64,000 bases of DNA. Source: Trypanosoma brucei. Its lineage: Eukaryota. The position numbers and the translations under genes are program-made. The stretch spans positions 3,360,001-3,424,000 of the forward strand of contig CH464491.1 in NCBI GenBank assembly GCA_000002445.1, read 5' to 3'. The notes below the pieces were generated by a model. It saw only the letters and a list, made by a program, of their open reading frames with translations. It did no database searches and was not told the DNA's origin. Positions 1 through 64,000 of this stretch are shown one piece after another; positions within the stretch are counted from its first letter, which is position 1, and each line of letters starts with the position of its first letter.

Positions 1-10500: not shown

Positions 10501-13500
10501 GGTATATATCCTCGATAGTAAACGCTCAGATGTGCATCGAGTGTAAGTGTCTTCTACTTCACGCCAACGTTTTGCGTTTCCACCGTCCGGTAAACGCGAA
10601 GAAGGCGGGGCGGAGTCACGCGGCACACTCTTCCTACCACGCAAGACAAATGCATTGCCGTCCCCGACAGTACTCGTTGAGTTGCCCGATTGCCGCGGGT
10701 GCTGCTGTCGCTCGCCCTGCCGCTGCTGCTGCACCTTCTGTAGTCGGGCTAGGATGACCTGAAGAATCTGCTCCGCAGCATTTAGAGCCTCACGACAAGC
10801 GCTGTTATTGTACGTGAGATTCATCGGGCGCTGACTCCCACGGGAACGCATCGCACGGCGGTCAGCCCCTGTTGTCGTGCCGGACGCTGGGGGCTGCGAT
10901 TGACCACCGAGGCTTCCCCAAACGTAAGCAGCTTCCTTTCCCCCAAGGACAACAAGGCACTCCGCCAGAGTGAGCTCTACACGTTGTGACAGCCGTTTTC
11001 CGTAGTACGCCGCAACCGGTTCTGGAAGACCAGAGGCCCCCGACATCAGTGAAGAAACGGTTTGCCCCACGGACGCTCCTGCTGCATCCGCTGCTGGGCG
11101 ATCATCAGACCCTGGGGAAGTAAAGCACTGCGTAATGAAAACCTGAATGCACGCCACGTTTCCAGGGCTCGTGGGGAGTTCGGTATCGTTGTATAAACCA
11201 GATTGAGATGACTCCTCCTGATGCTGCTGCTGCTGGAGTGCTTGATTATTCGGTGCTTCAGCAGCCGGCTCCGCCTGCCGGCGAGACTGCGCGCCGGTAT
11301 CTGCGCCCTTTAAACCTTTAGTAGTTTTTAACGCCTCACTCCCAGAAGCGCACAGATCAAAACTCTCCAGTGCCACACACGGCACGCGCTTACCCTGACA
11401 CACATCGCGCAGTATGCCCATAGAGGCCCGGAAGTTACCACTGTATGCAGCTGCCTTTGCCTGCAGTAGTCGAATTTCCACCGTTAGCGGCACATGACGC
11501 GTGTAGGTTCGTGCTAGGTATTCCGCCAAGCAGGCAACCATAGCAGAATACACTGGAAATTTAAATTGTAATAGCTCCCACCCCAAAAATAGCAGATGAT
11601 GTATGATTTGCGGCATCAGTGTAGTTAATGGTTCACGAAGATGTGGCAAAACTATGATGTCCTCCAGTGCGAACCCACAAAAGTCACGCAAACATTGCGG
11701 CAGACCACTGCCTGAGGACTGCTCGAAGAGGCGCTCAAGAACACGGGCAGAAAGCAAGCACGCATCCACGGCACGTTTCTGTTGCTCCCGGTAAGTGTAC
11801 ATGGCGAGAGAAGTTAGTGAGAGAATGGCCAAAAGAATGCGAGGACACCCCACAGAGGCTGCTTGGAATTCGGACCACGTATCAACCGCAGTTGAGTTAC
11901 GTAAGCTCTCGGGCACACCAAGTGCCGCATCCACTGAATCTAACCAACACCTTTCCGCCTCATCGCGCTGACGATGCAGTATGTAAATACGACCCAGTTC
12001 ATAAAGCTCCTCTGCAAGGGGTCCAAACAGGCGGCGTTGACGGAGGTACGATATAAGATTATCGTACGACCCGGTGACGTCGTGCAGTGATGTGGGTCGT
12101 GACGCGCCGTTGGTGTCGTCAGCATTAGGAGGATTCGTACCACATACCACACTGTCATCCGCTCGTACCGTGGCGCGGGGGCGCGAAGTCTCCACAAGAA
12201 CATCTGACACAAGCGAACATTCATCAGCAGAGAAGTTGAAAGATGCGTTCGGCATGGACAAAACGGACATTTTGCTGTCACCCTGGGTACCCCATGAGGG
12301 CAGCAGCGTCCGACCCAGACGCTGCATAGCACGTGAATAGGCTTCTGTTTTGGTATACCTCCTCCATGTCCAACGCGCATTTCTGGATAGCGACTTTTGC
12401 CTCGACTCGTCCCGGTACACCTCTAAGAGTTTGTCCACAGTTTCCTTTGCAATAGGTTCCCCAATCATACACTGCACGTTCAGTACAAAAGGTAACAAAT
12501 GCCTCGAAAAGGAACCGCTTGTTAACTTCTGAACTTCCTCCGCAATTTGCAGGGACGCCAGTTGACAACTGAACTGTGCACATTTCAACAGAAACACCAG
12601 TTTGTCAATGGCTGTGCCCATAGGTATTGTGTAACCAAGACGCTTCGCGGCAAGCTCCATACCATTGGGGTCTTCGAAAGAAATTGGCTTCGTGATACAC
12701 CTCACGGTGCCAGCTTCCTCAGTCTTCTTCCTCCGCTTCTTCGACACTCTCGCCTCCCATTGCTGCCGCTGGACCACGGCCGTATCGTACGCGCACTTCC
12801 TTTCCTCAGCTTCTTGCTCAAGTAGGCTGCAGTCAACTTCCAACTCACGAAGGAAGTAACCCACATCCGGTATTACATCCACCCACATCTCCATCAACGA
12901 ACTCAACTGCAATGAGGACTGCCATTGAATCCTCGTACGCTCAAAACTCTCCCTCGCACATACCTCGTGTGTCTGATAAAGCAGCGAATGGCCCCTCTTC
13001 CGCTGTTCCACGTCACGAGCATGCTCAAGGTAAGCCTCTTCATATTGACCTGCGGGAGAGAAAAGGGAAAAAAGGGAGGGAACGCGTCCCTGAAATGGTA
13101 GCTGCTCATCCAGCAGCACATCGCGTCTGACTTTAACGGCATTCGGTTGTACGATCCCCAGGTCACGGCGATAGTCTACATACCCTTCCCATAGCAGAAG
13201 CAACGTTCTCTGCATCGTTTGTGCAAGGGGGCATATGTACGGTCCAAGGGCAACCAGCTTTTCGCGGGAACGAGGACCCGTGCGCATAACGGAAGCTCGT
13301 TGCTCCGTAGCTGAAAGTGTCCCCACAAATCGGTACAGGCGCGGATCAATGAAGCCGTCCGCGGCATCGCTAGAGTATGTCCCACCGCACGAAGGTGAAC
13401 CCCGGCCACCGGCGTCCTCAGCGAGTGTCTGCTGCGCGTCGTTCAGTGGCTGCACGTCTGCGGGATCGTCGCATACAAACGTGCGAATCCCGTCGACCGC

Positions 13501-16500
13501 AAGTAGAACCACCTGGAACGCTTGAGCTGGTAAACCGCAACGGTTGAACAACCTAGCAGACCGCATAGCGTGCGACAAAAACCTCTCTTCCTCATCTCCT
13601 TCATCCAATGCTGTCCCTTGCACGGCACGCTTACCCTTTGGCATGTCCTCAGTCAAAGCTGACACGGACTCGTCAACACCTCCCTTCACTTTGCTCGCGC
13701 GGCGGGAAACCTTCCCAGACGTATCTAATGTGGCTTTCTCTTGGAGCACCTGGCATTGCTCCAACTGCAGTAGTGACATCTTCTCCAGGAAAAAATACAG
13801 CTTCGCTGTGAAAGGAACGCAAAACTGCATGATACGGGCCCTCAGCCACCGTGCAATCTGTCGTCTCCACACCCAGGCAAACCCACGGGTGAGTTGTCGC
13901 AATGTTTCCTTCTCAACAGGTGACCATTCTCCCTCCGCTGTATTACTAACAATATGTTGTCCCAGTTCATTTATAGGCGCAACCTGAGCCCTCGCATCCT
14001 CGGCCGCCAACTCTTTTGCACTCTCCAGTGCGGTCGGGTTATCAGTCGTCGATGCATCGACTGAGGAAGTACCCTTCAACTGTATGTGCAAGTACCCTTC
14101 TCGGCGGAGCCAGCTCCTCATGCTTTCAATCAATCCATTCTGGTGCTCGTTAATAAGGGTGCGGATATCCTTAAGGCGCTTTAATGTATCCAGTGCCAGC
14201 CGTCGCGCATTCACGACATCACCTTGCTCCATCAGGCTCTCTACGACATATGCAGCTGTCCGCGCGTACATGGGATGATCGCACACCTGATGGAGCCGTT
14301 CGATGGCTAGCTGCGCTGATCGACTGTGCACTGCTCGGACCACCTCCAACAACCATGGCGGAATACCTTCTAATACCACGCAGTTGGGCGTCGCAGCCAA
14401 CACCGAGTCGAGTGCTTTGTCGCATGAAGAGAAGACTTTTCTCAAGGAGCCGGCAACCTGAGCAGGCACTTTGAAAAGAATCTCCCCCAGGAGCTCCACA
14501 TATTCGATGGGTACGCAGTCGTCGACGATGTCGTCTAACATTACGTACGAGCTTCCGGGAAATGTCGAAACACCGGCAGCGCACTCAGCAGGGGCGCCGG
14601 TTGTCTGGGATGGTGCCGCAGAGCCCACCCTGGAGCCGCGGCGAAGGCGAGATGAAGTCCCGCGCGAGGCGTTTTCGCCTCGGTTGCCTGGAGCTGGTGT
14701 CCCCTGCGTACCTTCGGGAGCGCTTCCCTTTGAATTCACGACGCGCTGCACTCTGCGCGCACTGCAGCGAATTCGGTGTCTGTGACGGCGCTGCCGCAAG
14801 TTAGGAGCGTTGTATACATCGTTCCATACACGCTCAAATGCCTGAAGAAGAAGCTCATACCACCCAGCGATGGTCGAAGGAAGGTCAGATAAATCCTCAG
14901 AACAGCGCTCGGGCGACACTACCGGGGCCCCTGCAGGGGTTGTTGCTCCCGCCTGTTGCCCCACAATTTGGTCCTTGCTGTTAGTATCAGCATGCAAATT
15001 GGCGCAAGGGGCAGAACAGGGCATAGAAGCCATCCTTCGTATCGTAAGGAGTAATGCACCAAGAACGCGAACCGCCAACAACTGCACGTCCGGATCATCA
15101 GACGTGGAGGTGGGATGTAACAACAGGATCTTACACAATGTGCCGAGCGGCCGCAGCACAACAGGACAGTAATTGTCGTCCACAAGTGTTGGAAGGAGGG
15201 CGTTGAACAACTCGAAGGCACAGCGCATCATACGTCCATAATCTTTAACGCGGAACGCAAGCTCCATGACAAACCGAATTCGGTATGCGCAGCGCATATA
15301 TACAACTTGAGTCTCCTGCAACTTATAACGTTTTGGGAAAGGCACCTCGACCAACATGCTGTGCTCAGTAAAAGGCATGAGCCCTGTGGTACAAAAGTTT
15401 TTGTAAGCGTGGCCTTTCATATCGCCCACAGACATCCAAAGAATAGCCGAAACAAGCGCTCGCAGTTGCAATGGTGATGACGCAGACAAGATTTCCTCGC
15501 TCGGTTGGAACTCTAGGGGGCTTATGATGGTGTTACCATCCCCAGTTGGTGAGGGAGAGCGACGCGAACCCTCCGCGGTGACGGTAGCTGCTTCCCTAGT
15601 AATTGTACCGACGCTCCGTGACGCCGCTGAGTCTCGGAGACATGGCGCATTGCTCTTATCACACAAAAAAGCTGCGTGCAGTACATCCCTTGACTTCTCC
15701 ATCCACTCCGTAAATCCTAGCTTCCCACATATGGTCACGGCGTAGCACCAAATCATGAGAGGAGAGTACGCACTCCCCTCGCGCGGGGCCAGTTTGTCAA
15801 CCCCAAAACTCCCATTTGATCCACTCCACTCGGGACGACACAGCAGATGAAAAGCCTCTTCTAGCATTTCCCGCTGTACCTTCCGCCGGGGTTGATGGGA
15901 TGCCAAACACAACAAGACAAGCGCTAGTAGTAATGCGTCCGAACTCTCCCGCGCCCACGCAACAAGCCGTTTCCTCTCTCGCTCATTGGTATCCAAAAAC
16001 TGTGGTTCCTCCTGGATAAGTGACTTTAGAATATTCTTCTCCTTCAGCGTAACGGCGCCATAAATATTAGCCTTCGCCTGGCGCTCCTTAATTCGTGTGA
16101 CGTCCTCTCTGTGCCTTTCAATAGCTGCAAAAGATTGTTGATACAAACTAGCACACCAACACAGTTCGATTCGACAACGCATTAAATCAGTCCTTATATC
16201 ACGCACCTCCTGCTCACCACTAGCCACCAACGCAGACACATGCGACCCTAAACCTAATCTAGCACCAGTATCAACCCCTGCAACCTGTGCGGAGTTATGC
16301 ATATCCAACAGATGCGTCGCACTGGAAAGCCACCTCAACGCAATATTAATGGCAGAAATCCCTAGCATGGCGTGGTGATGCTTTTTGCGAAATACGCAGG
16401 CGGAGTCCACACCCTTTGGGAGCCCATCTACCGATCCACCAACCTCCCCTCCTTGATGCGATGTCGGTGATGCCGATCCCGCAGCTGCCTCCCCTGAAAC

Positions 16501-19491
16501 CGCATTTCCATCATTGTCGTCACCGGCCCCTTGGGCACCAACAACTTTCTCTTTAACTACTTCTACCTCCGCCACAACCTCTTTTGCATATCTCAGAACA
16601 AGTTCGCTAAAGTCGACAGCGCTTGTCAGCCCACTACTCGCCTTCACATCCAAGTATGTGCATATGATCTCGTGATACAACTCCACCGGGTCCTTATCCA
16701 GTTGGTGCCCCGATGCGACACTCACCCCATTGCCATCACGCAAGAGGGGCGCTGACCTTGTCACAACTGGAAGCTTGCTGGGGGAGTAGCGGGCCATACG
16801 GTGGAGTAAAAACTCCGCGCCACGCTCCAGCAGTTGCTGACAGACTACCCGCACGGACTCCGACACCGCTGTGGTTGAACTCAGCAGAGGTGGGTACAAA
16901 ACAGAGGATGACGTCATGGAGGGAGAGGCAGAGGACAAGCCGTCAACGGGGGCACCGAAGGCCACAGCGATAGCACTGTCGTTATTATTACTGTTGGATA
17001 CACTAATCAACAGAGGCCCTTTACACTGCTCCAACAGCCTCCTGAGATGCTCAGCGACGGGAAAGATACTGTAAATATCTTCCAAAGAATGTCGATCAGC
17101 ACCACTTTCAGCTGCTCCACACCCGCGCACCCTTCGCATGTGCCGAAGGATGTGTAAAGAAGCGGTGAATACATTTGCTAAAGCCCACACGGGTGATCGC
17201 GAGTGCCGTCCACCCACCTTTCCGCTTTCAGGCGATGGTGAAACTGGGCGCGAAGCCAACCCCTCATCACTTTCACCGAGTTTCCGCCACAATAGACTAG
17301 TGGAGCAGATGCAAAGCCGCCCATACAAATCGACATCCGGGGCATCATACAACACGCAATGAAGCAACAATGCTGTAGCGATGCTCTCTTCCTCCGTTTC
17401 CGTTAAGCGGGAGATCGATCGTCCATCACGCTGCTCCTCGTTTCCATGAAAGAGGAAAGGACCTGGTGGCTTTGGGTACCCAATTTCACAGAGCAGGGCC
17501 TCCAGGGTAATACTCCCAAGCAGTACATCGTCTTCGACAACACTGAACTCTTGGGGCACAACATTCCCTTCACGGCCCTTCCGACGGGGCGCAGCACTCT
17601 TCTTCCCCGTAGACTTTGTGGCGGGCGCATCCACAGCGAACGCATTATTTGCGGCTTTAGTCGTTTCAGAGCTATCAAAACCCTCTAGCCGGCATCGTTC
17701 CGCGATTGTAGGGTTTTCCTTCAGATAATTGCGCACCGCGTGACGCGCCAAAAATTCGAGTGCCGAAGTCGCCCACAAGTGCAACTTACCCATGAATGTG
17801 CTCGGATCAAATGCAGCATCACCAAGTTGATCGGTTCTACTTCTTGGTCGTGTCGTAGGGGGTATTGAAGTGATGGCCACAGCGAGCAAGAAACGCATTA
17901 GAGGGCCCCGAGCTCTCTCAACCAACCTTGTCTTTTTCAACGCATCCATGTTGCGGCGATCCCTTGATTTTTGCTGTTGCTTGGCCTTATTAAGGCGATA
18001 CCCTGCTCCTCCAACGAGTGCGGCAGACACCTCCGAGGCAGTTGGCAACTCCACTCTCATCAGTGTCTGCCATGCCTTGTCAAGCACATCAAGTCCACTG
18101 CAGGGAAGGTCACCGTTATACGCTTCAGAACCATCACGAACAGTAGAATCTCCAACACTTGGCACCTGTTTGGTGCCATGCGCCCCATCTCCAGCTCCAC
18201 CGACACTCGGTTGTGGAGGTGAATACCTTTCCGCGCCTGATCCATTCACGTACCAAGTGTACCTCAACACAGTGAGGTGGACATTGTACAAAGCCACGAG
18301 CAGAATCTCCCTGGTTTCCTCTGAAGGCCCAACCCCGTCTACAAACTCAAGTTCCACAAGTTCCCGTACCTTCACCAGCGTGCGCTGCGCTTGGTGCAAC
18401 GCTTCCTCATACATCCCTTGCCGTTCATAACAATTGCATAAAAGCTCATATAGTCGCACGCGCCAAAGCAAGTAGCGCGAAGTTGAGAGCTTGAGTGTCC
18501 CCGACTCACATACCTCGATGCAGTACGCAGTAGAACGTGCAATAACCGGCATTACCACCGCAGTGCTCCCACTTGCGAAACGCATCAAATGCAGGCACAT
18601 TTCATATATCATGACGGTGGCGTTGAACAGGACAAAGTAGTTCAAATCCGCCTCCACGTCACAAGCGGAAACAAGCCTATGGACTACATTCTCTAAACAC
18701 GACGTCGCTTGCTGTAAAACACCGGGGCGGCACCGGAACGAAGAGGCGCCGGTGAAAAGCCGAAAAAACTGGCATGCTTGAGTAAGCAACTCGTACTGCA
18801 CAACGACGCGCCAAGCGTCAGTAAACTTCGCCCGCCTCTCTTGATCAACCTCCTTTGAGACAAACCGCAGACTGCGCCTGCCGGCCGTGGGTGTCTCTCC
18901 CTCAGTTTGCAAAAGGCGACCAAACGCTGTGGTTTTCCTGGCGCTTTTTGATATTGCTGAGACTGTGCCCGCTACGGCGCAAGCATCGCGCAGCGTTGTA
19001 TTCACATCCTTCTCGATAGACTTGAGACAAATATTCATCGCATCATCGTATAAACCACGCGACACAAGGAAGTACGCAGCGAAGATGCACTCCTCCGCGT
19101 ACTGGACAGTAACGTCGAACGCTGGGTGACGGTCACGTCGGTCGGCATGCAGACCTGCCACAATAAAAGACTTTCTGCCTTCCCCCTTTGCAGCCGGAGA
19201 CGTCTGGCTTGCTGCTTGCGGCGACAGGCTGGGTGGCCCACCTCCATACCTTCTGCTGGCGTTACTCCTGTTAAAAGAAGCAATGCTACAAGCCGCTCGA
19301 CTACGTATACTCCCCGTGGGGCTGCAAAAGGCACCGCCCATGGCGATATTGCGCTTTCTACTGTCAAGAAGTTGCTCAAGAAAAACACGATTCCGCCGTA
19401 TATCGGACGATTGCGTCGCAGCGTCCTGTTGAAGCGCAAAGTACCGCAGTTTCTGGTGGAAACTAATGTGGTATTCATCGTTCGCTGTCAT
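7600..19491 (-). CDS. Giant hypothetical protein, ~3963 aa, uninterrupted ORF with no recognisable catalytic motif
   Basis: An 11.9-kb open frame. The ORF-track start at 19509 is a GTG. The first ATG (MTANDEYHISF...) is at 19491. Alanine/serine/leucine-rich and probably largely helical. All plus-strand ORFs inside it are short. Confidence 0.75.
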   Translation of the reverse strand: MTANDEYHISFHQKLRYFALQQDAATQSSDIRRNRVFLEQLLDSRKRNIAMGGAFCSPTGSIRSRAACSIASFNRSNASRRYGGGPPSLSPQAASQTSPAAKGEGRKSFIVAGLHADRRDRHPAFDVTVQYAEECIFAAYFLVSRGLYDDAMNICLKSIEKDVNTTLRDACAVAGTVSAISKSARKTTAFGRLLQTEGETPTAGRRSLRFVSKEVDQERRAKFTDAWRVVVQYELLTQACQFFRLFTGASSFRCRPGVLQQATSCLENVVHRLVSACDVEADLNYFVLFNATVMIYEMCLHLMRFASGSTAVVMPVIARSTAYCIEVCESGTLKLSTSRYLLWRVRLYELLCNCYERQGMYEEALHQAQRTLVKVRELVELEFVDGVGPSEETREILLVALYNVHLTVLRYTWYVNGSGAERYSPPQPSVGGAGDGAHGTKQVPSVGDSTVRDGSEAYNGDLPCSGLDVLDKAWQTLMRVELPTASEVSAALVGGAGYRLNKAKQQQKSRDRRNMDALKKTRLVERARGPLMRFLLAVAITSIPPTTRPRSRTDQLGDAAFDPSTFMGKLHLWATSALEFLARHAVRNYLKENPTIAERCRLEGFDSSETTKAANNAFAVDAPATKSTGKKSAAPRRKGREGNVVPQEFSVVEDDVLLGSITLEALLCEIGYPKPPGPFLFHGNEEQRDGRSISRLTETEEESIATALLLHCVLYDAPDVDLYGRLCICSTSLLWRKLGESDEGLASRPVSPSPESGKVGGRHSRSPVWALANVFTASLHILRHMRRVRGCGAAESGADRHSLEDIYSIFPVAEHLRRLLEQCKGPLLISVSNSNNNDSAIAVAFGAPVDGLSSASPSMTSSSVLYPPLLSSTTAVSESVRVVCQQLLERGAEFLLHRMARYSPSKLPVVTRSAPLLRDGNGVSVASGHQLDKDPVELYHEIICTYLDVKASSGLTSAVDFSELVLRYAKEVVAEVEVVKEKVVGAQGAGDDNDGNAVSGEAAAGSASPTSHQGGEVGGSVDGLPKGVDSACVFRKKHHHAMLGISAINIALRWLSSATHLLDMHNSAQVAGVDTGARLGLGSHVSALVASGEQEVRDIRTDLMRCRIELCWCASLYQQSFAAIERHREDVTRIKERQAKANIYGAVTLKEKNILKSLIQEEPQFLDTNERERKRLVAWARESSDALLLALVLLCLASHQPRRKVQREMLEEAFHLLCRPEWSGSNGSFGVDKLAPREGSAYSPLMIWCYAVTICGKLGFTEWMEKSRDVLHAAFLCDKSNAPCLRDSAASRSVGTITREAATVTAEGSRRSPSPTGDGNTIISPLEFQPSEEILSASSPLQLRALVSAILWMSVGDMKGHAYKNFCTTGLMPFTEHSMLVEVPFPKRYKLQETQVVYMRCAYRIRFVMELAFRVKDYGRMMRCAFELFNALLPTLVDDNYCPVVLRPLGTLCKILLLHPTSTSDDPDVQLLAVRVLGALLLTIRRMASMPCSAPCANLHADTNSKDQIVGQQAGATTPAGAPVVSPERCSEDLSDLPSTIAGWYELLLQAFERVWNDVYNAPNLRQRRHRHRIRCSARRVQRVVNSKGSAPEGTQGTPAPGNRGENASRGTSSRLRRGSRVGSAAPSQTTGAPAECAAGVSTFPGSSYVMLDDIVDDCVPIEYVELLGEILFKVPAQVAGSLRKVFSSCDKALDSVLAATPNCVVLEGIPPWLLEVVRAVHSRSAQLAIERLHQVCDHPMYARTAAYVVESLMEQGDVVNARRLALDTLKRLKDIRTLINEHQNGLIESMRSWLRREGYLHIQLKGTSSVDASTTDNPTALESAKELAAEDARAQVAPINELGQHIVSNTAEGEWSPVEKETLRQLTRGFAWVWRRQIARWLRARIMQFCVPFTAKLYFFLEKMSLLQLEQCQVLQEKATLDTSGKVSRRASKVKGGVDESVSALTEDMPKGKRAVQGTALDEGDEEERFLSHAMRSARLFNRCGLPAQAFQVVLLAVDGIRTFVCDDPADVQPLNDAQQTLAEDAGGRGSPSCGGTYSSDAADGFIDPRLYRFVGTLSATEQRASVMRTGPRSREKLVALGPYICPLAQTMQRTLLLLWEGYVDYRRDLGIVQPNAVKVRRDVLLDEQLPFQGRVPSLFSLFSPAGQYEEAYLEHARDVEQRKRGHSLLYQTHEVCARESFERTRIQWQSSLQLSSLMEMWVDVIPDVGYFLRELEVDCSLLEQEAEERKCAYDTAVVQRQQWEARVSKKRRKKTEEAGTVRCITKPISFEDPNGMELAAKRLGYTIPMGTAIDKLVFLLKCAQFSCQLASLQIAEEVQKLTSGSFSRHLLPFVLNVQCMIGEPIAKETVDKLLEVYRDESRQKSLSRNARWTWRRYTKTEAYSRAMQRLGRTLLPSWGTQGDSKMSVLSMPNASFNFSADECSLVSDVLVETSRPRATVRADDSVVCGTNPPNADDTNGASRPTSLHDVTGSYDNLISYLRQRRLFGPLAEELYELGRIYILHRQRDEAERCWLDSVDAALGVPESLRNSTAVDTWSEFQAASVGCPRILLAILSLTSLAMYTYREQQKRAVDACLLSARVLERLFEQSSGSGLPQCLRDFCGFALEDIIVLPHLREPLTTLMPQIIHHLLFLGWELLQFKFPVYSAMVACLAEYLARTYTRHVPLTVEIRLLQAKAAAYSGNFRASMGILRDVCQGKRVPCVALESFDLCASGSEALKTTKGLKGADTGAQSRRQAEPAAEAPNNQALQQQQHQEESSQSGLYNDTELPTSPGNVACIQVFITQCFTSPGSDDRPAADAAGASVGQTVSSLMSGASGLPEPVAAYYGKRLSQRVELTLAECLVVLGGKEAAYVWGSLGGQSQPPASGTTTGADRRAMRSRGSQRPMNLTYNNSACREALNAAEQILQVILARLQKVQQQRQGERQQHPRQSGNSTSTVGDGNAFVLRGRKSVPRDSAPPSSRLPDGGNAKRWREVEDTYTRCTSERLLSRIYTVRGESMKALGLLKGLVRSFENGGSFVCNIPHVPSFLWTVGTHNFWCEVYELMTQNHVRLLEYSVAQKVVDHALALCEQCGDSYSARVFSLYRATISMRTGTASDAEETLNGLLDVSRSLVCDSRMDLFHPWTILALEALRREKQCKESQKGSTSSIDLLEGAVLNLQEYSQVHSLLPLTFCFNERKQDDSREVTKRENRREVLWKQLAPLPWSTDAVYVHRAVNTLAEEHIRVGLLDQAEHLLQDVILSVASRYDTAAHPTALIESHFMLARLLCLRNPSLITARQEENPLQQQRKGGETMGGAPVTVMAHEMSSEEEMIASLEPYRQNPVRLLMSVVKQVVSVGIHDYNILRVALLLLSALFSHAGRAFCIVAANCAVLAKLVADMKFHVFSGTSVFSLYGDDAISLGTDVVFAESVTAYIHYQQRNVGNVMEKEGPGWDNAAGGGGSLPPSGPSHPRTRDDRERAAQRNNVSLPAVVSAFAALHRERSLDCLLPPQESLDLELALQHVRSFLQTRTAPLSCSYLWHSEGALESILKQQASSATRPGGAFRTQRTGASTATVIGDDNASPAGFLPPVIIDALPSLLSPQTLQQLHVPRANTVICNTFQYESASADPVAYNENMSIRAASPRCGQGANGGGAACKQAEPVSTLKFVLVVSPANDPAATQPPSVAEKPYHPTKKTARATNKGMTHSLAASTGEGPRWVDAGSIFNMWNSTQCVVFDCPVAEMRQLQAQAAHTLLLMQSPAPSLPLAKAPPGVEGAVDEEDIAAGAALTQQLNEVLSVLFTKLAPPTTGRKAMRAPMTVEGLLSGASNLNATPFGNNSGAVGASGNHGNPWGGRAAIVGAGATDKVASGTAPGYKEKGADDGCDESDEVSPVDEAKSKLVADFIQMIVASIIPRAVVDDALMERNVQMLMPRCAVTVDVVRFLMAVTSNDGHGMSSFNPGLHDWFSRIAAFGSGQVVR

Positions 19492-20617
19492 TGTATAACT
19501 CCTTCGCACTACTTCTGCCTGTTGTTGCCGTGCCCGCCGGCCGTTGTTGCTCTCTGATTTTCTCCTTCAGTGTCTTTCTTTTACACCACTTCCTTTGAAA
19601 CAGAGGGATATATGAGAGTGATTCGAAGGAAAAAAACAGAGGTAAGACAAATGTCATTGAAAGTTAGTGAAGGTTAAAGGAGTGAAAACAAAAAAACTAT
19701 TGATTCTAACCGCCTGGCGTCGAGGAACCAGCACGTAATGGCTAGCAGTCGTTACAAAAAAAAAAAGAAAGACAAAAAACACCTGTGGGAGTTAGTTTGT
19801 GTTGGGTCCTCCACATGTCCAACCGGTCATCAATCGGCTTTATTTTAACGGCGGGTTCAAGGGTAACAAAAAGGGAGGCAAGTGGGAGGTTTACCTCAAC
19901 TAGCCAAGTTTCTGCGGTTTACTGCTGCTGCCATGTAAAGTTGTGTCGTTCCGGAGGTCCGTTACCTTTGTTGACCGCTGACGCTCTAATATTACATTAC
20001 TGTTACGGCAACTAACGGTCACTCACATGCAACACGCGGCAATAAGGCACGACGCCAACCGAGGAAAACAGAGACACACACATATTCATTTGTCATCTTA
20101 CCCATTTATAATACCCGCCTCGGTGCCTGCTGTCCCAAGTATAAACACACGAGAGGGGCACACAGGAAGATGCTCCGTGGGCGGGCGGTGATGGTAATTT
20201 AAAAAAAAAAAGTAACAACAACAATAATAATATGGACTGAAGGTGAATAACAACAACTGTAGAAAGTTAAAATATATACACATATGTGCATATAATGGTG
20301 CAGACAGATAAAATAATGACGATAAATGCGGTATGGGGAAACGATAAGAAGACCAAAAAGGAAGAACACCCATGCCAATTAACCATATAAAAATTTTTCC
20401 CCAAACACCCTCCCCTTATGTCCCTTTACCACCCCTCCTCGTCGCTTTTTGTTTTTTTTGCCATGCGTCTTGTCGCTGTTAGCCCCCACACAAACACACA
20501 CGCCAGCTCCTTCACCCTCTTTCGCGTTTCGCCTCCCTTGACTATTACCCTTCTACCTCATTTTCTGTGAAACACATCCTACCTTAGCTCCACAAGTTTC
20601 AGCTATTCCTTACCTAC

Positions 20618-22765
20618 CTACTTCCGCAGCAGCTGCCGTACATTGAGATGCTTCAGCACAAAAGCCTGTTGTATTGCGTTTTCTCGCAAGTACTTGTAGC
20701 GGTCACTTGCAGAAAAGTGTCCACTCTCCAGATCCATTTTCAGCAACACCTCATTGCTGTCTGTCTTGAGTTCACGGAGCTTTGACGCCCATTTCGCCGG
20801 TTCCCAATACGCGACGCGTGGGTCGTGCAATCCGGCCTGAATCATCAAATGAGGGTAATCCTGTGCACGCACGTTGTCAATTGGACTGTAGCTGTTCATG
20901 TAGTCAAAAAACTTGTACTCATTCGGATTCCCCCACTCCTCCCACTCGCCTGTCGTAAGAGGAATGCTTGGATCACACATGGTTGTCATTACGTCCACAA
21001 AAGGGACACCCGCGAGGGCGACGTGGAATAAATCTGGCCGCATATTCAACACGGCACCCACCAGCAATCCACCAGCACTTCTTCCCTCGCAAGAAAGCTG
21101 CGCGGGTGTTGTGAGACCAGAGGAAATAAGGTGCTCCGCGCATGCAATAAAGTCCATGAAGGTATTCCGTTTGGTCAAGTACTTTCCCCCAACTTCATAC
21201 CACGTACGACCCATCTCACCGCCGCCTCGCACGTGCGCAATAGCATATATCATACCCCGATCAACATACGGCAGGAACCGTGAGTTAAACTCAGGCTCAA
21301 TGCAAATGCCGTAGGAACCGTATCCATAGAGCATGGTGGGGTTGGGCTTCTTCAAATCGATACTGGTATCGTATACGAGCGAGATGGGAACTTTTGTTCC
21401 GTCAGGAGCTGTAGCCAACTCCCTCCGACAAACGTAATTCTTCGATTGAAAGCCGCCCCCCACCTTACGCGCCTTCACAACCTTGCGTTCTCCGCTCAGT
21501 ACGTCCTCGTCGTACCATACAGTGGGGGTTGTCATGGATGAATACCTCAGGCGCAGCAGTGACGCATCGTATGTCTTCATTTGAGAACAAACCACATGGG
21601 CAGTGAAAACAGGCTCATCGAAGTGCAGCTCCTTCAGCGTTGCAGAGCTGAAAAGGCTGTCAGGCCCGAGCCTGACCGTCCATACGCGCGTCAAACCATC
21701 GCGGCGGCCGGATAGAACTGCAAATTTGGCGAATACGGCGACATCATCAATAGTTACCTTGTCGTCATGGGGTATTAGTACGGTCCCCCAATCTGTGGGT
21801 GCACTCCGCTTGGTCAATACAACCTTACCATTTACGCACTTGTCTTTATTTGTCAGCACTATCAGTGTGTCCGTGCCGTGCATCTCCACAGTGTAGCGAA
21901 CCCCCTTCTCACGGGGTCGTACCATCTCGAGTGTGTTGTGCTTAACACCCTTGCGCAGATCCAACAGAAGTGACTCCGAAGTTTCTGATGACATAGAGCA
22001 AATGATCAGCGTCTTGCCGTCACCCGACTTCCCCACACCCACCGAGAAGAGTGGATCGTCGTCGGTGTAGAGGCATACATCTTCACTTTGCGGTTGGCCA
22101 ATAATGTGACGCCATACCTTGTTGTCACGCTTGGAAGCATCTTTCGTAATGTAAAAGAAGCATTCGGCATTGGGCCCCCACACAACACTTCCGTTTGTGC
22201 CTTCAACCTTGTCCGCCACCACGTCCCGTACGAAACGGATGCTGTACACCTCATCCCCGCAGTAATCAACGGAGTATGCTACAAGCGCATGTTCTGGTGG
22301 GGCGGGCGCCACGCAACCCACGACACAAAAAGATTTGCCCTCGGCGAGCTTATTTTCGTCCAGTACAATCTCCTCATCCTCACCCTCACCCGGCGTCTTC
22401 CCGGCCGGTACGCGACAATGAAGCTTGTACGACAACCCCTTTACATCACGCGTGTAGTACAAGAAGCGGTCGTAGACGTAGGGGGCCGACATGTCCGTTT
22501 CCTCAATGTGTGAAATGTGCTCTTGGTAAATGGTTTCCGCCAGGTCTTTAATATCGACCGCGCGCTTCTCGTAATAATCCTTCTCCAAGTGGAGGTGGGC
22601 GAGGACTTCGGGATCGGCACGGTTATCATCGCGAAGCCAAAAGAGTGGGTCGACCTTGCGGCGGGGCGGGTCCATTGGGTTGGCGCCGCGGTCCTCGCCC
22701 TCAACTTTGCCAAAAACCACCTCGTGGGGCCGATGTGCGGCGATTGGACCACGTTCAGTTTGCAT
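20618..22765 (-). CDS. OPB: Oligopeptidase B (S9A prolyl-oligopeptidase family serine peptidase), 715 aa
   Basis: N-terminal beta-propeller followed by a C-terminal alpha/beta-hydrolase domain with GRSAGGLL (the nucleophile Ser motif) and the downstream Asp/His region. The track start is a TTG. The ATG giving MQTERGPIAAHRP... is at 22765. Length and N-terminus match trypanosome OPB as I recall it. Confidence 0.9.
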   Translation of the reverse strand: MQTERGPIAAHRPHEVVFGKVEGEDRGANPMDPPRRKVDPLFWLRDDNRADPEVLAHLHLEKDYYEKRAVDIKDLAETIYQEHISHIEETDMSAPYVYDRFLYYTRDVKGLSYKLHCRVPAGKTPGEGEDEEIVLDENKLAEGKSFCVVGCVAPAPPEHALVAYSVDYCGDEVYSIRFVRDVVADKVEGTNGSVVWGPNAECFFYITKDASKRDNKVWRHIIGQPQSEDVCLYTDDDPLFSVGVGKSGDGKTLIICSMSSETSESLLLDLRKGVKHNTLEMVRPREKGVRYTVEMHGTDTLIVLTNKDKCVNGKVVLTKRSAPTDWGTVLIPHDDKVTIDDVAVFAKFAVLSGRRDGLTRVWTVRLGPDSLFSSATLKELHFDEPVFTAHVVCSQMKTYDASLLRLRYSSMTTPTVWYDEDVLSGERKVVKARKVGGGFQSKNYVCRRELATAPDGTKVPISLVYDTSIDLKKPNPTMLYGYGSYGICIEPEFNSRFLPYVDRGMIYAIAHVRGGGEMGRTWYEVGGKYLTKRNTFMDFIACAEHLISSGLTTPAQLSCEGRSAGGLLVGAVLNMRPDLFHVALAGVPFVDVMTTMCDPSIPLTTGEWEEWGNPNEYKFFDYMNSYSPIDNVRAQDYPHLMIQAGLHDPRVAYWEPAKWASKLRELKTDSNEVLLKMDLESGHFSASDRYKYLRENAIQQAFVLKHLNVRQLLRK

Positions 22766-22930
22766 GATTGCGATGGAAAGTGCCTCCGAGTGTGCAAGTG
22801 TATACAATTGTGTTGAGGGAGCCCAGCAATCGGATGATAATAGTTATTTCCTTTCCTTTTAATTATGTCGTTATTTTGCTTCCTCACGCACAGTGATATT
22901 CCTTCCTTGTTCCTTCGTTCCTCCGTTTTA

Positions 22931-22958
22931 CAGGGTGTAGGGTGAAAGGGAAAGAAAC
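22931..22958 (-). promoter_or_regulatory. Polypyrimidine tract (minus sense) with downstream AG sites: candidate trans-splice acceptor signal for OPB
   Basis: The plus strand reads agggtgtagggtgaaagggaaagaaa, which is tttctttccctttcaccct on the coding strand. It lies ~170-190 nt upstream of the OPB ATG. Confidence 0.35.
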
Positions 22959-23613
22959 TTGATAAATTTTGCTGTAGGTTTACAGCGATCATAACCTCCA
23001 CCACTGCCCTTTTAAAAAAGAAATATTTAGACTCTTCAGCCGTCCTTCCCCTGTGATAAGCTTCTCTTCCACCAAAAAGCACACACAAACATATGTGAGC
23101 ATACCTCCTCGTAAATACATGGGTAAATAACACCACAAACGTCAACAAAAAGCTTTGAGGTAAGGGATGCTCCTGAGATAACACGGTCTCATTATCAATG
23201 GGTGATAAGGCACTGAGATATAAGAAGTGATGGAGCCATGAAGCCATAATCCATCGGAAAGACCAAATCAGCGCCCAATGGTGGCACACACCTCGTCCTG
23301 TGAATTCTTCACACACCTTCCCTACCCCCCCCTTTTTTCTCACTCTTTTTAACATTGCATCCACTTCCCACACCTCGCGTTGCAAGCGTTTAGTGCGGCT
23401 TGTGTAGTATACGTCTCCCAACCCACCAACAGACCGTAAGCTACCCTAAAATCCCCATGTAACCGTCCGAGCGAACGGATGTACACGTTGACAGCTCGCC
23501 AGAAGCAAGTGAGACTCCTCTACAAACATGTAATGTACACACCCAATCTAACCCATTTAGAGCTACACCAAGGTAAAAGCTAGGGGCAAATAAACAGAAA
23601 AATGGGCATTCTT

Positions 23614-24321
23614 CTAGTTCTTACGGCGCGTAACATGGTCGTATATTGTCACCTGCACGTATTCGGGGCTGTGAATGACCAGTCGGTTGCTGTTGTCTCC
23701 GGGCGTGGGGGCGCGTGGGTCAACGTTGATGGTCTTCCTATCGCGCTTGTGCTTCATTAAGAGCCCAATCTCGTTATCGGCGAGAACCTGAAACGTCACA
23801 CTATTATTGAAAAACAGCGTGTGGGTCTTCCAGTTGTAATAGCTCAAATCTGTACGGCGGGGGGTGAGGCGCTTGCGGCGGTGGAAGTAGTCGGAGAAGT
23901 CCTCCGTTTTGAGCCGGTGGCCATAATCGATGTAGGCGGACACCTCCTGCCCCCGCACAACGTCACGAAGGAATATAATAGTTGATAACTTCCCTGCCCG
24001 CACCAACTCCTCCCGTCGGGCCAGTGCACTCAATAGCGGCGAGTCGTCAAACTGCAGACCAGCGCTGCAAACCACATCCACTTCCTCTTCCCACTTCGAC
24101 GGACCCTCGAGAACAATGAGGCGAGCTGCCTCAAACTCCTCGCGGCTGAGGAAGTTCTTCCCCTTGTAGCCCAACTCCACGATCTGCCGTGCCGCTTCCT
24201 GGTCGCCAAGATAAAAAAGGTCCTCCTGCGTCACCTGTTGGTCCAAGTACTCCTCGTACGTCGCGAAGTCTAGTACATTGCGATCAAAGAAGTCGTTTTC
24301 AGCTGGAGCTGCGTTGCTCAT
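23614..24321 (-). CDS. Conserved hypothetical protein, ~235 aa (possibly a small flagellar/ciliary-type conserved protein)
   Basis: The ORF-track start at 24603 is a GTG and the N-terminal 94 aa look like translated UTR (K-run). The ATG at 24321 (MSNAAPAENDFF...) is preceded by a short C-tract plus AG dinucleotides on the coding strand. The family assignment is only a weak recollection. Confidence 0.5.
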   Translation of the reverse strand: MSNAAPAENDFFDRNVLDFATYEEYLDQQVTQEDLFYLGDQEAARQIVELGYKGKNFLSREEFEAARLIVLEGPSKWEEEVDVVCSAGLQFDDSPLLSALARREELVRAGKLSTIIFLRDVVRGQEVSAYIDYGHRLKTEDFSDYFHRRKRLTPRRTDLSYYNWKTHTLFFNNSVTFQVLADNEIGLLMKHKRDRKTINVDPRAPTPGDNSNRLVIHSPEYVQVTIYDHVTRRKN

Positions 24322-25350
24322 TGCTAAACTATTTAAGCAAGACTTCAAAGAGTAATTTGGGGGGAAAAGTGAATCGTTTTTCTTTTTTTTTTTTAGCATT
24401 CTAAGGACGTATGTGCCGTAACCCCCCCCCCTCTTTCTTAACCTCCCAAACTCGTCTACCACTCCCCTCATGTGCGTATCTGTGTGCGCGCGCCTGATCA
24501 AAAAGTCTGCAAGTACTCGCATTGAGCGAGTAAATACAAGCACTAGCTGATGGAAAATAATAGTGGGAAGAATAAGTGAAATGAACCGGGGATACGGCAC
24601 CACCGGGTGGTAGACAATGCAAAAGGGAAATTAGAATCGAACCAACGATACCACAAAATGGCGTGTACGCTAAGATATATTTCTTTCCTTGTCATGCCAT
24701 GCCATGTACAAAATACAAGTCGTATCTATAAACTCTATCCTTCATAGTCTCCTCTCCTAACAACGCCCCTAGGCAGAGATTATGACTTCACCCCTTCACC
24801 AACACACACACACTAATCCTGTTCTCTGATTCTCTGACGACCGCCCACACTTAAGGAAACGTACGATATATTATTGGATGTATCGGGGTATGTATTTATC
24901 CACCTGTGACTACGCGCGTGCGCCCCCTCCTACGCCTAACGCAGGGCAACTACCACACGTGTGTTATTGTTATATAGTGCCACATACACACACACATCTC
25001 CCATGCAACTTTAAAAAAAAAAAAAAACAATGCCCAAGCACTCAAGTTTTGGAGAGCATGTAACAATAGCGGCCCTAAAAAGAGGGAGACACCAAAAACG
25101 CCATCACTTCCCCTTTCAGAAGCCGTTTTGTAAACCTCAGGCGCGCTAGGCCTCCTCCAGCGGAGGCGGCATTTCATTTACTTCATGGCGCGGAGCCAAC
25201 AACAACAATATTATTACACGCGGCACTGTGGAATAGACACGCACTCAAAAGGAAGAAAAGAGGTAGCGAAGGGAGGGAAACGTCTCCCTGCAACTGCGGT
25301 CCCCTGTTATCCCTCCAGAAACTACCGTATCCCTTTCCCGCTCCACCCTT

Positions 25351-25400
25351 CCCCCCCCCCCCACACACACACACAACAAAACAAAACAAAACAAAAAGGG
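25351..25400. repeat. Low-complexity block: C12, then (CA)n, then (CAAAA)n, in a 1.7-kb intergenic region
   Basis: The run ccccccccccccacacacacacacaacaaaacaaaacaaaacaaaaa is directly visible. Confidence 0.9.
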
Positions 25401-26058
25401 AAAGCAGACCCGAAAAGAGAAAGAAGAGGGCTTCGACCAGTCCAACCTGACAGGTAGTGAAGTACAAATCACAAGAAAGTGATGAGTACGCCACCTCAGC
25501 ACGTGTACAATCCGTTTCCCTCTTCTTTCTACTTATCTGTAGCATGCGGTAACAACTCACTGCACGCGTGCAAATTTGCCTACAGCTAAACAACCCGAAG
25601 CAGTGGCCGCATCCTTCAACGACCACACGCATAACGTCACCACTGGAACGCGCTGAAATAATAAATAAATCAAAGCGAAGGACGGCCCCGATCCACCCAC
25701 CTTATGGAGCGCGGAACCGCGCAACCGGGCGGAAGCGGAACTTGAAGAAAGAGGGAAGGTAAAGAAGGAAACGATATATCGTGCGATGTCGCGTGGTGTA
25801 AAAACGACGGGAAGAGGTTAGGCAAAAGATAGGGAGATAACGCGAAATTTTATTCTCACAAAGTAAGTTAATAAATAACAACGGCAACTACATATATATA
25901 TATTAAACCAGTTAATTAACCAAACTCCCCATCAGGTGCATAAAACTGGCTAATAAATAAACACAAATTTTTCGATTCCTCCTCAACCATCATCAAACAC
26001 CACATACACAAACACGCACCCGATCCCCCATCGGCCGCAAGGTTGGTGTGGGTAATTC

Positions 26059-26082
26059 CACACACACACACACACACACACA
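26059..26082. repeat. (CA)12 microsatellite
   Basis: A cacacacacacacacacacacaca run is directly visible. Confidence 0.9.
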
Positions 26083-26309
26083 TCCTCTAATGATGGCACC
26101 AGTGACATAACTTCCACTAAAGGAAAGCAGTCCACGGAGGAAAACCCCCTGTTACTCTCATAGATCGCAACCCTCCACAACAAAATACATTATTCTCCTC
26201 CCTCAACAGTGAACAAACCTTCTTCGTCAATTCACCCTTGGCACCTGGACGTTTCTATAAAAAAAAAAAAATACACACACCCGATCTGATGCCTTGGTGT
26301 CAAGCCCCA

Positions 26310-28517
26310 CTAAACAATGCCTGCAATGCGCTTGTAGAGCCGGGGAAGCCACCACCACATTCCAACTAGAAGCTGCAATGCCAAAGCCACAGAGCTAAAA
26401 ACTAACACAACAAACATCACTGCCCACCCGCGTCTGTCCGCGGTACCGTCACCAGAGTCATTGCCGTTACCACGGACAGCTGCTAGCCACGCGGTGAGCC
26501 CCAGTATTAGTGCTACGCAACTCGAACAAACGGCAGTCACTAGAAGCACAGGAAGCACAGTTGTGAACAGAGCAGCGGTGGGTCTGACAGTGGCCTTCCC
26601 AAAGTTGTCCCGAACCACAGTGCGGCTCAGAAAGACAGCTCCCAATGACCGTAGCAAACCCCCCACCGCGATGGCGAATGAAAACGCACAGACAGCGGCA
26701 AGGGTGGCTGTGAGTTGTTTACCGTCAAAAAAAAATGCGACTATTAGTACCATAGCAGCAGTGGCAGGCCCGAGTTCCACAAAACGTACAAATGGGCCCA
26801 TACTTGGCACAAGACACAGCAACAACAGTGCTAACGTTGACAGGAGCAACACCACAACAGGACTGATCGCAATACCGTTAGGCCAATTTCCGCTGCCATC
26901 GACAACTGGGATGTCAGTCGCTTTGAAGTGGAGACTATCTAACACCGGCAGCGTCACTAACTCAGAGTCCACAGTAAGAAGAGATACCACTGCGACAAGG
27001 CACCCACAAGCCACACTGCGGATAAAGAACGACGGATCAAGACGCCCCAAACACGAAAGGAAGTTTGTGACATAATGAGATTTACCGCACGAACATGGTC
27101 CAGGCTGCAACATGGATGGAGGTAGTAGTAAGCAAATGCCGATAGCAAGGGAAAATGACACCAATGCGAGAACGGTATGTATGATAGCAGTATAACCCGC
27201 AGCAGCAGTAGTGGCAAATGCCGGAAGAACCCCAAAAGCCACCAGACGAGACATCAACCATGCTAGGCATACCGAGAGCGCTAGAAACGGAGGTCCAGCA
27301 ACATATCCCACATCAGCACAGGTAAACAGCAACAAAGATGCAAATGAACCAACGAAACTGGCTGCCTGAACAAGTTCTCGTACAACAAAAGAGGTAGTGA
27401 CATTCAAAAGGACACCATAAAGCAGACGGAAGTCGTCCACTACCAACATGGCTGTTGAAACGAGTAACACGACGTGAGGAACTTCCCACACACCACGAAA
27501 ACAAAACACAACTAACAGCGAAGAAACTGCGATTGCATGAAACGACATGAGCTTCAGCATCATGCACTTCCCACCTAAAAGATTATCCACAAACGGATTC
27601 GTCTTAAAAACATTGTATGATTCATGGTGTAACATTAGCATGCTGATAATAAAAACGGCAAACACATGCACCACTGCACGCCTCAATCCAAATGAAGAAT
27701 TCGATTCAGAAACCAAAGCTTCGGGGACAAAAACATCGCTTGGACTACCCTGAATCAAATGAACCTCACTGCCACAAAACAAGCACCTAAACACATCACC
27801 ATCAACGAAGACGGGAAATTCCTCACTACAGTAAGAATCCCATCTGCCAGCAGCGACAAGTGGTTCGTCAACAAAACGTTCTGCAGTAACGCTATGCAAT
27901 CCATCGAGAGTACCGTAGGTCCTTTCCAATATCGAACTATCACCGTTCCCACCGAAAGGCCCTCTTCCTGCACCCAACAGCGGTTCTTGATCACCACAGT
28001 CAGCAACACAGCGGTCTCCTGTCGCCACTAATTTAGAAGAACGTAGACCACTAACAGACCTACGCACATCAGTTACCGCACTGACAACTCCAACACACCC
28101 ACAATGAAAACTATCAACCTTTTCCTTAAGCGGCACATCTCGATCCACCCCAACACAAACAGATGGCTGCATCGACAAAACTCCGTATTCAATCTCTTTA
28201 CTACCGCTTGAAAATGTACCCGCAGTAGTGAAGCGGGACATACTATGCGATGAAGAGCGTGCTGAAAATATTGTTGCGCCCCTTCGGAAATCCCTTCCAG
28301 TAGAGTGCCGTGCTAAATACTCCTCATTTTCAATCACCGCTCTACTGGTAGTTTCAGTCTTCACAAATAAATTCACACAAGAAACAGACACAACGTCATC
28401 ATCGCTATCCATCAAAATATCTCGAACGTGCTCCACAAGACTCGCACCGTCACTTGCAGCAAGGCCGTGGTCCGACCCATCTACCTCTTGGCTGCCGAAC
28501 CACGTTTTACTCTCCAT
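26310..28517 (-). CDS. Polytopic membrane protein (~735 aa): ~250-aa soluble N-terminal region followed by ~10-12 predicted TM helices, possible transporter
   Basis: The ATG is at 28517 (the track start at 28520 is a GTG). Long hydrophobic helices run from residue ~290 to the C-terminus. The first ~100 aa are shared with the chimeric gene at 29194-32949. Confidence 0.7.
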   Translation of the reverse strand: MESKTWFGSQEVDGSDHGLAASDGASLVEHVRDILMDSDDDVVSVSCVNLFVKTETTSRAVIENEEYLARHSTGRDFRRGATIFSARSSSHSMSRFTTAGTFSSGSKEIEYGVLSMQPSVCVGVDRDVPLKEKVDSFHCGCVGVVSAVTDVRRSVSGLRSSKLVATGDRCVADCGDQEPLLGAGRGPFGGNGDSSILERTYGTLDGLHSVTAERFVDEPLVAAGRWDSYCSEEFPVFVDGDVFRCLFCGSEVHLIQGSPSDVFVPEALVSESNSSFGLRRAVVHVFAVFIISMLMLHHESYNVFKTNPFVDNLLGGKCMMLKLMSFHAIAVSSLLVVFCFRGVWEVPHVVLLVSTAMLVVDDFRLLYGVLLNVTTSFVVRELVQAASFVGSFASLLLFTCADVGYVAGPPFLALSVCLAWLMSRLVAFGVLPAFATTAAAGYTAIIHTVLALVSFSLAIGICLLLPPSMLQPGPCSCGKSHYVTNFLSCLGRLDPSFFIRSVACGCLVAVVSLLTVDSELVTLPVLDSLHFKATDIPVVDGSGNWPNGIAISPVVVLLLSTLALLLLCLVPSMGPFVRFVELGPATAAMVLIVAFFFDGKQLTATLAAVCAFSFAIAVGGLLRSLGAVFLSRTVVRDNFGKATVRPTAALFTTVLPVLLVTAVCSSCVALILGLTAWLAAVRGNGNDSGDGTADRRGWAVMFVVLVFSSVALALQLLVGMWWWLPRLYKRIAGIV

Positions 28518-30450
28518 CACCTCACCGGAAATTCAACCACTGATGTTGATATTGACTCGGAGAGGTCAGCACACAGCTATTACCGGTGCCTTCTTATCCT
28601 TTCCTATCCAGAACCCAAAACGCCCCCACCTCTTTTTCACTAATCCTTGCTCGTTACTATGACTACGCTGCACAAAGAAATACCGTTTGCAAGCCTGACA
28701 AATGGGGAAAAGGGCTACAGAGTGGAGCACTACAGTGGAAAATACGTGTGCGGTATAAGCACACAGCGACAGGAAGACACAACAGCCTCGGTCAGTTCGT
28801 TACAAACCCCAGAAGCTCAGAGATGCGGTACCTTCATACCCAACAGGTATGCACAAGGCAGCAACATACAGAAACGAGTTGAAGAAAGGAAAAAAGGAAA
28901 AAAGGAAAAAAGTAAGCAAACAATTACATACTTGGGAAGTGCTATGCCTCTTCAAAATACAGAAACGTGCTCGGCGCACCACCAATATCATATTAGACAA
29001 GAATGCCGTGCAGCGCCGGCCGCAACGCTCCAAATCACTTTAACGTCCACACAACGAAATACCGGAATGACGCTGAAAATGGTAGTAGCGCTTGGAGCGA
29101 AGCGCCCACCTACGCTATTTCCCGAAAACAAGCACAAATACAGGCAGTAATCTGCAATAGCTCAATGAAGGCGGTAAAGCACATGAGATACAGCTAACGG
29201 AGTTCGTAACGGCCAAACATAATCGATCCAACAGCAAGGACGAGCATCCCCACCGCAGAGGCTGAGAACGCAGCAGCCTCCTTCCACTCGGATATACCTC
29301 CCTCCTGCACGTACGCTGCAGCAACAGCGGGAGAGCAGCGCTGCAGCGCAGCAAGCATTGCCTCATGCCGATTCTGGCGCTGCTTGTGCATGTCGTCCAA
29401 AAGTTTCCGCACGTTGAATAACATTAAACGCACCCTGTCTTGCATCTGTTGAAGAAGGTCATTCGGGGCGGAAACTCCACTCGACAGGACCCGTGACTCA
29501 CCCGAACCTTCGCAGTGCTCGTGGCGCGGTGACACCATCAAACAATCCAGCTCCTCCCCGACCGCGTCGATTCGGGCTTGCAGTAAACGAAGATTCTCAT
29601 CTTGCCGTTTCCATGTCCCCTCAGCCCTCATTACACGGCGCTTATAATCACTTGCAGCAGCCTGCAGCTCTGTGCGCGCCCCATAGTTATCCCCTGAGTC
29701 GCTGTGCCTCTCAGCTAGTTGCATCACACGCTTGAAATGCCGAGCCTCCTTTATGCACGGAGCGATCTGTGAAACAACCTTGCCACAGCGCTGAATATCC
29801 CTTTCGATTGCCTTAATCTTCCTCAGTAGCAGCACGATTGGAGCACCCAGCGATTGCAGAGCAGAGATGTTATAGCTTTCCGCATTCTCCCCGGCACCCT
29901 CATCCGAGTTCGTTGTATGACAAAATTCACCATCCACCGCACGTTTGCTCCGTCTCCTCCGCTGGGAGGGTCGGTCATGAAGAACAGTGCCAAGTTCAGA
30001 ATGTCCGTGAACAGCACAGTCAAACTCAAAATAATCTTCCGCCAGTCCGCTCTCAGCACCCACGACAGATGTATCATAGGAACTATCAAGGGCATCCTCC
30101 AAACTACATGACCCCTCACCTTCTGAAAAATTAGCAAGCTTTGCCTGCGCAAAATCAACGTCAACAGAACAAGATTTTTCGTTCGGGGAACATGTGAGCT
30201 TTACCACATTTTTCGAAATGTCCCTCCCTGCATTTATTTCATTCAACTGCTTCATTAGTACAGCGTTTTCTTCCTTGAGTTTTCCAAGTTCAGTATGAAA
30301 AGGGTCACTAAACTTGGCACCACCCTCCATTTCATTAAGGTTTTCAGGCGCCTCTTTCGAATAATGCTCCTCAGCAAGTTGCTTTTTCAGTTCCTTCTCC
30401 AGTGCTGCCTTAGAACCAGCCACATCACTCAGTTGCTTCCTCAGTTCCCT
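28196..30450 (-). repeat. Segmental duplication copy 1. It contains the 5' end of the membrane-protein gene, a 670-bp intergenic region, and the 3' domain of the coiled-coil repeat gene. It is duplicated at 32630-34890 (period 4434 bp).
   Basis: 28196-28360 equals 32630-32795. 28430-29190 equals 32870-33625. 29194-30400 equals 33629-34840. A short divergent patch lies at 28360-28430 versus 32795-32870. Confidence 0.85.
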
Positions 30451-32949
30451 CAGTTCCTTCTCGAGTGATGATTTGGAACCAGCCACATCACTCAGTTGCT
30501 TCCTCAGTTCCTTCAGTTCCTTCTCGAGTGATGATTTGGAATCAGCCACATCACTCAGTTGCTTCCTCAGTTCCCTCAGTTCCTTCTCGAGTGATGATTT
30601 GGAATCAGCCACATCACTCGGTTGCTTCCTCAGTTCCTTCAGTTCCTTCTCGAGTGATGATTTGGAACCAGCCACATCACTCAGTTGCTTCCTCAGTTCC
30701 TTCAGTTCCTTCTCGAGTGATGATTTGGAATCAGCCACATCACTCGGTTGCTTCCTCAGTTCCTTCAGTTCCTTCTCGAGTGATGATTTGGAACCAGTCA
30801 CATCACTCAGTTGCTTCCTCAGTTCCTTCAGTTCCTTCTCGAGTGATGATTTGGAACCAGTCACATCACTCAGTTGCTTCCTCAGTTCCTTCAGTTCCTT
30901 CTCGAGTGATGATTTGGAACCAGTCACATCACTCAGTTGCTTCTTCAGTTCCTTCAGTTCCTTCTCGAGTGATGATTTGGAACCAGCCACATCACTCAGT
31001 TGCTTCCTCAGTTCCTTCAGTTCCTTCTCGAGTGATGATTTGGAATCAGCCACATCACTCAGTTGCTTCCCCAGTTCCTTCTCGAGTGATGATTTGGAAT
31101 CAGCCACATCACTCAGTTGCTTCCTCAGTTCCTTCAGTTCCTTCTCGAGTGATGATTTGGAACCAGTCACATCACTCAGTTGCTTCCTCAGTTCCTTCAG
31201 TTCCTTCTCGAGTGATGATTTGGAACCAGCCACATCACTCGGTTGCTTCCCCAGTTCCTTCTCGAGTGATGATTTGGAACCAGTCACATCACTCAGTTGC
31301 TTCCTCAGTTCCTTCAGTTCCTTCTCGAGTGATGATTTGGAACCAGTCACATCACTCAGTTGCTTCCCCAGTTCCTTCAGTTCCTTCTCGAGTGATGATT
31401 TGGAACCAGCCACATCACTCAGTTGCTTCCTCAGTTCCTTCAGTTCCTTCTCGAGTGATGATTTGGAATCAGCCACATCACTCAGTTGCTTCCCCAGCTC
31501 CTTCTCGAGTGATGATTTGGAACCAGCCACATCACATAGTTGCTTCCTCAGCTCCTTCAGCTCCTTCTCGAGTGATGATTTGGAACCAGTCACATCACTC
31601 AGTTGCTTCCTCAGTTCCTTCTCCAGTGCTGCCTTAGAACCAGCCACATCACTCAGTTGCTTCCTCAGCTCCTTCAGCTCCTTCTCGAGTGATGATTTGG
31701 AACCAGTCACATCACTCAGTTGCTTCCTCAGTTCCTTCAGTTCCTTCTCCAGTGCTGCCTTAGAACCAGCCACATCACTCAGTTGCTTCCTCAGCTCCTT
31801 CAGCTCCTTCTCGAGTGATGATTTGGAATCAGCCACATCACTCAGTTGCTTCCTCAGCTCCTTCAGCTCCTTCTCGAGTGATGATTTGGAATCAGCCACA
31901 TCACTCGGTTGCTTCTTCAGCTCTCTCTCTATCAATGTATTAGAATCATTCACAGCACCTAGCTGCTTTTTTGTTTCCTTCAGTTCGTTTTCTATTAGAA
32001 CCTTGGTGTCATTCACATCAGCAAGTTGTTTCCTTAGTTCCTTCAGTTCTTTTTCAATTAAAGCCTTGGAGTCATTTACATCACTTAGTTGCCTCCTCAG
32101 TTCCTTCAGTTCCTTCTCCAGTGATGATTTGGAATCAGTCACATCACTCAGTTGCTTCCTCAGCTCCTTCAGTTCATTTTCCATTAACGCCTTAGAATCA
32201 TTCACCCCACCGAGTTGCTTCTTTATACTGTCACTGCTTTCACCCTTTAGTTGACACTCAGGGCCACTTGATTTCTTTGTTTTTGTCTCAACTATCAGTT
32301 CATCCAGCTCCTTCTCGAGTGACGCTTTAGAATCAGTTACTTCCAGTAGTTGCTGTTTCAACTCCTTAAGTTCTTTTTCCATTAACGCCTTCGATTCGCT
32401 GAGGTTCCTTAATTGTTCTTCAATGTTGGAAAGGGAAGATGATTTCTGCTGATCTCCCTCTGTGTTGTGGCATCGTTCCTTTAAACTGTCCACTTTTCTG
32501 TGCATATCAAATTCCACTGCAGAAGTATCAGTAGCTTCGCTTCTACGGGCGCTTCCTTTCGAGTTCTCTCTTGTGCCGAACCTCTCATCCACTTGAGAGT
32601 TTGCATCAAGAGCACCGCATTCAATTGTCTGTCTGCCGCTTGAAAATGCACCCGCAGTAGTGAAGCGGGACATACTATGCGATGAAGAGCGTGCTGAAAA
32701 TATTGTTGCGCCCCTTCGGAAATCCCTTCCAGTAGAGTGCCGTGCTAAATACTCCTCATTTTCAATCACCGCTCTACTGATAGTTTCAGTCTTCACAAAA
32801 AGATCCTCCCAGGATGTGGAAACAGAATCATTTTCATCCGAACCCCTCGTTTTCCTCTTTTGCTCCACAAGACTCGCACCGTCACTTGCAGCAAGGCCGT
32901 GGTCCGACCCATCTACCTCTTGGCTGCCGAACCACGTTTTACTCTCCAT
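29194..32949 (-). CDS. Chimeric coiled-coil repeat protein, ~1251 aa. Its N-terminal ~100 aa are identical or similar to the membrane-protein N-terminus. It then has degenerate and near-perfect 21-aa repeats and a C-terminal domain ending in a hydrophobic tail anchor.
   Basis: A continuous ORF. The ATG at 32949 is in the same context as 28517. The repeat core is (S)LEKELKELRKQLSDV[AT][GD]SKS. The C-terminus (...AVGMLVLAVGSIMFGRYELR) is a predicted TM tail anchor. Confidence 0.65.
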   Translation of the reverse strand: MESKTWFGSQEVDGSDHGLAASDGASLVEQKRKTRGSDENDSVSTSWEDLFVKTETISRAVIENEEYLARHSTGRDFRRGATIFSARSSSHSMSRFTTAGAFSSGRQTIECGALDANSQVDERFGTRENSKGSARRSEATDTSAVEFDMHRKVDSLKERCHNTEGDQQKSSSLSNIEEQLRNLSESKALMEKELKELKQQLLEVTDSKASLEKELDELIVETKTKKSSGPECQLKGESSDSIKKQLGGVNDSKALMENELKELRKQLSDVTDSKSSLEKELKELRRQLSDVNDSKALIEKELKELRKQLADVNDTKVLIENELKETKKQLGAVNDSNTLIERELKKQPSDVADSKSSLEKELKELRKQLSDVADSKSSLEKELKELRKQLSDVAGSKAALEKELKELRKQLSDVTGSKSSLEKELKELRKQLSDVAGSKAALEKELRKQLSDVTGSKSSLEKELKELRKQLCDVAGSKSSLEKELGKQLSDVADSKSSLEKELKELRKQLSDVAGSKSSLEKELKELGKQLSDVTGSKSSLEKELKELRKQLSDVTGSKSSLEKELGKQPSDVAGSKSSLEKELKELRKQLSDVTGSKSSLEKELKELRKQLSDVADSKSSLEKELGKQLSDVADSKSSLEKELKELRKQLSDVAGSKSSLEKELKELKKQLSDVTGSKSSLEKELKELRKQLSDVTGSKSSLEKELKELRKQLSDVTGSKSSLEKELKELRKQPSDVADSKSSLEKELKELRKQLSDVAGSKSSLEKELKELRKQPSDVADSKSSLEKELRELRKQLSDVADSKSSLEKELKELRKQLSDVAGSKSSLEKELRELRKQLSDVAGSKAALEKELKKQLAEEHYSKEAPENLNEMEGGAKFSDPFHTELGKLKEENAVLMKQLNEINAGRDISKNVVKLTCSPNEKSCSVDVDFAQAKLANFSEGEGSCSLEDALDSSYDTSVVGAESGLAEDYFEFDCAVHGHSELGTVLHDRPSQRRRRSKRAVDGEFCHTTNSDEGAGENAESYNISALQSLGAPIVLLLRKIKAIERDIQRCGKVVSQIAPCIKEARHFKRVMQLAERHSDSGDNYGARTELQAAASDYKRRVMRAEGTWKRQDENLRLLQARIDAVGEELDCLMVSPRHEHCEGSGESRVLSSGVSAPNDLLQQMQDRVRLMLFNVRKLLDDMHKQRQNRHEAMLAALQRCSPAVAAAYVQEGGISEWKEAAAFSASAVGMLVLAVGSIMFGRYELR
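30370..31915 (-). repeat. 63-nt tandem repeat array (~24 units, some 54-nt variants) encoding 21-aa coiled-coil repeats. Degenerate units continue to ~32420.
   Basis: The unit is ccagccacatcactcagttgcttcctcagttccttcagttccttctcgagtgatgatttggaa, read on the plus strand. Confidence 0.9.
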
Positions 32950-34890
32950 CACCTCACCGGAAATTCAACCACTGATGTTGATATTGACTCGGAGAGGTCA
33001 GCACACAGCTATTACCGGTGCCTTCTTATCCTTTCCTATCCAGAACCCAAAACGCCCCCACCTCTTTTTCACTAATCCTTGCTCGTTACTATGACTACGC
33101 TGCACAAAGAAATACCGTTTGCAAGCCTGACAAATGGGGAAAAGGGCTACAGAGTGGAGCACTACAGTGGAAAATACGTGTGCGGTATAAGCACACAGCG
33201 ACAGGAAGACACAACAGCCTCGGTCAGTTCGTTACAAACCCCAGAAGCTCAGAGATGCGGTACCTTCATACCCAACAGGTATGCACAAGGCAGCAACATA
33301 CAGAAACGAGTTGAAGAAGAAAGGAAAAAAGGAAAAAAGGAAAAAAGTAAGCAAACAATTACATACTCGGGAAGTGCTATACCTCTTCAAAATACAGAAA
33401 CGTGGTCGGCGCACCACCAATATCATATTAGACAAGAATGCCGTGCAGCGCCGGCCGCAACGCTCCAAATCACTTTAACGTCCACACAACGAAATACCGG
33501 AATGACGCTGAAAATGGTAGTAGCGCTTGGAGCGAAGCGCCCACCTACGCTATTTCCCGAAAACAAGCACAAATACAGGCAGTAATCTGCAATAGCTCAA
33601 TGAAGGCGGTAAAGCACATGAGATACAGCTAACGGAGTTCGTAACGTTTATATACAGTAGATCCAACAGCAAGGACGAGCATCCCCACCGCAGAGGCTGA
33701 GAACGCAGCAGCCTCCTTCCACTCGGATATACCTCCCTCCTGCACGTACGCTGCAGCAACAGCGGGAGAGCAGCGCTGCAGCGCAGCAAGCATTGCCTCA
33801 TGCCGATTCTGGCGCTGCTTGTGCATGTCGTCCAAAAGTTTCCGCACGTTGAATAACATTAAACGCACCCTGTCTTGCATCTGTTGAAGAAGGTCATTCG
33901 GGGCGGAAACTCCACTCGACAGGACCCGTGACTCACCCGAACCTTCGCAGTGCTCGTGGCGCGGTGACACCATCAAACAATCCAGCTCCTCCCCGACCGC
34001 GTCGATTCGGGCTTGCAGTAAACGAAGATTCTCATCTTGCCGTTTCCATGTCCCCTCAGCCCTCATTACACGGCGCTTATAATCACTTGCAGCAGCCTGC
34101 AGCTCTGTGCGCGCCCCATAGTTATCCCCTGAGTCGCTGTGCCTCTCAGCTAGTTGCATCACACGCTTGAAATGCCGAGCCTCCTTTATGCACGGAGCGA
34201 TCTGTGAAACAACCTTGCCACAGCGCTGAATATCCCTTTCGATTGCCTTAATCTTCCTCAGTAGCAGCACGATTGGAGCACCCAGCGATTGCAGAGCAGA
34301 GATGTTATAGCTTTCCGCATTCTCCCCGGCACCCTCATCCGAGTTCGTTGTATGACAAAATTCACCATCCACCGCACGTTTGCTCCGTCTCCTCCGCTGG
34401 GAGGGTCGGTCATGAAGAACAGTGCCAAGTTCAGAATGTCCGTGAACAGCACAGTCAAACTCAAAATAATCTTCCGCCAGTCCGCTCTCAGCACCCACGA
34501 CAGATGTATCATAGGAACTATCAAGGGAATCCTCCAAACTACATGACCCCTCACCTTCTGAAAAATTAGCAAGCTTTGCCTGCGCAAAATCAACGTCAGC
34601 AGAACAAGATTTTTCGTTCGGGGAACATGTGAGCTTTACCACATTTTTCGAAATGTCCCTCCCTGCATTTATTTCATTCAACTGCTTCATTAGTACAGCG
34701 TTTTCTTCATTGAGTTTTCCAAGTTCAGTATGAAAAGGGTCACTAAACTTGGCACCACCCTCCATTTCATTAAGGTTTTCAGGCGCCTCTTTCGAATAAT
34801 GCTCCTCGGCAAGTTGCTTTTTCAGTTCCTTCTCCAGTGCTGCCTTAGAACCATTAACATCACTCAGTTGCTTCCTCAGTTCCTTCAGTT
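32630..34890 (-). repeat. Segmental duplication copy 2 (partner of 28196-30450)
   Basis: See copy 1. Near-identical over ~2.2 kb except one ~70-bp divergent patch. Confidence 0.85.
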
Positions 34891-37800
34891 CCTTCTCGAG
34901 TGATGATTTGGAACCAGCCACATCACTCGGTTGCTTCCTCAGTTCCTTAAGTTCCTTCTCGAGTGATGATTTGGAACCAGTCACATCACTCAGTTGCTTC
35001 TTCAGTTCCTTCAGTTCCTTCTCGAGTGATGATTTGGAACCAGTCACATCACTCAGTTGCTTCCTCAGCTCCTTCTCCTTCTCGAGTGATGATTTGGAAC
35101 CAGTCACATCACTCAGTTGCTTCTTCAGTTCCTTCTCTCGAGTGATGATTTGGAACCAGCCACATCACTCAGTTGCTTCCTCAGTTCCTTCAGTTCCTTC
35201 TCGAGTGATGATTTGGAATCAGCCACATCACTCAGTTGCTTCCCCAGTTCCTTCTCGAGTGATGATTTGGAACCAGCCACATCACTCAGTTGCTTCCTCA
35301 GTTCCTTCAGTTCCTTCTCGAGTGATGATTTGGAACCAGTCACATCACTCAGTTGCTTCCTCAGTTCCTTCAGTTCCTTCTCGAGTGATGATTTGGAACC
35401 AGTCACATCACTCAGTTGCTTCTTCAGTTCCTTCAGTTCCTTCTCGAGTGATGATTTGGAACCAGCCACATCACTCAGTTGCTTCCTCAGTTCCTTCAGT
35501 TCCTTCTCAAGTGATGATTTGGAACCAGTCACATCACTCAGTTGCTTCTTCAGTTCCTTCAGTTCCTTCTCGAGTGATGATTTGGAACCAGCCACATCAC
35601 TCAGTTGCTTCTTCAGTTCCTTCAGTTCCTTCTCGAGTGATGATTTGGAACCAGCCACATCACTCGGTTGCTTCCCCAGTTCCTTCTCGAGTGATGATTT
35701 GGAACCAGCCACATCACTCAGTTGCTTCCTCAGTTCCTTCAGTTCCTTCTCGAGTGATGATTTGGAACCAGTCACATCACTCAGTTGCTTCCTCAGTTCC
35801 TTCTCGAGTGATGATTTGGAATCAGCCACATCACTCGGTTGCTTCCTCAGTTCCTTCAGTTCCTTCTCGAGTGATGATTTGGAACCAGCCACATCACTCA
35901 GTTGCTTCCTCAGTTCATCCGGCTCCTTCTCGAGTGATGATTTGGAATCAGCCACATCACTCAATTGCTTCCTCAGTTCCTTCAGTTCCTTCTCGAGTGA
36001 TGATTTGGAACCAGCCACATCACTCAGTTGCTTCCTCAGTTCCTTCAGTTCCTTCTCGAGTGATGATTTGGAATCAGCCACATCACTCAGTTGCTTCCTC
36101 AGTTCCTTCAGTTCCTTCTCGAGTGATGATTTGGAACCAGCCACATCACTCAGTTGCTTCCTCAGTTCCTTCAGTTCCTTCTCGAGTGACGATTTGGAAT
36201 CAGCCACATCACTCAGTTGCTTCCTCAGTTCCTTCAGTTCCTTCTCGAGTGATGATTTGGAACCAGCCACATCACTCAGTTGCTTCCTCAGTTCCTTCTC
36301 GAGTGATGATTTGGAATCAGCCACATCACTCAGTTGCTTCCTCAGTTCCTTCAGTTCCTTCTCGAGTGATGATTTGGAACCAGCCACATCACTCAGTTGC
36401 TTCCTCAGTTCCTTCTCGAGTGACGATTTGGAACCAGCCACATCACTCAGTTGCTTCCTCAGTTCCTTCAGTTCCTTCTCGAGTGATGATTTGGAACCAG
36501 CCACATCACTCAGTTGCTTCCTCAGTTCCTTCTCGAGTGACGATTTGGAACCAGCCACATCACTCAGTTGCTTCTTCAGTTCATCCGGCTCCTTCTCGAG
36601 TGATGATTTGGAACCAGCCACATCACTCAGTTGCTTCCTCAGTTCCTTCTCGAGTGACGATTTGGAATCAGCCACATCACTCAGTTGCTTCCTCAGTTCC
36701 TTCAGTTCCTTCTCGAGTGATGATTTGGAACCAGTCACATCACTCGGTTGCTTCCTCAGTTCCTTCAGTTCCTTCTCGAGTGATGATTTGGAATCAGCCA
36801 CATCACTCGGTTGCTTCCTCAGTTCCTTCAGTTCCTTCTCGAGTGATGATTTGGAACCAGCCACATCACTCAGTTGCTTCCTCAGTTCCTTCTCGAGTGA
36901 TGATTTGGAATCAGCCACATCACTCAGTTGCTTCCTCAGTTCCTTCAGTTCCTTCTCGAGTGATGATTTGGAACCAGCCACATCACTCGGTTGCTTCCTC
37001 AGTTCCTTCAGTTCCTTCTCGAGTGATGATTTGGAATCAGTCACATCACTCAGTTGCTTCCTCAGTTCCTTCAGTTCTTTTTCCATCAATGCCCTCGACT
37101 CTGTCACCTTGTTCAGCTGCTTTTTTAGCTCCTTTTCTAGAAGCGTCATTGATCCAGTCATCTCGCTGAGTTGCTCGTTTAGTCCCCTCATTTCTCCTTT
37201 CAATGACGCCTCTAATTTTTCTCTGTTCATTTCTTGCTTTTCATTTTTCTTTTTGTCTTGAAGGTGGTTTTGTGACATCTGTTCATCGCATTGCGCCGTA
37301 TGGAAAATTGCCGTTGAAGTATTGCCAGACTGCCTTATTTTTTCCTCACAGTTTTTTGTGATGCTGTGCAGCTGTCGACTGCTATCTCTCGTTTGGTTAA
37401 CATCTTTGTGTGACTGAGCAATTGGTTGCATCCGCTGCCGTTTCGAATCTGCATCGGCGCACGATGATTGCTGTGGAGAGTCTTCATTTCTAAGGCGGTG
37501 GTGGCGCACCTGCAGTGGACTTTTGTCGAGGTGGCCCCACTGTGATCGGGTAATTTTACCCTCGTCGCGCTTTGCACTGTCGTGCACCGGGGAACTACTT
37601 TCACCTTGATGGATATAACGTGCACGATAGGGCGTACTGGTTCTGATTGTTGACCTCGCTGAAGGGCTAGATCGCGGAGATGGGCGGTGGAGCCCAGAAC
37701 CTGGGGATCCGTTTCTGCACAAAACGGTAGTGAACAGATTACATAGCCTTGCGTACTGGTCGCTGGTCAGGTCAACAGTGTCCTGAGAACGTTGTGACCG

Positions 37801-39024
37801 ACCGATGGTACAGAGCACACTTGAGTGTAAGATACGTTGGTGCTGCCGAGTTAACGATCGGACCCATGTCTTGGCAGCAAATCTTTCCACCGACACAAAT
37901 TCATCGTAGGCCCGCGGCGGAGTACATGCACGCTCGCTTGGATGAACATGATCCATTCTCGGTGCTCGAGCCCCATAGCGGCTTGGGCTCTTCCATCGGG
38001 AACAAGCTACCCCACGGTGATCAGTGTTTTCAAGGCGTTCGTAGTTATTCCATAATGAACGTATTTCTCGTGTAATGACATCCAACCGCTTGCGCACTTG
38101 TTCTACACGGTGTTGAAGATGAGTCGCGTCCTCGCCGGACTGTTGCACATCGCGTAAGTGGTGCTCGTGCCAATTCACGCAAATCATCCTCATATTAGCC
38201 ACGACCCACTGTTGCACGGAGCCAAGTGCATGACTCCCTTTGAGGGCTTCCTCGTACGTAAAGTTCAGAGAGTTAGTGTACTGTGAAACGAGTTCGTCGT
38301 GGCACTCCTTGCTGATGGTCAGCGGGTCAAACTGCATCAGCACCTGCAGTATCCCAGCACGGTGCAGAAAAGGCTGCATCTCACTCCATGTGCGCCTCCT
38401 CTCACCAAGCAGTACCATTACTAATCCCATGACACGCACGACAATATCCGGGGGTGTTCGGTACGACACAAGCTCTCTCCAATGCCGAGCATCGACCTGG
38501 CGCACCACGTGGCAGGCGTGCCTAAGCTGCATCTCAGCCTCTCGCTTCTTCGTGGCAACATCCAGATTTTTCATAGAAAGCTCACGATATAATTTTGCGC
38601 GCTCTTGCGAAAGCCGAACCGCTTCGTCTCTGTGCTGAATCAGCTGGGACTGTAGAGGAGGAATCCGTAGCAGAAGTTCGCGTCCCTCCTCCGTCGTTAC
38701 GGCAGCCAGGGCTTTTGTCAGCGGGCAGGCACCTCCCTCCTGATCACTTGGTACCAGAGGTTCTATGTACAAAGAGCGGCAAACAACATCGCTGCACACA
38801 ATTCCTAGGCTGCAACGCCACATGCCAGAAGATCGCTCAATGTATTCATACGCCACAATGTCGTCAGGGGCGACCTGAGGAAAGGAGTCCTGCCGCCACT
38901 GGAACTCCTCCAACCCCGATAAAAATTCACCATCGTCGCCCACGGCAAATAGTGGTGCTATAGTAAGGATTGAAGGTTGGTCACTGCCTGCCATTGTGCC
39001 TTCTTCTGGTATATTTACCTCCAT
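33629..39024 (-). CDS. Giant tail-anchored coiled-coil repeat protein (~1800 aa if contiguous). It has a ~690-aa N-terminal globular/coiled region, ~36 x 21-aa repeats and a C-terminal domain with a TM anchor. It is interrupted by a +2 frameshift at ~35125-35140 (the ORF track splits it into 33629-35107 and 35125-39096).
   Basis: The ATG at 39024 gives MEVNIPEEGTM.... The track start at 39096 is a TTG. The C-terminal 400 aa are near-identical to the C-terminus of 29194-32949. One repeat unit at 35101-35162 reads ttccttctctcgag instead of ttccttctcgag (an extra tc). Confidence 0.6.
34805..37075 (-). repeat. 63-nt tandem repeat array (~36 units, including 54-nt variants lacking the KEL codons). 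Degenerate units continue to ~37260.
   Basis: Same unit as the 30370-31915 array. Variable sites a/g, c/t and t/c give D/G, A/T, R/K/G and L/P alternatives. Confidence 0.9.
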
Positions 39025-40343
39025 TACGTAGCCTCCCCCTCTCTGTACTTCTAGCTGTTTAGGTTGTTTTCCCCTTTCACACACTCGATCACACAACCCA
39101 CACCCTTGACTATCCTCGCCGGTCGGTTGTACGACTTTCAGAATCCTTCTTCCCCAGCTTCACCACAAATGATAGACTTCACCAACTGTGTCTGACGGCC
39201 GTGTTCACCCACACGCTTAACTCTTCACAGGTAAAAAAACACTACCAACACCTTCGATACTGTTTTTACTACCCACTCTTTCCTTTACCCTCCCCTCGTT
39301 CACTTTACAAAGTCGCTCAACTTCGCGCACAAGCAAATAAAATACAAATGTATGTATATATTTATATTTATGTATGCGTATATATGTATATCCTCTGCTC
39401 TCTTTCGTTAACCCACTCTTCCCTCACTCACTTTCCCGATACGTGCTGTACTTTTTGTTTTGTTTAGTGGAGCGGCACAGGTCACCTCCTCAGAAATAAA
39501 AAATAAAATAATGACACTAATAATAACGACCGTCTGTGATGTTCAGACGATTTTCTTTCACTTGATTTAGCTATGTAAGTGTTCGATAACAACTAAAACC
39601 TTTCTTTGTCCACTCGCTTTTTTCTTGTCAACGGTACAACGGAATATGAGAAAATAAAAAAAAATAACACGGTACACACTTTCGCTCCTTACTTTCTTTT
39701 GTTGATGTTGGTGTTGGCACTGGTTACTTCCACCTGTCTTGTTTCGTTTAGCTGTTCTGGGATCGAGTCCTTTTAAAATGGAAGAGAGAATAACACTCCT
39801 TTGCCTTTAAGTTGTTGTTTTTTTTTTTTCGTCGATCCTTATCTTTCCTTTTCTCGCTTCCACAGCTTCCCTTTGTCACTAATAACGACTGACAACGCAG
39901 TGAAGTCACAGGCTACCTTTATCGGCTCCCTCAGCGGGTGAGAAATCAAGAGATGTGAGAGAGAATGGGGATGTTGGTGCATTGCTTCACGGCATACAAA
40001 AAATAAAAATCGTAGGGGAGATAAGCAAAGGGGAAAACAGGCGCGTCATGAGCGAAATGAGCCTGTGATTTAAAATTTAAAAAAACGGCCAACGAAGACA
40101 GCACCCTCCGCACTGCTACATGTGTCCATTTCAAACAGAAACAGGCTAACAAAGGATAAAACGATGAGACACCGGCAGGGTTAATCCTGCACACGCCCTT
40201 GTGCCGCTCCATACCACCAACTCCGCTATCTGCCACCTTCATTGTAGTACACGTTACGCACCCACCAACAGCAGTGTCAGAAGAGGAAGAAAAGATAGGA
40301 GAAGAAATGTAATGGTAAATTCTCTCAGCACAAATTCATTACA

Positions 40344-40985
40344 CTAGCCCTTCCACGTTGCTTTCCGCCCAGTAGTGCGGTCATAGAGGCGGGTAATAGC
40401 TTCCATTACGAGACGCATGCGGTACTTAATACGCAACGCCTCCTTACTAAGCCGCGCCGCCCTCTCACGCAACAATCTCTCGCGCCTCTGCAAAAAGACG
40501 AGTGCCTCATCACGGAACATAGGTAGCACAACCCCGCAACCAAGGTTCACCCACATCCGGCTGGCATCTGTCACCGTGCACTGCACGAAAAAGTGATTAC
40601 CCAAGTCAACCATTATGTGATTACGTTGTTGTACACTGACATCTCCAGAGGTGCTTCCTGCACCCCTCACTACAGTTGCATTACCTACAGATTGTTTGCC
40701 TTCCCCCGCCGCCACTGCTGCCGACACTGTCAGGGCTGTAGACGACCCCTCGTCACGCCTAATAAATGAGTGTGTAGAGGAAAGAGACTGCATCTCATCG
40801 AAAAGACTGCGCAACTGACAACAATTGGAGGCCATGTTGTACACTTCGTCCCTCTGTGCCAGGACCCGCGCTAACGATTGTCGTAATACGGCATCCAAAA
40901 AGTGCTCCAGCCGTAGCATACTCCCCATAGCCGCATCCGCTGGCGCATGAGAGGGGTCACTTTCCCCCCTTGACACACCAGACAT
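40344..40985 (-). CDS. Prefoldin-alpha-like (UXT/prefoldin family) small coiled-coil protein, ~213 aa
   Basis: The ATG is at 40985 (the track start is a TTG). Coiled-coil N- and C-terminal segments flank a central double beta-hairpin (IMVDLGNHFFVQCTV...MWVNLGCGVVLPM), which is typical of prefoldin alpha-class subunits. Confidence 0.45.
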   Translation of the reverse strand: MSGVSRGESDPSHAPADAAMGSMLRLEHFLDAVLRQSLARVLAQRDEVYNMASNCCQLRSLFDEMQSLSSTHSFIRRDEGSSTALTVSAAVAAGEGKQSVGNATVVRGAGSTSGDVSVQQRNHIMVDLGNHFFVQCTVTDASRMWVNLGCGVVLPMFRDEALVFLQRRERLLRERAARLSKEALRIKYRMRLVMEAITRLYDRTTGRKATWKG

Positions 40986-41870
40986 TACAACTAGCGGCAA
41001 TTATGCGGCAACAAACAAAACACAGCTCACCCTCCGTGTCACCAGCACGCTGTCCCCGCAGGCTTTCTTCAAACGGGAAAAATAGCGGAATGTCAAAAGG
41101 GGCAGACACTGCAGCAGTGCGTTACAACTAGGCGCTGGCTGTTGCTAACTCGGAACTCAGTAACCAAGGGAACCCTACGCAGTGCTAAGCAATCAGTAAA
41201 GCGCAATTACTAGAAAAACTGAGCAAATAACCGCAAAAGACGTAAGGTAAGATAAAAATGGGGAAACCTAGTATTTCTGTCTGTGCATTTACCAGTTTCG
41301 TTATCGAACTGACCGGGCACGTAGAGCCTGGCTTGGAGATGGGGTAATAAAAGGAAAACATCTCACTCATAATATAGAGATTGTTTCACTGTTCTCACCC
41401 CCAATCCTCCATGCCCGTCCGCAAGATGAAGGAATCCAGAAAGAAAAAAAAAAACATATACAAAAGGGGTGTTGGAAACCAGAGTGACAACCCTCATTGC
41501 TCCGGAAAACACCGATGCACAATTAATCGGCAACCAAATGGCGATATCACCGTTCACACACACGCATACACACAAACATAACCCGCTCCCATCACGTTGG
41601 ACACCAGCACCACCGCTTACGTGCGATAGACAGCTAATGCACAGAAGCTCCTCCGAGGGCGCCAACCCAACTTGACGCAGCCCACGAGCTCCCAACCAAC
41701 ACCGTCAGTGATAATTCACACGTGTCGCTCGAACGCCACCATCAAATTTCGGTGCTGATGCAGAACAAAAGAATGGGATCCTTACCGCAACAGATTGAAC
41801 GCTAGCAAAAAGTCCTCCGCGCGCGGACCCCGCCTCTTTGTCTTACCGCTCGTCTCATAACTAAAAGCAA

Positions 41871-43163
41871 CTACAAGTCGTTCATGCTATGCGGGTCCGC
41901 ACCAGCATCAAGCACAATCTCGCCCACCTTTTCATCAAGGTGGAAGCGCGCCCACACCCTCCGATCATGGCCGTGCTCGTCAAAATACTTCAATAACAGT
42001 GACAGCAAGCTGTCCTCCACAGCTCGACGCAGTGCGTGACCATTTTCACGTCCCTCCCATACCTCGCGATACCTTTCTACAAGGAATGATACAGCAACAT
42101 CATCAATGCTACTCGCAACGACGCCTCCGCCGTATGCATTTGGGCCCGCGAATCCATAGCGATACGCGGTGCACGGAAGAGTTATCACAGTAGTCCGCAC
42201 CATTTCCTCTGCTGAGCGCTTCGAAAACGCCGCAAACGCCAGTGTCCGCACGAATGCAGGCACAAAGGAGCCATACAGAGAATTGAACTCCATCCGCACC
42301 ATCTTCTCAACCTCCACCACGCTTTTCCCAAATGTGCGACCTTGCTTCCCAAAGTCTGTTGTGACTATCACAGTGAGTTCTTTAAGTGATGGTAAGTCGG
42401 CGGCCTGCCCCTCGAAGCGGTCCGCACGACCAAACAGCGGCGCGAGCAGCGCAACAAGCGAAGGGTGCATGGCGTTAAGGTCGTCCAGCAGCACGATACC
42501 GTGAGGGTACTTGCGCTGGTGCTCAGTGATTTTCCTTACCAAGAGGTTCAAACCATCCCTTCCCTCCAGGCCACCAAAGCCAGTACCGGATATGACGAGC
42601 ATATTGTCACCAGAGTCACACTGCCGCCCACGCGAGTTCGCACAGCGCAGCGATGTGGCCAATGACAGTAACCGAGCAGTATGGGTCTTACCGACGCCGT
42701 TATCGCCAGCAAAGTGGAGAACGAGAGGCTCATGTGGGTACGAAAGCTTCTTGCGCATTAGGGAAGCAATAGCTTCGGTTAGATGCCCCTGGCCCACTAG
42801 GCGGGTGCGCAGAAGCTCTTCCACGTTGCTTATCGCAAGACGGCGCGCCTTGTCATCAGTTGCGAAGGGCAACTCCCGTGACACCAATCTGGAAGGAAGC
42901 TTGGACATCCAACAATAAAGTTGGCTGCTGCTCAACCACTTGTACCTCGAGCAGACGGGAGCCGGGGGACAGGTCGGCTCACTGGTGTCCGCTACAACCT
43001 CATCCACCGTACTTCGTACGTCAGCCCCTGCTACGGAGGGTTCTACCGCGGTTAGAAGCACGCATAGGAACAGAATCACAAAGAGGGAAACGGAAGAGTG
43101 TCTATCATCCCCCTCAACACCAACGACAGAAGAAGAGCCAAACGGGTATCCCGAATGGGGCAT
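41871..43163 (-). CDS. Torsin-like AAA+ ATPase with N-terminal signal/anchor sequence (~430 aa)
   Basis: The ATG is at 43163 (the track start is a GTG). There is an N-terminal hydrophobic segment LFVILFLCVLLTAVEPSVAGA. LVGQGHLTEAIASLMRKKL...PLVLHFAGDNGVGKTHTARLL aligns with the torsin segment LFGQHLAKKII...[21 protein letters not shown]. The Walker-B region IVLLDDLNAMHPSLVALLAPLFG resembles [23 protein letters not shown]. The torsinA reference sequence is quoted from memory. Confidence 0.6.
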   Translation of the reverse strand: MPHSGYPFGSSSVVGVEGDDRHSSVSLFVILFLCVLLTAVEPSVAGADVRSTVDEVVADTSEPTCPPAPVCSRYKWLSSSQLYCWMSKLPSRLVSRELPFATDDKARRLAISNVEELLRTRLVGQGHLTEAIASLMRKKLSYPHEPLVLHFAGDNGVGKTHTARLLSLATSLRCANSRGRQCDSGDNMLVISGTGFGGLEGRDGLNLLVRKITEHQRKYPHGIVLLDDLNAMHPSLVALLAPLFGRADRFEGQAADLPSLKELTVIVTTDFGKQGRTFGKSVVEVEKMVRMEFNSLYGSFVPAFVRTLAFAAFSKRSAEEMVRTTVITLPCTAYRYGFAGPNAYGGGVVASSIDDVAVSFLVERYREVWEGRENGHALRRAVEDSLLSLLLKYFDEHGHDRRVWARFHLDEKVGEIVLDAGADPHSMNDL

Positions 43164-43680
43164 CGAATAGTGGATAACACTGCACACCTTGAAGCTGATT
43201 TATGTGTGACTATGCGGGGAGGAGGGGTGAATTCTTCTCCACGCTCGCTTGACAGACACCCTCCTGATTTCAGTTGCTGATATCCCACGCCCAGCAGTAG
43301 TGGACTAATATCCACCCCTCTCCCTGCACCCTTAAGCAGCTCCACGGGCGCTTGGGGAACCGACCAATATTCTCTCTGTGAGTTAAATATATGTATCTAA
43401 ATTCTATTTGAACACACACGCAGCTTGTGTTCCACCTATTCCAGACACAGACGCGTGGCGCAAGTCGATAGGGCAAGCGGAGAAAATGTTACGAACGTCA
43501 TCAAAAGAAGCAACAGTGCACCACGTCCTGCGCCAACCAGACCCGCATGACACACAAAAAAACAACACCAGGACGAAGTAACGCACAATCACGCCGTGTA
43601 TTTGCGCGAAAAAAAATACGTAAGACCACGCCCGCCCGCCTTCCTGCACAGTATGGCCTTTTCTTTCCATCCGATCACTT

Positions 43681-45942
43681 TTATTTAGGTGGCCCTCGAG
43701 GTGGCCCAAAATCATCACCACCCGGGTGTGGATTTTGCTCCATGTTAGCCACCACCCTCGACGTGATGCCACCCACGTCGTTCCACACACCGCTCTCCGC
43801 CGCTCGAGTACCAAACTTCGCGCGCCCACCTTTCCTCCGTGCAAGAAGACCTCGCCGGAACCACACAGCTTTCCATGTGATAGCGTCCATTACACGCTGC
43901 TGCTGCCGTGGTGGGACACCGCCGTGCACACCAGTGGTCTGTGGATGGAAAAGAGGCCTCCAAGTGGCGTTATGTCGTAGATATGTTCGTTCCAAGTGCG
44001 CAGGAATCGTCTTCTGGGTTATAAGCGATACGTAGGACCGTGCAATAGCGTTCAGCTTGTGCGTGCGCCACTCAGCGTAGCGTGGCTCCATCATGTGTCG
44101 CTTCCAGTTACTAATGCCCTCTAATGGGAGCTGCTTTTGAAGAAAAGCGCGCACGGCAGACACAATGACTCCTTGTCGTTTGGTGTAAAGACTGTATACC
44201 TGGCCCAGACGACCTTGCCGTGCGGTGCGGCCCGCACGGCTGAGGTAAGTGAGTGCGTTCGTGGGCATGTCGAAGTTTACAACGAAGTCCACATGCAGAT
44301 CAAGGCCTCGCGCAGCAACATCGGTGGAGCACAAGATGTTGGTGCGTCCGGAAGCAAAGTCGGCGAACATGCGTCGCCGCACAGCTGCCGGCAGGGCGGC
44401 GTGTAGCAATGAGCATGTGTAACCGCAGCCGCGCAGCCGGTGATACACTGCAGTTGCACAATCAATACCACGTGTAAAAATAATACAGCGTTTGCCGTCG
44501 GCAAATACGGTGCGCGGCACGTGACACGTGAACGGGGCCGCAACAGTTGTGAGGTGCTCCCAGTGCACTGGGCGTACCCCTTCCAGGGCGTGGCGGACCC
44601 TCTCCTTCATTTCATCTGCATTATCACCTTTCGCACCGAAGCCGGATCGGTTTTCCTCTACTTTGTAGTTGCTGACATCACCAGAAGTGGAAGAAAGGGT
44701 GGCAATTGGTGTCTCACCTTCGTGATCATGCCTCTCCATCCGAGGCCGCCTCCGCAAATGAAGACCCCGTAGCTCCACGAGCTCCTCGAATGACCCCGAC
44801 AAATAGTGCAGCTTCGAGTAAGCCTGCTCTTCCTCAATATCTGTAAGTATTTCCCGAGGTCGGTTGCCGTGTTTTTTGAGTAGGTGCTGCAACGTGTCCA
44901 TCTTCTCTTGTTCACGTTCCACCGGCAGAAAACGGTGGCGCAGGGTGCCCGGTGGTCTGTGCATGCGTTGGCGACGTATGCACGTGACTGCATCAGGGTA
45001 CTTCTTCCCAACAACAAACTCCAGCTTCCTAGTTATGAAAGCGGTCGCGAATACCGTTTGGGTCTGTACCGGCCACAAGTGTTTAAACATTACACGCTTC
45101 TGCACCTTCATCAGAAGATGCACGGCATCATGATCGTGCTGCGAGGATAGCATGCCGTCTGCCTCGTCCACCGCAACATAACGCAGATCATCCAGAAAGA
45201 CACGTCTCGCCCGGATGAGACGGAGAACTATCTTTGGGTCCATAATCATAACATCCACAAGCTGTTGCTTGAGCAACCGACTTAAACGGTGATTGGCACG
45301 CTTGCGGGAGGTGAAGGAAATCGCGTGAAGTCCTGTGGCTTCCCCCAGCACGGAGCACACGTGGTGTAGCTGCGCAATAAGTTCGCGGGTTGGTGCTAAT
45401 AGAATCATGCGAGGTCGGCGCTCACGCAGTGGTATCTTGTACACATCCCTGTCCTTTATCATGTTCTGATAAAGAGGGAGGAGATACGCCAGAGTTTTCC
45501 CCTCGCCGTGCGGGGCGGCAACAACAGTATCTTTGCGCTGCATTATCACCTCGACAGCAGACTGCTGAATGGGCGAAGGTGTTGTAATGCGCAGTTGCCG
45601 GAGGGCGCTGCGCAGTTCAGGGTAGAGTGACATGTCCTCAAAGCTCGTGACAGTTTTTGTCTTGATATTCTTGCTCAACAGTGGCGAATTATGCGTGCTG
45701 GAGGGTGAAAGGCTCTGCAGCACAACATCACTGACGAGGTGATTTGAGCGCTCACCAACGGAACGACTGAACGTCCCTCCGTACGCCTTCAGCTGCTGAG
45801 GAACGATAATACCGCGGGATGTAGTAAGGAGCACACCACTGCAGTTCAACAACGTTGTCAGTGCGACGGAGCGCACAAAACTGCGCCGCGCCCGCGTCCA
45901 GTGAGCGGTAGGGTGCAGTAAAACTATGTTGCGTCGTCCCAT
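43681..45942 (-). CDS. DEAD-box ATP-dependent RNA helicase (753 aa), probably mitochondrial
   Basis: The ATG is at 45942. A Q-motif region (FEDMSL...TPSPIQ) is followed by Walker A AAPHGEGKT, a DEAD box (VAVDEADGML) and motif VI LSRAGRTARQGR. The Arg-rich N-terminus (MGRRNIVLLHPTAHWTRARRSF) looks like a mitochondrial presequence. Confidence 0.8.
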   Translation of the reverse strand: MGRRNIVLLHPTAHWTRARRSFVRSVALTTLLNCSGVLLTTSRGIIVPQQLKAYGGTFSRSVGERSNHLVSDVVLQSLSPSSTHNSPLLSKNIKTKTVTSFEDMSLYPELRSALRQLRITTPSPIQQSAVEVIMQRKDTVVAAPHGEGKTLAYLLPLYQNMIKDRDVYKIPLRERRPRMILLAPTRELIAQLHHVCSVLGEATGLHAISFTSRKRANHRLSRLLKQQLVDVMIMDPKIVLRLIRARRVFLDDLRYVAVDEADGMLSSQHDHDAVHLLMKVQKRVMFKHLWPVQTQTVFATAFITRKLEFVVGKKYPDAVTCIRRQRMHRPPGTLRHRFLPVEREQEKMDTLQHLLKKHGNRPREILTDIEEEQAYSKLHYLSGSFEELVELRGLHLRRRPRMERHDHEGETPIATLSSTSGDVSNYKVEENRSGFGAKGDNADEMKERVRHALEGVRPVHWEHLTTVAAPFTCHVPRTVFADGKRCIIFTRGIDCATAVYHRLRGCGYTCSLLHAALPAAVRRRMFADFASGRTNILCSTDVAARGLDLHVDFVVNFDMPTNALTYLSRAGRTARQGRLGQVYSLYTKRQGVIVSAVRAFLQKQLPLEGISNWKRHMMEPRYAEWRTHKLNAIARSYVSLITQKTIPAHLERTYLRHNATWRPLFHPQTTGVHGGVPPRQQQRVMDAITWKAVWFRRGLLARRKGGRAKFGTRAAESGVWNDVGGITSRVVANMEQNPHPGGDDFGPPRGPPK

Positions 45943-46475
45943 TTCCTCGAGCTAACTAGTCACCGCAACGGTACCTGATCTTCCTGTTCGCCCCTCTCCG
46001 TTGCACCCCCGAGCACCGGCAACAGAAAAATAAACAGCAGAACGATAAAAAAAAAAAAGAAAACAATGATCATCATTATTAGTCATCAAGGCAAACCGGC
46101 GCAGATGTTACACTGATTCACAAAGTGAGGGCTCGCTGAGGGGGTCGTGTTGGTTTTCGGCGCCGCTGGCAACGGTTATTTACCTTATAATACTTAGGTG
46201 AGGGAGTGGTAAGCGAAAGCATGACACAAATGTGCATAAATTTTCCTCTGTCTTTTTTGTTTTGTCCAATCAAATAAGCTGTTATTTATCCTTTCTCCAT
46301 CGGGATACAAACTTCGCGTCCATCCGAAAAGTTTGTAGCGACATCACTACATAAGACCCCACCCGCCCTCTTTAATCGATAGCAGTCGGAAAATTTTTTA
46401 TCGGTAACGAAGGGCTAAACGACTGAAGGGCGGGTAAACGATTTCCACCCACGGGGTCAAGAAGCGTGAACCGCG

Positions 46476-47660
46476 TCACACAGCCACGAGTGCCTTTGTG
46501 GCCATCTGCAACGCTCCTTCATAGGTTTTGTTTCCACCGATAAACCCAGACACATGGACAAAAACGCATCCCTCCACACCACTAGCCTCGCTCAGATCGG
46601 CATCCCGAATTCCTTTCCAAGGCAACGGCTTGCGACTTTCAAAACTCACAGCGTCCTTCGGTACCGCCTGCACGCGCCAGCCACTTTTATCAGAAAATAG
46701 AACGTAGAGCACGTGACCAACCTTCCCGTGCTCGGCTTCGATCTCCAAGAGGTGGTCCTTCCACGGGCAGAAGCGCTCCTTCAGGACTATAATGCGGCCA
46801 CTCGGGTGCACGCTCTCAGCGGCGTGGAAAGCGTCCTCAACAAGGCCACGGGCAGGCATCCATGAGAACGTAAAGAAATGAACAGCGGCCACAAACTCGG
46901 AGAGAGCCAACTCCACCGCTTGCAAGAAAGCGGTGTTCTCGCTCTCGGGATTGCCGTCACCACCTTCATTCCACCAAGGCATTAGCCGCCCAATTCGATC
47001 TGATAGAGTCGTCGTGACAGCGTAATTACGAACGCACGAAGCAGACTGGGCATCAGCAGAGCATCCACTTGCGGTAACTGTCTCTGTCGCGGGTCCGAAG
47101 GAGTTAACACCGTTATCTATTCCGTCGATGTGTTCCACAAAGTTTTTATATACAATGTCAAAAACAGTGTCGAGTTCAGCCTCACTCAAGTTTTTCCTAC
47201 TCTCAGACCAGCTTCCCATCTTCAGGAGTTCTGCACGGTACGAAGAAGAAAGCGCCGCCTCAACATAGCGCTGGATTATCTCGCGTCCGAAGTGCTTATA
47301 GACAAGGCCAGCAGAGGACAAACGCGTTCGGTACATGGATTTCGGGGTTTTCATCGTGTCATGGAAGGTCGGCTGATGGTGGTCAAAGCGTAGCGCATCC
47401 GCGTCATACACACCTCCGACATCCACCACAATACTGCACCGGTCCAAAGTCTTAGCATCACGCGTACGTAAAACATTTGCCGCACGGAACTGTCCACTAC
47501 AACGTAGCATCCCACAAGCTAGGGCTTCATCACAGTGGAAAGAACCGTTATGCGTGCCGATCACAGGAAAGGAGCTCGTGTCTACATCCGCCAAAGACGG
47601 AAGTACACGAAGCCCGGAGAGTTGCCTCACAACAAACTCAGCCATATGCCCCCGAGACAT
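46476..47660 (-). CDS. MYG1/UPF0160-family metal-dependent hydrolase (exonuclease), 394 aa
   Basis: The ATG is at 47660. The hallmark segment IGTHNGSFHCDEALACGMLR...IVVDVGG...FDHHQ matches the MYG1 family. Confidence 0.85.
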   Translation of the reverse strand: MSRGHMAEFVVRQLSGLRVLPSLADVDTSSFPVIGTHNGSFHCDEALACGMLRCSGQFRAANVLRTRDAKTLDRCSIVVDVGGVYDADALRFDHHQPTFHDTMKTPKSMYRTRLSSAGLVYKHFGREIIQRYVEAALSSSYRAELLKMGSWSESRKNLSEAELDTVFDIVYKNFVEHIDGIDNGVNSFGPATETVTASGCSADAQSASCVRNYAVTTTLSDRIGRLMPWWNEGGDGNPESENTAFLQAVELALSEFVAAVHFFTFSWMPARGLVEDAFHAAESVHPSGRIIVLKERFCPWKDHLLEIEAEHGKVGHVLYVLFSDKSGWRVQAVPKDAVSFESRKPLPWKGIRDADLSEASGVEGCVFVHVSGFIGGNKTYEGALQMATKALVAV

Positions 47661-48047
47661 CCTTTCCTCCGCGTCCCTACTTTTGGTTATCGTATTCCCC
47701 TTCTCTCGGAAACCTTCGCGAAAGAACTTAAACTCCCTGTGTGGGATATGCAGCTGCTATCGGTGGGACGGCGCTACGTCATGGACAATATAACAACAGT
47801 CGAAGGGAGAGAAATGAAAAGAACAAGAAGTAACCATACAATGCAACTGGTCAACTTCGACAAAAAAGAAAGGCTTAGGTTGGGCTAAAGGTATGCCCAG
47901 TAAACTGAGTTGCACGCTCCCAACTTACGACAACCAAGTAGATTGACCACGCCAAGCACAACCTGTCACTCGCCAGACCAAACGCGAGGGCTTGAACACA
48001 TTTCCATGTGTACGGCAACCGACACGCACGCGAATTCCGATCCCCTT

Positions 48048-48698
48048 TTAAAAGAAAGCTGCCACCACATCCTTGAAGAGTGTCTCGAGTGCCTCCTCCA
48101 CTCCGGCACCCGTGCAGGCACTCGTCTCGAAGTACTTGTAATCATGCTCCTTCGCCCACTGCCGCCCAGTCTCACTACTCACAGCCCGTTTCTTTCTACC
48201 GCCTCCTTCCGACACCTCGTCTATTTTATTTGCGCATACCACAACCTTGCAGGGTACGGACGCATCCACCCGGGCGACGTACGTGTCATTTCCCTTTGTG
48301 TTCACGTGAGCTTCCATCTCCTTCACCCACTGGTTGAGTGCGAAAAAACTTTCGGCGTCGGTTACGTCGTAAACCAACAGCACGCCCTCTGTTGCCCTAT
48401 AGAATTCGTTGCGAATCTCCAGGTACTCCTCGCATCCTGACATGTCCCAGAAGTTCACGCGAGTAGAAATTTTTCCCGATGGTGCTAAATGCGCTGGCAC
48501 CCTTACATCAACGCGCTTTACACCATAGTCGATTCCAATGGTAGGTATGTACTTTGACACAAACCGACCCTCACAGTACTGCTTGATGAGGCAGCTTTTC
48601 CCGACACCAACAGATCCAAGAGAAACAATCTTAATCCGGGGGCCAGACTTATCACCTCCGGTAGTTGGCGAGCCATCGGAAGTGGTATGAGATGGCAT
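48048..48698 (-). CDS. Atypical Rab-like small GTPase (216 aa) with no C-terminal prenylation cysteines
   Basis: The ATG is at 48698. G1 is GSVGVGKS, G3 is WDMSGCE (Q replaced by C), G4 is CANKID and G5 is ETSAC. The C-terminus ...DVVAAFF has no CC/CXC/CAAX. Confidence 0.75.
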   Translation of the reverse strand: MPSHTTSDGSPTTGGDKSGPRIKIVSLGSVGVGKSCLIKQYCEGRFVSKYIPTIGIDYGVKRVDVRVPAHLAPSGKISTRVNFWDMSGCEEYLEIRNEFYRATEGVLLVYDVTDAESFFALNQWVKEMEAHVNTKGNDTYVARVDASVPCKVVVCANKIDEVSEGGGRKKRAVSSETGRQWAKEHDYKYFETSACTGAGVEEALETLFKDVVAAFF

Positions 48699-49407
48699 AA
48701 CGCACGTGAATTGGTAAGCAAAACTAAGTCACACTGCAATGGAAAAAATGTGTCGTTCTCCCGCGGTGTTGTGCCCTCCTCCTCCACCCCCCCCCCACTG
48801 GCGTATGACCTGTGATAGATTGTTATCTCACCTTCCTGTGGTCGGTGTTCGTTGGTGAAAATGGAGTGAGAAAAGAAGTGGTGGACGCCACAACGGAGGC
48901 CTTCCCGCTGGGCTTCCCAACCTTTTCTTTTAGTGCGTTTCCCTTTTTCGCGTTCCCCCGCCGTCCGCAGTATCTTAAAAGTGCTATGCAGAGTTTGAAA
49001 ACAGGGAGGTACAGCAAAATAGTTTCTGAAACAGGGCAGACAGACACCCCTCAGAGCAGTCCAACAAAAGAGAGGAAAAGAGAAGAGGTAGAAACACGGA
49101 GAGGTACGGCGAAATAGCGGTTGGGGTTGGAGTAAGCGTTTCTTTTTCTTTAAAGGTTTATAATGTCTTTCGGTGGACGCTTGCGACGGACTACATACAA
49201 CTTCCAAAACACGGATACTTCCCCTCTGACAGCAATACCCGGAAGAGAAGGGTAATTATCTTTAAAGGGTGTATTATTTCATAAGCTCATCCCCTCTCCC
49301 CGTTCCTCCAAATGATGTGTGCTCCGGCTCCTCAATGACAAGACAGACCAGGTGAAAAAAGAAAAAGAAAACAAACAAACGAACAAACAACACCACCGGC
49401 CTCCCCG

Positions 49408-49686
49408 TTAGGTTCTCGTTTGCCCAATGTATTTGTCAGCAAACCCATCATCCGTGGGTTCCTCCAGGCCCAACTCAAGGGCACGCCATCGCTCCCGCTC
49501 GATATCCTTTGCAATTGATGCGTGCCGCCTACTGCGTTCCGCCTCCTCGCTGTAGTACACACCGGCGTACACAGCAGCTGCGACTAATATGCTCCCAAAG
49601 AAAAGTTGTTTGTCCACACGGCGCCTCCAACCAACCCATTTCAAGGCGGTTTGGTCTCCACTAAAGAGCCGCGAGTAGGAATTCAT
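49408..49686 (-). CDS. Possible small single-TM protein (92 aa) in a 1.7-kb intergenic gap
   Basis: A true ATG start at 49686. One hydrophobic helix LFFGSILVAAAVYAGVYY is followed by a charged tail. No homology recognised. Confidence 0.3.
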   Translation of the reverse strand: MNSYSRLFSGDQTALKWVGWRRRVDKQLFFGSILVAAAVYAGVYYSEEAERSRRHASIAKDIERERWRALELGLEEPTDDGFADKYIGQTRT

Positions 49687-50375
49687 AGACTCTCAATCAC
49701 TGCCACAAAAAATGTTTAAGCGTAGTGTAGCGTAACCGTTTGAGGATGACAGCTTAGCCTATAATCACCCCCGCACTTACATTTAACAGGTAACTTCGAC
49801 CTTACCAATGGAAGAAAGTGAAGGGGGAAAGCAAGGTGTATCACAGACAGCTGCATTTGGCGTGAGCAAGTGGTGCGAGAAGACACGAAAAGAGAGTAAA
49901 AAACAAACTTTTGGTTCAACTTGCTGACTGTAACCCCGATGATAGAATCTGGTCAACTAAGGCAAGCAACGAGAGATAATTGGAAAGTTTACATACACGG
50001 TTTCAGCAAAGGGAATGAGGATGGAAAGGGTTTTTGTCGCTATGAAAAGCAAACCCTTGACAACACATAGGTACATATTACAGCAAACGAGCTACAGACT
50101 GCAATCACACTTGTCACAGCATCACTACGTACAGGGGTATGCGCGTCAGTCACCCTGCCGGAACCGTTCTCTGCCACTCCTTTCCGGCTACGTTGTCCGT
50201 GCGTGCCCTTTGGGAACACTACCTGCAACCGACAGCTTTGACAACGCTACGTAGCATTCACATAGCTCAATTTGCGTGAAGCCATGCGCGAGGGCAAGCA
50301 CATCAAACGAACGCGTGGGCTCCTCACCAGTGTACGGCAGCTATGTGCAACAGACGCCAGTGGGTCACGATGCCT

Positions 50376-51713
50376 TCATTTGTTTGTCACCGCAGCCCGC
50401 TGACCTGCACAACCGGGGACATACGGCAGATGGGCAAACGTTATACGAGACATCTGGCGGTAATATGCAGCATCTCTGTGCCGGGGTAGGCTTTCCTTCA
50501 TGGACCCATCCGCTGCTGCATTCCAACCAAGAGCCGTTTCCGTGAAACGGTCCCACTTGCTGACGGGCAAGTCGCGAAAACGTGACTGTGTTGAGCGTTG
50601 CCGTCGGCTCATCCACTGCAAGAGCTGATCATTTTCGTCAGTGGCGGTTCCAAGGAGAGGCATCACTTCGTTGGATCGACTGTTCCTCGTCACCACGTGC
50701 CCCGGTCCGGCATCCATCCCGCATCTGCGGGCAACCGTCGACAAAGTCTTTAACATGTCGAGTTTATTCGCTGTTCCATCCAGCCCCCCAGGGAGCATTC
50801 GATTAAGGGGAGGTCGAAGTCTCGTGGGGCTGGGTGAACGCGACACCCTGAATCTCGGAGGGTGACTCCCTTGGGTTTGCTGGTAAGGTTCCACTGCTAC
50901 CTCCGATGGTGACATGCATCGTGTCAGAGTGTAGACCGAGTCTTCAGCCTGCGAAGGAGCGGATAACGCGCCTGTCATCGACTCCCGCTGAAGCTTACGA
51001 TAGTCCAACGCTAACTGCTGATAGTGCTTCACCGTTTCGCTTGCCTCTAAGCGATGGGCCTCGACTACCGTCATGGGGCGCGGCGGTTCAGGGTACCGTA
51101 TCGTACATAGTTTTTGTTGCAGAAACGGGTCGTAGCTAACCGGGTCAATAACGTCGAGAAATACACCACCTAACGCCGTTTTCTCCAGCCGATTGCACTC
51201 CGCAACATAACTTTCCATCATCGCTTTTCTCACTTCCGACCGCATCTGAGCACTCTCATCATCGTATAACTGTTCTTCAATGAATTCTTGTATAGGCCGC
51301 AGCAATTCTTCCTCTCGCTGCCGACTAAGCCGCAACAACGCGCGGTGAGTGCGAAAGACTTCCCGCCGCTGGGCAGCACTACACATAGAAACCAGTTCCG
51401 CATGTCGTCGCCCAACCGCGCTCATGCGTTCTCTAAACTCCTTCATTTGCTGTTTCTGTTGTTCTTCAGCTAACTGTCGTTCACGCCGGGTCGCCATCGT
51501 CTGCTCCAAGCGGCGCCTCACTTCATCTAGTTTCATTTGCTCGCGTTGGCGGGCGAGTGCAGCTTCCGCCTCACGTCTCGCCAAGCTCTCCTGCATTTGC
51601 CTCCCCTCATTCTCGATTACGTGGCTCCAATCAGCCGCATTCATTAGCTGCGTGTAAAGCACCGGGTCGTGCACACGGATGCGGTGGCCGGAGCCCTGCT
51701 CTCCGTCCCCCAT
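50376..51713 (-). CDS. Hypothetical charged/coiled-coil protein (~445 aa)
   Basis: The track start is a TTG. The ATG at 51713 gives MGDGEQGSGHRI.... It has an ER-rich coiled-coil segment (EAEAALARQREQMKLDEVRRRLEQ...). Confidence 0.6.
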   Translation of the reverse strand: MGDGEQGSGHRIRVHDPVLYTQLMNAADWSHVIENEGRQMQESLARREAEAALARQREQMKLDEVRRRLEQTMATRRERQLAEEQQKQQMKEFRERMSAVGRRHAELVSMCSAAQRREVFRTHRALLRLSRQREEELLRPIQEFIEEQLYDDESAQMRSEVRKAMMESYVAECNRLEKTALGGVFLDVIDPVSYDPFLQQKLCTIRYPEPPRPMTVVEAHRLEASETVKHYQQLALDYRKLQRESMTGALSAPSQAEDSVYTLTRCMSPSEVAVEPYQQTQGSHPPRFRVSRSPSPTRLRPPLNRMLPGGLDGTANKLDMLKTLSTVARRCGMDAGPGHVVTRNSRSNEVMPLLGTATDENDQLLQWMSRRQRSTQSRFRDLPVSKWDRFTETALGWNAAADGSMKESLPRHRDAAYYRQMSRITFAHLPYVPGCAGQRAAVTNK

Positions 51714-51960
51714 AGGAGCTGAAATAAGTGACCACAGGAAATGTCTACGAAAGAAAAAAACTTTGGATAATTCTTGTAATCTTTGCAACCTTTACTTACC
51801 TCCTTTCGTTCACCTCTGTATGATACAAGACGCAGAAGTAGATGGAAAACGAGGTATTACTGGGGAAAAAAGTTCATAACATAGCAACCAATGTGAGCGT
51901 TTGGTTACGCAAGAAATGGCAGCAATGTTTTTAACCCAAGAAAAGGGTGCAACCGGTAAT

Positions 51961-52255
51961 AGATCCATGCAACAAACTGTAGCATTAACTCACATTAGTG
52001 GAGAGCCGCAGCGCTGCATGCACTGGGGAGAAGGCAAACTAGTGTAGCTGCCCCAACATCTACTGAATATGTATTACTGTTTGCTTTACCACTGTGAAGT
52101 CTGACCATCTCCCAGCAGATATCAGTAGAACGTAATGCCATGAAGACATCGACTAGCACACGTTTCGTTGGAACCTCATCAGCGCGACACTCATGGAGGA
52201 GGAACAAGCCAACTCGCGCAAACTCAAAGAATAGGGACCTGTGAAGAGTTGGCAC

Positions 52256-52286
<31 letters not shown>

Positions 52287-52512
52287 CTGAAATCGTAGAA
52301 GGATTATGTGGCTGACCCGCCCTTACAGCAGCCTAAGTAATAAAAAGTAGTGGCTAACGCTTCATGATGTAACTGGAAAGTGTGCGGGCAACAAACCCTG
52401 AAGGAGGAAAAAGTGGGACAAGCAATAACACCAATTGGACATGAGGAAGCAAGGTGAGCTGAAGCTCGCTACACAGCGACATAAGTGAATGTAGCCGCAC
52501 GCAAGGATGTAC
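51961..52512. repeat. Dispersed direct repeat, copy B (partner of 3684-4232), containing (CA)13 at 52257-52282
   Basis: ~99% identical to copy A. The differences are a few SNPs and one extra CA unit. Confidence 0.85.
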
Positions 52513-53060
52513 GTGCGCAAGCAGGCACAGAGGCCGATGCCCAACCACAGAAAAGTAAGGGAAACGAAAAAAAAGACGAATGTTTGGAGTCAGAACGTAC
52601 AAAGTGAAGAAGTAAAAAAACAAAACCGTGAAACGTTGCGACCACGCGTGTCCGCAAGTACAAAAGCACACACAAGTATATTGGAACTGATGAGCGTGGA
52701 CACCCAGCACACGTCAAAGCAAGAAGAACAAAAAAAACTGATGAAACAGATGTTATTAAGGTCACTGAATGCCGGAGTACAAATATACAGTGAAGTAGTG
52801 TTGCACCAAGCAACACTTCTCCTCCATTATGGTTTTTTTCTGTGTACAAAAGCCCTCCCCCATAAAGGGGCTGTCTCCCGGCCCTAAAATTACAAAAATC
52901 AGATATACAGAGGTTGCCCTTCTCTTCGCACTTTCACCTCACTCTCATATATATGTGCGTGCTTGGGTGAATTCGGAGCCGCTCTAACGGTACGGGCTCC
53001 CAACATGACTGACTTCACAAACACTCTAGAACTTCACAAATACAAAGATACAAGAATTGG

Positions 53061-54395
53061 TTACTTCTTACCTGCTCTCTTCCGCGTCGCAGCAGTCTGC
53101 CGCCCGGAAGCTGTTGAGCCTCTAGGGTGAGTAATACTTTTACTGTCTCCACCGACTGTGCCTCTTCGACCCCTTTCTCCCCTAACACCGCTGCCCCGGC
53201 CTCTGCTATTCGCACCAACCTTCGACTGCCGTTGTTGCTGTTGCTTCAGGGGCCTCTGAGCCTGGACAGCCTTCCTGGTTTGAGATGCCCTTCCGACTTG
53301 AGGAGCCTTTTTGGTCTGTGACACCTTTCTGCTGGCTGGACTCTTCCCGCTCCCTGATGCGGCCCGCGCAAACGACGCTGTTCGCATAGCGTTGTCCTTC
53401 CGTTCACCTCGGGCAGAGGCACCTCGAGCCCTTGAACCCGCATGCTTTTTGGTTTCTTTATTCGAGGCGGCCTTCAAAGACGGTGGCCTTCCTCTGCGCT
53501 TAGCGACGGTTCCCTCACTAGAGGTTGCTCTTTTTTGTCCTCTTCCGGGGCTCGGGACGTCGGCATACACTTCGGAAGAACTAATATCGTCATCCTCGGT
53601 GCTTGCATCATCTTCTTCAGGATCTTGCAGCTTTACAAACGTATCATCGGGTAATCGTGGCGTCTGCGTCCCGTTGTCTGCAATCTCACCGTCGTCACCG
53701 CAGCGGTGGCCAACATTGTCACCGTCATCCACAATATCACCCGCAACACCCTTACCCACCTCGCCCCAATCGTCGGTCGCTGTTGCATAAGACACTACAG
53801 CGGCCGGTTGTACTGAGTGAGTGTGGACGCCGCTCTCCCTGGCGGCGCGGCGGACCATACGACTCACTTTCTCTTCACGAGCCTTCAGTCCCTCATGCAA
53901 AGCGGACATCTCATCCCCAAAACGGCGCTTCATTTCCGCAAGTTTGCGCTCTGCGTTCAACCGTTCCACGGAGGTGTGAAGTAACTCTTCTTCACACCGC
54001 AGCATGTGAACAAGGGGATCCTCAACCGGTTGCGGTACACCACCGTCTATCGCAGTAGCATCGCTGCACTTGTTAGCGCCGGTGCTGAAATAACTACGGT
54101 TGGCGTCGACAATGTATCCCCTTTCCCTTGCAATGTTGGAAACAATGGGCACGGAATTACCGTCCGCGGCAGTTGCTGTTAATGGCCGCAGCGGTTCCTG
54201 CAACGAGAGTTTCGATTGAGGCGACTGCTGTAGAGCACCCAAAGCGGCGTCCTCTCCTGAGCAAGATGGGTGTCTGTTGTCCCCTTGGGTAATGCCACCG
54301 GGCGCCTGTTGCAGTGTAGTCGTCTTCAGTGCCGCGAACAGCGGTACCAGTGCAACACGGGAGGGAGCCACACGACGGATGAGCGAGGGGAGCAT
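53061..54395 (-). CDS. Hypothetical protein (444 aa) with an acidic central segment and a basic RG/K-rich C-terminus
   Basis: The ATG is at 54395. A 1.3-kb ORF. The C-terminal third is Arg/Gly/Lys/Ser-rich (RGRGSGVRGERGRRG), suggesting nucleic-acid binding. Confidence 0.55.
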   Translation of the reverse strand: MLPSLIRRVAPSRVALVPLFAALKTTTLQQAPGGITQGDNRHPSCSGEDAALGALQQSPQSKLSLQEPLRPLTATAADGNSVPIVSNIARERGYIVDANRSYFSTGANKCSDATAIDGGVPQPVEDPLVHMLRCEEELLHTSVERLNAERKLAEMKRRFGDEMSALHEGLKAREEKVSRMVRRAARESGVHTHSVQPAAVVSYATATDDWGEVGKGVAGDIVDDGDNVGHRCGDDGEIADNGTQTPRLPDDTFVKLQDPEEDDASTEDDDISSSEVYADVPSPGRGQKRATSSEGTVAKRRGRPPSLKAASNKETKKHAGSRARGASARGERKDNAMRTASFARAASGSGKSPASRKVSQTKKAPQVGRASQTRKAVQAQRPLKQQQQRQSKVGANSRGRGSGVRGERGRRGTVGGDSKSITHPRGSTASGRQTAATRKRAGKK

Positions 54396-56093
54396 TGCTC
54401 AACCGAAAGAAGGGAAGAGGGTAACAGAGAATAACGACGAGTACGCAAAAAAAAAAAAACAATTAGCTATAAAATTTAAATAGATTACAAAGCGAATGGG
54501 GACCGTCTACTACTCACCCACTTTAGAAGTTTGAGTCCGTGCACCAGCTCAAGTAACCGGCACGCGTTCCCTCAAATGCCCTTCTTCTCCCCACTTGCCA
54601 AAAGATGAACCCTTTTCCAATTAACTACCTTTTCCTTTATGTCAATGATTGACAAAGAATTGCAAGTTTGCTTCCCAAGTTAGCCTCGTACGTCAAACTC
54701 TCCTTAGTCCCGCTGGCCCAGTCAAAATAGCTCGTGTGAACCTTGCAAACACCTTAACAACCGAAGAGCGAGTGATTGAGTCGATGTGGGTTTGGGCGAA
54801 AGCGAATGTCACGTGCCAGCACAGCCCACTATTTGTCGCTACAGGAAAATGAACGATAAAAACAAAAACATAAGATTCAAGAGGAAATGAAGCTAATATT
54901 CGTGGAGAATCGTTGCATAACAAATCGGCGGAACACAAAACGATTTGCGGGTACAAAAAAGGAGGAAAATCAGAGCACTCGAACACGCGAATGCAGAAAG
55001 GAGGGAGCACGATAGCGACCAAAAATAAGAGCAATAAGAAAAGAATATGCATACGTATCCCATCCTCTTCTCGCGCGCTGGAGTGGTATGTACGCGAAGG
55101 GGTTGAGATACGTATGCGCATCATCAGTGGGGCACGGTGACTCCTCAACAGGAAACCGGTGAGGTGCACGCAAATGTCAATGCCAGAAGCGATTAGTGGA
55201 ATGAAGAAGAGAATTGTTAGAATAGAAAAGGCAAGTACACTTGCATACTTTTCTCTCTTTCACGTGATCCTTCCCATCACTCCACAGTAACACTACCCTT
55301 ACCAAACCATTCACCGTCGCGACATGTTACCCGACACAAATACGAACCGATCCCTCCACGGAGCAAAATAACTCGAAAGAAAAAGTATCATTACCGTAGT
55401 GACAACGCACTATCAAATTCTGGAAAGCAACGATTGACATGTTGACCAACAGAAACGAAGATCAATGTCAACAAATAATTAAAAAATCTGTTTACTCACT
55501 CATTTCAACCTATCCCAACGCTCGCCTTTATTCCCCTTCTCATATTTTTCCTTTCATCTTCAATCCAAGCGCACTGGCGCGCAATGATGTTTTTACAGTG
55601 AAATCACCCCTCCTCCTCCTCCCCGCGCGCCCCTCATGTTCTCATAGTGTGACCGAAGGGAAAAGAAAAGACACGTAACTGCATCACGTATGAGAAATCC
55701 CATCCTTATGGACGGATACACATGCCGCTCACTTTTTCGCAGGTACTACAAAATGCTACCACGGCAAAGTGTACCCACACAACAGTTTTTATTTTATGAA
55801 ACTGTTTATCCCCTTACTTCTGTACCGTAACGAGAGAAGAACAAAACCCCCACCTCAAAACCGTTATCATTCCTACACAGAGGCGCAGGTGGGTGAATAG
55901 AAAACAGCTTCCCTCTTCAAAAGCAATACCACATATCATTACTAATGACGGTAAAGGCACAGGTGGGCAAAGGCAGCAGAGCTGACGCCAGGCCTGCCGC
56001 CCGTGAAATAGGCAGCCCCCAATTCTGTGTTGATGTTGGTGGTTCTCTGAGGTTCCGCGCTGGCATAACAGTGATACATTCACTACCATATCA

Positions 56094-59000
56094 TTACCTT
56101 GTCCGCGAGCGCTCCCGCAACAGTTTAACCTTTGCAAGGTGTTCTCCCTTGTATGGCGACTCCCACGCTGCTCTCATAGCCCGCTCCCCGTTAAGCCATG
56201 GCTTAAACAGCTCGATATATGCGTTGCTTCCCATAATGTACATGATGTATATCCCGAAGCAGAGAAGCAACATGAGCCACAACTTAATGTTTCCCACTAG
56301 CTCTATCGCCACGTAAACGCACCTGTTCGAGCCAAATACGTTTGGTAGAGCCGAGTAGAAAAGCGTCAAAAACGGAATAGCAATAAAACACAGCGCAAGA
56401 ACCGCAACAGTGATAAGGTTATAGCACACAATAGCGGACGCTGCGCGCAGATTAACCAAAAAAAGCAACAAAATGAAATATAGAGTACCGTAATCCTCCA
56501 CTGAGCCGCTCCGATACGGATGAAGCGCATCATCATCACCCAAAACGTAGTAGGTAAGTACAAATAATAAGACTCCGAGTAGCACGCCATCAACAAACCA
56601 CTTGGTAAAATAACCCCACCTAAAGAACATGTTCTCCCTGGACAAAGGAGGGTACAGCGACGGCAGAGACTCTGCCAACTCATCCTCCACATCTTTGTCG
56701 TACACCCCCATCAAAACTGGCTGAAGTGAACAATACACAAGATTGAAAAAAGTAATAAGCCACGAATCGATTAATACCATACCGGAGAAACCACTAGAAA
56801 TAGTGTAGACAACGATAGCGGACGTGAGAAAGGCATTCTTATGCAAACTGTACACGAGACAATGAGCATCGCGGTAAAGTGAAAAGCGACCGTGAACCAT
56901 GAGTAGCCGCTTCAGGAATCTGAATTTGGGAATCGCATAGTCACTCGCCAACTCGGCCTGCGAGCCCTCGAGCCCCATGATACCAATACCAACACTGCTC
57001 TCTTGTATCATAGAAACGTCATTAGCACCGTCACCAATCGCCAACGCAACGCCCCCAGTATTCTCCTGGAAAAGCTTCACTATCTTTGCCTTCTGAAGCG
57101 GCGTCATACGGCAGCACACAGCGCTACGACACCGCATACCAATAGAGAAAAATTCGCTTGTGAGGTCTGCATCACAGAAAATGGCGTCTAACGTCAGCCC
57201 GTCTACCACTAGCACCATCTTGTGAGTATCTTTACCGTACTGTTCCTCTGCGCTATCACACTTATTTGAGGCAGCAGAAAGTTGTGATCGAAGCACTTCT
57301 CGTATACGCTCACTCTTCAACTCCGTTTGCAGATCTGTGGTACCAGATAATTGGCTGCAAACATCGAGATGATGCACCATATCCTCACAGCCCGATTCGA
57401 TGATGCCGCTAGTGCATGCGATCGTCACAGCAGTCTCCCGCTTGTCTCCCGTAAGCATCCACACCACGATATCGGCTTGCATAAGAAACTTTACCGTCTC
57501 CGGAACATCCTCCTGCAGCTCATCGGATACAGCCGTAGTTCCAATCAGGTCAACATCCTTCTCTAGCAGCGCGTAGACTTCATGCAATGCCTCGTCGCGA
57601 TCGTTCAAGCGACACTGCGCCTCATTAAATTTGACCAGCCAATCCCGTGCCTCCTCCTCCGATACCCACCGCTGACCAAGGACAAGTGTTCGTAGGCCCT
57701 TCTTGGCAACCGAATCTATTTCCACTTCAAAAAGATCCTTCAAATCAATGTTCCGTGGGTTTTGTTTGTTCATGATAGACATCATGCTGCTATCCGCACC
57801 CTTCACGAGCAACAGAAAGGGAAGCTTCTTCCCTCTAGCATTGGAATCCACGGGACGGTCTTTTCTATCCTCTTCCACCGTCACTGGATGCGTTGGATCA
57901 CCTTTTTGATCCCCTAGAACCTTCATTGTCTTGTGTTGGCCCGATGACCTCGTTGGGGTCTCCCACGCCCGAGCAAAGCTTGGAGACGTCTGTGTTTCCT
58001 GAACCTTTCGGTGGTAACTTATTCGCACATTGTCCTGAGTACCTGTAGAGGCATTATCCATATCCGGACAACGACTTAAAAGCACGCTCATCAATTTTCT
58101 TTGAGATGTGAACTGAAGCTCTGCAACAACCTCGTAGCACATCACCTTCTGCACAACTTTCACAAAAACATGTTTGGAAGTTCTTCCCTGCAGCGCGAAA
58201 AGGTTGTCGCGAGCCGCACACACCAACGCAACTTCATCCAGTGACTGCCCTTCGTATATCTTTGACTCGTCCCTAAACTCTCTCACCTTTCTAGACATTG
58301 TGAGAGAGCGCTCATGCATAAGCGCATCATTGTGGCACGTCATGCGCCATGACGCACTGCCAGTGTGACCATGCAAGAAACGCCCAACACCAGTCGATGG
58401 GGAGGCGCCGAAGACAGAACCGCTTCCGGGGGTTATGCTTGACACCCGACGGTGACACACCATCTCAACCGCGTCAGTTGTGCCACTGCACCCCATTATT
58501 CGATTATTATTCGGTAATGTGGCATCTGCCGCAGATGGGCGACGCGTGAAGGCGTGCTGGGAGCCTGGGGGAAGTGAGCCACCAAGGACCGAATGACCGC
58601 TCGCCGCCGCTGCTTCCACGGCTGCGGCAACCGCTGATTCCACCTCAGGTCTGTCAAAACAGACAACGCTGTGGCAAAGCGACAAGTTGCGTAGGTACCG
58701 GAAAAGTGGTTCCTTTTCCATCGCCTCCTCATCGAAGTCGAATCGCCCCTGTTGGGGAACCTGACGGCGTTCCAAGGCATCAGTAGTCATAATTGGCTCC
58801 CCAACGGCTGGAGGTACACTGAGGCGTCGGGCCTCAACGAGCCGAAGGAATGCTTCGCCAAGTGCCCCTGGTCTTTCCTTCTCGTCATGCCGTTCGGTCG
58901 CTGTACAACCACCAACATAAGTCATAACGTTCTCCGTTAGGGTTCCAGTCTTATCTGTGAAAACGTATCTGACGTACGCTAGCTGCGAGTTCAGGCAAGA

Positions 59001-60803
59001 TGTCTTTGGCCTAGAGTAGCGCAGTACGCCCTTGAACTCATCGTAGCTCGCCATGCGTCTGTCATTTGCGATGAGATACAGTTGAAGCACTTTGTTGAGT
59101 TCCATCGTAACATACAACGAAATTGGAATGAGGAATGAAAGAAGAATGAAATTTGTCAGGTACATGAGGGCAAAGTATTTTGACGCTCCATACCTACTCA
59201 GGGCCCATTGGATGTACCACGTGGTATGGCCGCTTCCCGCTCCCTCAAGTCCGTTGAGTCTTTCAGCGCGCCAATGCACCGACATTGTGCATAGAGTTAT
59301 CAAAGCTGTTTGATGCACGAACAGAAGGATGATGTTGATAAGGTTGATTCGGCGGGAAGTTAAGGATGATTTTTCCCCCTTGCTTTTGAGATTGAGCAGC
59401 ATCTTGGTATTTTTCCCCGTGTAGACAACGGCGCAAAGAACCCACTCAGTGTTTCGAATAATGCAACCACGGGGTAGAAACTGATCAATGGAAAGAGACA
59501 CGACGCTCCCACATCGTAGGCGCAGCTGCCCAATCCATGAGTGTAAGTCTGGGCATGGCGTCGCCCCGCGTAACAAAACGCCCTTAAAATCCCCATCTCC
59601 CCGTGCGTCGTTCAATACGCCGTTTCCATCATTTGCCAACGCGACAGCAGAGCCAGGAGCACCCGCCCTTGGGTAAATATTGGAAGCAGTACCAGCGGCG
59701 AAGGGGTTTGAGCTTGAGCATAATCCAGAAGGCCCCCCCCGCACCCGGTCGCGTATATCCGACGTTTCAACAGTGCTTGACGGCACACGATCATCACATT
59801 CAGTGATGGTGCGCTCCTTACTTGAAAGTTCCAGCGTGTTGCACACACTTCCCCGCGTCTCCAACGGTGTGGGCGTAGCGGTACTGGTGCGCCCGTGCCC
59901 TCCTTCCGTTCCCTTCTTTGAAGTTTGCTCCGCAAAGGATTGAGTTACGTTCGTCGGTGGCGGAAGCTCCACACTCTGCGGCGTACCATCTTCCACCTCG
60001 GTCACCTCGACATCACGAAAGGCCGACGAAGCGCGAGCCCGCTGACCCGACGTACCCCCTGAGGTCCTCCCATTCTCTGTAAGAACATTCTGAGAAATGG
60101 CTCCTTTGCCGTTATCACCACCGCGGCTATCACATCGCTTCCACCCAACCAAGCTGCCGTTGTTCAAGAAGTGGGCACACGTGGCAGCATCTGGCAAACA
60201 ACCCTCAATAATATCCTCAACTGTCCCAAGTGCCTTTATCGTTTCTGGTTTTGCACGCCGTGTTTTAGCATTTGTCTCGCCATCAAGATTGGACGTTTCA
60301 ATATATGTCACACCATCCACCAGTGAGGTGTTCAACACAACTGCATCAGCCGGCACCACATCCCCAAGTCCGCAAAGTATCACATCGCCAGCGCGCACAT
60401 CACGGGATGGAACAGAAACAAAGTCGGAGCCACGGAGCACCTGCACGCCCACTGAGTTCACGAGTTTGTCAGACTTCCGACGCTTGCCATCCTCCCAAAG
60501 GTCCTTCCACATCCCAACCCCAACCACGATACACAGAGGCAACAGGGTACTGAGTGGGTTTACCGGACTCACAACGGGAATCATGGTGATGATGGTAACA
60601 AAAAGGAAGTATATATTCGATACGCATCGAAACTGGTTAAGCAAACTCTTCGGTATGCATGTAGCCAGAGTATATTTTGATGTGCGCACGTAGTTGGAGG
60701 GAAACCTACGCGCCGCGTTGAGGTCACCCCTCAAAATATTAACTTCCACAAATGACCGTGCATGATCGGTATTTTCCACTCCAACGTTACTATTATCCGC
60801 CAT
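56094..60803 (-). CDS. P4-type ATPase (phospholipid-translocating flippase), ~1569 aa
   Basis: The ATG is at 60803 (the track start is a TTG). It carries the DKTGTLT phosphorylation motif, TGDK, GDGANDVSM, and ten predicted TM segments. A ~200-aa low-complexity insert precedes the P-domain. Confidence 0.85.
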   Translation of the reverse strand: MADNSNVGVENTDHARSFVEVNILRGDLNAARRFPSNYVRTSKYTLATCIPKSLLNQFRCVSNIYFLFVTIITMIPVVSPVNPLSTLLPLCIVVGVGMWKDLWEDGKRRKSDKLVNSVGVQVLRGSDFVSVPSRDVRAGDVILCGLGDVVPADAVVLNTSLVDGVTYIETSNLDGETNAKTRRAKPETIKALGTVEDIIEGCLPDAATCAHFLNNGSLVGWKRCDSRGGDNGKGAISQNVLTENGRTSGGTSGQRARASSAFRDVEVTEVEDGTPQSVELPPPTNVTQSFAEQTSKKGTEGGHGRTSTATPTPLETRGSVCNTLELSSKERTITECDDRVPSSTVETSDIRDRVRGGPSGLCSSSNPFAAGTASNIYPRAGAPGSAVALANDGNGVLNDARGDGDFKGVLLRGATPCPDLHSWIGQLRLRCGSVVSLSIDQFLPRGCIIRNTEWVLCAVVYTGKNTKMLLNLKSKGEKSSLTSRRINLINIILLFVHQTALITLCTMSVHWRAERLNGLEGAGSGHTTWYIQWALSRYGASKYFALMYLTNFILLSFLIPISLYVTMELNKVLQLYLIANDRRMASYDEFKGVLRYSRPKTSCLNSQLAYVRYVFTDKTGTLTENVMTYVGGCTATERHDEKERPGALGEAFLRLVEARRLSVPPAVGEPIMTTDALERRQVPQQGRFDFDEEAMEKEPLFRYLRNLSLCHSVVCFDRPEVESAVAAAVEAAAASGHSVLGGSLPPGSQHAFTRRPSAADATLPNNNRIMGCSGTTDAVEMVCHRRVSSITPGSGSVFGASPSTGVGRFLHGHTGSASWRMTCHNDALMHERSLTMSRKVREFRDESKIYEGQSLDEVALVCAARDNLFALQGRTSKHVFVKVVQKVMCYEVVAELQFTSQRKLMSVLLSRCPDMDNASTGTQDNVRISYHRKVQETQTSPSFARAWETPTRSSGQHKTMKVLGDQKGDPTHPVTVEEDRKDRPVDSNARGKKLPFLLLVKGADSSMMSIMNKQNPRNIDLKDLFEVEIDSVAKKGLRTLVLGQRWVSEEEARDWLVKFNEAQCRLNDRDEALHEVYALLEKDVDLIGTTAVSDELQEDVPETVKFLMQADIVVWMLTGDKRETAVTIACTSGIIESGCEDMVHHLDVCSQLSGTTDLQTELKSERIREVLRSQLSAASNKCDSAEEQYGKDTHKMVLVVDGLTLDAIFCDADLTSEFFSIGMRCRSAVCCRMTPLQKAKIVKLFQENTGGVALAIGDGANDVSMIQESSVGIGIMGLEGSQAELASDYAIPKFRFLKRLLMVHGRFSLYRDAHCLVYSLHKNAFLTSAIVVYTISSGFSGMVLIDSWLITFFNLVYCSLQPVLMGVYDKDVEDELAESLPSLYPPLSRENMFFRWGYFTKWFVDGVLLGVLLFVLTYYVLGDDDALHPYRSGSVEDYGTLYFILLLFLVNLRAASAIVCYNLITVAVLALCFIAIPFLTLFYSALPNVFGSNRCVYVAIELVGNIKLWLMLLLCFGIYIMYIMGSNAYIELFKPWLNGERAMRAAWESPYKGEHLAKVKLLRERSRTR

Positions 60804-61698
60804 AGCTGTCAAAAAATGTTGGTAACACTGCTCTCAATCACTTTAACCGAGCAAAAATTAAATAAAGCTATCCCACAAGGACAAATTTCCTTCCTGAGTC
60901 CAGCTTCTTCCTGCGTCCCTCCACGAACAGACAACGAGTGAGTTCCTCTCGGCCACAGCACGCACACAAACTACAACAATATATATAGAGTTAACCACTT
61001 ACGCTTATTAGAACGTAACTCTCCTCACACCCAAACAAACAAAACACGATACCGCGTTACCTGCGATATCACGGAGAGTTGGCTGCTAAGTCACCTTCTC
61101 ACTCGACTTACTCTCGCTCCTCTAATATTCCTGTGATCGAAAATATTCTCCACCAACTTTATGATTGCTCACTGAGTGCAGTGAAACGCCTACAGCTTTT
61201 ACTGCACCTTAGATGTGGAGTGAATATCTTGCAGCGGCTCCCTTAACCTTCTTGTGCTCCTGGGACGAACAATAAGCCGTGAGAAACTTTGTGCGTTCAC
61301 TTAAGAGTTGGAGGCTGACGGAGTAACACAACGTCGAATAGAGAGAGAGCTTCGCAAAGCCGTGAGTGCAGAGAAGGTAAATACCGCAAAGTATCTGATC
61401 CTATAATTAACAATACCTCTAAGTGATGACTGTGGTACTCCCCTAAAAAGGTACAGATGGTTTCACAGACCACGGTGAAACAACTAGATACCTGAAACAA
61501 CAGGAACGAAGGCAGAATTTGGAAGAATTTTTTGTAAGCCGAAGCGAATGATAAGGCAATGGTAACCAACAGAAATACAAAACATCAACATGTCAGGTCA
61601 ATAAAAACATAAAGACCACTGTCAGTGAACGAAATAAATAAATAAAACTTTAACAAGATAATCCGCAGATAACCGCTAAGCATGAAGTGATAGGTACA

Positions 61699-62151
<453 letters not shown>

Positions 62152-62389
62152 CTACGGGAATGCAAGAAGTGCCACAGATTAGGAACACGAGAAGGGTAAT
62201 ACAGCAAAGTAATAACCAGGCCAGCCACGGGTGTCCTGGATGACGAAAGAACCCGTAGACCATTCACTATGACCCTTACCTTTACCGAACGAAAAGCAAG
62301 GAACACGAACAGGGGGAAAAAAAAAAAGAAATGAGGCATGTTTCACAGATAACCCGCAGATAACCGCTAAGCATGAAGTGATAGGTACA

Positions 62390-62839
<450 letters not shown>

Positions 62840-63387
62840 CTAGCGTCCCTAGATCGCCAGCGGCGCAGTCGTGCGAATAACGTAGCAGAAACTACTTACA
62901 CGTGCATAAAGAACGAGGGAGACCAAACTGAAGCTGACCAGTAGGTGGGATTAATAAAAACGAAACGCCAAAGGGAAAAAACCACACAAGCAAACACAGA
63001 ACGCGCAGAAAGGTGAAGTGACGAAGCGATGCCGCGGAAGGCTACCTGCATTTGGCTCGCAGTAGACTAGCTCAAGGAACGAGTAACACCAAGCGAAGAA
63101 ACAGCTCAAGGGTGGAAAGGTTGAATAACCCACAGAAAAAGCAAACCTCAAACAACATCGGTGCTGTCAGTGGAAAGATTACTCGCCGGAGCATCACCCT
63201 TTACCGCTAACTTCTTGTTTTTTTGTCGTCCTCCTCCCACATGCGTCGGAAGAAAGTTGAAGCAGCATTCCCACCCCCTCTACTGAAGCCGTCCCTTTAT
63301 CCCAGTGTACCATCCCTCTGTACGAATAACCACAGTTACCGCCTGCATCCCCGCCGTCATAGTAAGAATGGGACGTACCCTTTATGT

Positions 63388-63978
63388 CTACATGAAGTTC
63401 AGGCGATGAACCAATTCGTTGATAAACCTATTGTAGTCAATCTTGTCATCGGTTTCGTCTTGCTCCGCAATTGTCAGAAGTTCCTCTACTTCCTCAGGGG
63501 TTGAGCATTCACCACCTGTGGCGAAAAGCTCTGTAAACTGTTTCTTTGTCACAAATCCGGTCTTTTGCTTGTCGTAATGTAGAAAAGCGCTACGCATCTC
63601 CTCCAACATCGTATCGTCTACCTCGCACATCATTAACGAGAGAAAGTCCTTGAAGCTAAGCTCTTCCGTGTTCGTCTGTTCCCCCTGGCCAAAAACACGC
63701 ATCACCTCATGGAACTCTTCGTCTGACAAGTGTAGCCCCACGCTTGCCATAAGCGCAGAGACCTCCTTCATTGGAATTGATATTGTTTTTTGACCGTTAC
63801 TCAGTACACGAAAACCTTCCGCTAGCTCCGCGATGGTGTTGTGCGACACCGGCTTGCGGTAGAAGGGACGAGATGTGCCACGAACATCAGAAATGGGCTT
63901 GCCTCCCACGGCACCGCCCCTACTGAAATGATCCTGTTGACTAGATACAGGAGCCTTATCCTTCATACCTTTATCCAT
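63388..63978 (-). CDS. EF-hand-like calcium-binding protein (~196 aa). The N-terminus is close to the window edge.
   Basis: The ATG is at 63978 (the track start is a GTG). It has paired helix-loop-helix segments with acidic loops (DETDDKIDYNRF, YDKQKTGFVTKKQF). The frame may stay open toward the window end at 64000. Confidence 0.45.
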   Translation of the reverse strand: MDKGMKDKAPVSSQQDHFSRGGAVGGKPISDVRGTSRPFYRKPVSHNTIAELAEGFRVLSNGQKTISIPMKEVSALMASVGLHLSDEEFHEVMRVFGQGEQTNTEELSFKDFLSLMMCEVDDTMLEEMRSAFLHYDKQKTGFVTKKQFTELFATGGECSTPEEVEELLTIAEQDETDDKIDYNRFINELVHRLNFM

Positions 63979-64000
63979 GTATTTCACACAAAATCTGGAC

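What the first reader, a model, noticed from the sequence alone, without database searches (positions are those of the whole stretch)
28196..34890. A 4.4-kb tandem segmental duplication creates an intact chimeric gene, fusing the membrane-protein N-terminus to the coiled-coil repeat protein
A ~4434-bp unit is present twice in tandem. The unit holds the 5' ~320 bp of the polytopic membrane-protein gene, the 670-bp upstream intergenic region, the 3' 1.2 kb of the giant repeat gene, and the 63-nt repeats. As a result, gene 29194-32949 starts with the same ATG context and ~100 codons as the membrane protein at 26310-28517 (MESKTWFGSQEVDGSDHGLAASDGASLVE...). It then runs through a 380-bp unique linker (32250-32630) into degenerate and near-perfect coiled-coil repeats and the tail-anchored C-terminal domain. 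It is a complete 1251-aa ORF, not a truncated fragment. This suggests a recently born fusion gene, or a paralog under construction, in which the duplicated 5' UTR and splice-acceptor region would allow expression. The duplicated upstream and N-terminal region also contains a ~70-bp patch that differs between the copies (28360-28430 versus 32795-32870). That patch argues against a trivial assembly copy.
Basis: seen in the sequence. Interest (0 to 1): 0.78.

Follow-up and report, generated by a model that had tools for sequence, protein, structure and literature searches.

The report
Ancient chimeric gene kept young-looking
The tandem duplication and the intact fusion gene are real in this Trypanosoma brucei chromosome-11 window, but the fusion is not new: Trypanosoma vivax has the same architecture, so the gene most likely predates the split of the African trypanosomes, it is probably the annotated mitochondrial outer-membrane protein POMP17, and repeated gene conversion keeps it almost identical to its two parent genes.

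Summary
Window 28183-32163 matches 32615-36579 at an offset of 4432-4435 nt. The non-repeat part is about 99.5% identical apart from two small diverged patches. ORF 29194-32949 (minus strand, 1251 aa) joins three things: the first ~105-112 codons of the neighbouring polytopic membrane gene, a unique linker, and the coiled-coil repeats, C-terminal domain and tail anchor of the upstream giant gene.

The window is T. b. brucei TREU927 chromosome 11. The same three-gene layout is present in a gap-free T. b. equiperdum assembly, on a T. b. gambiense contig and, by architecture, in T. vivax. T. congolense has two near-identical C-terminal-domain proteins. T. cruzi and Leptomonas have only giant gene then membrane gene, and T. 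theileri, whose locus has gaps, shows a single C-terminal domain.

So the reading "recently born or under construction" is not supported. Both paralogues share 12 strain-specific substitutions, and no site supports orthology outside the patches. Synonymous sites in the 61-nt patch are saturated (pS 0.83). This points to an old duplication homogenised by gene conversion.

The gene is most probably Tb927.11.12880 (POMP17), which has been detected in mitochondrial proteomics.

It is a new instance of known processes: a chimeric gene made by partial tandem duplication, followed by concerted evolution. Interest is moderate.

The parts
26310..28517 (-). Polytopic membrane-protein gene M (735 aa). 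It is the parent of the chimera's 5' end.
   Evidence: 100% identical to XP_829348.1/EAN80236.1 of T. b. brucei TREU927. There are about 14 hydrophobic peaks, the first near residue 278. No Pfam match. The N-terminal motif SRxxIExxxYLxxH is shared with the upstream-of-CARP2 gene in T. vivax and T. cruzi, and a similar motif sits at the N-terminus of the gene in the same position in Leptomonas.
28183..28517 (-). Proximal copy of the shared 5' coding segment (M codons 1-112).
   Evidence: Aligns with 32615-32949. pS = 0 outside patch 1. Codons 105-111 are still alignable but saturated (pS 0.78).
28368..28428 (-). Patch 1, M version (HVRDILMDSDDDVVSVSCVN). Its partner is 32800-32860.
   Evidence: 61 nt with no indel. 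One search lists 40 differing positions; the direct count gives 24 identities. It is not an inversion. pS 0.83, pN 0.52. Each version is kept in its own gene in TREU927, IVM-t1 and DAL972.
28518..29193 (-). Intergenic region, proximal copy: chimera 3' UTR, polypyrimidine tract (about 28875-28915) and M 5' UTR.
   Evidence: Near-identical to 32950-33628. The sequence and the polypyrimidine tract were read.
29194..30387 (-). C-terminal domain plus tail anchor of the chimeric gene.
   Evidence: 98% aa identity to the giant-gene copy. There is a single hydrophobic segment at aa 1227-1245, followed by 6 residues. Orthologues were found in T. congolense, T. vivax, T. theileri and T. conorhini.
29212..29224 (-). 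Patch 2: the chimera tail reads IMFGRYELR, against TVYKRYELR in the giant gene (33647-33659).
   Evidence: 8 of 13 nt differ. The pattern is orthologous in both strains. The motif Y-K-[RKQ]-Y is present in 9 of 10 aligned tails, and only the T. brucei chimera departs from it.
30388..31890 (-). Near-perfect 63/54-nt (21/18-aa) coiled-coil repeats of the chimeric gene.
   Evidence: One heptad register places L/L/V at 83% of the a and d positions.
31891..32439 (-). Degenerate repeats specific to the chimeric gene.
   Evidence: The same units occur in IVM-t1 (P0003), DAL972 (P0137) and OVI (P0005).
32440..32614 (-). Unique linker of the chimeric gene (about aa 113-170).
   Evidence: No homologue anywhere in the window by DNA or protein comparison. 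98.8-100% conserved in IVM-t1 and OVI.
32615..32949 (-). Distal copy of the shared 5' coding segment, forming the start of the chimeric gene (ATG at 32949).
29194..32949 (-). Complete chimeric ORF (1251 aa), probably Tb927.11.12880 / POMP17.
   Evidence: The ORF is shown. The IVM-t1 orthologue RHW68072.1 is named 'Proteasome Maturation Protein 17'. Tb927.11.12880 = POMP17 in PMC6686227. CARP2, two genes downstream, is Tb927.11.12860.
32950..33628 (-). Intergenic region, distal copy.
33629..34822 (-). C-terminal domain plus tail anchor of the giant gene G.
34823..37100 (-). Repeat array of the giant gene, with a frame-shifting 2-nt insertion near 35135.
   Evidence: The gene is an intact 1384-aa ORF in IVM-t1.
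37101..39024 (-). N-terminal domain of the giant gene. It contains a homologue of the dynein microtubule-binding stalk at 38080-38598. It is not part of the duplication.
   Evidence: Pfam PF12777, E 1.2e-5. phmmer E 3e-10 to the dynein microtubule-binding domain 5ayh_A.

Best explanation
**Origin (inferred).** The locus is a three-gene array: G, then the chimera, then M. It was produced by a single partial tandem duplication in an ancestor of the salivarian (African) trypanosomes. The duplicated segment ran from just upstream of the repeat array of G to about codon 105-112 of M. G is a tail-anchored coiled-coil protein with a dynein-like microtubule-binding head. M is a polytopic membrane protein.

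The junction produced an in-frame gene. From M it takes the polypyrimidine tract and trans-splice region, the 5' UTR, the start codon and a soluble N-terminal module. From G it takes the coiled-coil stalk, the C-terminal domain, the tail anchor and the 3' UTR. Trypanosome genes are transcribed polycistronically and need only a splice-acceptor region, so such a partial duplicate would be expressed from the start. This step rests on established knowledge of trypanosome gene expression and is not shown here.

**Maintenance (pattern shown, mechanism inferred).** Since then, recurrent gene conversion or unequal exchange between the two tandem units has homogenised everything that is still alignable: the repeats, the C-terminal domain, the intergenic region and the first ~104 codons. 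It stops where homology ends. The copies therefore look about 0.5% diverged.

Two short islands escape homogenisation and mark each gene. One covers codons 30-50 of the N-terminal module. The other covers the last residues after the transmembrane segment.

**Product (inferred).** The product is most probably POMP17 (Tb927.11.12880). It would be a rod-like, tail-anchored protein of the mitochondrial outer membrane that carries the head motif of M in place of the microtubule-binding head of G.
For: **The locus is real and identified.**
- M is 100% identical to TREU927 XP_829348.1.
- A gap-free T. b. equiperdum IVM-t1 locus has G (intact, 1384 aa), the chimera (1098 aa) and M (735 aa), with the same junction, linker and patches.
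- A DAL972 contig carries chimera-specific degenerate repeats, a C-terminal domain with the chimera tail, the intergenic region and the M 5' end with the M patch.

**The duplication is old.**
- T. vivax locus L009 has a gene that starts with 95 codons identical to its M gene. It then runs in frame into its own linker, 28-aa repeats, a C-terminal domain and a tail anchor. A 1019-bp segment (end of the C-terminal domain, intergenic region, M 5' end) is present twice at 100% identity.
- The identity boundaries in T. vivax and T. brucei lie within about 5-13 aligned residues of each other.
- T. congolense has two proteins whose C-terminal domains differ by 3 substitutions plus one patch. One protein has the microtubule-binding head. 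The other lies two accession numbers before CARP2.
- T. cruzi (two gap-free assemblies) and Leptomonas have G then M only, with no segmental repeat; T. theileri, whose locus has gaps, shows one C-terminal domain.

**The copies evolve in concert.**
- In a four-way alignment of both copies from both strains, 12 substitution sites are strain-specific and shared by both paralogues.
- No site follows orthology outside the two patches (and a neighbouring site at 28348) or beyond the boundary.

**The patch is a relic of old divergence.**
- Patch 1 has pS 0.83 against pS 0 in its flanks.
- For calibration, T. brucei against T. vivax gives pS 0.79, and TREU927 against IVM-t1 gives 0.006-0.024.

**Expression and identity.**
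- Tb927.11.12880 is listed as POMP17, mitochondrial, in a quantitative proteomics table (PMC6686227).
- CARP2 = Tb927.11.12860 fixes the gene numbering (PMC3811416).
- Concerted evolution of T. brucei tandem duplicates is an established pattern (PMC1855330).

**Protein architecture.** One C-terminal hydrophobic segment followed by 6 residues, and a heptad register in the 21-aa unit.
Against: - Linker homology between the T. brucei and T. vivax chimeras is undetectable (z = -1.1). The orthologous M residues 106-200 are equally undetectable, so this test is uninformative. A single origin therefore rests on architecture and junction position.
- The N-terminus of the T. congolense M-proximal copy is unknown, because the contig starts inside the repeats.
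- The T. vivax repeat array has four small frame-shifting indels. They look like consensus errors, but the gene could be a pseudogene there.
- I could not see the TriTrypDB gene model. The equation of this ORF with Tb927.11.12880 is indirect. One published table implies a length of 0.43 kb for that gene ID.
- Peptides from the repeats and the C-terminal domain cannot tell the chimera from G.
- The exact 1251-aa protein is not in the protein collection.
- The short-read T. equiperdum OVI scaffold shows the M-type patch next to the chimera linker. This is either an assembly collapse or a real conversion.
Confidence: 0.78

Rival explanations
1. Recent tandem duplication. The fusion gene was born recently in T. 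brucei, and the low divergence reflects its age. The patch would be a later local change.
For: About 99.5% identity over about 2.1 kb of non-repeat sequence, including non-coding DNA.
Against: - The gene is present with the same junction, linker and patches in three T. brucei subspecies.
- T. vivax has the same architecture.
- 12 strain-specific substitutions are shared by both copies.
- Synonymous sites in the patch and at the boundary codons are saturated (pS 0.83 and 0.78) next to flanks with pS 0.
Confidence: 0.03
2. Parallel origins. Similar partial tandem duplications arose independently in the T. vivax lineage and in the T. brucei (and T. congolense) lineage. Recombination between the G repeats and the M 5' region might favour this.
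For: - The linkers of the two species show no detectable similarity.
- The repeat units differ: 21 aa in T. brucei, 28 aa in T. vivax and T. congolense.
- The T. vivax duplicate is 100% identical and shorter, at 1019 bp.
Against: - The order of parts is the same, and the junctions lie within about 5-13 aligned residues.
- The orthologous M region just after the junction is equally unalignable between the species, so the lack of linker similarity carries no weight.
- The T. brucei patch alone already shows divergence at the between-species level.
Confidence: 0.1
3. Assembly artefact. The repeat gene was mis-joined or duplicated by the assembler, so the chimeric ORF does not exist in the genome.
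For: - The locus is hard to assemble. In DAL972 it is broken by gaps and one piece is misplaced. In OVI the two genes are collapsed into one 986-aa model.
- The TREU927 giant gene carries a 2-nt frameshift.
- The exact protein is absent from the collection.
Against: - The copies differ at fixed, gene-specific patches.
- The unique linker is in frame.
- The same structure is present in the gap-free IVM-t1 assembly, with a different number of repeats.
- It is also present on the DAL972 contig and in T. vivax.
Confidence: 0.02
4. The patches are not relics. They were pasted in by ectopic conversion from a third, diverged paralogue elsewhere in the genome, or were driven by positive selection after a more recent homogenisation.
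For: - The patch edges are sharp and there are no indels. Divergence is very high over 61 nt (40 differing positions; 24 identities).
- Patch 2 changes a motif that is otherwise nearly invariant.
Against: - No second copy of either patch exists in the 64-kb window.
- pN (0.52) is lower than pS (0.83), so there is no excess of amino-acid change.
- The rest of the genome could not be searched.
Confidence: 0.1

Closest known systems
Concerted evolution of tandem gene duplicates in T. brucei (Jackson 2007, BMC Evol Biol 7:54; PMC1855330)
   Same: Paralogues within a genome are more alike than orthologues. Homogenisation coexists with local divergence where structural heterogeneity interrupts homology. 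The copies sit in one polycistronic unit.
   Different: Here the repeating unit is not a whole gene. It is the 3' part of one gene, the intergenic region and the 5' part of a different gene. Conversion therefore couples the evolution of pieces of three different proteins. I found no mention of this locus in that paper.
Chimeric genes formed by partial tandem duplication (a general class known from Drosophila and other eukaryotes; from my own knowledge)
   Same: One duplication leaves both parents intact and creates a junction-spanning ORF. The ORF takes its 5' regulatory and coding sequence from one parent and its 3' part from the other.
   Different: It lies in a polycistronic, trans-splicing genome, where only the splice-acceptor region has to be co-duplicated. 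It is retained across the salivarian trypanosomes, but gene conversion masks its age.
POMP17 (Tb927.11.12880), 'present in the outer mitochondrial membrane proteome' protein 17
   Same: The position is two genes upstream of CARP2 (Tb927.11.12860). The IVM-t1 orthologue carries the transferred name. A tail anchor fits an outer-membrane location.
   Different: The identity is inferred, not read from the reference annotation. The papers I could read treat it as a conserved hypothetical and say nothing about a chimeric origin.
Dynein heavy-chain microtubule-binding stalk (Pfam PF12777)
   Same: The parental giant gene has a significant match to it.
   Different: The chimeric gene lacks this domain altogether (protein 4). 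It kept only the stalk repeats, the C-terminal domain and the anchor.

Membership tests
Chimeric gene from a partial tandem duplication | Two adjacent copies of one segment, in the same order and orientation | tested here: met
   28183-32163 against 32615-36579, offset 4432-4435 nt.
Chimeric gene from a partial tandem duplication | An open reading frame spans the junction and combines the 5' part of one parent with the 3' part of the other | tested here: met
   The 1251-aa ORF 29194-32949 consists of M codons 1-~112, a linker, and the G-type repeats, C-terminal domain and anchor.
Chimeric gene from a partial tandem duplication | Both parent genes remain flanking the chimera | tested here: met
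   M is intact. G is intact in IVM-t1 but frameshifted in this window.
Chimeric gene from a partial tandem duplication | Outgroups have the unduplicated arrangement | tested here: met
   T. cruzi (three assemblies, two of them gap-free) and Leptomonas have G then M only. T. theileri shows one C-terminal domain but its locus has gaps.
Concerted evolution by gene conversion | Derived substitutions are shared by the paralogues within a lineage but not between lineages | tested here: met
   12 strain-specific sites are shared by both copies. No orthology-pattern sites occur outside the patches.
Concerted evolution by gene conversion | A mosaic of near-identical tracts with sharply bounded old divergence | tested here: met
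   pS 0 in the flanks, 0.83 in patch 1 and 0.78 at the boundary codons. Calibration.
Concerted evolution by gene conversion | Conversion tracts observed directly, in populations or crosses | not testable with these tools
   This needs T. brucei population resequencing with long reads.
Tail-anchored membrane protein | A single transmembrane segment at the extreme C-terminus and no other hydrophobic segment | tested here: met
   The maximum 19-residue hydropathy is 2.01 at aa 1227-1245, followed by 6 residues. The next best value is 1.24.
Tail-anchored membrane protein | Post-translational insertion and location in the mitochondrial outer membrane | not testable with these tools
   The only support is the proteomic label for Tb927.11.12880.
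POMP17 / Tb927.11.12880 | The ORF coincides with the reference gene model of that ID | tested here: inconclusive
   Gene order relative to CARP2 = Tb927.11.12860 and the name transferred in IVM-t1 agree. The TREU927 annotation could not be retrieved. One table implies 0.43 kb for this ID.
Dynein-stalk (PF12777) containing protein | A match to the microtubule-binding stalk profile | tested here: not met
   No Pfam match for chimera residues 1-183 or for the C-terminal domain. Only the giant gene matches.

The most novel reading that the evidence does not exclude
The two conversion-resistant islands may be functional switches held by selection inside an otherwise homogenised array. The tail patch (FGRY in place of the near-invariant YK[RKQ]Y) would send the T. 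brucei chimera to a different membrane, or through a different insertion route, than the microtubule-binding parent G. The N-terminal patch would tune the partner binding of a head module shared with the polytopic protein M. If so, the array would be a natural domain-swap set: same stalk and anchor with different heads, and same head with different bodies. Gene conversion would tie the co-evolution of three organelle-surface proteins together.
Probability: 0.15. Interest if true: 0.65.

Novelty: new member of a known kind. Interest (0 to 1): 0.42.

Why it matters
- **A caution for genome scans.** Near-identical tandem copies in trypanosome genomes cannot be dated from their similarity. Here, a gene that appears to predate the split of the African trypanosomes looks about 0.5% diverged from its parents.
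- **A worked example of gene birth.** A polycistronic, trans-splicing genome can turn a partial duplication directly into an expressed new gene.
- **An origin for POMP17.** It gives a poorly characterised mitochondrial outer-membrane protein an origin and a domain logic: the stalk and anchor of a microtubule-binding tether, with the head replaced by the N-terminal motif of the neighbouring membrane protein.
- **Practical points.** It flags annotation and assembly errors at this locus in DAL972, OVI and IVM-t1. It also warns that short reads, RNAi fragments and most peptides cannot separate the three genes.

Tried and rejected
- **Exact-protein look-ups.** Look-ups of M, the chimera, the 302-aa CARP2 and P0001 to recover the annotated TREU927 record all returned nothing. 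The reference gene models were therefore never seen.
- **Homologue search with the whole chimera.** Coiled-coil words swamped it. It returned only the IVM-t1 orthologue, M and unrelated coiled-coil proteins.
- **Inversion test on patch 1.** The reverse complement gives 11 of 61 identities against 24 of 61 in direct orientation, so inversion is rejected. No other copy of either patch lies in the window at up to 15 mismatches.
- **Linker homology.** None was found to G, to M or to anything else in the window. None was found between the T. brucei and T. vivax linkers either, and the control shows that test has no power.
- **Search for a 141-aa ATG ORF.** This was meant to explain the 0.43-kb length implied for Tb927.11.12880 in PMC4022737. 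No such ORF exists. About 425 bp is roughly the uniquely mappable part of the chimera, but that is only a guess.
- **Literature.**
  - The Niemann et al. 2013 outer-membrane proteome paper is not held.
  - The old-style IDs Tb11.52.0005-0008 gave nothing relevant.
  - Jackson 2007 has no hit for 'chimeric', 'mosaic', 'truncated', 'partial duplicat' or the old-style ID prefixes Tb11.01/Tb11.52.
- **Repeat-array collinearity.** The orders of unit variants in the chimera and in G are not collinear, so they say nothing about age.
- **Not done.** Structure prediction was not run. The alignments allowed as input would have been too shallow to be useful.

Full report

Yes. A self-comparison of the window gives one long alignment, 28183-32163 against 32615-36579 (4028 columns, 93.5% identity). 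Exact or near-exact 300-nt pairs lie at spacings of 4432 and 4435 nt.

On the minus strand the ORFs run in this order:
- a giant repeat gene, 39096 to 33629, here split into ORFs of 1323 and 492 aa;
- a 1251-aa ORF, 32949 to 29194;
- a 735-aa polytopic membrane protein, 28517 to 26310.

A global alignment of the non-repeat part of the two units shows that homology begins at 28183/32615. Outside two islands there are only about ten substitutions and one short indel in the polypyrimidine tract, over about 2.1 kb.
One search lists 40 differing positions. The direct count gives 24 identities.
- Patch 2 was missed: 29212-29224 against 33647-33659, 8 of 13 nt different. It changes the last residues after the transmembrane segment from TVYKRYELR to IMFGRYELR.

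The stretch with no homologue in the window is about 215 nt (32400-32614), not 380 nt. The giant gene is interrupted by a 2-nt insertion in one repeat unit near 35135.

**2. Where the window comes from and what the genes are**

The membrane protein is 100% identical to XP_829348.1 of T. b. brucei TREU927, on a 5.26-Mb record, so the window is most likely chromosome 11.

The gene downstream of it is CARP2 (DUF4464/CFAP299). The literature gives its ID as Tb927.11.12860 (PMC3811416). Oligopeptidase B follows.

In the T. b. equiperdum IVM-t1 assembly the orthologue of the chimeric ORF (RHW68072.1, 1098 aa) is named 'Proteasome Maturation Protein 17'. I read that name as a wrong expansion of POMP17, 'present in the outer mitochondrial membrane proteome'. 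PMC6686227 lists Tb927.11.12880 as POMP17, mitochondrial, in a quantitative proteomics table.

Counting gene IDs in steps of ten from CARP2 gives 12860 for CARP2, 12870 for M and 12880 for the chimera. The chimeric ORF is therefore most probably the already annotated POMP17. I could not retrieve the reference annotation to confirm this. One published table implies a length of only 0.43 kb for that ID, which I cannot explain.

**3. Protein anatomy**

The chimera has a single strongly hydrophobic segment at residues 1227-1245, followed by six residues, and no other hydrophobic segment. That is the profile of a tail anchor.

The 21-aa repeat unit places L/L/V at 83% of the a and d positions in one heptad register, so it should form a coiled coil. 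The 18-aa units lack three residues.

The shared N-terminal ~105 residues are soluble: the first hydrophobic segment of M lies near residue 278. They contain a motif, SRxxIExxxYLxxH, that is also present in the corresponding gene of T. vivax and T. cruzi. A similar motif (SYRVVWEHDEHLARI) sits at the N-terminus of the gene in the same position in Leptomonas. The module therefore belongs natively to M.

The giant gene G has an N-terminal homologue of the dynein microtubule-binding stalk (Pfam PF12777; E 3e-10 to the mouse dynein microtubule-binding domain 5ayh_A). The chimera lacks it.

The chimera thus keeps G's stalk, C-terminal domain and anchor, and replaces G's head with the head of M.

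**4. It is not an assembly artefact**

- The gap-free IVM-t1 locus (L001) has G as one intact 1384-aa ORF, then the chimera, then M. The junction, linker and both patches are the same, but the repeat numbers differ.
- In T. b. gambiense DAL972 the syntenic site has a 100-N gap in place of the duplicated region (L002). The missing piece sits about 0.95 Mb away on the same record, between two 100-N gaps (coordinates). It carries chimera-specific degenerate repeats, a C-terminal domain with the chimera tail IMFGRYELR, the intergenic region and the M 5' end with the M-type patch (L010).
- The short-read T. equiperdum OVI scaffold collapses the chimera 5' end onto the body of M across a 10-N gap. 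That is an artefact, but it shows that the linker exists there too.

**5. How old is it?**

*Outgroups.* Three T. cruzi assemblies, two of them gap-free, have one G-type gene (microtubule-binding head, repeats, C-terminal domain) followed directly by M. They have no segmental repeat. T. theileri shows one C-terminal domain, but its locus has gaps. Leptomonas pyrrhocoris also has G then M.

*T. vivax.* The locus (L009) contains:
- a gene whose first 95 codons are identical to those of its M gene;
- the same gene continuing in frame into its own linker, 84-nt repeats, a C-terminal domain and a tail anchor;
- a 1019-bp segment (last 195 nt of the C-terminal domain, the intergenic region and the M 5' end) present twice at 100% identity.

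The points where identity ends in T. vivax and T. brucei lie within about 5-13 aligned residues of each other.

*T. congolense.* It has two proteins whose C-terminal domains differ by three substitutions and one short patch. One is TCIL3000_11_13290, which has the microtubule-binding head. The other (CCD12719.1) starts inside perfect 28-aa repeats at a contig end. Its accession is two before that of CARP2 (CCD12721.1), so I infer it is the M-proximal copy.

The most parsimonious reading is one duplication in the salivarian ancestor.

**6. Why the copies look young**

I aligned four sequences: both TREU927 copies and both IVM-t1 copies of the C-terminal domain, the intergenic region and the 5' segment.
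- Twelve substitution sites, from 30303 to 28277, separate the strains and are shared by both paralogues within each strain.
- Not one site groups the sequences by gene, except inside the two patches, at position 28348 next to patch 1, and beyond the homology boundary.

This is the signature of concerted evolution. Conversion has swept both sides of patch 1 since the two strains separated, without erasing the patch.

Within the coding part:
- pS is 0 in the flanks (codons 1-29 and 51-104);
- pS is 0.83 in patch 1 (pN 0.52);
- pS is 0.78 in codons 105-111 at the boundary.

For calibration, CARP2 and oligopeptidase B give pS 0.79 between T. brucei and T. vivax, and 0.006-0.024 between TREU927 and IVM-t1. 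The patch and the boundary codons therefore carry divergence at the between-species level. They are best read as relics of the old duplication.

The number of synonymous sites is small (13), so this supports the argument rather than carrying it alone.

Concerted evolution among T. brucei tandem duplicates, with divergence persisting where structure interrupts homology, is a described general pattern (PMC1855330).

**7. Mechanism, with the status of each step**

Shown:
- the structure of the units;
- the in-frame junction;
- the presence of the chimera in several genomes;
- its absence from the T. cruzi and Leptomonas loci;
- the strain-by-strain homogenisation;
- the two gene-specific islands;
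- the duplicated polypyrimidine tract upstream of both start codons.

Inferred:
- that a single ancestral event made the chimera;
- that the homogenising process is gene conversion or unequal sister-chromatid exchange between the tandem units;
- that the duplicated splice-acceptor region gave immediate expression, which follows from established knowledge of polycistronic transcription and trans-splicing in trypanosomes;
- that the protein sits in the mitochondrial outer membrane, which rests on the POMP17 label;
- that selection maintains the islands.

The tail island deserves note. The motif Y-K-[RKQ]-Y after the transmembrane segment is present in nine of ten aligned tails, from Leptomonas to T. 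brucei G. These include the T. vivax chimera and both T. congolense copies. Only the T. brucei chimera departs from it.

**8. Rivals**

- Recent birth is contradicted by sections 5 and 6.
- Parallel origins in T. vivax and T. brucei cannot be fully excluded. The linkers are unalignable between the species, but so are the orthologous M residues next to the junction, so that test has no power.
- An assembly artefact is contradicted by section 4.
- Import of the patches from a third locus could not be tested beyond the window.

**9. Verdict**

The evolutionary part is wrong: the fusion is an established gene that appears to predate the split of the African trypanosomes. It is very probably the known POMP17. 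Gene conversion disguises its age.

It is a new and instructive instance of two known processes, not a new kind of system. The most interesting loose ends are the conversion-resistant tail patch and the parental protein, a tail-anchored protein with a dynein-like microtubule-binding head.

Noticed in passing
window 38080-38598 (minus), within the giant gene 33629-39024: The parental giant gene combines a homologue of the dynein microtubule-binding stalk (E 3e-10 to 5ayh_A; Pfam PF12777) with a long coiled coil and a C-terminal tail anchor. The G-then-M gene pair is conserved in T. cruzi and Leptomonas. It looks like a candidate tether between an organelle and microtubules.
   Followed up: partly
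window about 35130-35140: A 2-nt insertion (CTCGAG-AG-AAGGAA) in one 63-nt repeat unit splits the TREU927 giant gene into ORFs of 1323 and 492 aa. The IVM-t1 orthologue is one intact 1384-aa ORF. This could be a sequencing error or a strain-specific pseudogene.
   Followed up: partly
L001 9998-13297 (T. b. equiperdum IVM-t1, RHW68072.1): The product name 'Proteasome Maturation Protein 17' looks like an automated mis-expansion of the trypanosome acronym POMP17 (outer mitochondrial membrane proteome). The protein has nothing to do with proteasome maturation.
   Followed up: partly
L002 6182-6281 and L010 9676-14157 (T. b. gambiense DAL972, FN554974.1): The duplicated region is replaced by a 100-N gap at the syntenic site. 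The contig holding the chimera 3' half and the M 5' half is scaffolded about 0.95 Mb away, which yields the fragment models CBH18741.1 (675 aa) and P0002 (452 aa).
   Followed up: yes
L004 1959-4931 (T. equiperdum OVI, TEOVI_000455900): This 986-aa model joins the chimera N-terminus, linker and repeats to the body of M across a 10-N gap. It also shows the M-type patch next to the chimera linker. It is probably a short-read collapse, but it could be a real conversion that erased the patch.
   Followed up: partly
L009 5785-7322 (T. vivax): No microtubule-binding N-domain gene lies between prefoldin and the chimera. Only the last 195 nt of a C-terminal domain remain. T. vivax may have lost the parental giant gene and kept only the chimera.
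   Followed up: partly
L009 8600-9880 (T. vivax): The 84-nt repeat array has four small frame-shifting indels (+1, +2 and one garbled 113-nt unit). The first and last reading frames are the same. These look like long-read consensus errors confined to the repeats.
   Followed up: partly
window 30473-32254, 34908-37169, 35117-37261 (plus strand): Long plus-strand ORFs of 593-753 aa are stop-free antisense frames of the repeat arrays. They are not evidence of genes.
   Followed up: yes
L005-L008, about 8500-9730: A COMM_HN-domain gene lies between M and CARP2 in T. cruzi and T. theileri. No gene is called there in T. brucei, T. vivax or Leptomonas.
   Followed up: no
PMC4022737, RNAi screen table: The read density quoted for Tb927.11.12880 (161 reads, 378 per kb) implies a length of 0.43 kb, far shorter than the 3.76-kb ORF. 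About 425 bp is roughly the uniquely mappable part of the chimera, but the reason is unknown.
   Followed up: partly

What the first reader, a model, noticed from the sequence alone, without database searches (positions are those of the whole stretch)
33629..39024. Giant tail-anchored coiled-coil protein built from 21-aa repeats: a golgin/tether-like architecture
Reading through the frameshift, the gene encodes a ~690-aa N-terminal region, then ~36 near-perfect 21-aa heptad-compatible repeats (SLEKELKELRKQLSDVAGSKS), and then a ~400-aa C-terminal domain. The C-terminal domain ends in a single hydrophobic helix 5 residues from the C-terminus (AVGMLVLAVGSTVYKRYELR). An N-terminal head, a long rod and a C-terminal tail anchor is the architecture of golgins (such as giantin) and of ER/organelle tethers. 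No signal peptide precedes it, which is consistent with post-translational insertion via GET/TRC40. The paralog at 29194-32949 keeps the same tail anchor.
Basis: partly seen in the sequence, partly recalled or inferred. Interest (0 to 1): 0.55.

Follow-up and report, generated by a model that had tools for sequence, protein, structure and literature searches.

The report
Tail-anchored rod with dynein microtubule-binding head
This Trypanosoma brucei gene encodes a very long rod-shaped protein with a membrane anchor at one end and, at the other, a copy of the microtubule-gripping tip of the dynein motor without the motor, so it most likely ties an organelle membrane (probably the mitochondrial outer membrane) to the cell's microtubule corset rather than acting as a Golgi tether.

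Summary
On the minus strand, 39024..33629 reads through one frameshift as a 1797-aa protein. It has a ~627-aa N-terminal region, 37 tandem units (27 of 21 aa, 9 of 18 aa, 1 of 20 aa), a 382-aa C-terminal region and a single hydrophobic helix 6 residues from the end. The window is T. brucei TREU927 chromosome 11.

The golgin reading misses the key feature. Residues ~122-337 are a dynein stalk hairpin: coiled coil 1, the six-helix microtubule-binding domain (MTBD), coiled coil 2. The match passes the Pfam PF12777 cut-off. It scores E=8e-11 against the mouse dynein-1 stalk, and E=2e-40 with a family profile. There are no AAA+ motor domains.

The head–rod–tail-anchor layout is conserved in T. congolense, T. 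conorhini, Angomonas and Leishmaniinae. The post-anchor motif is Y-K-[KR]-Y in Trypanosoma and most Leishmaniinae members.

Published proteomics cover only the paralogue, Tb927.11.12880 (POMP17), which shares the rod and anchor. They place it in the mitochondrial outer-membrane proteome and in a microtubule-associated fraction.

Best reading: a passive tether of up to ~117 nm between a membrane and microtubules. This is inferred, not shown. The frameshift (a 7-bp deletion relative to the paralogue) may be a real lesion or a reference error. I found no paper describing this family.

The parts
33629..39024 (-). Whole gene A. It reads as 1797 aa after correcting one frameshift. It lies where Tb927.11.12890/12900 would be and has no protein entry in the databases searched.
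38725..38862 (-). Small N-terminal beta-strand domain (DIVAYEY..W.C.LG.V...). It is conserved across the trypanosomatid family and matches no Pfam family.
   Evidence: Alignments. AF2 predicts three strands, at low confidence.
38497..38661 (-). Stalk coiled coil 1 (CC1), a ~55-aa helix.
38185..38490 (-). Dynein-type microtubule-binding domain, with six short helices (WRELVSYRTPP ... FTYEEALKGSHALGSVQQWVVA).
   Evidence: Pfam PF12777 27.4 bits against a cut-off of 24. phmmer versus 5AYH/3WUQ gives E=8e-11, gapless. The family profile gives E=2e-40.
38014..38184 (-). Stalk coiled coil 2 (CC2), the returning arm of the hairpin.
37735..37872 (-). Conserved post-stalk motif (TW....Q.RILHSSVLC.. then a helix). 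It is present in all family members.
37144..37734 (-). Ser/Pro/Arg-rich stretch, predicted disordered at its start. It is the distal part of the basic linker aa 346-627 (pI 9.75 for the whole linker) and ends in degenerate pre-repeats.
34821..37077 (-). 63-bp tandem array encoding the heptad rod (37 units of 21/18/20 aa).
35135..35136 (-). Frameshift site: two extra bases relative to an 18-aa unit, or a 7-bp deletion relative to the paralogue's 21-aa unit.
34298..34777 (-). Acidic region (pI 4.6) with one short helix; the rest is predicted disordered.
33713..34297 (-). Conserved membrane-proximal domain of three long helices (46, 51 and 43 aa).
   Evidence: Conserved with T. congolense and T. 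conorhini (E=6e-10). AF2 helices have block-mean pLDDT of about 56-85. Only generic helical-bundle fold matches were found.
33650..33712 (-). Tail-anchor transmembrane segment AAAFSASAVGMLVLAVGSTVY.
   Evidence: KD 1.80 over 19 residues; the unweighted Hessa sum is +2.3. AF2 predicts a helix.
33629..33649 (-). Basic C-terminal tail KRYELR plus stop. With the preceding Y it forms the Y-K-[KR]-Y motif.
29194..32949 (-). Paralogue gene B (= Tb927.11.12880, POMP17, assigned by gene order, orthogroup and molecular weight). It has the same rod, C-domain and anchor but no MTBD. Its first ~112 aa are shared with the next gene.
26310..28517 (-). Tb927.11.12870, a polytopic membrane protein. Its 5' end and upstream intergenic region are duplicated in front of and into gene B.

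Best explanation
Gene A encodes a trypanosomatid-specific, non-motor protein that acts as a passive tether between a membrane and microtubules.

Shown by sequence analysis:
- A C-terminal tail anchor, preceded by a conserved three-helix domain.
- A rod of ~790 residues with strict heptad periodicity, up to ~117 nm if it is a continuous helix.
- A basic disordered linker.
- An N-terminal head that is a shortened dynein stalk hairpin (CC1, six-helix MTBD, CC2), flanked by a small beta domain and a conserved motif.

Inferred:
- The anchor is inserted post-translationally with the bulk of the protein in the cytosol.
- The rod dimerises as a coiled coil.
- The MTBD binds microtubules. I infer these to be the subpellicular corset or the microtubule quartet, because from my own knowledge (not checked here) these are the only non-flagellar, non-spindle microtubules in this cell.
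- Without the AAA+ ring, the stalk registry is fixed, so binding is static rather than cyclic.

The membrane is most likely the mitochondrial outer membrane, so the protein would hold or space the single mitochondrion against the corset.

In the TREU927 reference the gene is interrupted by a 7-bp deletion in the rod. This may be a reference error, or a lesion of one haplotype.
For: Architecture.

Dynein homology:
- Pfam PF12777 is above its gathering score.
- phmmer against the PDB gives E=8e-11 to mouse dynein-1 stalk/MTBD, gapless over 174 residues.
- The family profile gives E=2e-40 to yeast, mouse and human cytoplasmic dynein-1 over CC1-MTBD-CC2.
- The AF2 secondary structure is long helix, six short helices, long helix.
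- The top Foldseek hits are the dynein stalk structures 3WUQ and 5AYH.

No motor domains are present.

Conservation of the whole layout as one ORF:
- T. congolense TcIL3000_11_13290.
- The same syntenic locus in T. conorhini, with TM+MYKRYSLI.
- Angomonas and Leishmaniinae members ending in a TM segment, most with LQYKKY.

Rod units are 21, 28, 42 and 42 aa in four species. All are multiples of 7 although the sequences are unrelated.

Localisation, for the paralogue or shared peptides only:
- POMP17, mitochondrial (PMC6686227).
- hyperLOPIT 'microtubule structures 2', p 0.999 (single iteration) and 0.994.
- TAGM-MCMC 'mitochondrion - OM' 0.97 for the allelic copy Tb11.v5.0366.

The anchor is moderately hydrophobic with a net +2 tail.
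Against: - No experiment on gene A itself exists. It has no protein entry, so all proteomic evidence is for gene B or for peptides shared with it, and gene B lacks the MTBD.
- hyperLOPIT calls are inconsistent between methods and stages: unknown, ER 0.77, secretory/endocytic. Some may reflect peptides shared with the polytopic neighbour 12870.
- Tb11.v5.0366 is not significantly reduced on pATOM36 RNAi (log2 -0.19, p 0.08).
- Two dynein microtubule-contact residues named in PMC6629372 (K3299, R3337) are A and Q here.
- The AF2 models are low confidence (pLDDT 48 and 53).
- The reference copy is frameshifted.
- The rod contains Gly/Ser-rich stretches, 8 Pro and 29 Gly. It may be segmented rather than one rigid coiled coil.
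Confidence: 0.55

Rival explanations
1. Same mechanism, different membrane. The tail anchor sits in the ER (or another endomembrane such as glycosomes), and the protein links that organelle to corset or quartet microtubules, in the manner of CLIMP-63, p180 or kinectin.
For: In the BSF single-iteration data, hyperLOPIT TAGM-MAP gave 'endoplasmic reticulum' 0.77 for Tb11.v5.0366. In PCF it gave 'secretory/endocytic 1' at negligible probability. Gene B's tail has lost one positive charge and is more hydrophobic (KD 2.01), which by established tail-anchor rules shifts targeting toward the ER.
Against: The paralogue is listed in the mitochondrial outer-membrane proteome as POMP17, and TAGM-MCMC gives OM 0.97. 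Gene A keeps the ancestral, more basic YKRY tail and a weakly hydrophobic transmembrane segment.
Confidence: 0.2
2. In T. brucei the gene is a dead pseudogene. The frameshift is real, the MTBD-rod product lacks an anchor and is unstable, and only the MTBD-less paralogue (POMP17) functions.
For: The frameshift is present in the TREU927 reference. No protein entry exists for either ORF, and only one GenBank protein lies between 12870 and the prefoldin gene. IDs 12890 and 12900 never appear in the proteomic tables searched.
Against: There is only one lesion in 5.4 kb. The downstream 1152 bp are 99% identical to the intact paralogue with no further stops or indels. A 2.3-kb array of near-identical 63-bp units is a classic place for assembly error. 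The orthologue is intact in T. congolense. The head is strongly conserved with T. congolense, at 58% identity.
Confidence: 0.2
3. One reading: a golgin or giantin-like vesicle tether anchored in Golgi or ER-exit-site membranes and inserted by GET/TRC40.
For: The generic architecture of long coiled coil plus C-terminal anchor. A Pfam Uso1_p115_C hit lies in the rod.
Against: That hit is one of dozens of coiled-coil noise hits and disappears when the rod is removed. The head is a dynein MTBD, not a Rab-, Arl- or vesicle-binding region. No proteomic assignment to the Golgi was found.
Confidence: 0.05
4. A purely cytoskeletal microtubule-associated protein. The C-terminal hydrophobic stretch is not a membrane anchor but a protein-protein interface.
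For: 'Microtubule structures 2' assignment. The unweighted Hessa sum is positive, +2.3 kcal/mol.
Against: The hydrophobic segment followed by a basic Y-K-[KR]-Y tail sits at the extreme C-terminus in distant genera. KD is above threshold. The paralogue is in the outer-membrane proteome.
Confidence: 0.07

Closest known systems
Stalk and microtubule-binding domain of cytoplasmic dynein-1 heavy chain (Pfam PF12777; PDB 3WUQ, 5AYH, 3ERR)
   Same: Homologous CC1, six-helix MTBD and CC2 hairpin. It aligns without gaps, and the profile E-value is 2e-40. It is closer to cytoplasmic dynein-1 than to axonemal dyneins.
   Different: There is no linker, AAA+ ring, buttress or tail. The stalk arms are about 55-75 residues (from the AF2 helices), shorter than the roughly 100 residues I recall for dynein. 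The hairpin is flanked by a beta domain and a conserved motif instead of AAA4/AAA5. Some dynein microtubule-contact residues are not conserved.
Tb927.11.12880 / POMP17 (the adjacent paralogue, gene B)
   Same: Same 21-aa rod units, same C-terminal domain and anchor. It is 99% identical over the last 1152 bp.
   Different: It has no MTBD head. Its N-terminus is the first ~112 aa of the neighbouring polytopic protein 12870. The anchor end reads SIMFG instead of STVYK.
Tail-anchored golgins (giantin, golgin-84, CASP)
   Same: Long coiled-coil rod with a single C-terminal transmembrane anchor and a cytosolic bulk.
   Different: No sequence relationship was found. The head is a microtubule binder. 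No evidence of Golgi residence was found.
Membrane-microtubule linkers such as CLIMP-63, p180 and kinectin (ER), from my own knowledge
   Same: The proposed working principle: an integral membrane protein with a coiled-coil spacer that binds microtubules statically.
   Different: These are N-terminally anchored (from my own knowledge). None of them matched the query in the Pfam or PDB sequence searches. As far as I know, none uses a dynein-type MTBD.
Other trypanosomatid non-motor proteins with the same N-terminal module
   Same: These include T. cruzi 803-aa proteins named 'dynein heavy chain, cytosolic, putative', proteins carrying the FAZ1_cons repeat, and Leishmaniinae 'kinetoplast-associated protein-like protein'. 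All share the beta domain, CC1, MTBD, CC2 and conserved motif at the N-terminus.
   Different: Their C-terminal parts differ: FAZ1_cons repeat arrays, short coiled coils without an anchor, or a polytopic domain. Only one subfamily carries the tail anchor.

Membership tests
Dynein stalk/MTBD domain (PF12777) | Sequence match above the curated threshold | tested here: met
   27.4 bits against a cut-off of 24. PDB phmmer E=8e-11. Family profile E=2e-40.
Dynein stalk/MTBD domain (PF12777) | Topology: long helix, six short helices, long antiparallel helix | tested here: inconclusive
   The AF2 secondary structure fits, and the top Foldseek hits are 3WUQ and 5AYH. However pLDDT is 48 and TM-scores are 0.29-0.41.
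Dynein stalk/MTBD domain (PF12777) | Conservation of tubulin-contacting residues | tested here: inconclusive
   K3299 aligns to A and R3337 to Q (residues named in PMC6629372). R3342 aligns to R, E3378 to E and R3382 to K (residue list recalled from memory).
Dynein stalk/MTBD domain (PF12777) | Binds microtubules | not testable with these tools
   Only indirect evidence: the hyperLOPIT 'microtubule structures 2' call for the paralogue or shared peptides.
Dynein heavy chain (motor) | Six AAA+ modules, linker and tail | tested here: not met
   No AAA, DHC_N or linker Pfam hits. The protein is 1797 aa.
Tail-anchored membrane proteins | Single hydrophobic segment within ~30 residues of the C-terminus, with no signal peptide and no other transmembrane segment | tested here: met
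   KD 1.80 at aa 1772-1790, followed by 7 residues. The next best window scores 1.36.
Tail-anchored membrane proteins | Post-translational insertion with a cytosolic N-terminus | not testable with these tools
   -
Mitochondrial outer-membrane tail-anchored proteins | Moderately hydrophobic transmembrane segment with a basic C-terminal flank | tested here: met
   KD 1.80; unweighted Hessa sum +2.3; tail KRYELR has net charge +2.
Mitochondrial outer-membrane tail-anchored proteins | Resides in the outer membrane | tested here: inconclusive
   Data exist for the paralogue only: POMP17 and TAGM-MCMC OM 0.97. Other assignments were also made. It is not pATOM36-dependent.
Golgins (tail-anchored type) | Sequence relationship to giantin, golgin-84 or CASP families | tested here: not met
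   No such Pfam family hits outside generic coiled-coil noise.
Golgins (tail-anchored type) | Golgi localisation | tested here: inconclusive
   No Golgi assignment appears in the proteomic tables found. TrypTag supplements held no entry.
Coiled-coil rod | Heptad periodicity of hydrophobic residues | tested here: met
   Power at period 3.5 is 138, against a shuffle maximum of 50. Unit lengths of 21, 28, 42 and 42 aa in four species are all multiples of 7. An 18-aa unit equals 11+7, i.e. a stutter.

The most novel reading that the evidence does not exclude
Trypanosomatids have taken the stalk tip of a cytoplasmic-dynein-like heavy chain and reused it as a stand-alone, ATP-independent microtubule anchor in a whole family of non-motor proteins.

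This member couples the anchor through a heptad-repeat spacer of up to ~117 nm to a tail anchor. It would be the physical link that holds the single mitochondrion (or ER) against the subpellicular corset.

In TREU927 the tether may even be split. Gene A would supply head plus rod, and gene B would supply rod plus anchor, joined through their near-identical repeats.
Probability: 0.3. Interest if true: 0.8.

Novelty: new variant of a known kind. Interest (0 to 1): 0.62.

Why it matters
From my own knowledge, trypanosomes have no cytoplasmic microtubule network. How the single mitochondrion, the ER and other organelles are positioned and partitioned relative to the subpellicular corset is largely unexplained at the molecular level.

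A conserved tail-anchored protein with a dynein-type microtubule-binding head is a concrete, testable candidate for that link.

It also shows that the dynein MTBD can exist as an independent module outside motors. That bears on how the stalk registry controls affinity, and on the mis-annotation of several trypanosomatid genes as 'dynein heavy chain'.

Finally, the gene is absent from protein databases because of one frameshift in a repeat array. Proteomic signal from it has probably been credited to its paralogue POMP17.

Tried and rejected
- A word-index protein search with the N-terminal 685 aa and with the C-terminal 357 aa found only two relatives each.
- The same search with a 16-sequence family alignment found nothing at E<=1e-5, probably because coiled-coil words swamped it. 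No deep alignment was therefore available for structure prediction.
- The AF2 models are low confidence, with pLDDT 48 and 53. I used their secondary structure only.
- The Foldseek search of the C-terminal model gave only generic helical bundles such as ClyA and designed bundles. I draw no conclusion from it.
- The afdb50 library was unavailable.
- The Niemann 2013 outer-membrane proteome paper is not held, so the POMP17 name rests on PMC6686227.
- TrypTag supplements contained none of the four gene IDs.
- Five literature searches for a described non-motor MTBD protein, or for a mitochondrion-corset tether in trypanosomes, found nothing relevant.
- Exact-sequence look-ups of ORF1, ORF2 and several gene B start variants were negative. 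I could not recover the annotated sequence of Tb927.11.12880. I matched it by gene order, orthogroup and molecular weight (123.3 kDa annotated, against 122.8 kDa from Met150).
- I considered a KASH/LINC-type anchor and rejected it: only 6-7 residues follow the transmembrane segment.
- I considered a SNARE and rejected it: Pfam finds no SNARE family, and in the AF2 model an unstructured segment of about 10 residues separates the last helix from the anchor.
- The frameshift could not be checked in another assembly. The T. equiperdum contig starts inside the array, about 200 bp short of the site.
Full report
**What is in the sequence.**

All sizeable ORFs in the window lie on the minus strand, as in a trypanosomatid polycistronic unit. 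Exact protein look-ups identify the window as Trypanosoma brucei brucei TREU927 chromosome 11. It runs from the acyl-CoA-binding protein gene (EAN80232) past the mt-LAF2 helicase gene.

The finding's coordinates are right. An ORF from ATG 39024 runs into a 63-bp tandem array and stops at 35125. A second ORF in another frame continues from 35107 to a stop at 33629. The two frames meet at CTCGAG-AG-AAGG near 35135. Aligned to the paralogue, the lesion is a 7-bp deletion inside one repeat unit. Removing two bases gives a single 1797-aa protein of 202 kDa.

**The repeats.**

Tandem Repeats Finder gives 37.1 copies of a 63-bp unit at 34821-37077, with 89% matches and score 3555. At protein level there are 27 units of 21 aa, 9 of 18 aa and one of 20 aa, preceded by two degenerate units from residue 628.

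The 21-aa unit SLEKELKELRKQLSDVAGSKS has hydrophobic residues at positions 2, 6, 9, 13 and 16. This is a continuous d-a-d-a-d heptad pattern with one polar core position. An 18-aa unit equals 11+7, which is a stutter. Hydropathy power at period 3.5 is 138, against a mean of 9 and a maximum of 50 in 500 shuffles.

The corresponding rods in relatives have unrelated unit sequences but periods of 28 aa (a T. congolense fragment), 42 aa (T. cruzi) and 42 aa (T. conorhini). All are multiples of seven. What is conserved is therefore a long heptad rod, not a sequence. If the 788 residues form a continuous helix, the rod is about 117 nm long. Gly/Ser stretches, 29 Gly and 8 Pro mean it may be jointed.

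**The tail.**

The only segment above the Kyte-Doolittle 1.6 threshold is AAFSASAVGMLVLAVGSTV (1.80). It is followed by YKRYELR and the stop. An unweighted Hessa sum of +2.3 kcal/mol marks it as only moderately hydrophobic. No N-terminal signal-like segment exists.

A low-confidence AF2 model (pLDDT 53) predicts the following order:
- helical repeats;
- a disordered stretch of about 110 residues within the acidic region;
- three long helices of 46, 51 and 43 residues, with block-mean pLDDT of about 56-85;
- the transmembrane helix.

Fold search returned only generic helical bundles.

The three-helix domain and anchor are conserved in T. congolense. They are also conserved in the syntenic T. 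conorhini locus, whose ORF ends ...GTLMYKRYSLI (E=6e-10). Angomonas and Leishmaniinae relatives also end in a transmembrane segment, most with LQYKKY(D/A/C)V. A Y-K-[KR]-Y motif directly after the anchor is thus conserved in Trypanosoma and most Leishmaniinae members.

With the rod removed, Pfam finds one family above its gathering score in the N-terminal region. This is PF12777, 'Microtubule-binding stalk of dynein motor', at residues 145-330 (27.4 bits, cut-off 24).

- phmmer against PDB sequences aligns residues ~143-316 without gaps to the mouse cytoplasmic dynein-1 stalk/MTBD (5AYH, 3WUQ; E=8e-11). Dozens of other dynein heavy chains follow.
- A profile of 16 family members hits yeast, mouse and human cytoplasmic dynein-1 at E about 2e-40 over 225 positions spanning CC1, MTBD and CC2. 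Cytoplasmic dynein-1 scores better than axonemal dyneins.
- AF2 (three sequences only, pLDDT 48) predicts three beta strands, a 55-residue helix, six short helices and a 74-residue helix.
- Even this poor model retrieves the dynein stalk structures as top Foldseek hits, at E about 1e-3 with low TM-scores.

There are no AAA+, linker or tail domains. The head is therefore a shortened dynein stalk hairpin with its microtubule-binding tip, in a non-motor protein.

I aligned the microtubule-contact residues I could name. K3299 and R3337 (named in PMC6629372) are A and Q here. R3342, E3378 and R3382 (from memory) are R, E and K. Conservation of the binding interface is therefore partial, and microtubule binding is inferred, not shown.

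**The family.**

An exhaustive phmmer search of 1.84 billion representatives with residues 1-460 found 321 hits. True dynein heavy chains appear only from E about 1e-10. The top ~40 hits are proteins of 500-3500 aa that carry the same N-terminal module:
- a small beta domain (DLVAYEY..W.W.LATV);
- CC1, MTBD and CC2;
- a 'W....ILRSSILC' motif.

Named members are trypanosomatid. They include:
- T. theileri and T. cruzi orthologues;
- T. cruzi 803-aa proteins annotated 'dynein heavy chain, cytosolic, putative';
- Angomonas 'Microtubule-binding stalk of dynein motor, putative';
- Leishmania, Leptomonas and Lotmaria 'kinetoplast-associated protein-like protein';
- a Porcisia protein with FAZ1 conserved domains.

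Pfam confirms FAZ1_cons repeats in several members. Only one subfamily, which includes this gene, ends in a tail anchor. T. congolense TcIL3000_11_13290 has head, rod, C-domain and anchor in a single uninterrupted ORF. This supports reading through the T. brucei frameshift.

**Genomic context and the paralogue.**

The gene order in the window is:
- oligopeptidase B;
- a DUF4464 gene;
- a polytopic membrane protein (Tb927.11.12870, exact match EAN80236);
- gene B;
- gene A;
- prefoldin (Tb927.11.12910).

This order is established.

A ~4.4-kb segment is tandemly duplicated at 93% identity overall. Gene B (1251 aa, intact) has the same rod, C-domain and anchor as gene A. Its first ~112 residues match the N-terminus of 12870 apart from a divergent stretch at residues 30-49, and it has no MTBD.

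By gene order, orthogroup membership (12870 and 12880 share an orthogroup) and annotated mass (123.3 kDa, against 122.8 kDa from Met150), gene B is Tb927.11.12880. Only one GenBank protein lies between 12870 and prefoldin. Neither ORF of gene A is in a 15-billion-protein collection. Gene A is therefore unannotated as a protein.

The last 1152 bp of genes A and B differ at 11 positions. Eight of these lie within 13 bp and change the end of the anchor from STVYK to SIMFG. Gene A keeps the ancestral YKRY. The T. equiperdum contig has a run of N at exactly that spot.

**Published evidence.**

- Tb927.11.12880 is listed as POMP17, a protein of the mitochondrial outer-membrane proteome, in PMC6686227. 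The original proteome paper was not available.
- In the hyperLOPIT study (PMC10361982), 12880 is allocated to 'microtubule structures 2'. The probability is 0.999 in one single-iteration dataset. In the procyclic 33-plex it is 0.994, below that study's threshold. This class holds corset-, FAZ- and cytokinesis-associated proteins.
- The allelic copy Tb11.v5.0366 is allocated to 'mitochondrion - OM' at 0.97 by TAGM-MCMC in bloodstream forms. TAGM-MAP leaves it unclassified or gives ER 0.77.
- In PMC10432679, Tb11.v5.0366 is well detected (45% coverage) and is not significantly reduced on pATOM36 RNAi (log2 -0.19, p 0.08).

Gene A is not in the search databases, and tryptic peptides of the rod and C-domain are identical in A and B. 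I infer that these profiles are composites of both proteins. A mixed outer-membrane and microtubule signature is what a tether would give, but the data are weak and indirect.

**Interpretation.**

Most likely (confidence about 0.55), the protein is a passive tether between a membrane and microtubules. The components would work as follows:
- The tail anchor and three-helix domain sit at an organelle membrane.
- The heptad rod, plus an acidic and a basic disordered segment, act as a spacer of up to ~117 nm for the rod alone.
- The dynein-type hairpin binds the subpellicular or quartet microtubules without ATP-driven cycling, because no AAA+ ring exists to shift the stalk registry.
- The flanking beta domain and post-stalk motif may clamp that registry. 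This is speculation.

The membrane is probably the mitochondrial outer membrane, on three grounds: the POMP17 listing, the TAGM-MCMC allocation, and a moderately hydrophobic anchor with a basic tail. The ER remains a serious alternative.

The golgin reading is not supported beyond the generic architecture. Whether the TREU927 frameshift is real cannot be decided here. It is a single lesion in a 2.3-kb near-perfect array, and the downstream sequence is otherwise intact. This favours a recent event or a reference error.

**Novelty.**

The Pfam domain is already attached to some orthologues in databases, and the paralogue has a proteomic name. However, five full-text searches found no description of non-motor dynein-MTBD proteins, or of a mitochondrion-corset tether, in trypanosomatids.

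I rate it a new variant of a known kind: a membrane-cytoskeleton tether built with an unusual, motor-derived microtubule-binding module.

Noticed in passing
window 29194-32949 (-) and 26310-28517 (-): Gene B is a chimera. Its first ~112 codons and the 676-bp upstream intergenic region are copies of the 5' end and upstream region of the next gene, the polytopic membrane protein Tb927.11.12870. The intergenic copies are 99% identical. This explains why OrthoFinder places 12870 and 12880 in one orthogroup, and why proteomic peptide assignment among 12870, 12880 and gene A may be confounded.
   Followed up: partly
window 33647-33659 versus 29212-29224: In paralogues that are otherwise 99% identical over 1152 bp, 8 of the 11 differences fall within 13 bp at the end of the tail anchor (STVYK versus SIMFG). 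This removes one positive charge and raises hydrophobicity in gene B. It may be a switch in membrane targeting or a micro-conversion tract. The T. equiperdum assembly (L001, about 1280-1294) has a run of N at exactly this spot, and the annotated T. equiperdum protein reads through it into the 3' UTR.
   Followed up: partly
proteins P0024-P0073: A large trypanosomatid family of non-motor proteins shares the beta-domain, CC1, MTBD, CC2 and motif module. It includes members with dozens of FAZ1_cons (PF23398) repeats, one with a C-terminal polytopic membrane domain (P0073), and T. cruzi genes mis-named 'dynein heavy chain, cytosolic'. P0030, P0058 and P0063 have two to five MTBD-like domains in tandem, in proteins of unknown origin.
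   Followed up: partly
window 7600-19509 (-): A 3963-aa protein (EAN80233, Tb927.11.12840, named DUF4486 in T. equiperdum). hyperLOPIT classifies it as 'flagellum 1', as it does the DUF4464 gene at 23614-24603.
   Followed up: no
window 560-1582 and 2373-3395 (-): Two ORFs of identical length (340 aa), 1.8 kb apart at the start of the window. They look like another tandem gene duplication.
   Followed up: no
window 28881-28912 and 33316-33347: A (GAAAAAAG)x4 microsatellite on the plus strand in both copies of the duplicated intergenic region. On the coding strand this is a pyrimidine-rich tract downstream of each tail-anchor gene, possibly part of the trans-splicing/polyadenylation signal for the next gene.
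   Followed up: no

What the first reader, a model, noticed from the sequence alone, without database searches (positions are those of the whole stretch)
35041..35162. Two aberrant repeat units in a row, one with an in-frame 3-nt loss and one with a +2 (tc) insertion that frameshifts the giant gene
The unit at 35041-35100 is 60 nt (cagctccttctccttctcgag replaces cagttccttcagttccttctcgag). The next unit (35101-35162) reads ttccttctctcgag, with an extra tc in a ctctc slippage context. This splits what is otherwise one ~1800-aa ORF into 33629-35107 and 35125-39024. The defect could be a sequencing or assembly error in a 2.2-kb array of 63-nt units. It could be a genuine pseudogenising slippage. 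Or it could mark the breakpoint where the segmental duplication was joined. The 54-nt units (missing the KEL codons) scattered through both arrays show that the array is actively gaining and losing whole units.
Basis: seen in the sequence. Interest (0 to 1): 0.5.

Follow-up and report, generated by a model that had tools for sequence, protein, structure and literature searches.

The report
Frame break in trypanosome repeat gene
Two neighbouring 63-base repeat units in a Trypanosoma brucei reference gene have lost 3 and 7 bases; the second loss splits a gene that is intact in relatives, and it could equally be a sequencing-consensus error or a real mutation, so the finding is ordinary.

Summary
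The window is T. brucei brucei TREU927 chromosome 11. A minus-strand gene ("B", 39024 to 33629) carries a 2.26-kb array of 63- and 54-nt units. Two adjacent units, 60 nt and 56 nt (not 62), are the only irregular ones among about 100 unit spacings counted here and in two relatives.

The 56-nt unit breaks the frame into ORFs 35125-39024 and 33629-35107. Removing 2 nt gives one 1797-aa ORF; restoring 7 nt gives 1800 aa.

An eight-unit block of paralogue A (30673-31167) matches B 34856-35340 with 6 substitutions and exactly two gaps of 3 and 7 nt. The lesions therefore read better as deletions from normal 63-nt units than as a +2 insertion.

The duplication-breakpoint idea fails: the duplication boundaries lie near 28183/32615, not 35135.

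B is intact in T. b. equiperdum IVM-t1 and T. congolense. It encodes a dynein-type stalk and microtubule-binding domain, a coiled-coil array and a C-terminal membrane anchor, so the break would separate the binding domain from the anchor.

No reads were available, so artefact against genuine mutation stays open. I lean slightly to a consensus artefact (0.5 against 0.42). Interest is low.

The parts
35045..35104 (-). 60-nt aberrant repeat unit. It is a 63-nt unit lacking 3 nt after CAGCTCCTTC (+ strand 35067-35076). The frame is kept and it encodes LEKE-KELRKQ.
35105..35160 (-). 56-nt aberrant repeat unit. It is a 63-nt unit lacking 7 nt (AGTTCCT) after CAGTTCCTTC (+ strand 35127-35136), or equivalently a 54-nt unit plus TC. 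This unit causes the frame break.
35125..39024 (-). Upstream ORF of gene B (1299 aa from the first ATG). It holds the N-terminal dynein-type stalk/MTBD and most of the array, ends ...SSLERRN*, and has no hydrophobic anchor.
33629..35107 (-). Downstream ORF of gene B (492 codons). It holds the last 4.5 units, the conserved C-terminal domain and the tail anchor. Its first ATG is at 34765.
34821..37077 (-). Array B: about 37 units of 63 or 54 nt (21 or 18 aa, LSDVxGSKSSLEKELKELRKQ).
37975..38727 (-). Dynein-type coiled-coil stalk plus microtubule-binding domain of B (residues about 100-350).
   Evidence: Pfam PF12777 at 26.9 bits. phmmer against PDB 5ayh_A, E = 7.9e-11. AF2 model with pLDDT 81, and the Foldseek top hits are all dynein stalk/MTBD.
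33653..33709 (-). Single hydrophobic segment AAFSASAVGMLVLAVGSTV, 7 residues from the C-terminus (tail anchor).
   Evidence: Kyte-Doolittle 19-residue mean 1.80
29194..32949 (-). Paralogue A, an intact 1251-aa chimera. Its first ~105 aa come from the N-terminus of gene C, followed by a repeat array and the same C-terminal domain and anchor as B. It is probably Tb927.11.12880 / POMP17.
30673..31167 (-). Eight-unit block of array A that is the closest match to B 34856-35340. It has normal 63-nt units opposite both aberrant units.
32615..34830 (.). Upper copy of the non-array part of the tandem segmental duplication. The lower copy is 28183-30395 (97.3% identity, offset 4432). The junction is near 32615.
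26310..28517 (-). Gene C, a multi-pass membrane protein (EAN80236.1). Its 5' 334 nt were duplicated to make the N-terminus of A.

Best explanation
Gene B is a real, normally uninterrupted gene of about 1800 aa. It has an N-terminal dynein-type stalk and microtubule-binding domain, about 37 coiled-coil units of 21 or 18 aa, a Trypanosoma-specific C-terminal domain and a tail anchor.

The two adjacent irregular units are ordinary 63-nt units that have lost 3 and 7 nt. Both losses lie at the same place, the first copy of the duplicated 9-nt KEL motif.

I think these two small losses are most likely defects of the TREU927 reference consensus rather than of the organism's DNA. The reference is Sanger-era and collapses the two alleles. 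Such defects arise where reads from units or alleles with and without the 9-nt motif, or from the nearly identical paralogue A, were piled up together. On this reading the true gene has an intact frame.

- **Shown:** the anatomy of the lesions, the intact orthologues, the position of the duplication boundaries and the domain architecture.
- **Inferred:** that the lesion is an artefact.
For: - **Uniqueness and adjacency:** the two lesions are the only irregular units in about 100 unit spacings and they sit side by side. If independent, adjacency has p about 0.05. A single local cause explains this better than two separate mutations.
- **A nested series:** both lesions are partial losses (3 of 9 and 7 of 9 nt) starting at the same boundary as the common 9-nt loss that makes 54-nt units. 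That is the pattern expected if 63- and 54-nt forms were mixed in an alignment.
- **Confusable paralogue:** paralogue A has a block matching at 479 of 485 aligned bases, with normal units at both positions. The flank next to the array differs between A and B at only four codons. Reads from the two copies are therefore easy to confuse.
- **Intact orthologues:** the B orthologue is one open frame in T. b. equiperdum IVM-t1 (L003 nt 1144-5361). T. congolense has N-terminal stalk and C-terminal anchor in one 1076-aa protein.
- **Fragile locus:** short-read and older assemblies of this locus break or have N gaps in the array. This is seen in T. equiperdum OVI, DAL972 and T. conorhini.
- **Unplaced copies:** a published orthogroup table lists two unplaced TREU927 chromosome-11 copies (Tb11.v5.0365 and 0366) beside Tb927.11.12870 and 12880 (PMC10361982 supplement). 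The locus was therefore not resolved into one sequence.
- **Precedent:** Cosentino et al. 2021 (PMC8445201) report that internal repeats of different length between alleles cause false frameshifts in collapsed T. brucei assemblies. They also report that TREU927 has at least one wrongly split gene (Tb927.2.5860/5870).
- **Structural oddity:** a 20-aa unit (one residue lost) is seen nowhere else. The 21- and 18-aa units keep or 'stutter' the heptad pattern (my inference from general coiled-coil knowledge).
Against: - No raw reads, second haplotype or independent TREU927 assembly could be examined, so nothing here tests the claim directly.
- Finished Sanger sequence has a low indel error rate.
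- The site lies only about 300-340 nt from unique flank, within reach of single anchored reads.
- The TC/GA run (CTCGAGAGAAGG) is a plausible site for real dinucleotide slippage.
- A column-wise consensus artefact would not necessarily produce two clean contiguous deletions.
- The lack of further decay downstream does not count against a real mutation. A and B are homogenised by gene conversion, with 4 codon differences within a strain against 11-13 between strains.
- The literature suggests the upstream ORF has long been treated as a protein without a C-terminal transmembrane segment (Tb11.52.0008; PMC2931517). So the split has stood in the annotation since at least 2010.
Confidence: 0.5

Rival explanations
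1. The lesion is a genuine mutation in TREU927, on one or both haplotypes. Small deletions, or a GA/TC dinucleotide slippage, in two neighbouring units truncate B after 1299 aa. The dynein-type microtubule-binding end is then made without the C-terminal domain and membrane anchor. The downstream 492-codon frame is silent. Gene conversion from paralogue A keeps it looking intact, and A may also buffer the loss.
For: - The frame break is unambiguous in the deposited sequence.
- The (GA)2 to (GA)3 context is slippage-prone.
- The arrays are demonstrably unstable between strains.
- Gene conversion between A and B is shown. It would mask decay and could also import odd variants: the 60-nt unit is the only B unit with the CAGCTCC variant, which is otherwise seen in A.
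- Allele-specific premature stops do exist in T. brucei (PMC8445201).
- There is no pyrimidine tract between the stop and the next ATG on the coding strand, so the downstream piece is unlikely to be a separate mRNA.
- Tb927.11.12890 and 12900 are absent from two proteomic tables that list their neighbours. This fits a pseudogene annotation, but it also fits non-detection.
Against: - Two rare, non-unit-sized lesions in adjacent units need either one complex event or coincidence (p about 0.05).
- The 7-nt deletion has no flanking microhomology (my inspection).
- The orthologues are intact, and the MTBD is well conserved at 57-58% identity to T. congolense with long invariant runs. This argues that the gene is under selection in the lineage.
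Confidence: 0.42
2. The aberrant units mark the joint where the segmental duplication that made paralogue A was sealed.
For: - Only proximity: the site lies inside the duplicated region.
- The irregular units sit where the A and B unit orders re-synchronise. B has 1 unit before the shared block and A has 5.
Against: - The homology boundaries are at 28183/32615, with a period of 4432 nt. The upper end therefore falls near 37046, at the N-terminal edge of array B.
- The tandem junction is the fusion of C's N-terminus to the repeat region in A.
- Homology between A and B continues on both sides of the lesions without interruption.
- Both strains carry both copies, and IVM-t1 has no lesion.
Confidence: 0.03
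3. The break is a functional recoding site (programmed +1/-2 frameshift) or a deliberate split into two products.
For: None beyond the existence of two long ORFs.
Against: - There is no X_XXY_YYZ slippery heptamer near the stop.
- The lesion is absent from IVM-t1, DAL972 (as far as assembled) and T. congolense.
- The coding strand has no trans-splice-type pyrimidine tract upstream of the downstream ATG.
Confidence: 0.01

Closest known systems
False frameshifts in collapsed or reference T. brucei assemblies (Cosentino, Brink & Siegel 2021, PMC8445201), including the wrongly split TREU927 pair Tb927.2.5860/5870
   Same: A conserved gene with an internal repeat array is split into two adjacent ORFs in one assembly and is whole in a related assembly. 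The paper names allelic repeat-length differences as a cause.
   Different: The main cases in that paper are PacBio indel errors in Lister 427. Here the sequence is Sanger-era TREU927, and I could not show that the alleles differ. This locus is not in the paper's supplementary files as held here.
Unitary pseudogene or allele-specific premature stop by small indel in a tandem-repeat gene
   Same: A single frame-breaking lesion in a gene that is intact in sister taxa, within a slippage-prone repeat context.
   Different: There are no second disabling lesions and no independent confirmation. Decay cannot be assessed because of gene conversion with paralogue A.
Dynein heavy chain stalk and microtubule-binding domain (Pfam PF12777; PDB 5AYH, 3WUQ, 6RZB)
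   Same: B residues about 100-340 match in sequence (E = 7.9e-11) and in predicted fold, a coiled-coil hairpin with a small helical MTBD at the tip.
   Different: No AAA+ ring, linker or tail was detected. Pfam finds only the MT domain in the 665-aa N-terminal part that was scanned, and the rest of the protein is repeat array and C-terminal domain. B is a stand-alone stalk/MTBD fused to a repeat coiled coil and a membrane anchor, not a motor.
POMP17 / Tb927.11.12880 (listed as mitochondrial in PMC6686227; classed 'microtubule structures 2' in PMC10361982)
   Same: By gene order and orthogroup this is most probably paralogue A. It shares the repeats, C-terminal domain and tail anchor with B.
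   Different: A lacks the MTBD and instead carries the N-terminus of the neighbouring membrane-protein gene C. The listed mass of 123.3 kDa does not match the 139.0 kDa of the longest ATG ORF. The assignment is therefore inferred, not proven.

Membership tests
Dynein heavy chain | Stalk coiled coil plus MTBD (PF12777) above the curated threshold | tested here: met
   26.9 bits against a cut-off of 24. phmmer against the PDB dynein stalk gives E = 7.9e-11. Foldseek top 50 hits are all dynein stalk/MTBD.
Dynein heavy chain | Ring of six AAA+ modules, linker and tail | tested here: not met
   Pfam finds only the MT domain in the 665-aa N-terminal part. The rest of the protein is 21-aa repeats and a Trypanosoma-specific C-terminal domain. 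B is not a dynein, only a stalk/MTBD relative.
Tail-anchored membrane protein | A single hydrophobic segment within about 30 residues of the C-terminus and no other transmembrane segment or signal peptide | tested here: met
   Kyte-Doolittle 19-mer maximum of 1.80 (B) and 2.01 (A), ending 7 and 6 residues from the C-terminus. The upstream ORF maximum is 1.36. No dedicated transmembrane predictor was available.
Mitochondrial outer-membrane protein (POMP17) | Identity with Tb927.11.12880 and experimental localisation | tested here: inconclusive
   The gene-order inference rests on CARP2 = Tb927.11.12860 and on the orthogroup that holds 12870 and 12880. One table labels the gene POMP17/Mito and another places it in 'microtubule structures 2'. 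The listed mass does not fit.
Unitary pseudogene | A frame-disrupting lesion in a gene that is intact in relatives | tested here: met
   lesion; intact orthologues.
Unitary pseudogene | The lesion is present in the organism's DNA (independent reads or assemblies) | not testable with these tools
The other assemblies break in the array.
Unitary pseudogene | Relaxed constraint downstream (further lesions, excess non-synonymous change) | tested here: inconclusive
   There are no further lesions in 492 codons. However, A and B evolve in concert, with 2 synonymous and 7 non-synonymous differences of which 5 are the copy-specific tail, so the test has no power.
Programmed ribosomal frameshift site | A slippery heptamer and conservation of the shift in relatives | tested here: not met
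   There is no X_XXY_YYZ motif in the 86 nt scanned around the stop. The lesion motifs are absent from all related loci.
Segmental-duplication junction | Homology between the copies ends at the site | tested here: not met
   The boundaries are at 28183/32615. Homology between A and B is continuous across the lesions.

The most novel reading that the evidence does not exclude
The frame break is real in TREU927, and B is a passive tether between microtubules and an organelle. On this reading a motor-less dynein stalk/MTBD is held at a variable distance, set by the number of coiled-coil units, from a tail anchor in the mitochondrial outer membrane. TREU927 would then carry a natural allele that uncouples the microtubule-binding end from the anchor, while the chimeric paralogue A supplies only the anchored half.
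Probability: 0.2. Interest if true: 0.5.

Novelty: already known. Interest (0 to 1): 0.17.

Why it matters
As a frameshift, this matters mainly for annotation hygiene. If it is an artefact, two gene models in the most-used T. brucei reference should be merged into one ~1800-aa protein. From gene order these are probably Tb927.11.12890 and 12900, though I did not see the annotation itself. Proteomic, tagging and RNAi data that currently map only to paralogue A would then need re-reading.

The gene is more interesting than the lesion. It is a stand-alone dynein-type microtubule-binding stalk joined by a long repeat coiled coil to a tail anchor. The paralogue has been reported both as a mitochondrial outer-membrane protein and in a microtubule-associated proteomic class. 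I found no paper describing this architecture.

Tried and rejected
- **Protein searches:** three word-index searches returned only T. congolense, T. conorhini and T. equiperdum proteins. They missed T. brucei proteins that demonstrably exist, for example the 1098-aa IVM-t1 protein of L003. They could not tell me how TREU927 annotates B.
- **Exact-sequence look-ups** of A, both B ORFs and alternative starts found nothing.
- **TREU927 contigs:** The look-up of encoding contigs does not return them, so the reference annotation and the unplaced Tb11.v5 contigs could not be read.
- **Other assemblies:** the T. equiperdum OVI contigs stop 1-2 units into the arrays. DAL972 has a 100-N gap running from the array into gene C. 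T. conorhini has N gaps. None of them covers the equivalent of 35135.
- **Literature:** searches for Tb927.11.12890 and 12900 gave no hit in main text or in three supplement sets. The Niemann 2013 POMP paper is not held.
- **Promoter/terminator scan**: it uses bacterial models and is irrelevant to a trypanosome.
- **Rejected on evidence:** the duplication breakpoint, programmed frameshifting, and the idea that the downstream ORF is a separately expressed gene (no pyrimidine tract).
- **'54-nt unit + TC':** considered and not excluded mutationally, but it is less parsimonious than '63-nt unit minus 7' given the paralogous block.
Full report
**Source of the window.** All large ORFs lie on the minus strand. 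Exact-sequence look-ups match T. brucei brucei TREU927 chromosome 11 proteins EAN80232, 80234, 80236, 80238, 80240 and 80244 on a 5,261,801-bp record.

Gene order on the minus strand is as follows:
- DEAD-box helicase mt-LAF2 (45942-43681)
- a 430-aa protein (43163-41871)
- prefoldin (40985-40344)
- gene B (39024-33629)
- gene A (32949-29194)
- membrane protein C (28517-26310)
- DUF4464/CARP2
- oligopeptidase B

CARP2 is Tb927.11.12860 (PMC3811416). An orthogroup table puts Tb927.11.12870 and 12880 together (PMC10361982 supplement). So C is probably 12870, A is probably 12880 (called POMP17 in PMC6686227), and B is probably 12890/12900. These assignments are inferred from order. I could not read the annotation itself.

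**Checking the observation.** TRF reports a 63-nt array at 34821-37077 with 37 copies, and a second at 30386-32175. Parsing every unit shows only 63- and 54-nt units apart from two neighbours: 35045-35104 (60 nt) and 35105-35160 (56 nt).
The second is 56 nt, so its stated end (35162) is 6 nt too far.
- The 60-nt unit keeps the frame but loses one Leu.
- After the 56-nt unit the upstream frame ends ...SSLERRN* at 35125.
- The ORFs are 35125-39096 (first ATG at 39024) and 33629-35107.
- Taking out 2 nt gives one 1797-aa ORF. Putting back 7 nt gives 1800 aa.
- A census of CTCGAG spacings in the window and in two relatives finds 63 or 54 nt (or sums of them) everywhere else, about 100 spacings in all. 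The lesion motifs are unique to the window.

**What the lesions are.** B 34856-35340 aligns to A 30673-31167 over eight units with 6 substitutions and exactly two gaps of 3 nt and 7 nt. Normal 63-nt units lie opposite both aberrant units, and the 54-nt unit is in register downstream.
- This is the best non-self placement of the block anywhere in either array.
- Both gaps start directly after CAG[C/T]TCCTTC. That is the first copy of the tandemly duplicated 9-nt motif (AGTTCCTTC on the + strand, coding KEL).
- Complete loss of that motif gives the common 54-nt unit. Losses of 0, 3, 7 and 9 nt therefore form a nested series anchored at one boundary.
It is less parsimonious given the paralogous block. 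The frame consequence is the same.

**The duplication.**
- The first ~105 residues of A are the N-terminus of the downstream gene C.
- blastn gives 28183-30395 matching 32615-34830 at 97.3% identity with an offset of 4432.
- This is a tandem duplication of about 4.4 kb. It starts 334 nt inside C and runs through the intergenic region, the 3' part of B and the array. Its junction is near 32615 and its upper end is near the N-terminal edge of array B.
- The frame break at 35125-35136 is 2.5 kb from the junction, and homology between A and B runs straight through it. The breakpoint idea is rejected.
- T. conorhini has a single copy between prefoldin and the C orthologue.
- T. congolense has two proteins with the C-terminal domain.
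- The C-terminal 1182 nt of A and B differ at 4 codons within TREU927, plus a copy-specific tail at codons 384-388. Orthologues between TREU927 and IVM-t1 differ at 11-13 codons. The copies are therefore homogenised by gene conversion. The clean downstream frame says nothing about whether B is a pseudogene.

**What gene B is.**
- The N-terminal part matches Pfam PF12777, the dynein microtubule-binding stalk, at 26.9 bits against a cut-off of 24.
- Residues about 100-350 hit the mouse cytoplasmic dynein stalk structure 5AYH at E = 7.9e-11.
- An AlphaFold model has mean pLDDT 81. Its best PDB matches are all dynein stalks or MTBDs, for example 6RZB chain C with TM 0.76 on the target.
- There is no AAA+ ring, so this is not a motor.
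- The array encodes 21-aa units, which equal three heptads. The 18-aa units amount to a three-residue 'stutter' (general coiled-coil knowledge).
- The C-terminal domain has relatives only in Trypanosoma: 7 representatives among 1.84 billion, one of which is a weak plant coiled-coil hit.
- The protein ends in one hydrophobic segment 6-7 residues from the C-terminus.
- T. congolense TCIL3000_11_13290 (1076 aa) has stalk and anchor in one protein.
- In T. b. equiperdum IVM-t1 the B orthologue is one open frame of 1405 codons with about 17 units (L003 1144-5361).
- The intact architecture is therefore ancestral. The break would detach the microtubule-binding end from the anchor.
- A 2010 paper treats Tb11.52.0008 as a coiled-coil protein without a C-terminal transmembrane segment (PMC2931517). 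This fits the truncated upstream ORF.

**Artefact or mutation.** This cannot be settled here, because no TREU927 reads or second assembly could be reached. Every other assembly breaks in the array except IVM-t1.

In favour of an artefact:
- The lesions are two unique, adjacent, non-unit-sized changes, with chance adjacency of 0.054.
- They form a nested relation to the 9-nt indel.
- The paralogue nearby is nearly identical.
- Unplaced TREU927 copies of the locus exist.
- There is published precedent for false frameshifts from allelic repeat-length differences, and for a wrongly split TREU927 gene (PMC8445201).

In favour of a real lesion:
- Finished Sanger sequence has low indel error (background knowledge).
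- The site is close to unique flank.
- The GA run is slippage-prone.
- The arrays are clearly unstable between strains.
- Allele-specific premature stops are known in T. brucei.

I put the artefact at 0.5, a genuine lesion in at least one haplotype at 0.42, the breakpoint idea at 0.03 and recoding at 0.01.

The downstream ORF is unlikely to be expressed on its own. The coding strand between the stop and the next ATG (34765) has no pyrimidine tract of the kind seen in the three neighbouring intergenic regions.

**Verdict.** A frame break in a long tandem-repeat gene of an old reference assembly is an ordinary thing, and a read-level check is simple. The gene's architecture is the more notable by-product.

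Noticed in passing
window 29194-32949 (-) and 26310-28517 (-): Gene A is a chimera. Its first ~105 aa are the N-terminus of the neighbouring multi-pass membrane-protein gene C, fused to the repeat array and tail-anchored C-terminal domain of B. It was made by a ~4.4-kb tandem duplication (28183-30395 matching 32615-34830).
   Followed up: yes
window 37975-38727 (-): Gene B carries a stand-alone dynein-type stalk and microtubule-binding domain without any AAA+ motor, joined by the repeat coiled coil to a tail anchor. I found no paper describing this architecture. The paralogue is reported both as mitochondrial (POMP17) and in a 'microtubule structures' proteomic class.
   Followed up: partly
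window 33629-34810 vs 29194-30375; L003 4180-5361 vs 8148-9329: Concerted evolution. The C-terminal 1182 nt of A and B differ at 4 codons within a strain but at 11-13 between TREU927 and IVM-t1. A copy-specific tail (STVYK vs SIMFG, codons 384-388) is kept in both strains, so the conversion tracts stop just before it.
   Followed up: yes
window 35890-35952 and 36556-36618: Two units of array B carry the variant TTCATCCGGCTCC (LEKEPDELRKQ / LEKEPDELKKQ), which puts a proline in the coiled-coil unit. They lie 666 nt apart, which hints at a higher-order repeat.
   Followed up: no
window 31897-32615 (-): The N-terminal side of array A holds degenerate, older-looking 21-aa units (LSDVNDSKALIEKELKELRKQ, LADVNDTKVLIENELKETKKQ and others) that are not found in B. 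In IVM-t1 this block is duplicated inside A.
   Followed up: partly
window 28881-28912 and 33316-33347: (GAAAAAAG)4 on the + strand appears in both copies of the duplicated intergenic region. On the coding strand these are the 32-35-nt pyrimidine tracts upstream of C and A, which are likely trans-splicing signals.
   Followed up: partly
window 560-1582 (-) and 2373-3395 (-): A tandem pair of ribonucleotide reductase small-chain genes, with 328 of 341 aligned positions identical.
   Followed up: partly
window 34908-37169 (+), 35117-37261 (+), 30465-31637 (+), 30473-32254 (+): Long antisense ORFs across both arrays. They are a by-product of stop-free repeat units, not genes.
   Followed up: partly
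window 7600-19509 (-): A giant 3969-aa ORF with a CFAP54 N-terminal domain (flagellar central-pair protein family).
   Followed up: partly
L004 9544-9643 (T. b. gambiense DAL972) and L006 3267-3808, 4201-4372 (T. conorhini): Reference assemblies of relatives have N gaps exactly in this array. In DAL972 the gap swallows the end of B, all of A and the start of C, so C is annotated as a 443-aa fragment.
   Followed up: yes
L003 1144-5361 (T. b. equiperdum IVM-t1, CM010682.1): The intact 1361-aa B orthologue is not among the genes called in that record, although the frame is open from ATG to stop.
   Followed up: partly
window 3981-4005 and 52256-52282: Two (CA)n microsatellites of 12-13 repeats.
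   Followed up: no

Follow-up and report, generated by a model that had tools for sequence, protein, structure and literature searches.

The minus-strand gene at positions 41,871–43,163 of the window (the whole 64,000-nucleotide stretch of Trypanosoma brucei DNA analysed here, contig CH464491.1, positions 3,360,001 to 3,424,000, assembly GCA_000002445.1) encodes ERIKA. This protein is probably (with a probability of about 0.7) a soluble torsin-like AAA+ protein of the ER lumen, of the Clp-D2 type, acting as a slow or partner-dependent nucleotide-gated chaperone or remodeller. The ERIKA family is read here, from sequence comparisons, as a torsin-like sister or ancestral lineage and not as canonical torsins.

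Gene Identity and Previous Reports

The open reading frame is uninterrupted between the ATG at 43163 and the stop codon at 41871–41873, and specifies 430 amino acids (Table 1). Its product is 100% identical to T. equiperdum TEOVI_000178300. Trypanosomatid orthologues are recovered at E-values from 1e-77 to 1e-196 (about 1e-85 for Leishmania), so conservation marks the frame as a genuine gene, not one that arose by chance.

The termini of the protein (N-terminus MPHSGYPFGSSSVVGVEGD, C-terminus GADPHSMNDL) are those given for T. brucei Q382P2 in a computational study of 2024 (PMC10903960), in which this protein was named ERIKA (ER-implicated kinetoplastid ATPase) and called a "torsin homolog"; its L. 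infantum counterpart is A4HU03. The preliminary description of this DNA had taken the trypanosome homolog to be undescribed, which does not hold. Since the specific gene already figures in a computational report, the present finding is mainly a refinement of PMC10903960 and no discovery. The literature on Q382P2 and ERIKA yielded no experimental data on localisation (ER or nuclear envelope), ATPase activity or phenotype, and the nuclear-envelope reviews that name both torsin and Trypanosoma contain nothing on any trypanosome torsin. In reviews, torsins are presented as the only AAA+ ATPases of the ER/nuclear-envelope lumen, reported from metazoans and absent in plants and fungi; their molecular function is still debated.

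Gene neighbourhood was considered as functional evidence and rejected: prefoldin, a DEAD-box helicase and MYG1 are unrelated in function, as expected for a trypanosomatid polycistron.

Table 1. Features of the ERIKA gene, with positions in the window.
Feature	Residues	Positions	Strand	Remarks
ERIKA complete CDS	1–430	41871..43163	minus	430 codons + stop; T. brucei-group orthologue (TEOVI_000178300 / Q382P2)
Predicted signal peptide	1–45/46	43026..43163	minus	Long n-region, h-region VSLFVILFLCVLLTAV, c-region EPSVA(G)|A
Cys-containing linker	47–103	42855..43025	minus	Motif C65-PxxP-x-C71 ... Y-C84; Cys conservation
AAA+ large (alpha/beta) subdomain	104–311	42231..42854	minus	
Walker A GDNGVGKT	153–160	42684..42707	minus	Canonical Lys-Thr; D-N is a family hallmark
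Beta2-alpha2 loop GTGFGG	193–198	42570..42587	minus	Aligned by hhalign with the GYVG pore loop of Clp D2
Walker B IVLLDD	223–228	42480..42497	minus	Catalytic Glu replaced by Asp
Sensor-1 strand IVTTDFG	266–272	42348..42368	minus	Asp270 where Clp and torsin have Asn
Arginine-finger region AFVR	303–306	42246..42257	minus	A303 in the Clp D2 Arg-finger column
AAA+ small subdomain	312–421	41901..42230	minus	Model secondary structure; ClpA/ClpB profile and hhalign alignments
Sensor-2 region ENGHALRR	373–380	42024..42047	minus	N-G-H aligns with Clp G-A-R (hhalign)
C-terminal MNDL		41874..41885	minus	Trypanosomatid x-D-L form of a KDEL-type ER retrieval signal; x[DE]L conservation; PMC10903960

Predicted ER Targeting and Retrieval Features

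The N-terminal hydrophobic signal/anchor segment reported in the preliminary description is present and is the sole hydrophobic segment of the protein (residues 22–41, HSSVSLFVILFLCVLLTAVE). Its Kyte–Doolittle value is 2.97 over 15 residues and up to 2.39 in 19-residue windows, whereas no 19-residue window elsewhere exceeds 1.6. The AF2 model has a lone helix at residues 23–38. Past this segment, near residues 45/46, the small residues S-V-A-G|A form a cleavage context, and in the L. infantum orthologue SignalP6 places the cut behind the corresponding ...TVAG (PMC10903960). An N-terminal signal sequence for the ER/perinuclear lumen, characteristic of torsins, is thereby predicted for ERIKA.

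The signal peptide is combined with a KDEL-equivalent x-D-L terminus, MNDL, and the string GADPHSMNDL of Q382P2 has been given as an ER-retention motif (PMC10903960). An x[DE]L C-terminus is found in 28/31 ERIKA orthologues and in 54/85 other family members. The latter count contradicts the statement of PMC10903960 that a KDEL-like signal is otherwise seen in Acanthamoeba only. The mature part contains six conserved Cys residues; C65, C71 and C84 of the linker are at least 90% conserved in the sequence alignment and are present in 31–32 of the 32 ERIKA orthologues. Localisation to the ER lumen is predicted from these sequence features. A mitochondrial or cytosolic Clp fragment was also considered, and was rejected in view of the predicted signal peptide, the x-D-L ending and the pattern of conserved Cys residues.

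Domain Architecture

The 430 residues accommodate a single AAA+ module and no other Pfam domain, and the multi-domain Clp context (N-domain, NBD1, M-domain, ClpP-docking loop) is absent. The small subdomain includes a conserved C331, a long helix (375–397) and a C-terminal beta-hairpin (402–421). Profile and hhalign alignments with ClpA/ClpB extend to its end. Sensor-2 is followed by 54 residues in ERIKA and by 12 in TOR1A, which corresponds to a full Clp-type small domain in the former. ERIKA has the D2-type AAA+ fold with the D2-small subdomain.

Active-Site Motifs

Equivalent columns were taken from hhalign and hmmsearch alignments to Clp D2, and conservation was counted over 140 family proteins, including 32 ERIKA orthologues. 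The two substitutions relative to torsins recorded in the preliminary description are both found. Walker A ends in Thr (GKT), where torsins have the Asn of GKN (GxxxxGKN, PMC7175109); this position is T or S in 139/140 family members (all that cover it) and is never N. The acidic pair of Walker B is DD in all 32 ERIKA orthologues and DE in torsins; among the other family members the second position of this pair holds E in 53 cases and D in 52. Sensor-1 Asp is shared by 134/140 family members, whereas torsins possess Asn.

The arginine-finger column is occupied by A or S in ERIKA and by S, L, K, N, A or Q elsewhere in the family, Arg being conserved there in no group. R306 lies three residues past this column, in strand beta5 of the model, and is conserved in 29/32 ERIKA orthologues; it could serve as an arginine acting in trans. 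A KDEL-less paralogue was considered as the finger donor and rejected, its own finger column being Ser. At sensor-2, 30/31 ERIKA orthologues have His (His376 in this protein) in place of the Arg that 77/87 of the remaining family members carry, and His is seen at this site solely alongside Walker-B DD. The corresponding torsin motif is GCK with a redox-active Cys, in contrast to N374-G375-H376 of ERIKA, which has no Cys.

F196 stands opposite the Tyr of Clp GYVG, and F or Y is retained there by 31/32 orthologues of the ERIKA clade and by 84/108 members of the remaining family. Torsins have no conserved aromatic-hydrophobic pore loop (PMC7175109), in contrast to the aromatic of G195-F196-G197-G198. 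According to hhalign, the beta2-alpha2 loop is far shorter in ERIKA than in Clp D2. The Clp catalytic residues, DE in Walker B, Asn at sensor-1, the Arg finger and GAR at sensor-2, correspond to DD, Asp270, Ala303 and NGH in ERIKA. The suggestion that the protein is divergent and possibly catalytically distinct is in keeping with the Walker-B Asp, sensor-1 Asp, sensor-2 His and missing Arg finger.

Relation to Clp/Hsp100 D2 and to Torsins

Clp/Hsp100 NBD2 (ClpB, ClpC, ClpA; human CLPB/Skd3) gives the best sequence, profile and structure match over the full length of the AAA+ module, small domain included. Both have a canonical Walker A, and the GFGG loop aligns with GYVG. ERIKA differs from Clp NBD2 in its single-module organisation, secretory-pathway targeting and shortened pore-loop region, as well as in lacking the Arg finger and in having Asp at the positions of the catalytic Glu and sensor-1 Asn and His at that of the sensor-2 Arg. 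PDB profile searches give E-values of 1e-17 for ClpC/ClpB and 0.027 for torsinA. The comparison against torsinA and ClpB-D2 proposed in the preliminary description, by sequence profiles and fold searches, places Clp D2 above torsinA. The preliminary description had listed such an outcome as refuting its proposal; the ranking weakens torsin membership, but does not show unrelatedness, since Clp D2 is the parent clade of torsin.

A single BLASTP comparison with human TOR1A, the torsin linked to dystonia (TOR1A sequence in agreement with PDB 6OIF/5J1S over residues 51–332), weakly aligns residues 105–252 with TOR1A 52–195 at 22% identity and E=5e-4. Of the torsin similarity claimed earlier, this segment pair covers the helix ahead of Walker A, Walker A itself and Walker B/MHxxL, but it ends before sensor-1. 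The sensor-1 region is recovered by profile–profile alignment of the kinetoplastid family with vertebrate torsins, which reaches family position 276, beyond sensor-1 (E=1e-9).

By hhalign, the vertebrate-torsin profile scores higher with distant family members (188.6) than with Clp D2 (140.8); the kinetoplastid profile scores 243 with Clp D2 and 77.5 with torsin. The family as a whole is, as judged by profiles, the closest relative of vertebrate torsins. In a neighbour-joining tree, torsins adjoin distant family members in 69/100 bootstraps. With no outgroup beyond Clp D2, this tree cannot test the monophyly of torsins and the family, and serves as supporting evidence only; common ancestry with torsins is suggested, short of proof.

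In single-sequence Pfam and NCBIfam scans, the AAA, AAA_2, Torsin and Clp matches of ERIKA are all below threshold and give no classification. PF06309 (Torsin) reaches 16.5 bits against a cut-off of 27, and PF21376 (TOR1A_C) gives nothing at E<=1. At E<0.01, Pfam Torsin matches 17/28 kinetoplastid members, and its gathering score is passed by some paralogues and amoebozoan members (P0148, 37.7 bits; P0133, 31.0; P0103, 29.9; P0037, 27.6). Torsins and the ERIKA family are alike in the loss of the arginine finger, in ER-lumen targeting and in a Cys that lies, in the alignment, at the N-terminal edge of the AAA+ domain. Unlike torsins (PDB 5J1S/6OIF), ERIKA keeps the Clp-type C-terminal helix and beta-hairpin, and it has a KDEL-type signal, which animal torsins do not. 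The assignment to the torsin family made in the preliminary description is thus upheld as far as a single module of the Clp-D2/torsin lineage is concerned, but several defining torsin features (GKN, GCK, the Pfam threshold) fail.

Proposed Mechanism and Alternatives

ERIKA would be synthesised with a cleavable signal peptide, followed by the Cys linker, one Clp/Hsp100-D2-type AAA+ module and MNDL. With Lys/Thr of Walker A and Asp of Walker B both preserved, ATP-Mg is likely to be bound, and oligomerisation is probable by analogy with other AAA+ proteins. Luminal polypeptides could perhaps be gripped via the conserved aromatic loop at F196. ATP turnover is predicted to be slow or reliant on a trans-acting partner, because the Arg finger is absent and the Walker-B Glu, sensor-1 Asn and sensor-2 Arg are replaced by Asp, Asp and His. 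ERIKA would then be a nucleotide-gated ER chaperone or remodeller and no autonomous threading motor. Against this prediction, non-canonical Walker B pairs are tolerated in some AAA+ ATPases. In its favour, DnaA binds nucleotide exceptionally tightly owing to a sensor-1 Asp (Kawakami et al. 2006, as cited in PMC4661922). The predicted impairment of hydrolysis conflicts with the fully canonical catalytic site of PMC10903960, in which ATP coordination in an AlphaFold superposition was called "perfect" and the enzyme was argued to be active.

Alternatively, ERIKA could be an autonomously active ER disaggregase or unfoldase of the ClpB or Skd3 type, with substrates threaded through the pore of a hexamer. 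This is improbable: the finger column is nowhere conserved as Arg in the family, the catalytic Glu is Asp in all and the sensor-2 Arg is His in nearly all ERIKA orthologues scored, and the beta2-alpha2 loop is much shorter than that of Clp D2. Slightly better placed, but still quite unlikely, is a bona fide torsin orthologue of the ER/perinuclear space with negligible intrinsic ATPase, to which a LAP1/LULL1-like membrane cofactor supplies the arginine finger and whose role is in nuclear-envelope or pore biogenesis. GKT in place of GKN, the absence of GCK, the full Clp-like small domain and the conserved pore-loop aromatic argue against orthology, as do the Pfam results and the PDB profile E-values. 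Moreover, cofactors such as LAP1 and LULL1, which provide torsins with the missing arginine finger in trans, appear in the literature covered (PMC7175109) for metazoans only.

A further alternative is independent recruitment of a Clp/Hsp100 D2 module to the protist secretory pathway, convergent with torsins and lacking a shared ER-resident ancestor. It is unlikely though not negligible: the torsin profile prefers the ERIKA family to Clp D2, several members pass the Pfam Torsin gathering score, and the arginine-finger loss, ER-lumen targeting and AAA+-boundary Cys are common to torsins and the family. The preferred reading remains that of a torsin-like, Clp-D2-type protein of the ER lumen with slow or partner-dependent turnover.

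Distribution and Possible Origin of the Family

A profile search recovers 403 cluster representatives at E<=1e-10, of which 72 reach E<=1e-30. The motifs HxAGDNGVGKT and T[ST]D[FL]G are common to 140 proteins obtained from the orthologue and profile searches, and the family comprises at least 140 clusters. Named members belong to Euglenozoa and Amoebozoa, besides many unnamed environmental sequences; they include Entosiphon, Balamuthia, Cavenderia, Acytostelium, Polysphondylium and Planoprotostelium ("torsin A" annotation).

It is tentatively proposed, at somewhat less than even odds, that this is an ancient and hitherto under-appreciated ER-lumen AAA+ family in a "proto-torsin" state, in which Walker A is canonical, the small domain resembles that of Clp, the pore loop has its aromatic residue, a KDEL-type signal is present and the arginine finger is already lost. 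If so, torsins would be no animal invention, and the loss of the Arg finger would be older than LAP1/LULL1, which would imply unknown trans-activators or switch-like action in protists. The ERIKA clade would have gone further (Walker-B DD, sensor-2 His) toward a slow or non-hydrolysing state.

Significance

A tractable protist relative that has no arginine finger but is Clp-like could reveal the ancestral role of an ER AAA+ protein, and ERIKA could show whether activation by a cofactor predates LAP1/LULL1. In trypanosomes, ERIKA represents an uncharacterised predicted ER resident, conserved across trypanosomatids and divergent from the torsins of the host.

Gene, orthologues and earlier description

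Judged by sequence comparison, the AAA+ ORF is a real gene, conserved across trypanosomatids: its orthologues include a T. equiperdum protein of 100% identity (TEOVI_000178300), a T. congolense protein of 72% identity and sequences of T. vivax, T. cruzi, Leishmania, Leptomonas, Strigomonas and others (E from 1e-77 to 1e-196 across the orthologue set). The protein is also present on assembly GCA_001457755.2. Every large credible ORF of the 64-kb window is on the minus strand, which is what one trypanosomatid polycistronic unit would give. The gene neighbourhood was rejected as a clue to function, none of the three neighbours being informative.

The preliminary description knew of no trypanosome torsin homologue already described. 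The exact protein is already reported, in silico only, as a member of ERIKA (ER-implicated kinetoplastid ATPases), defined as torsin homologues that bear both a signal peptide and an equivalent of the KDEL signal (PMC10903960, PLoS Comput Biol 2024). It matches Q382P2_TRYB2 of that paper at both the N-terminal string of the alignment (MPHSGYPFG-SSSVVGVEGD..RHSSVSLFVILF) and the C-terminal string of the supplementary tables (GADPHSMNDL). A literature search for experimental work on this protein or ERIKA found none: the gene has been described computationally but awaits experimental characterisation.

Features of the window
Feature	Position	Strand	Remarks
AAA+ ORF (ERIKA orthologue)	41871-43163	-	ATG at 43163, stop 41871-41873; 430 aa, uninterrupted
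D228, Walker-B second acid	42480-42482	-	
H376, sensor-2 His	42036-42038	-	
Prefoldin subunit	40344-41000		neighbour
DEAD-box helicase	43681-45942		neighbour
MYG1-family protein	46476-47660		neighbour
Ribonucleotide reductase small chain	560-1582	-	340 aa; Pfam E=1e-109 to 1e-111 for the pair
Ribonucleotide reductase small chain	2373-3395	-	340 aa; tandem with the preceding ORF
CFAP54-like ORF	7600-19509	-	3969 aa; N-terminal domain match E=2e-10
Prolyl-oligopeptidase-family S9 protein	20618-22807	-	oligopeptidase B-like
Coiled-coil ORF	29194-32952	-	
Coiled-coil ORF	35125-39096	-	
Antisense long ORF	30465-32254	+	opposite coiled-coil gene
Antisense long ORF	34908-37261	+	opposite coiled-coil gene
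P4-type phospholipid-translocating ATPase	56094-60812	-	

Elsewhere in the window, the two ribonucleotide reductase ORFs are a tandem gene duplication, and the product of the giant CFAP54-like ORF is probably, by its domain match, a flagellar central-apparatus protein. The two large coiled-coil ORFs are recognised from many low-specificity Pfam coiled-coil matches; the long ORFs antisense to them are taken to be artefacts, presumably due to a biased or repetitive sequence composition. Between 26 and 38 kb the AT skew shows strong swings. The S9 protein and the P4-type ATPase share a transcription unit.

Predicted fold and localization

The AlphaFold2 model (mean pLDDT 80.7, pTM 0.77) begins with an isolated helix at the N-terminus and continues through a poorly ordered linker into a full AAA+ large/small domain, whose last elements are a long helix (375-397) and then a beta-hairpin (402-421). 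The N-terminal hydrophobic segment noticed earlier is indeed there and is the sole one (residues 22-41, followed by S-V-A-G|A), all other 19-aa windows reaching at most 1.6 on the Kyte-Doolittle scale. SignalP6 was positive for the L. infantum orthologue, with cleavage after the equivalent VAG (PMC10903960). Six cysteines of the mature part (C65, C71, C84, C174, C182, C331) are kept in 31-32 of 32 orthologues. The C-terminus, MNDL, is of the trypanosomatid x-D-L retrieval motif type, and x[DE]L ends are found in 28/31 ERIKA orthologues. Since these independent features agree, the protein is predicted to be located in the ER lumen.

Wider family and the KDEL-less paralogue

The family profile was searched against 1.84 billion cluster representatives, yielding 72 proteins at E<=1e-30 and 403 at E<=1e-10. 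Clp-type sequences (GPTGVGKT, TSN) are first met at around E=1e-25 and are common past E=1e-17; no GKN-type torsin is among the top 150. Proteins of the orthologue and profile searches with common traits form a set of 140. They have the Walker A context H-[FL]-A-G-D-N-G-V-G-K-[TS] and sensor-1 T-[ST]-D-[FL]-G (Asp in 134/140); outside the ERIKA clade 74/95 carry an N-terminal hydrophobic segment. Termini of the x[DE]L type (KDEL, HDEL, RDEL, TDEL, xSEL and xxDL variants) end 54 of 85 full-length non-ERIKA members (P0045-P0182), amoebozoan and euglenid ones included, whereas PMC10903960 gives a KDEL-type signal outside kinetoplastids only for one Acanthamoeba torsin. Named non-kinetoplastid members belong to Entosiphon, a euglenid, and to the amoebozoan genera Balamuthia, Cavenderia, Acytostelium, Polysphondylium and Planoprotostelium; the Planoprotostelium protein carries the annotation "torsin A".

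A KDEL-less paralogue of about 370 aa (P0037, P0320, P0045, P0321), encoded outside the window, has Walker B N-D/N-E and a sensor-2 Arg. It occurs in T. cruzi, T. rangeli, T. conorhini, T. theileri, T. grayi, T. melophagium, T. congolense, T. vivax and Strigomonas; no named match from the T. brucei group or Leishmania was among the hits. P0321, a Logan sequence, shares 68.8% identity with the T. congolense copy. In Trypanozoon the paralogue may have been lost or have escaped annotation.

Relationship to torsins and Clp proteins

Alignment with torsin around Walker A and B is reproduced by BLASTP with human TOR1A (TOR1A sequence checked against PDB 6OIF/5J1S), running from the pre-Walker-A helix to MHxxL past Walker B (22% identity over about 150 residues, E=5e-4 in a single comparison). 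The protein alone is sub-threshold in Pfam (AAA 18.6 bits, AAA_2 16.9, Torsin 16.5 with a cut-off of 27). Against PDB sequences it matches NBD2, the second nucleotide-binding domain, of ClpB/ClpC/ClpA (E down to 2e-8), with no torsinA at E<=1. For the 28-sequence family profile, ClpC/ClpB NBD2 (E~1e-17, essentially the whole module) outranks torsin-1A (E=0.027, 60 residues only).

Torsins are characterised by a GxxxxGKN Walker A, by the absence of an arginine finger and of conserved aromatic pore loops, and by dependence on the cofactors LAP1/LULL1; they are described as conserved in metazoans and as the sole AAA+ proteins of the ER/nuclear envelope (PMC7175109). A 2025 preprint states that most metazoans have them and that plants and fungi do not. 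Like torsins, the window protein lacks an arginine finger and is predicted to be in the ER lumen. Unlike them, it is without the GKN motif and the GCK sensor-II, retains the pore-loop aromatic, has an untruncated small domain and stays below the Pfam thresholds; it is therefore classed under ERIKA, as a torsin-like protein of the ER within the Clp-D2 lineage rather than a canonical torsin. The original observation is confirmed and its torsin interpretation partly supported.

Local profile-profile alignment (hhalign) scores kinetoplastid members at 418 with distant members, 243 with Clp D2 and 77.5 with vertebrate torsin-1A/B; distant members score 292.6 with Clp D2 and 188.6 with torsins, and torsins score 140.8 with Clp D2. 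The nearest profile of vertebrate torsins is therefore the protist family and not Clp D2, the kinetoplastid branch being more remote from torsins than Clp D2 is. Taken singly, distant members reach 40-61 bits with vertebrate torsins, roughly matching or exceeding their own Clp scores; several exceed the Pfam Torsin gathering score and others AAA_2. Neighbour joining, with Clp D2 as the only outgroup, places torsins beside distant members in 69/100 bootstraps; in 30/100 they fall between the family and Clp D2. This placement fits, short of proof, metazoan torsins as a fast-evolving offshoot or sister of the protist family, which would on a broader reading be a possible "proto-torsin" family.

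Catalytic site and proposed mechanism

Column equivalences were taken from hmmsearch and hhalign alignments to Clp D2, consistent with the AlphaFold2 secondary structure. Walker A ending in T and Walker B DD were read correctly (GDNGVGKT, IVLLDD). All members covering the motif (139/140) have the Walker A Lys and Thr/Ser. Both Walker B acids are D in 32/32 ERIKA orthologues; elsewhere the first is D (76) or N (29) and the second E (53) or D (52). The arginine-finger column (A303) is A/S in ERIKA and S/L/K/N/A/Q elsewhere, Arg never being conserved; R306, three residues beyond and kept in 29/32 ERIKA orthologues, is a possible trans-acting residue. Sensor-2 G-A-R of Clp D2 corresponds to N374-G375-H376, with His in 30/31 ERIKA orthologues and Arg in 77/87 other members. 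This His is found solely with Walker-B DD (36/36), while Arg occurs with DE, ND, DD or NE, a pattern suggestive of coupled change at two catalytic positions. The GYVG pore loop corresponds to G195-F196-G197-G198, position 196 being aromatic (F/Y) in 31/32 ERIKA orthologues and 84/108 others.

In the window protein, the binding of nucleotide and Mg should be preserved. An active enzyme was inferred in PMC10903960 from "perfect ATP coordination"; in contrast, slow or partner-dependent ATP turnover would be expected here, since four hydrolysis-driving elements are absent or changed in the ERIKA clade. Sensor-1 Asp confers exceptionally tight nucleotide binding on DnaA (Kawakami et al. 2006, as cited in PMC4661922), and by this analogy the ERIKA sensor-1 Asp suggests switch-like behaviour. 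Retention of the pore-loop aromatic suggests that the protein may still engage polypeptides.
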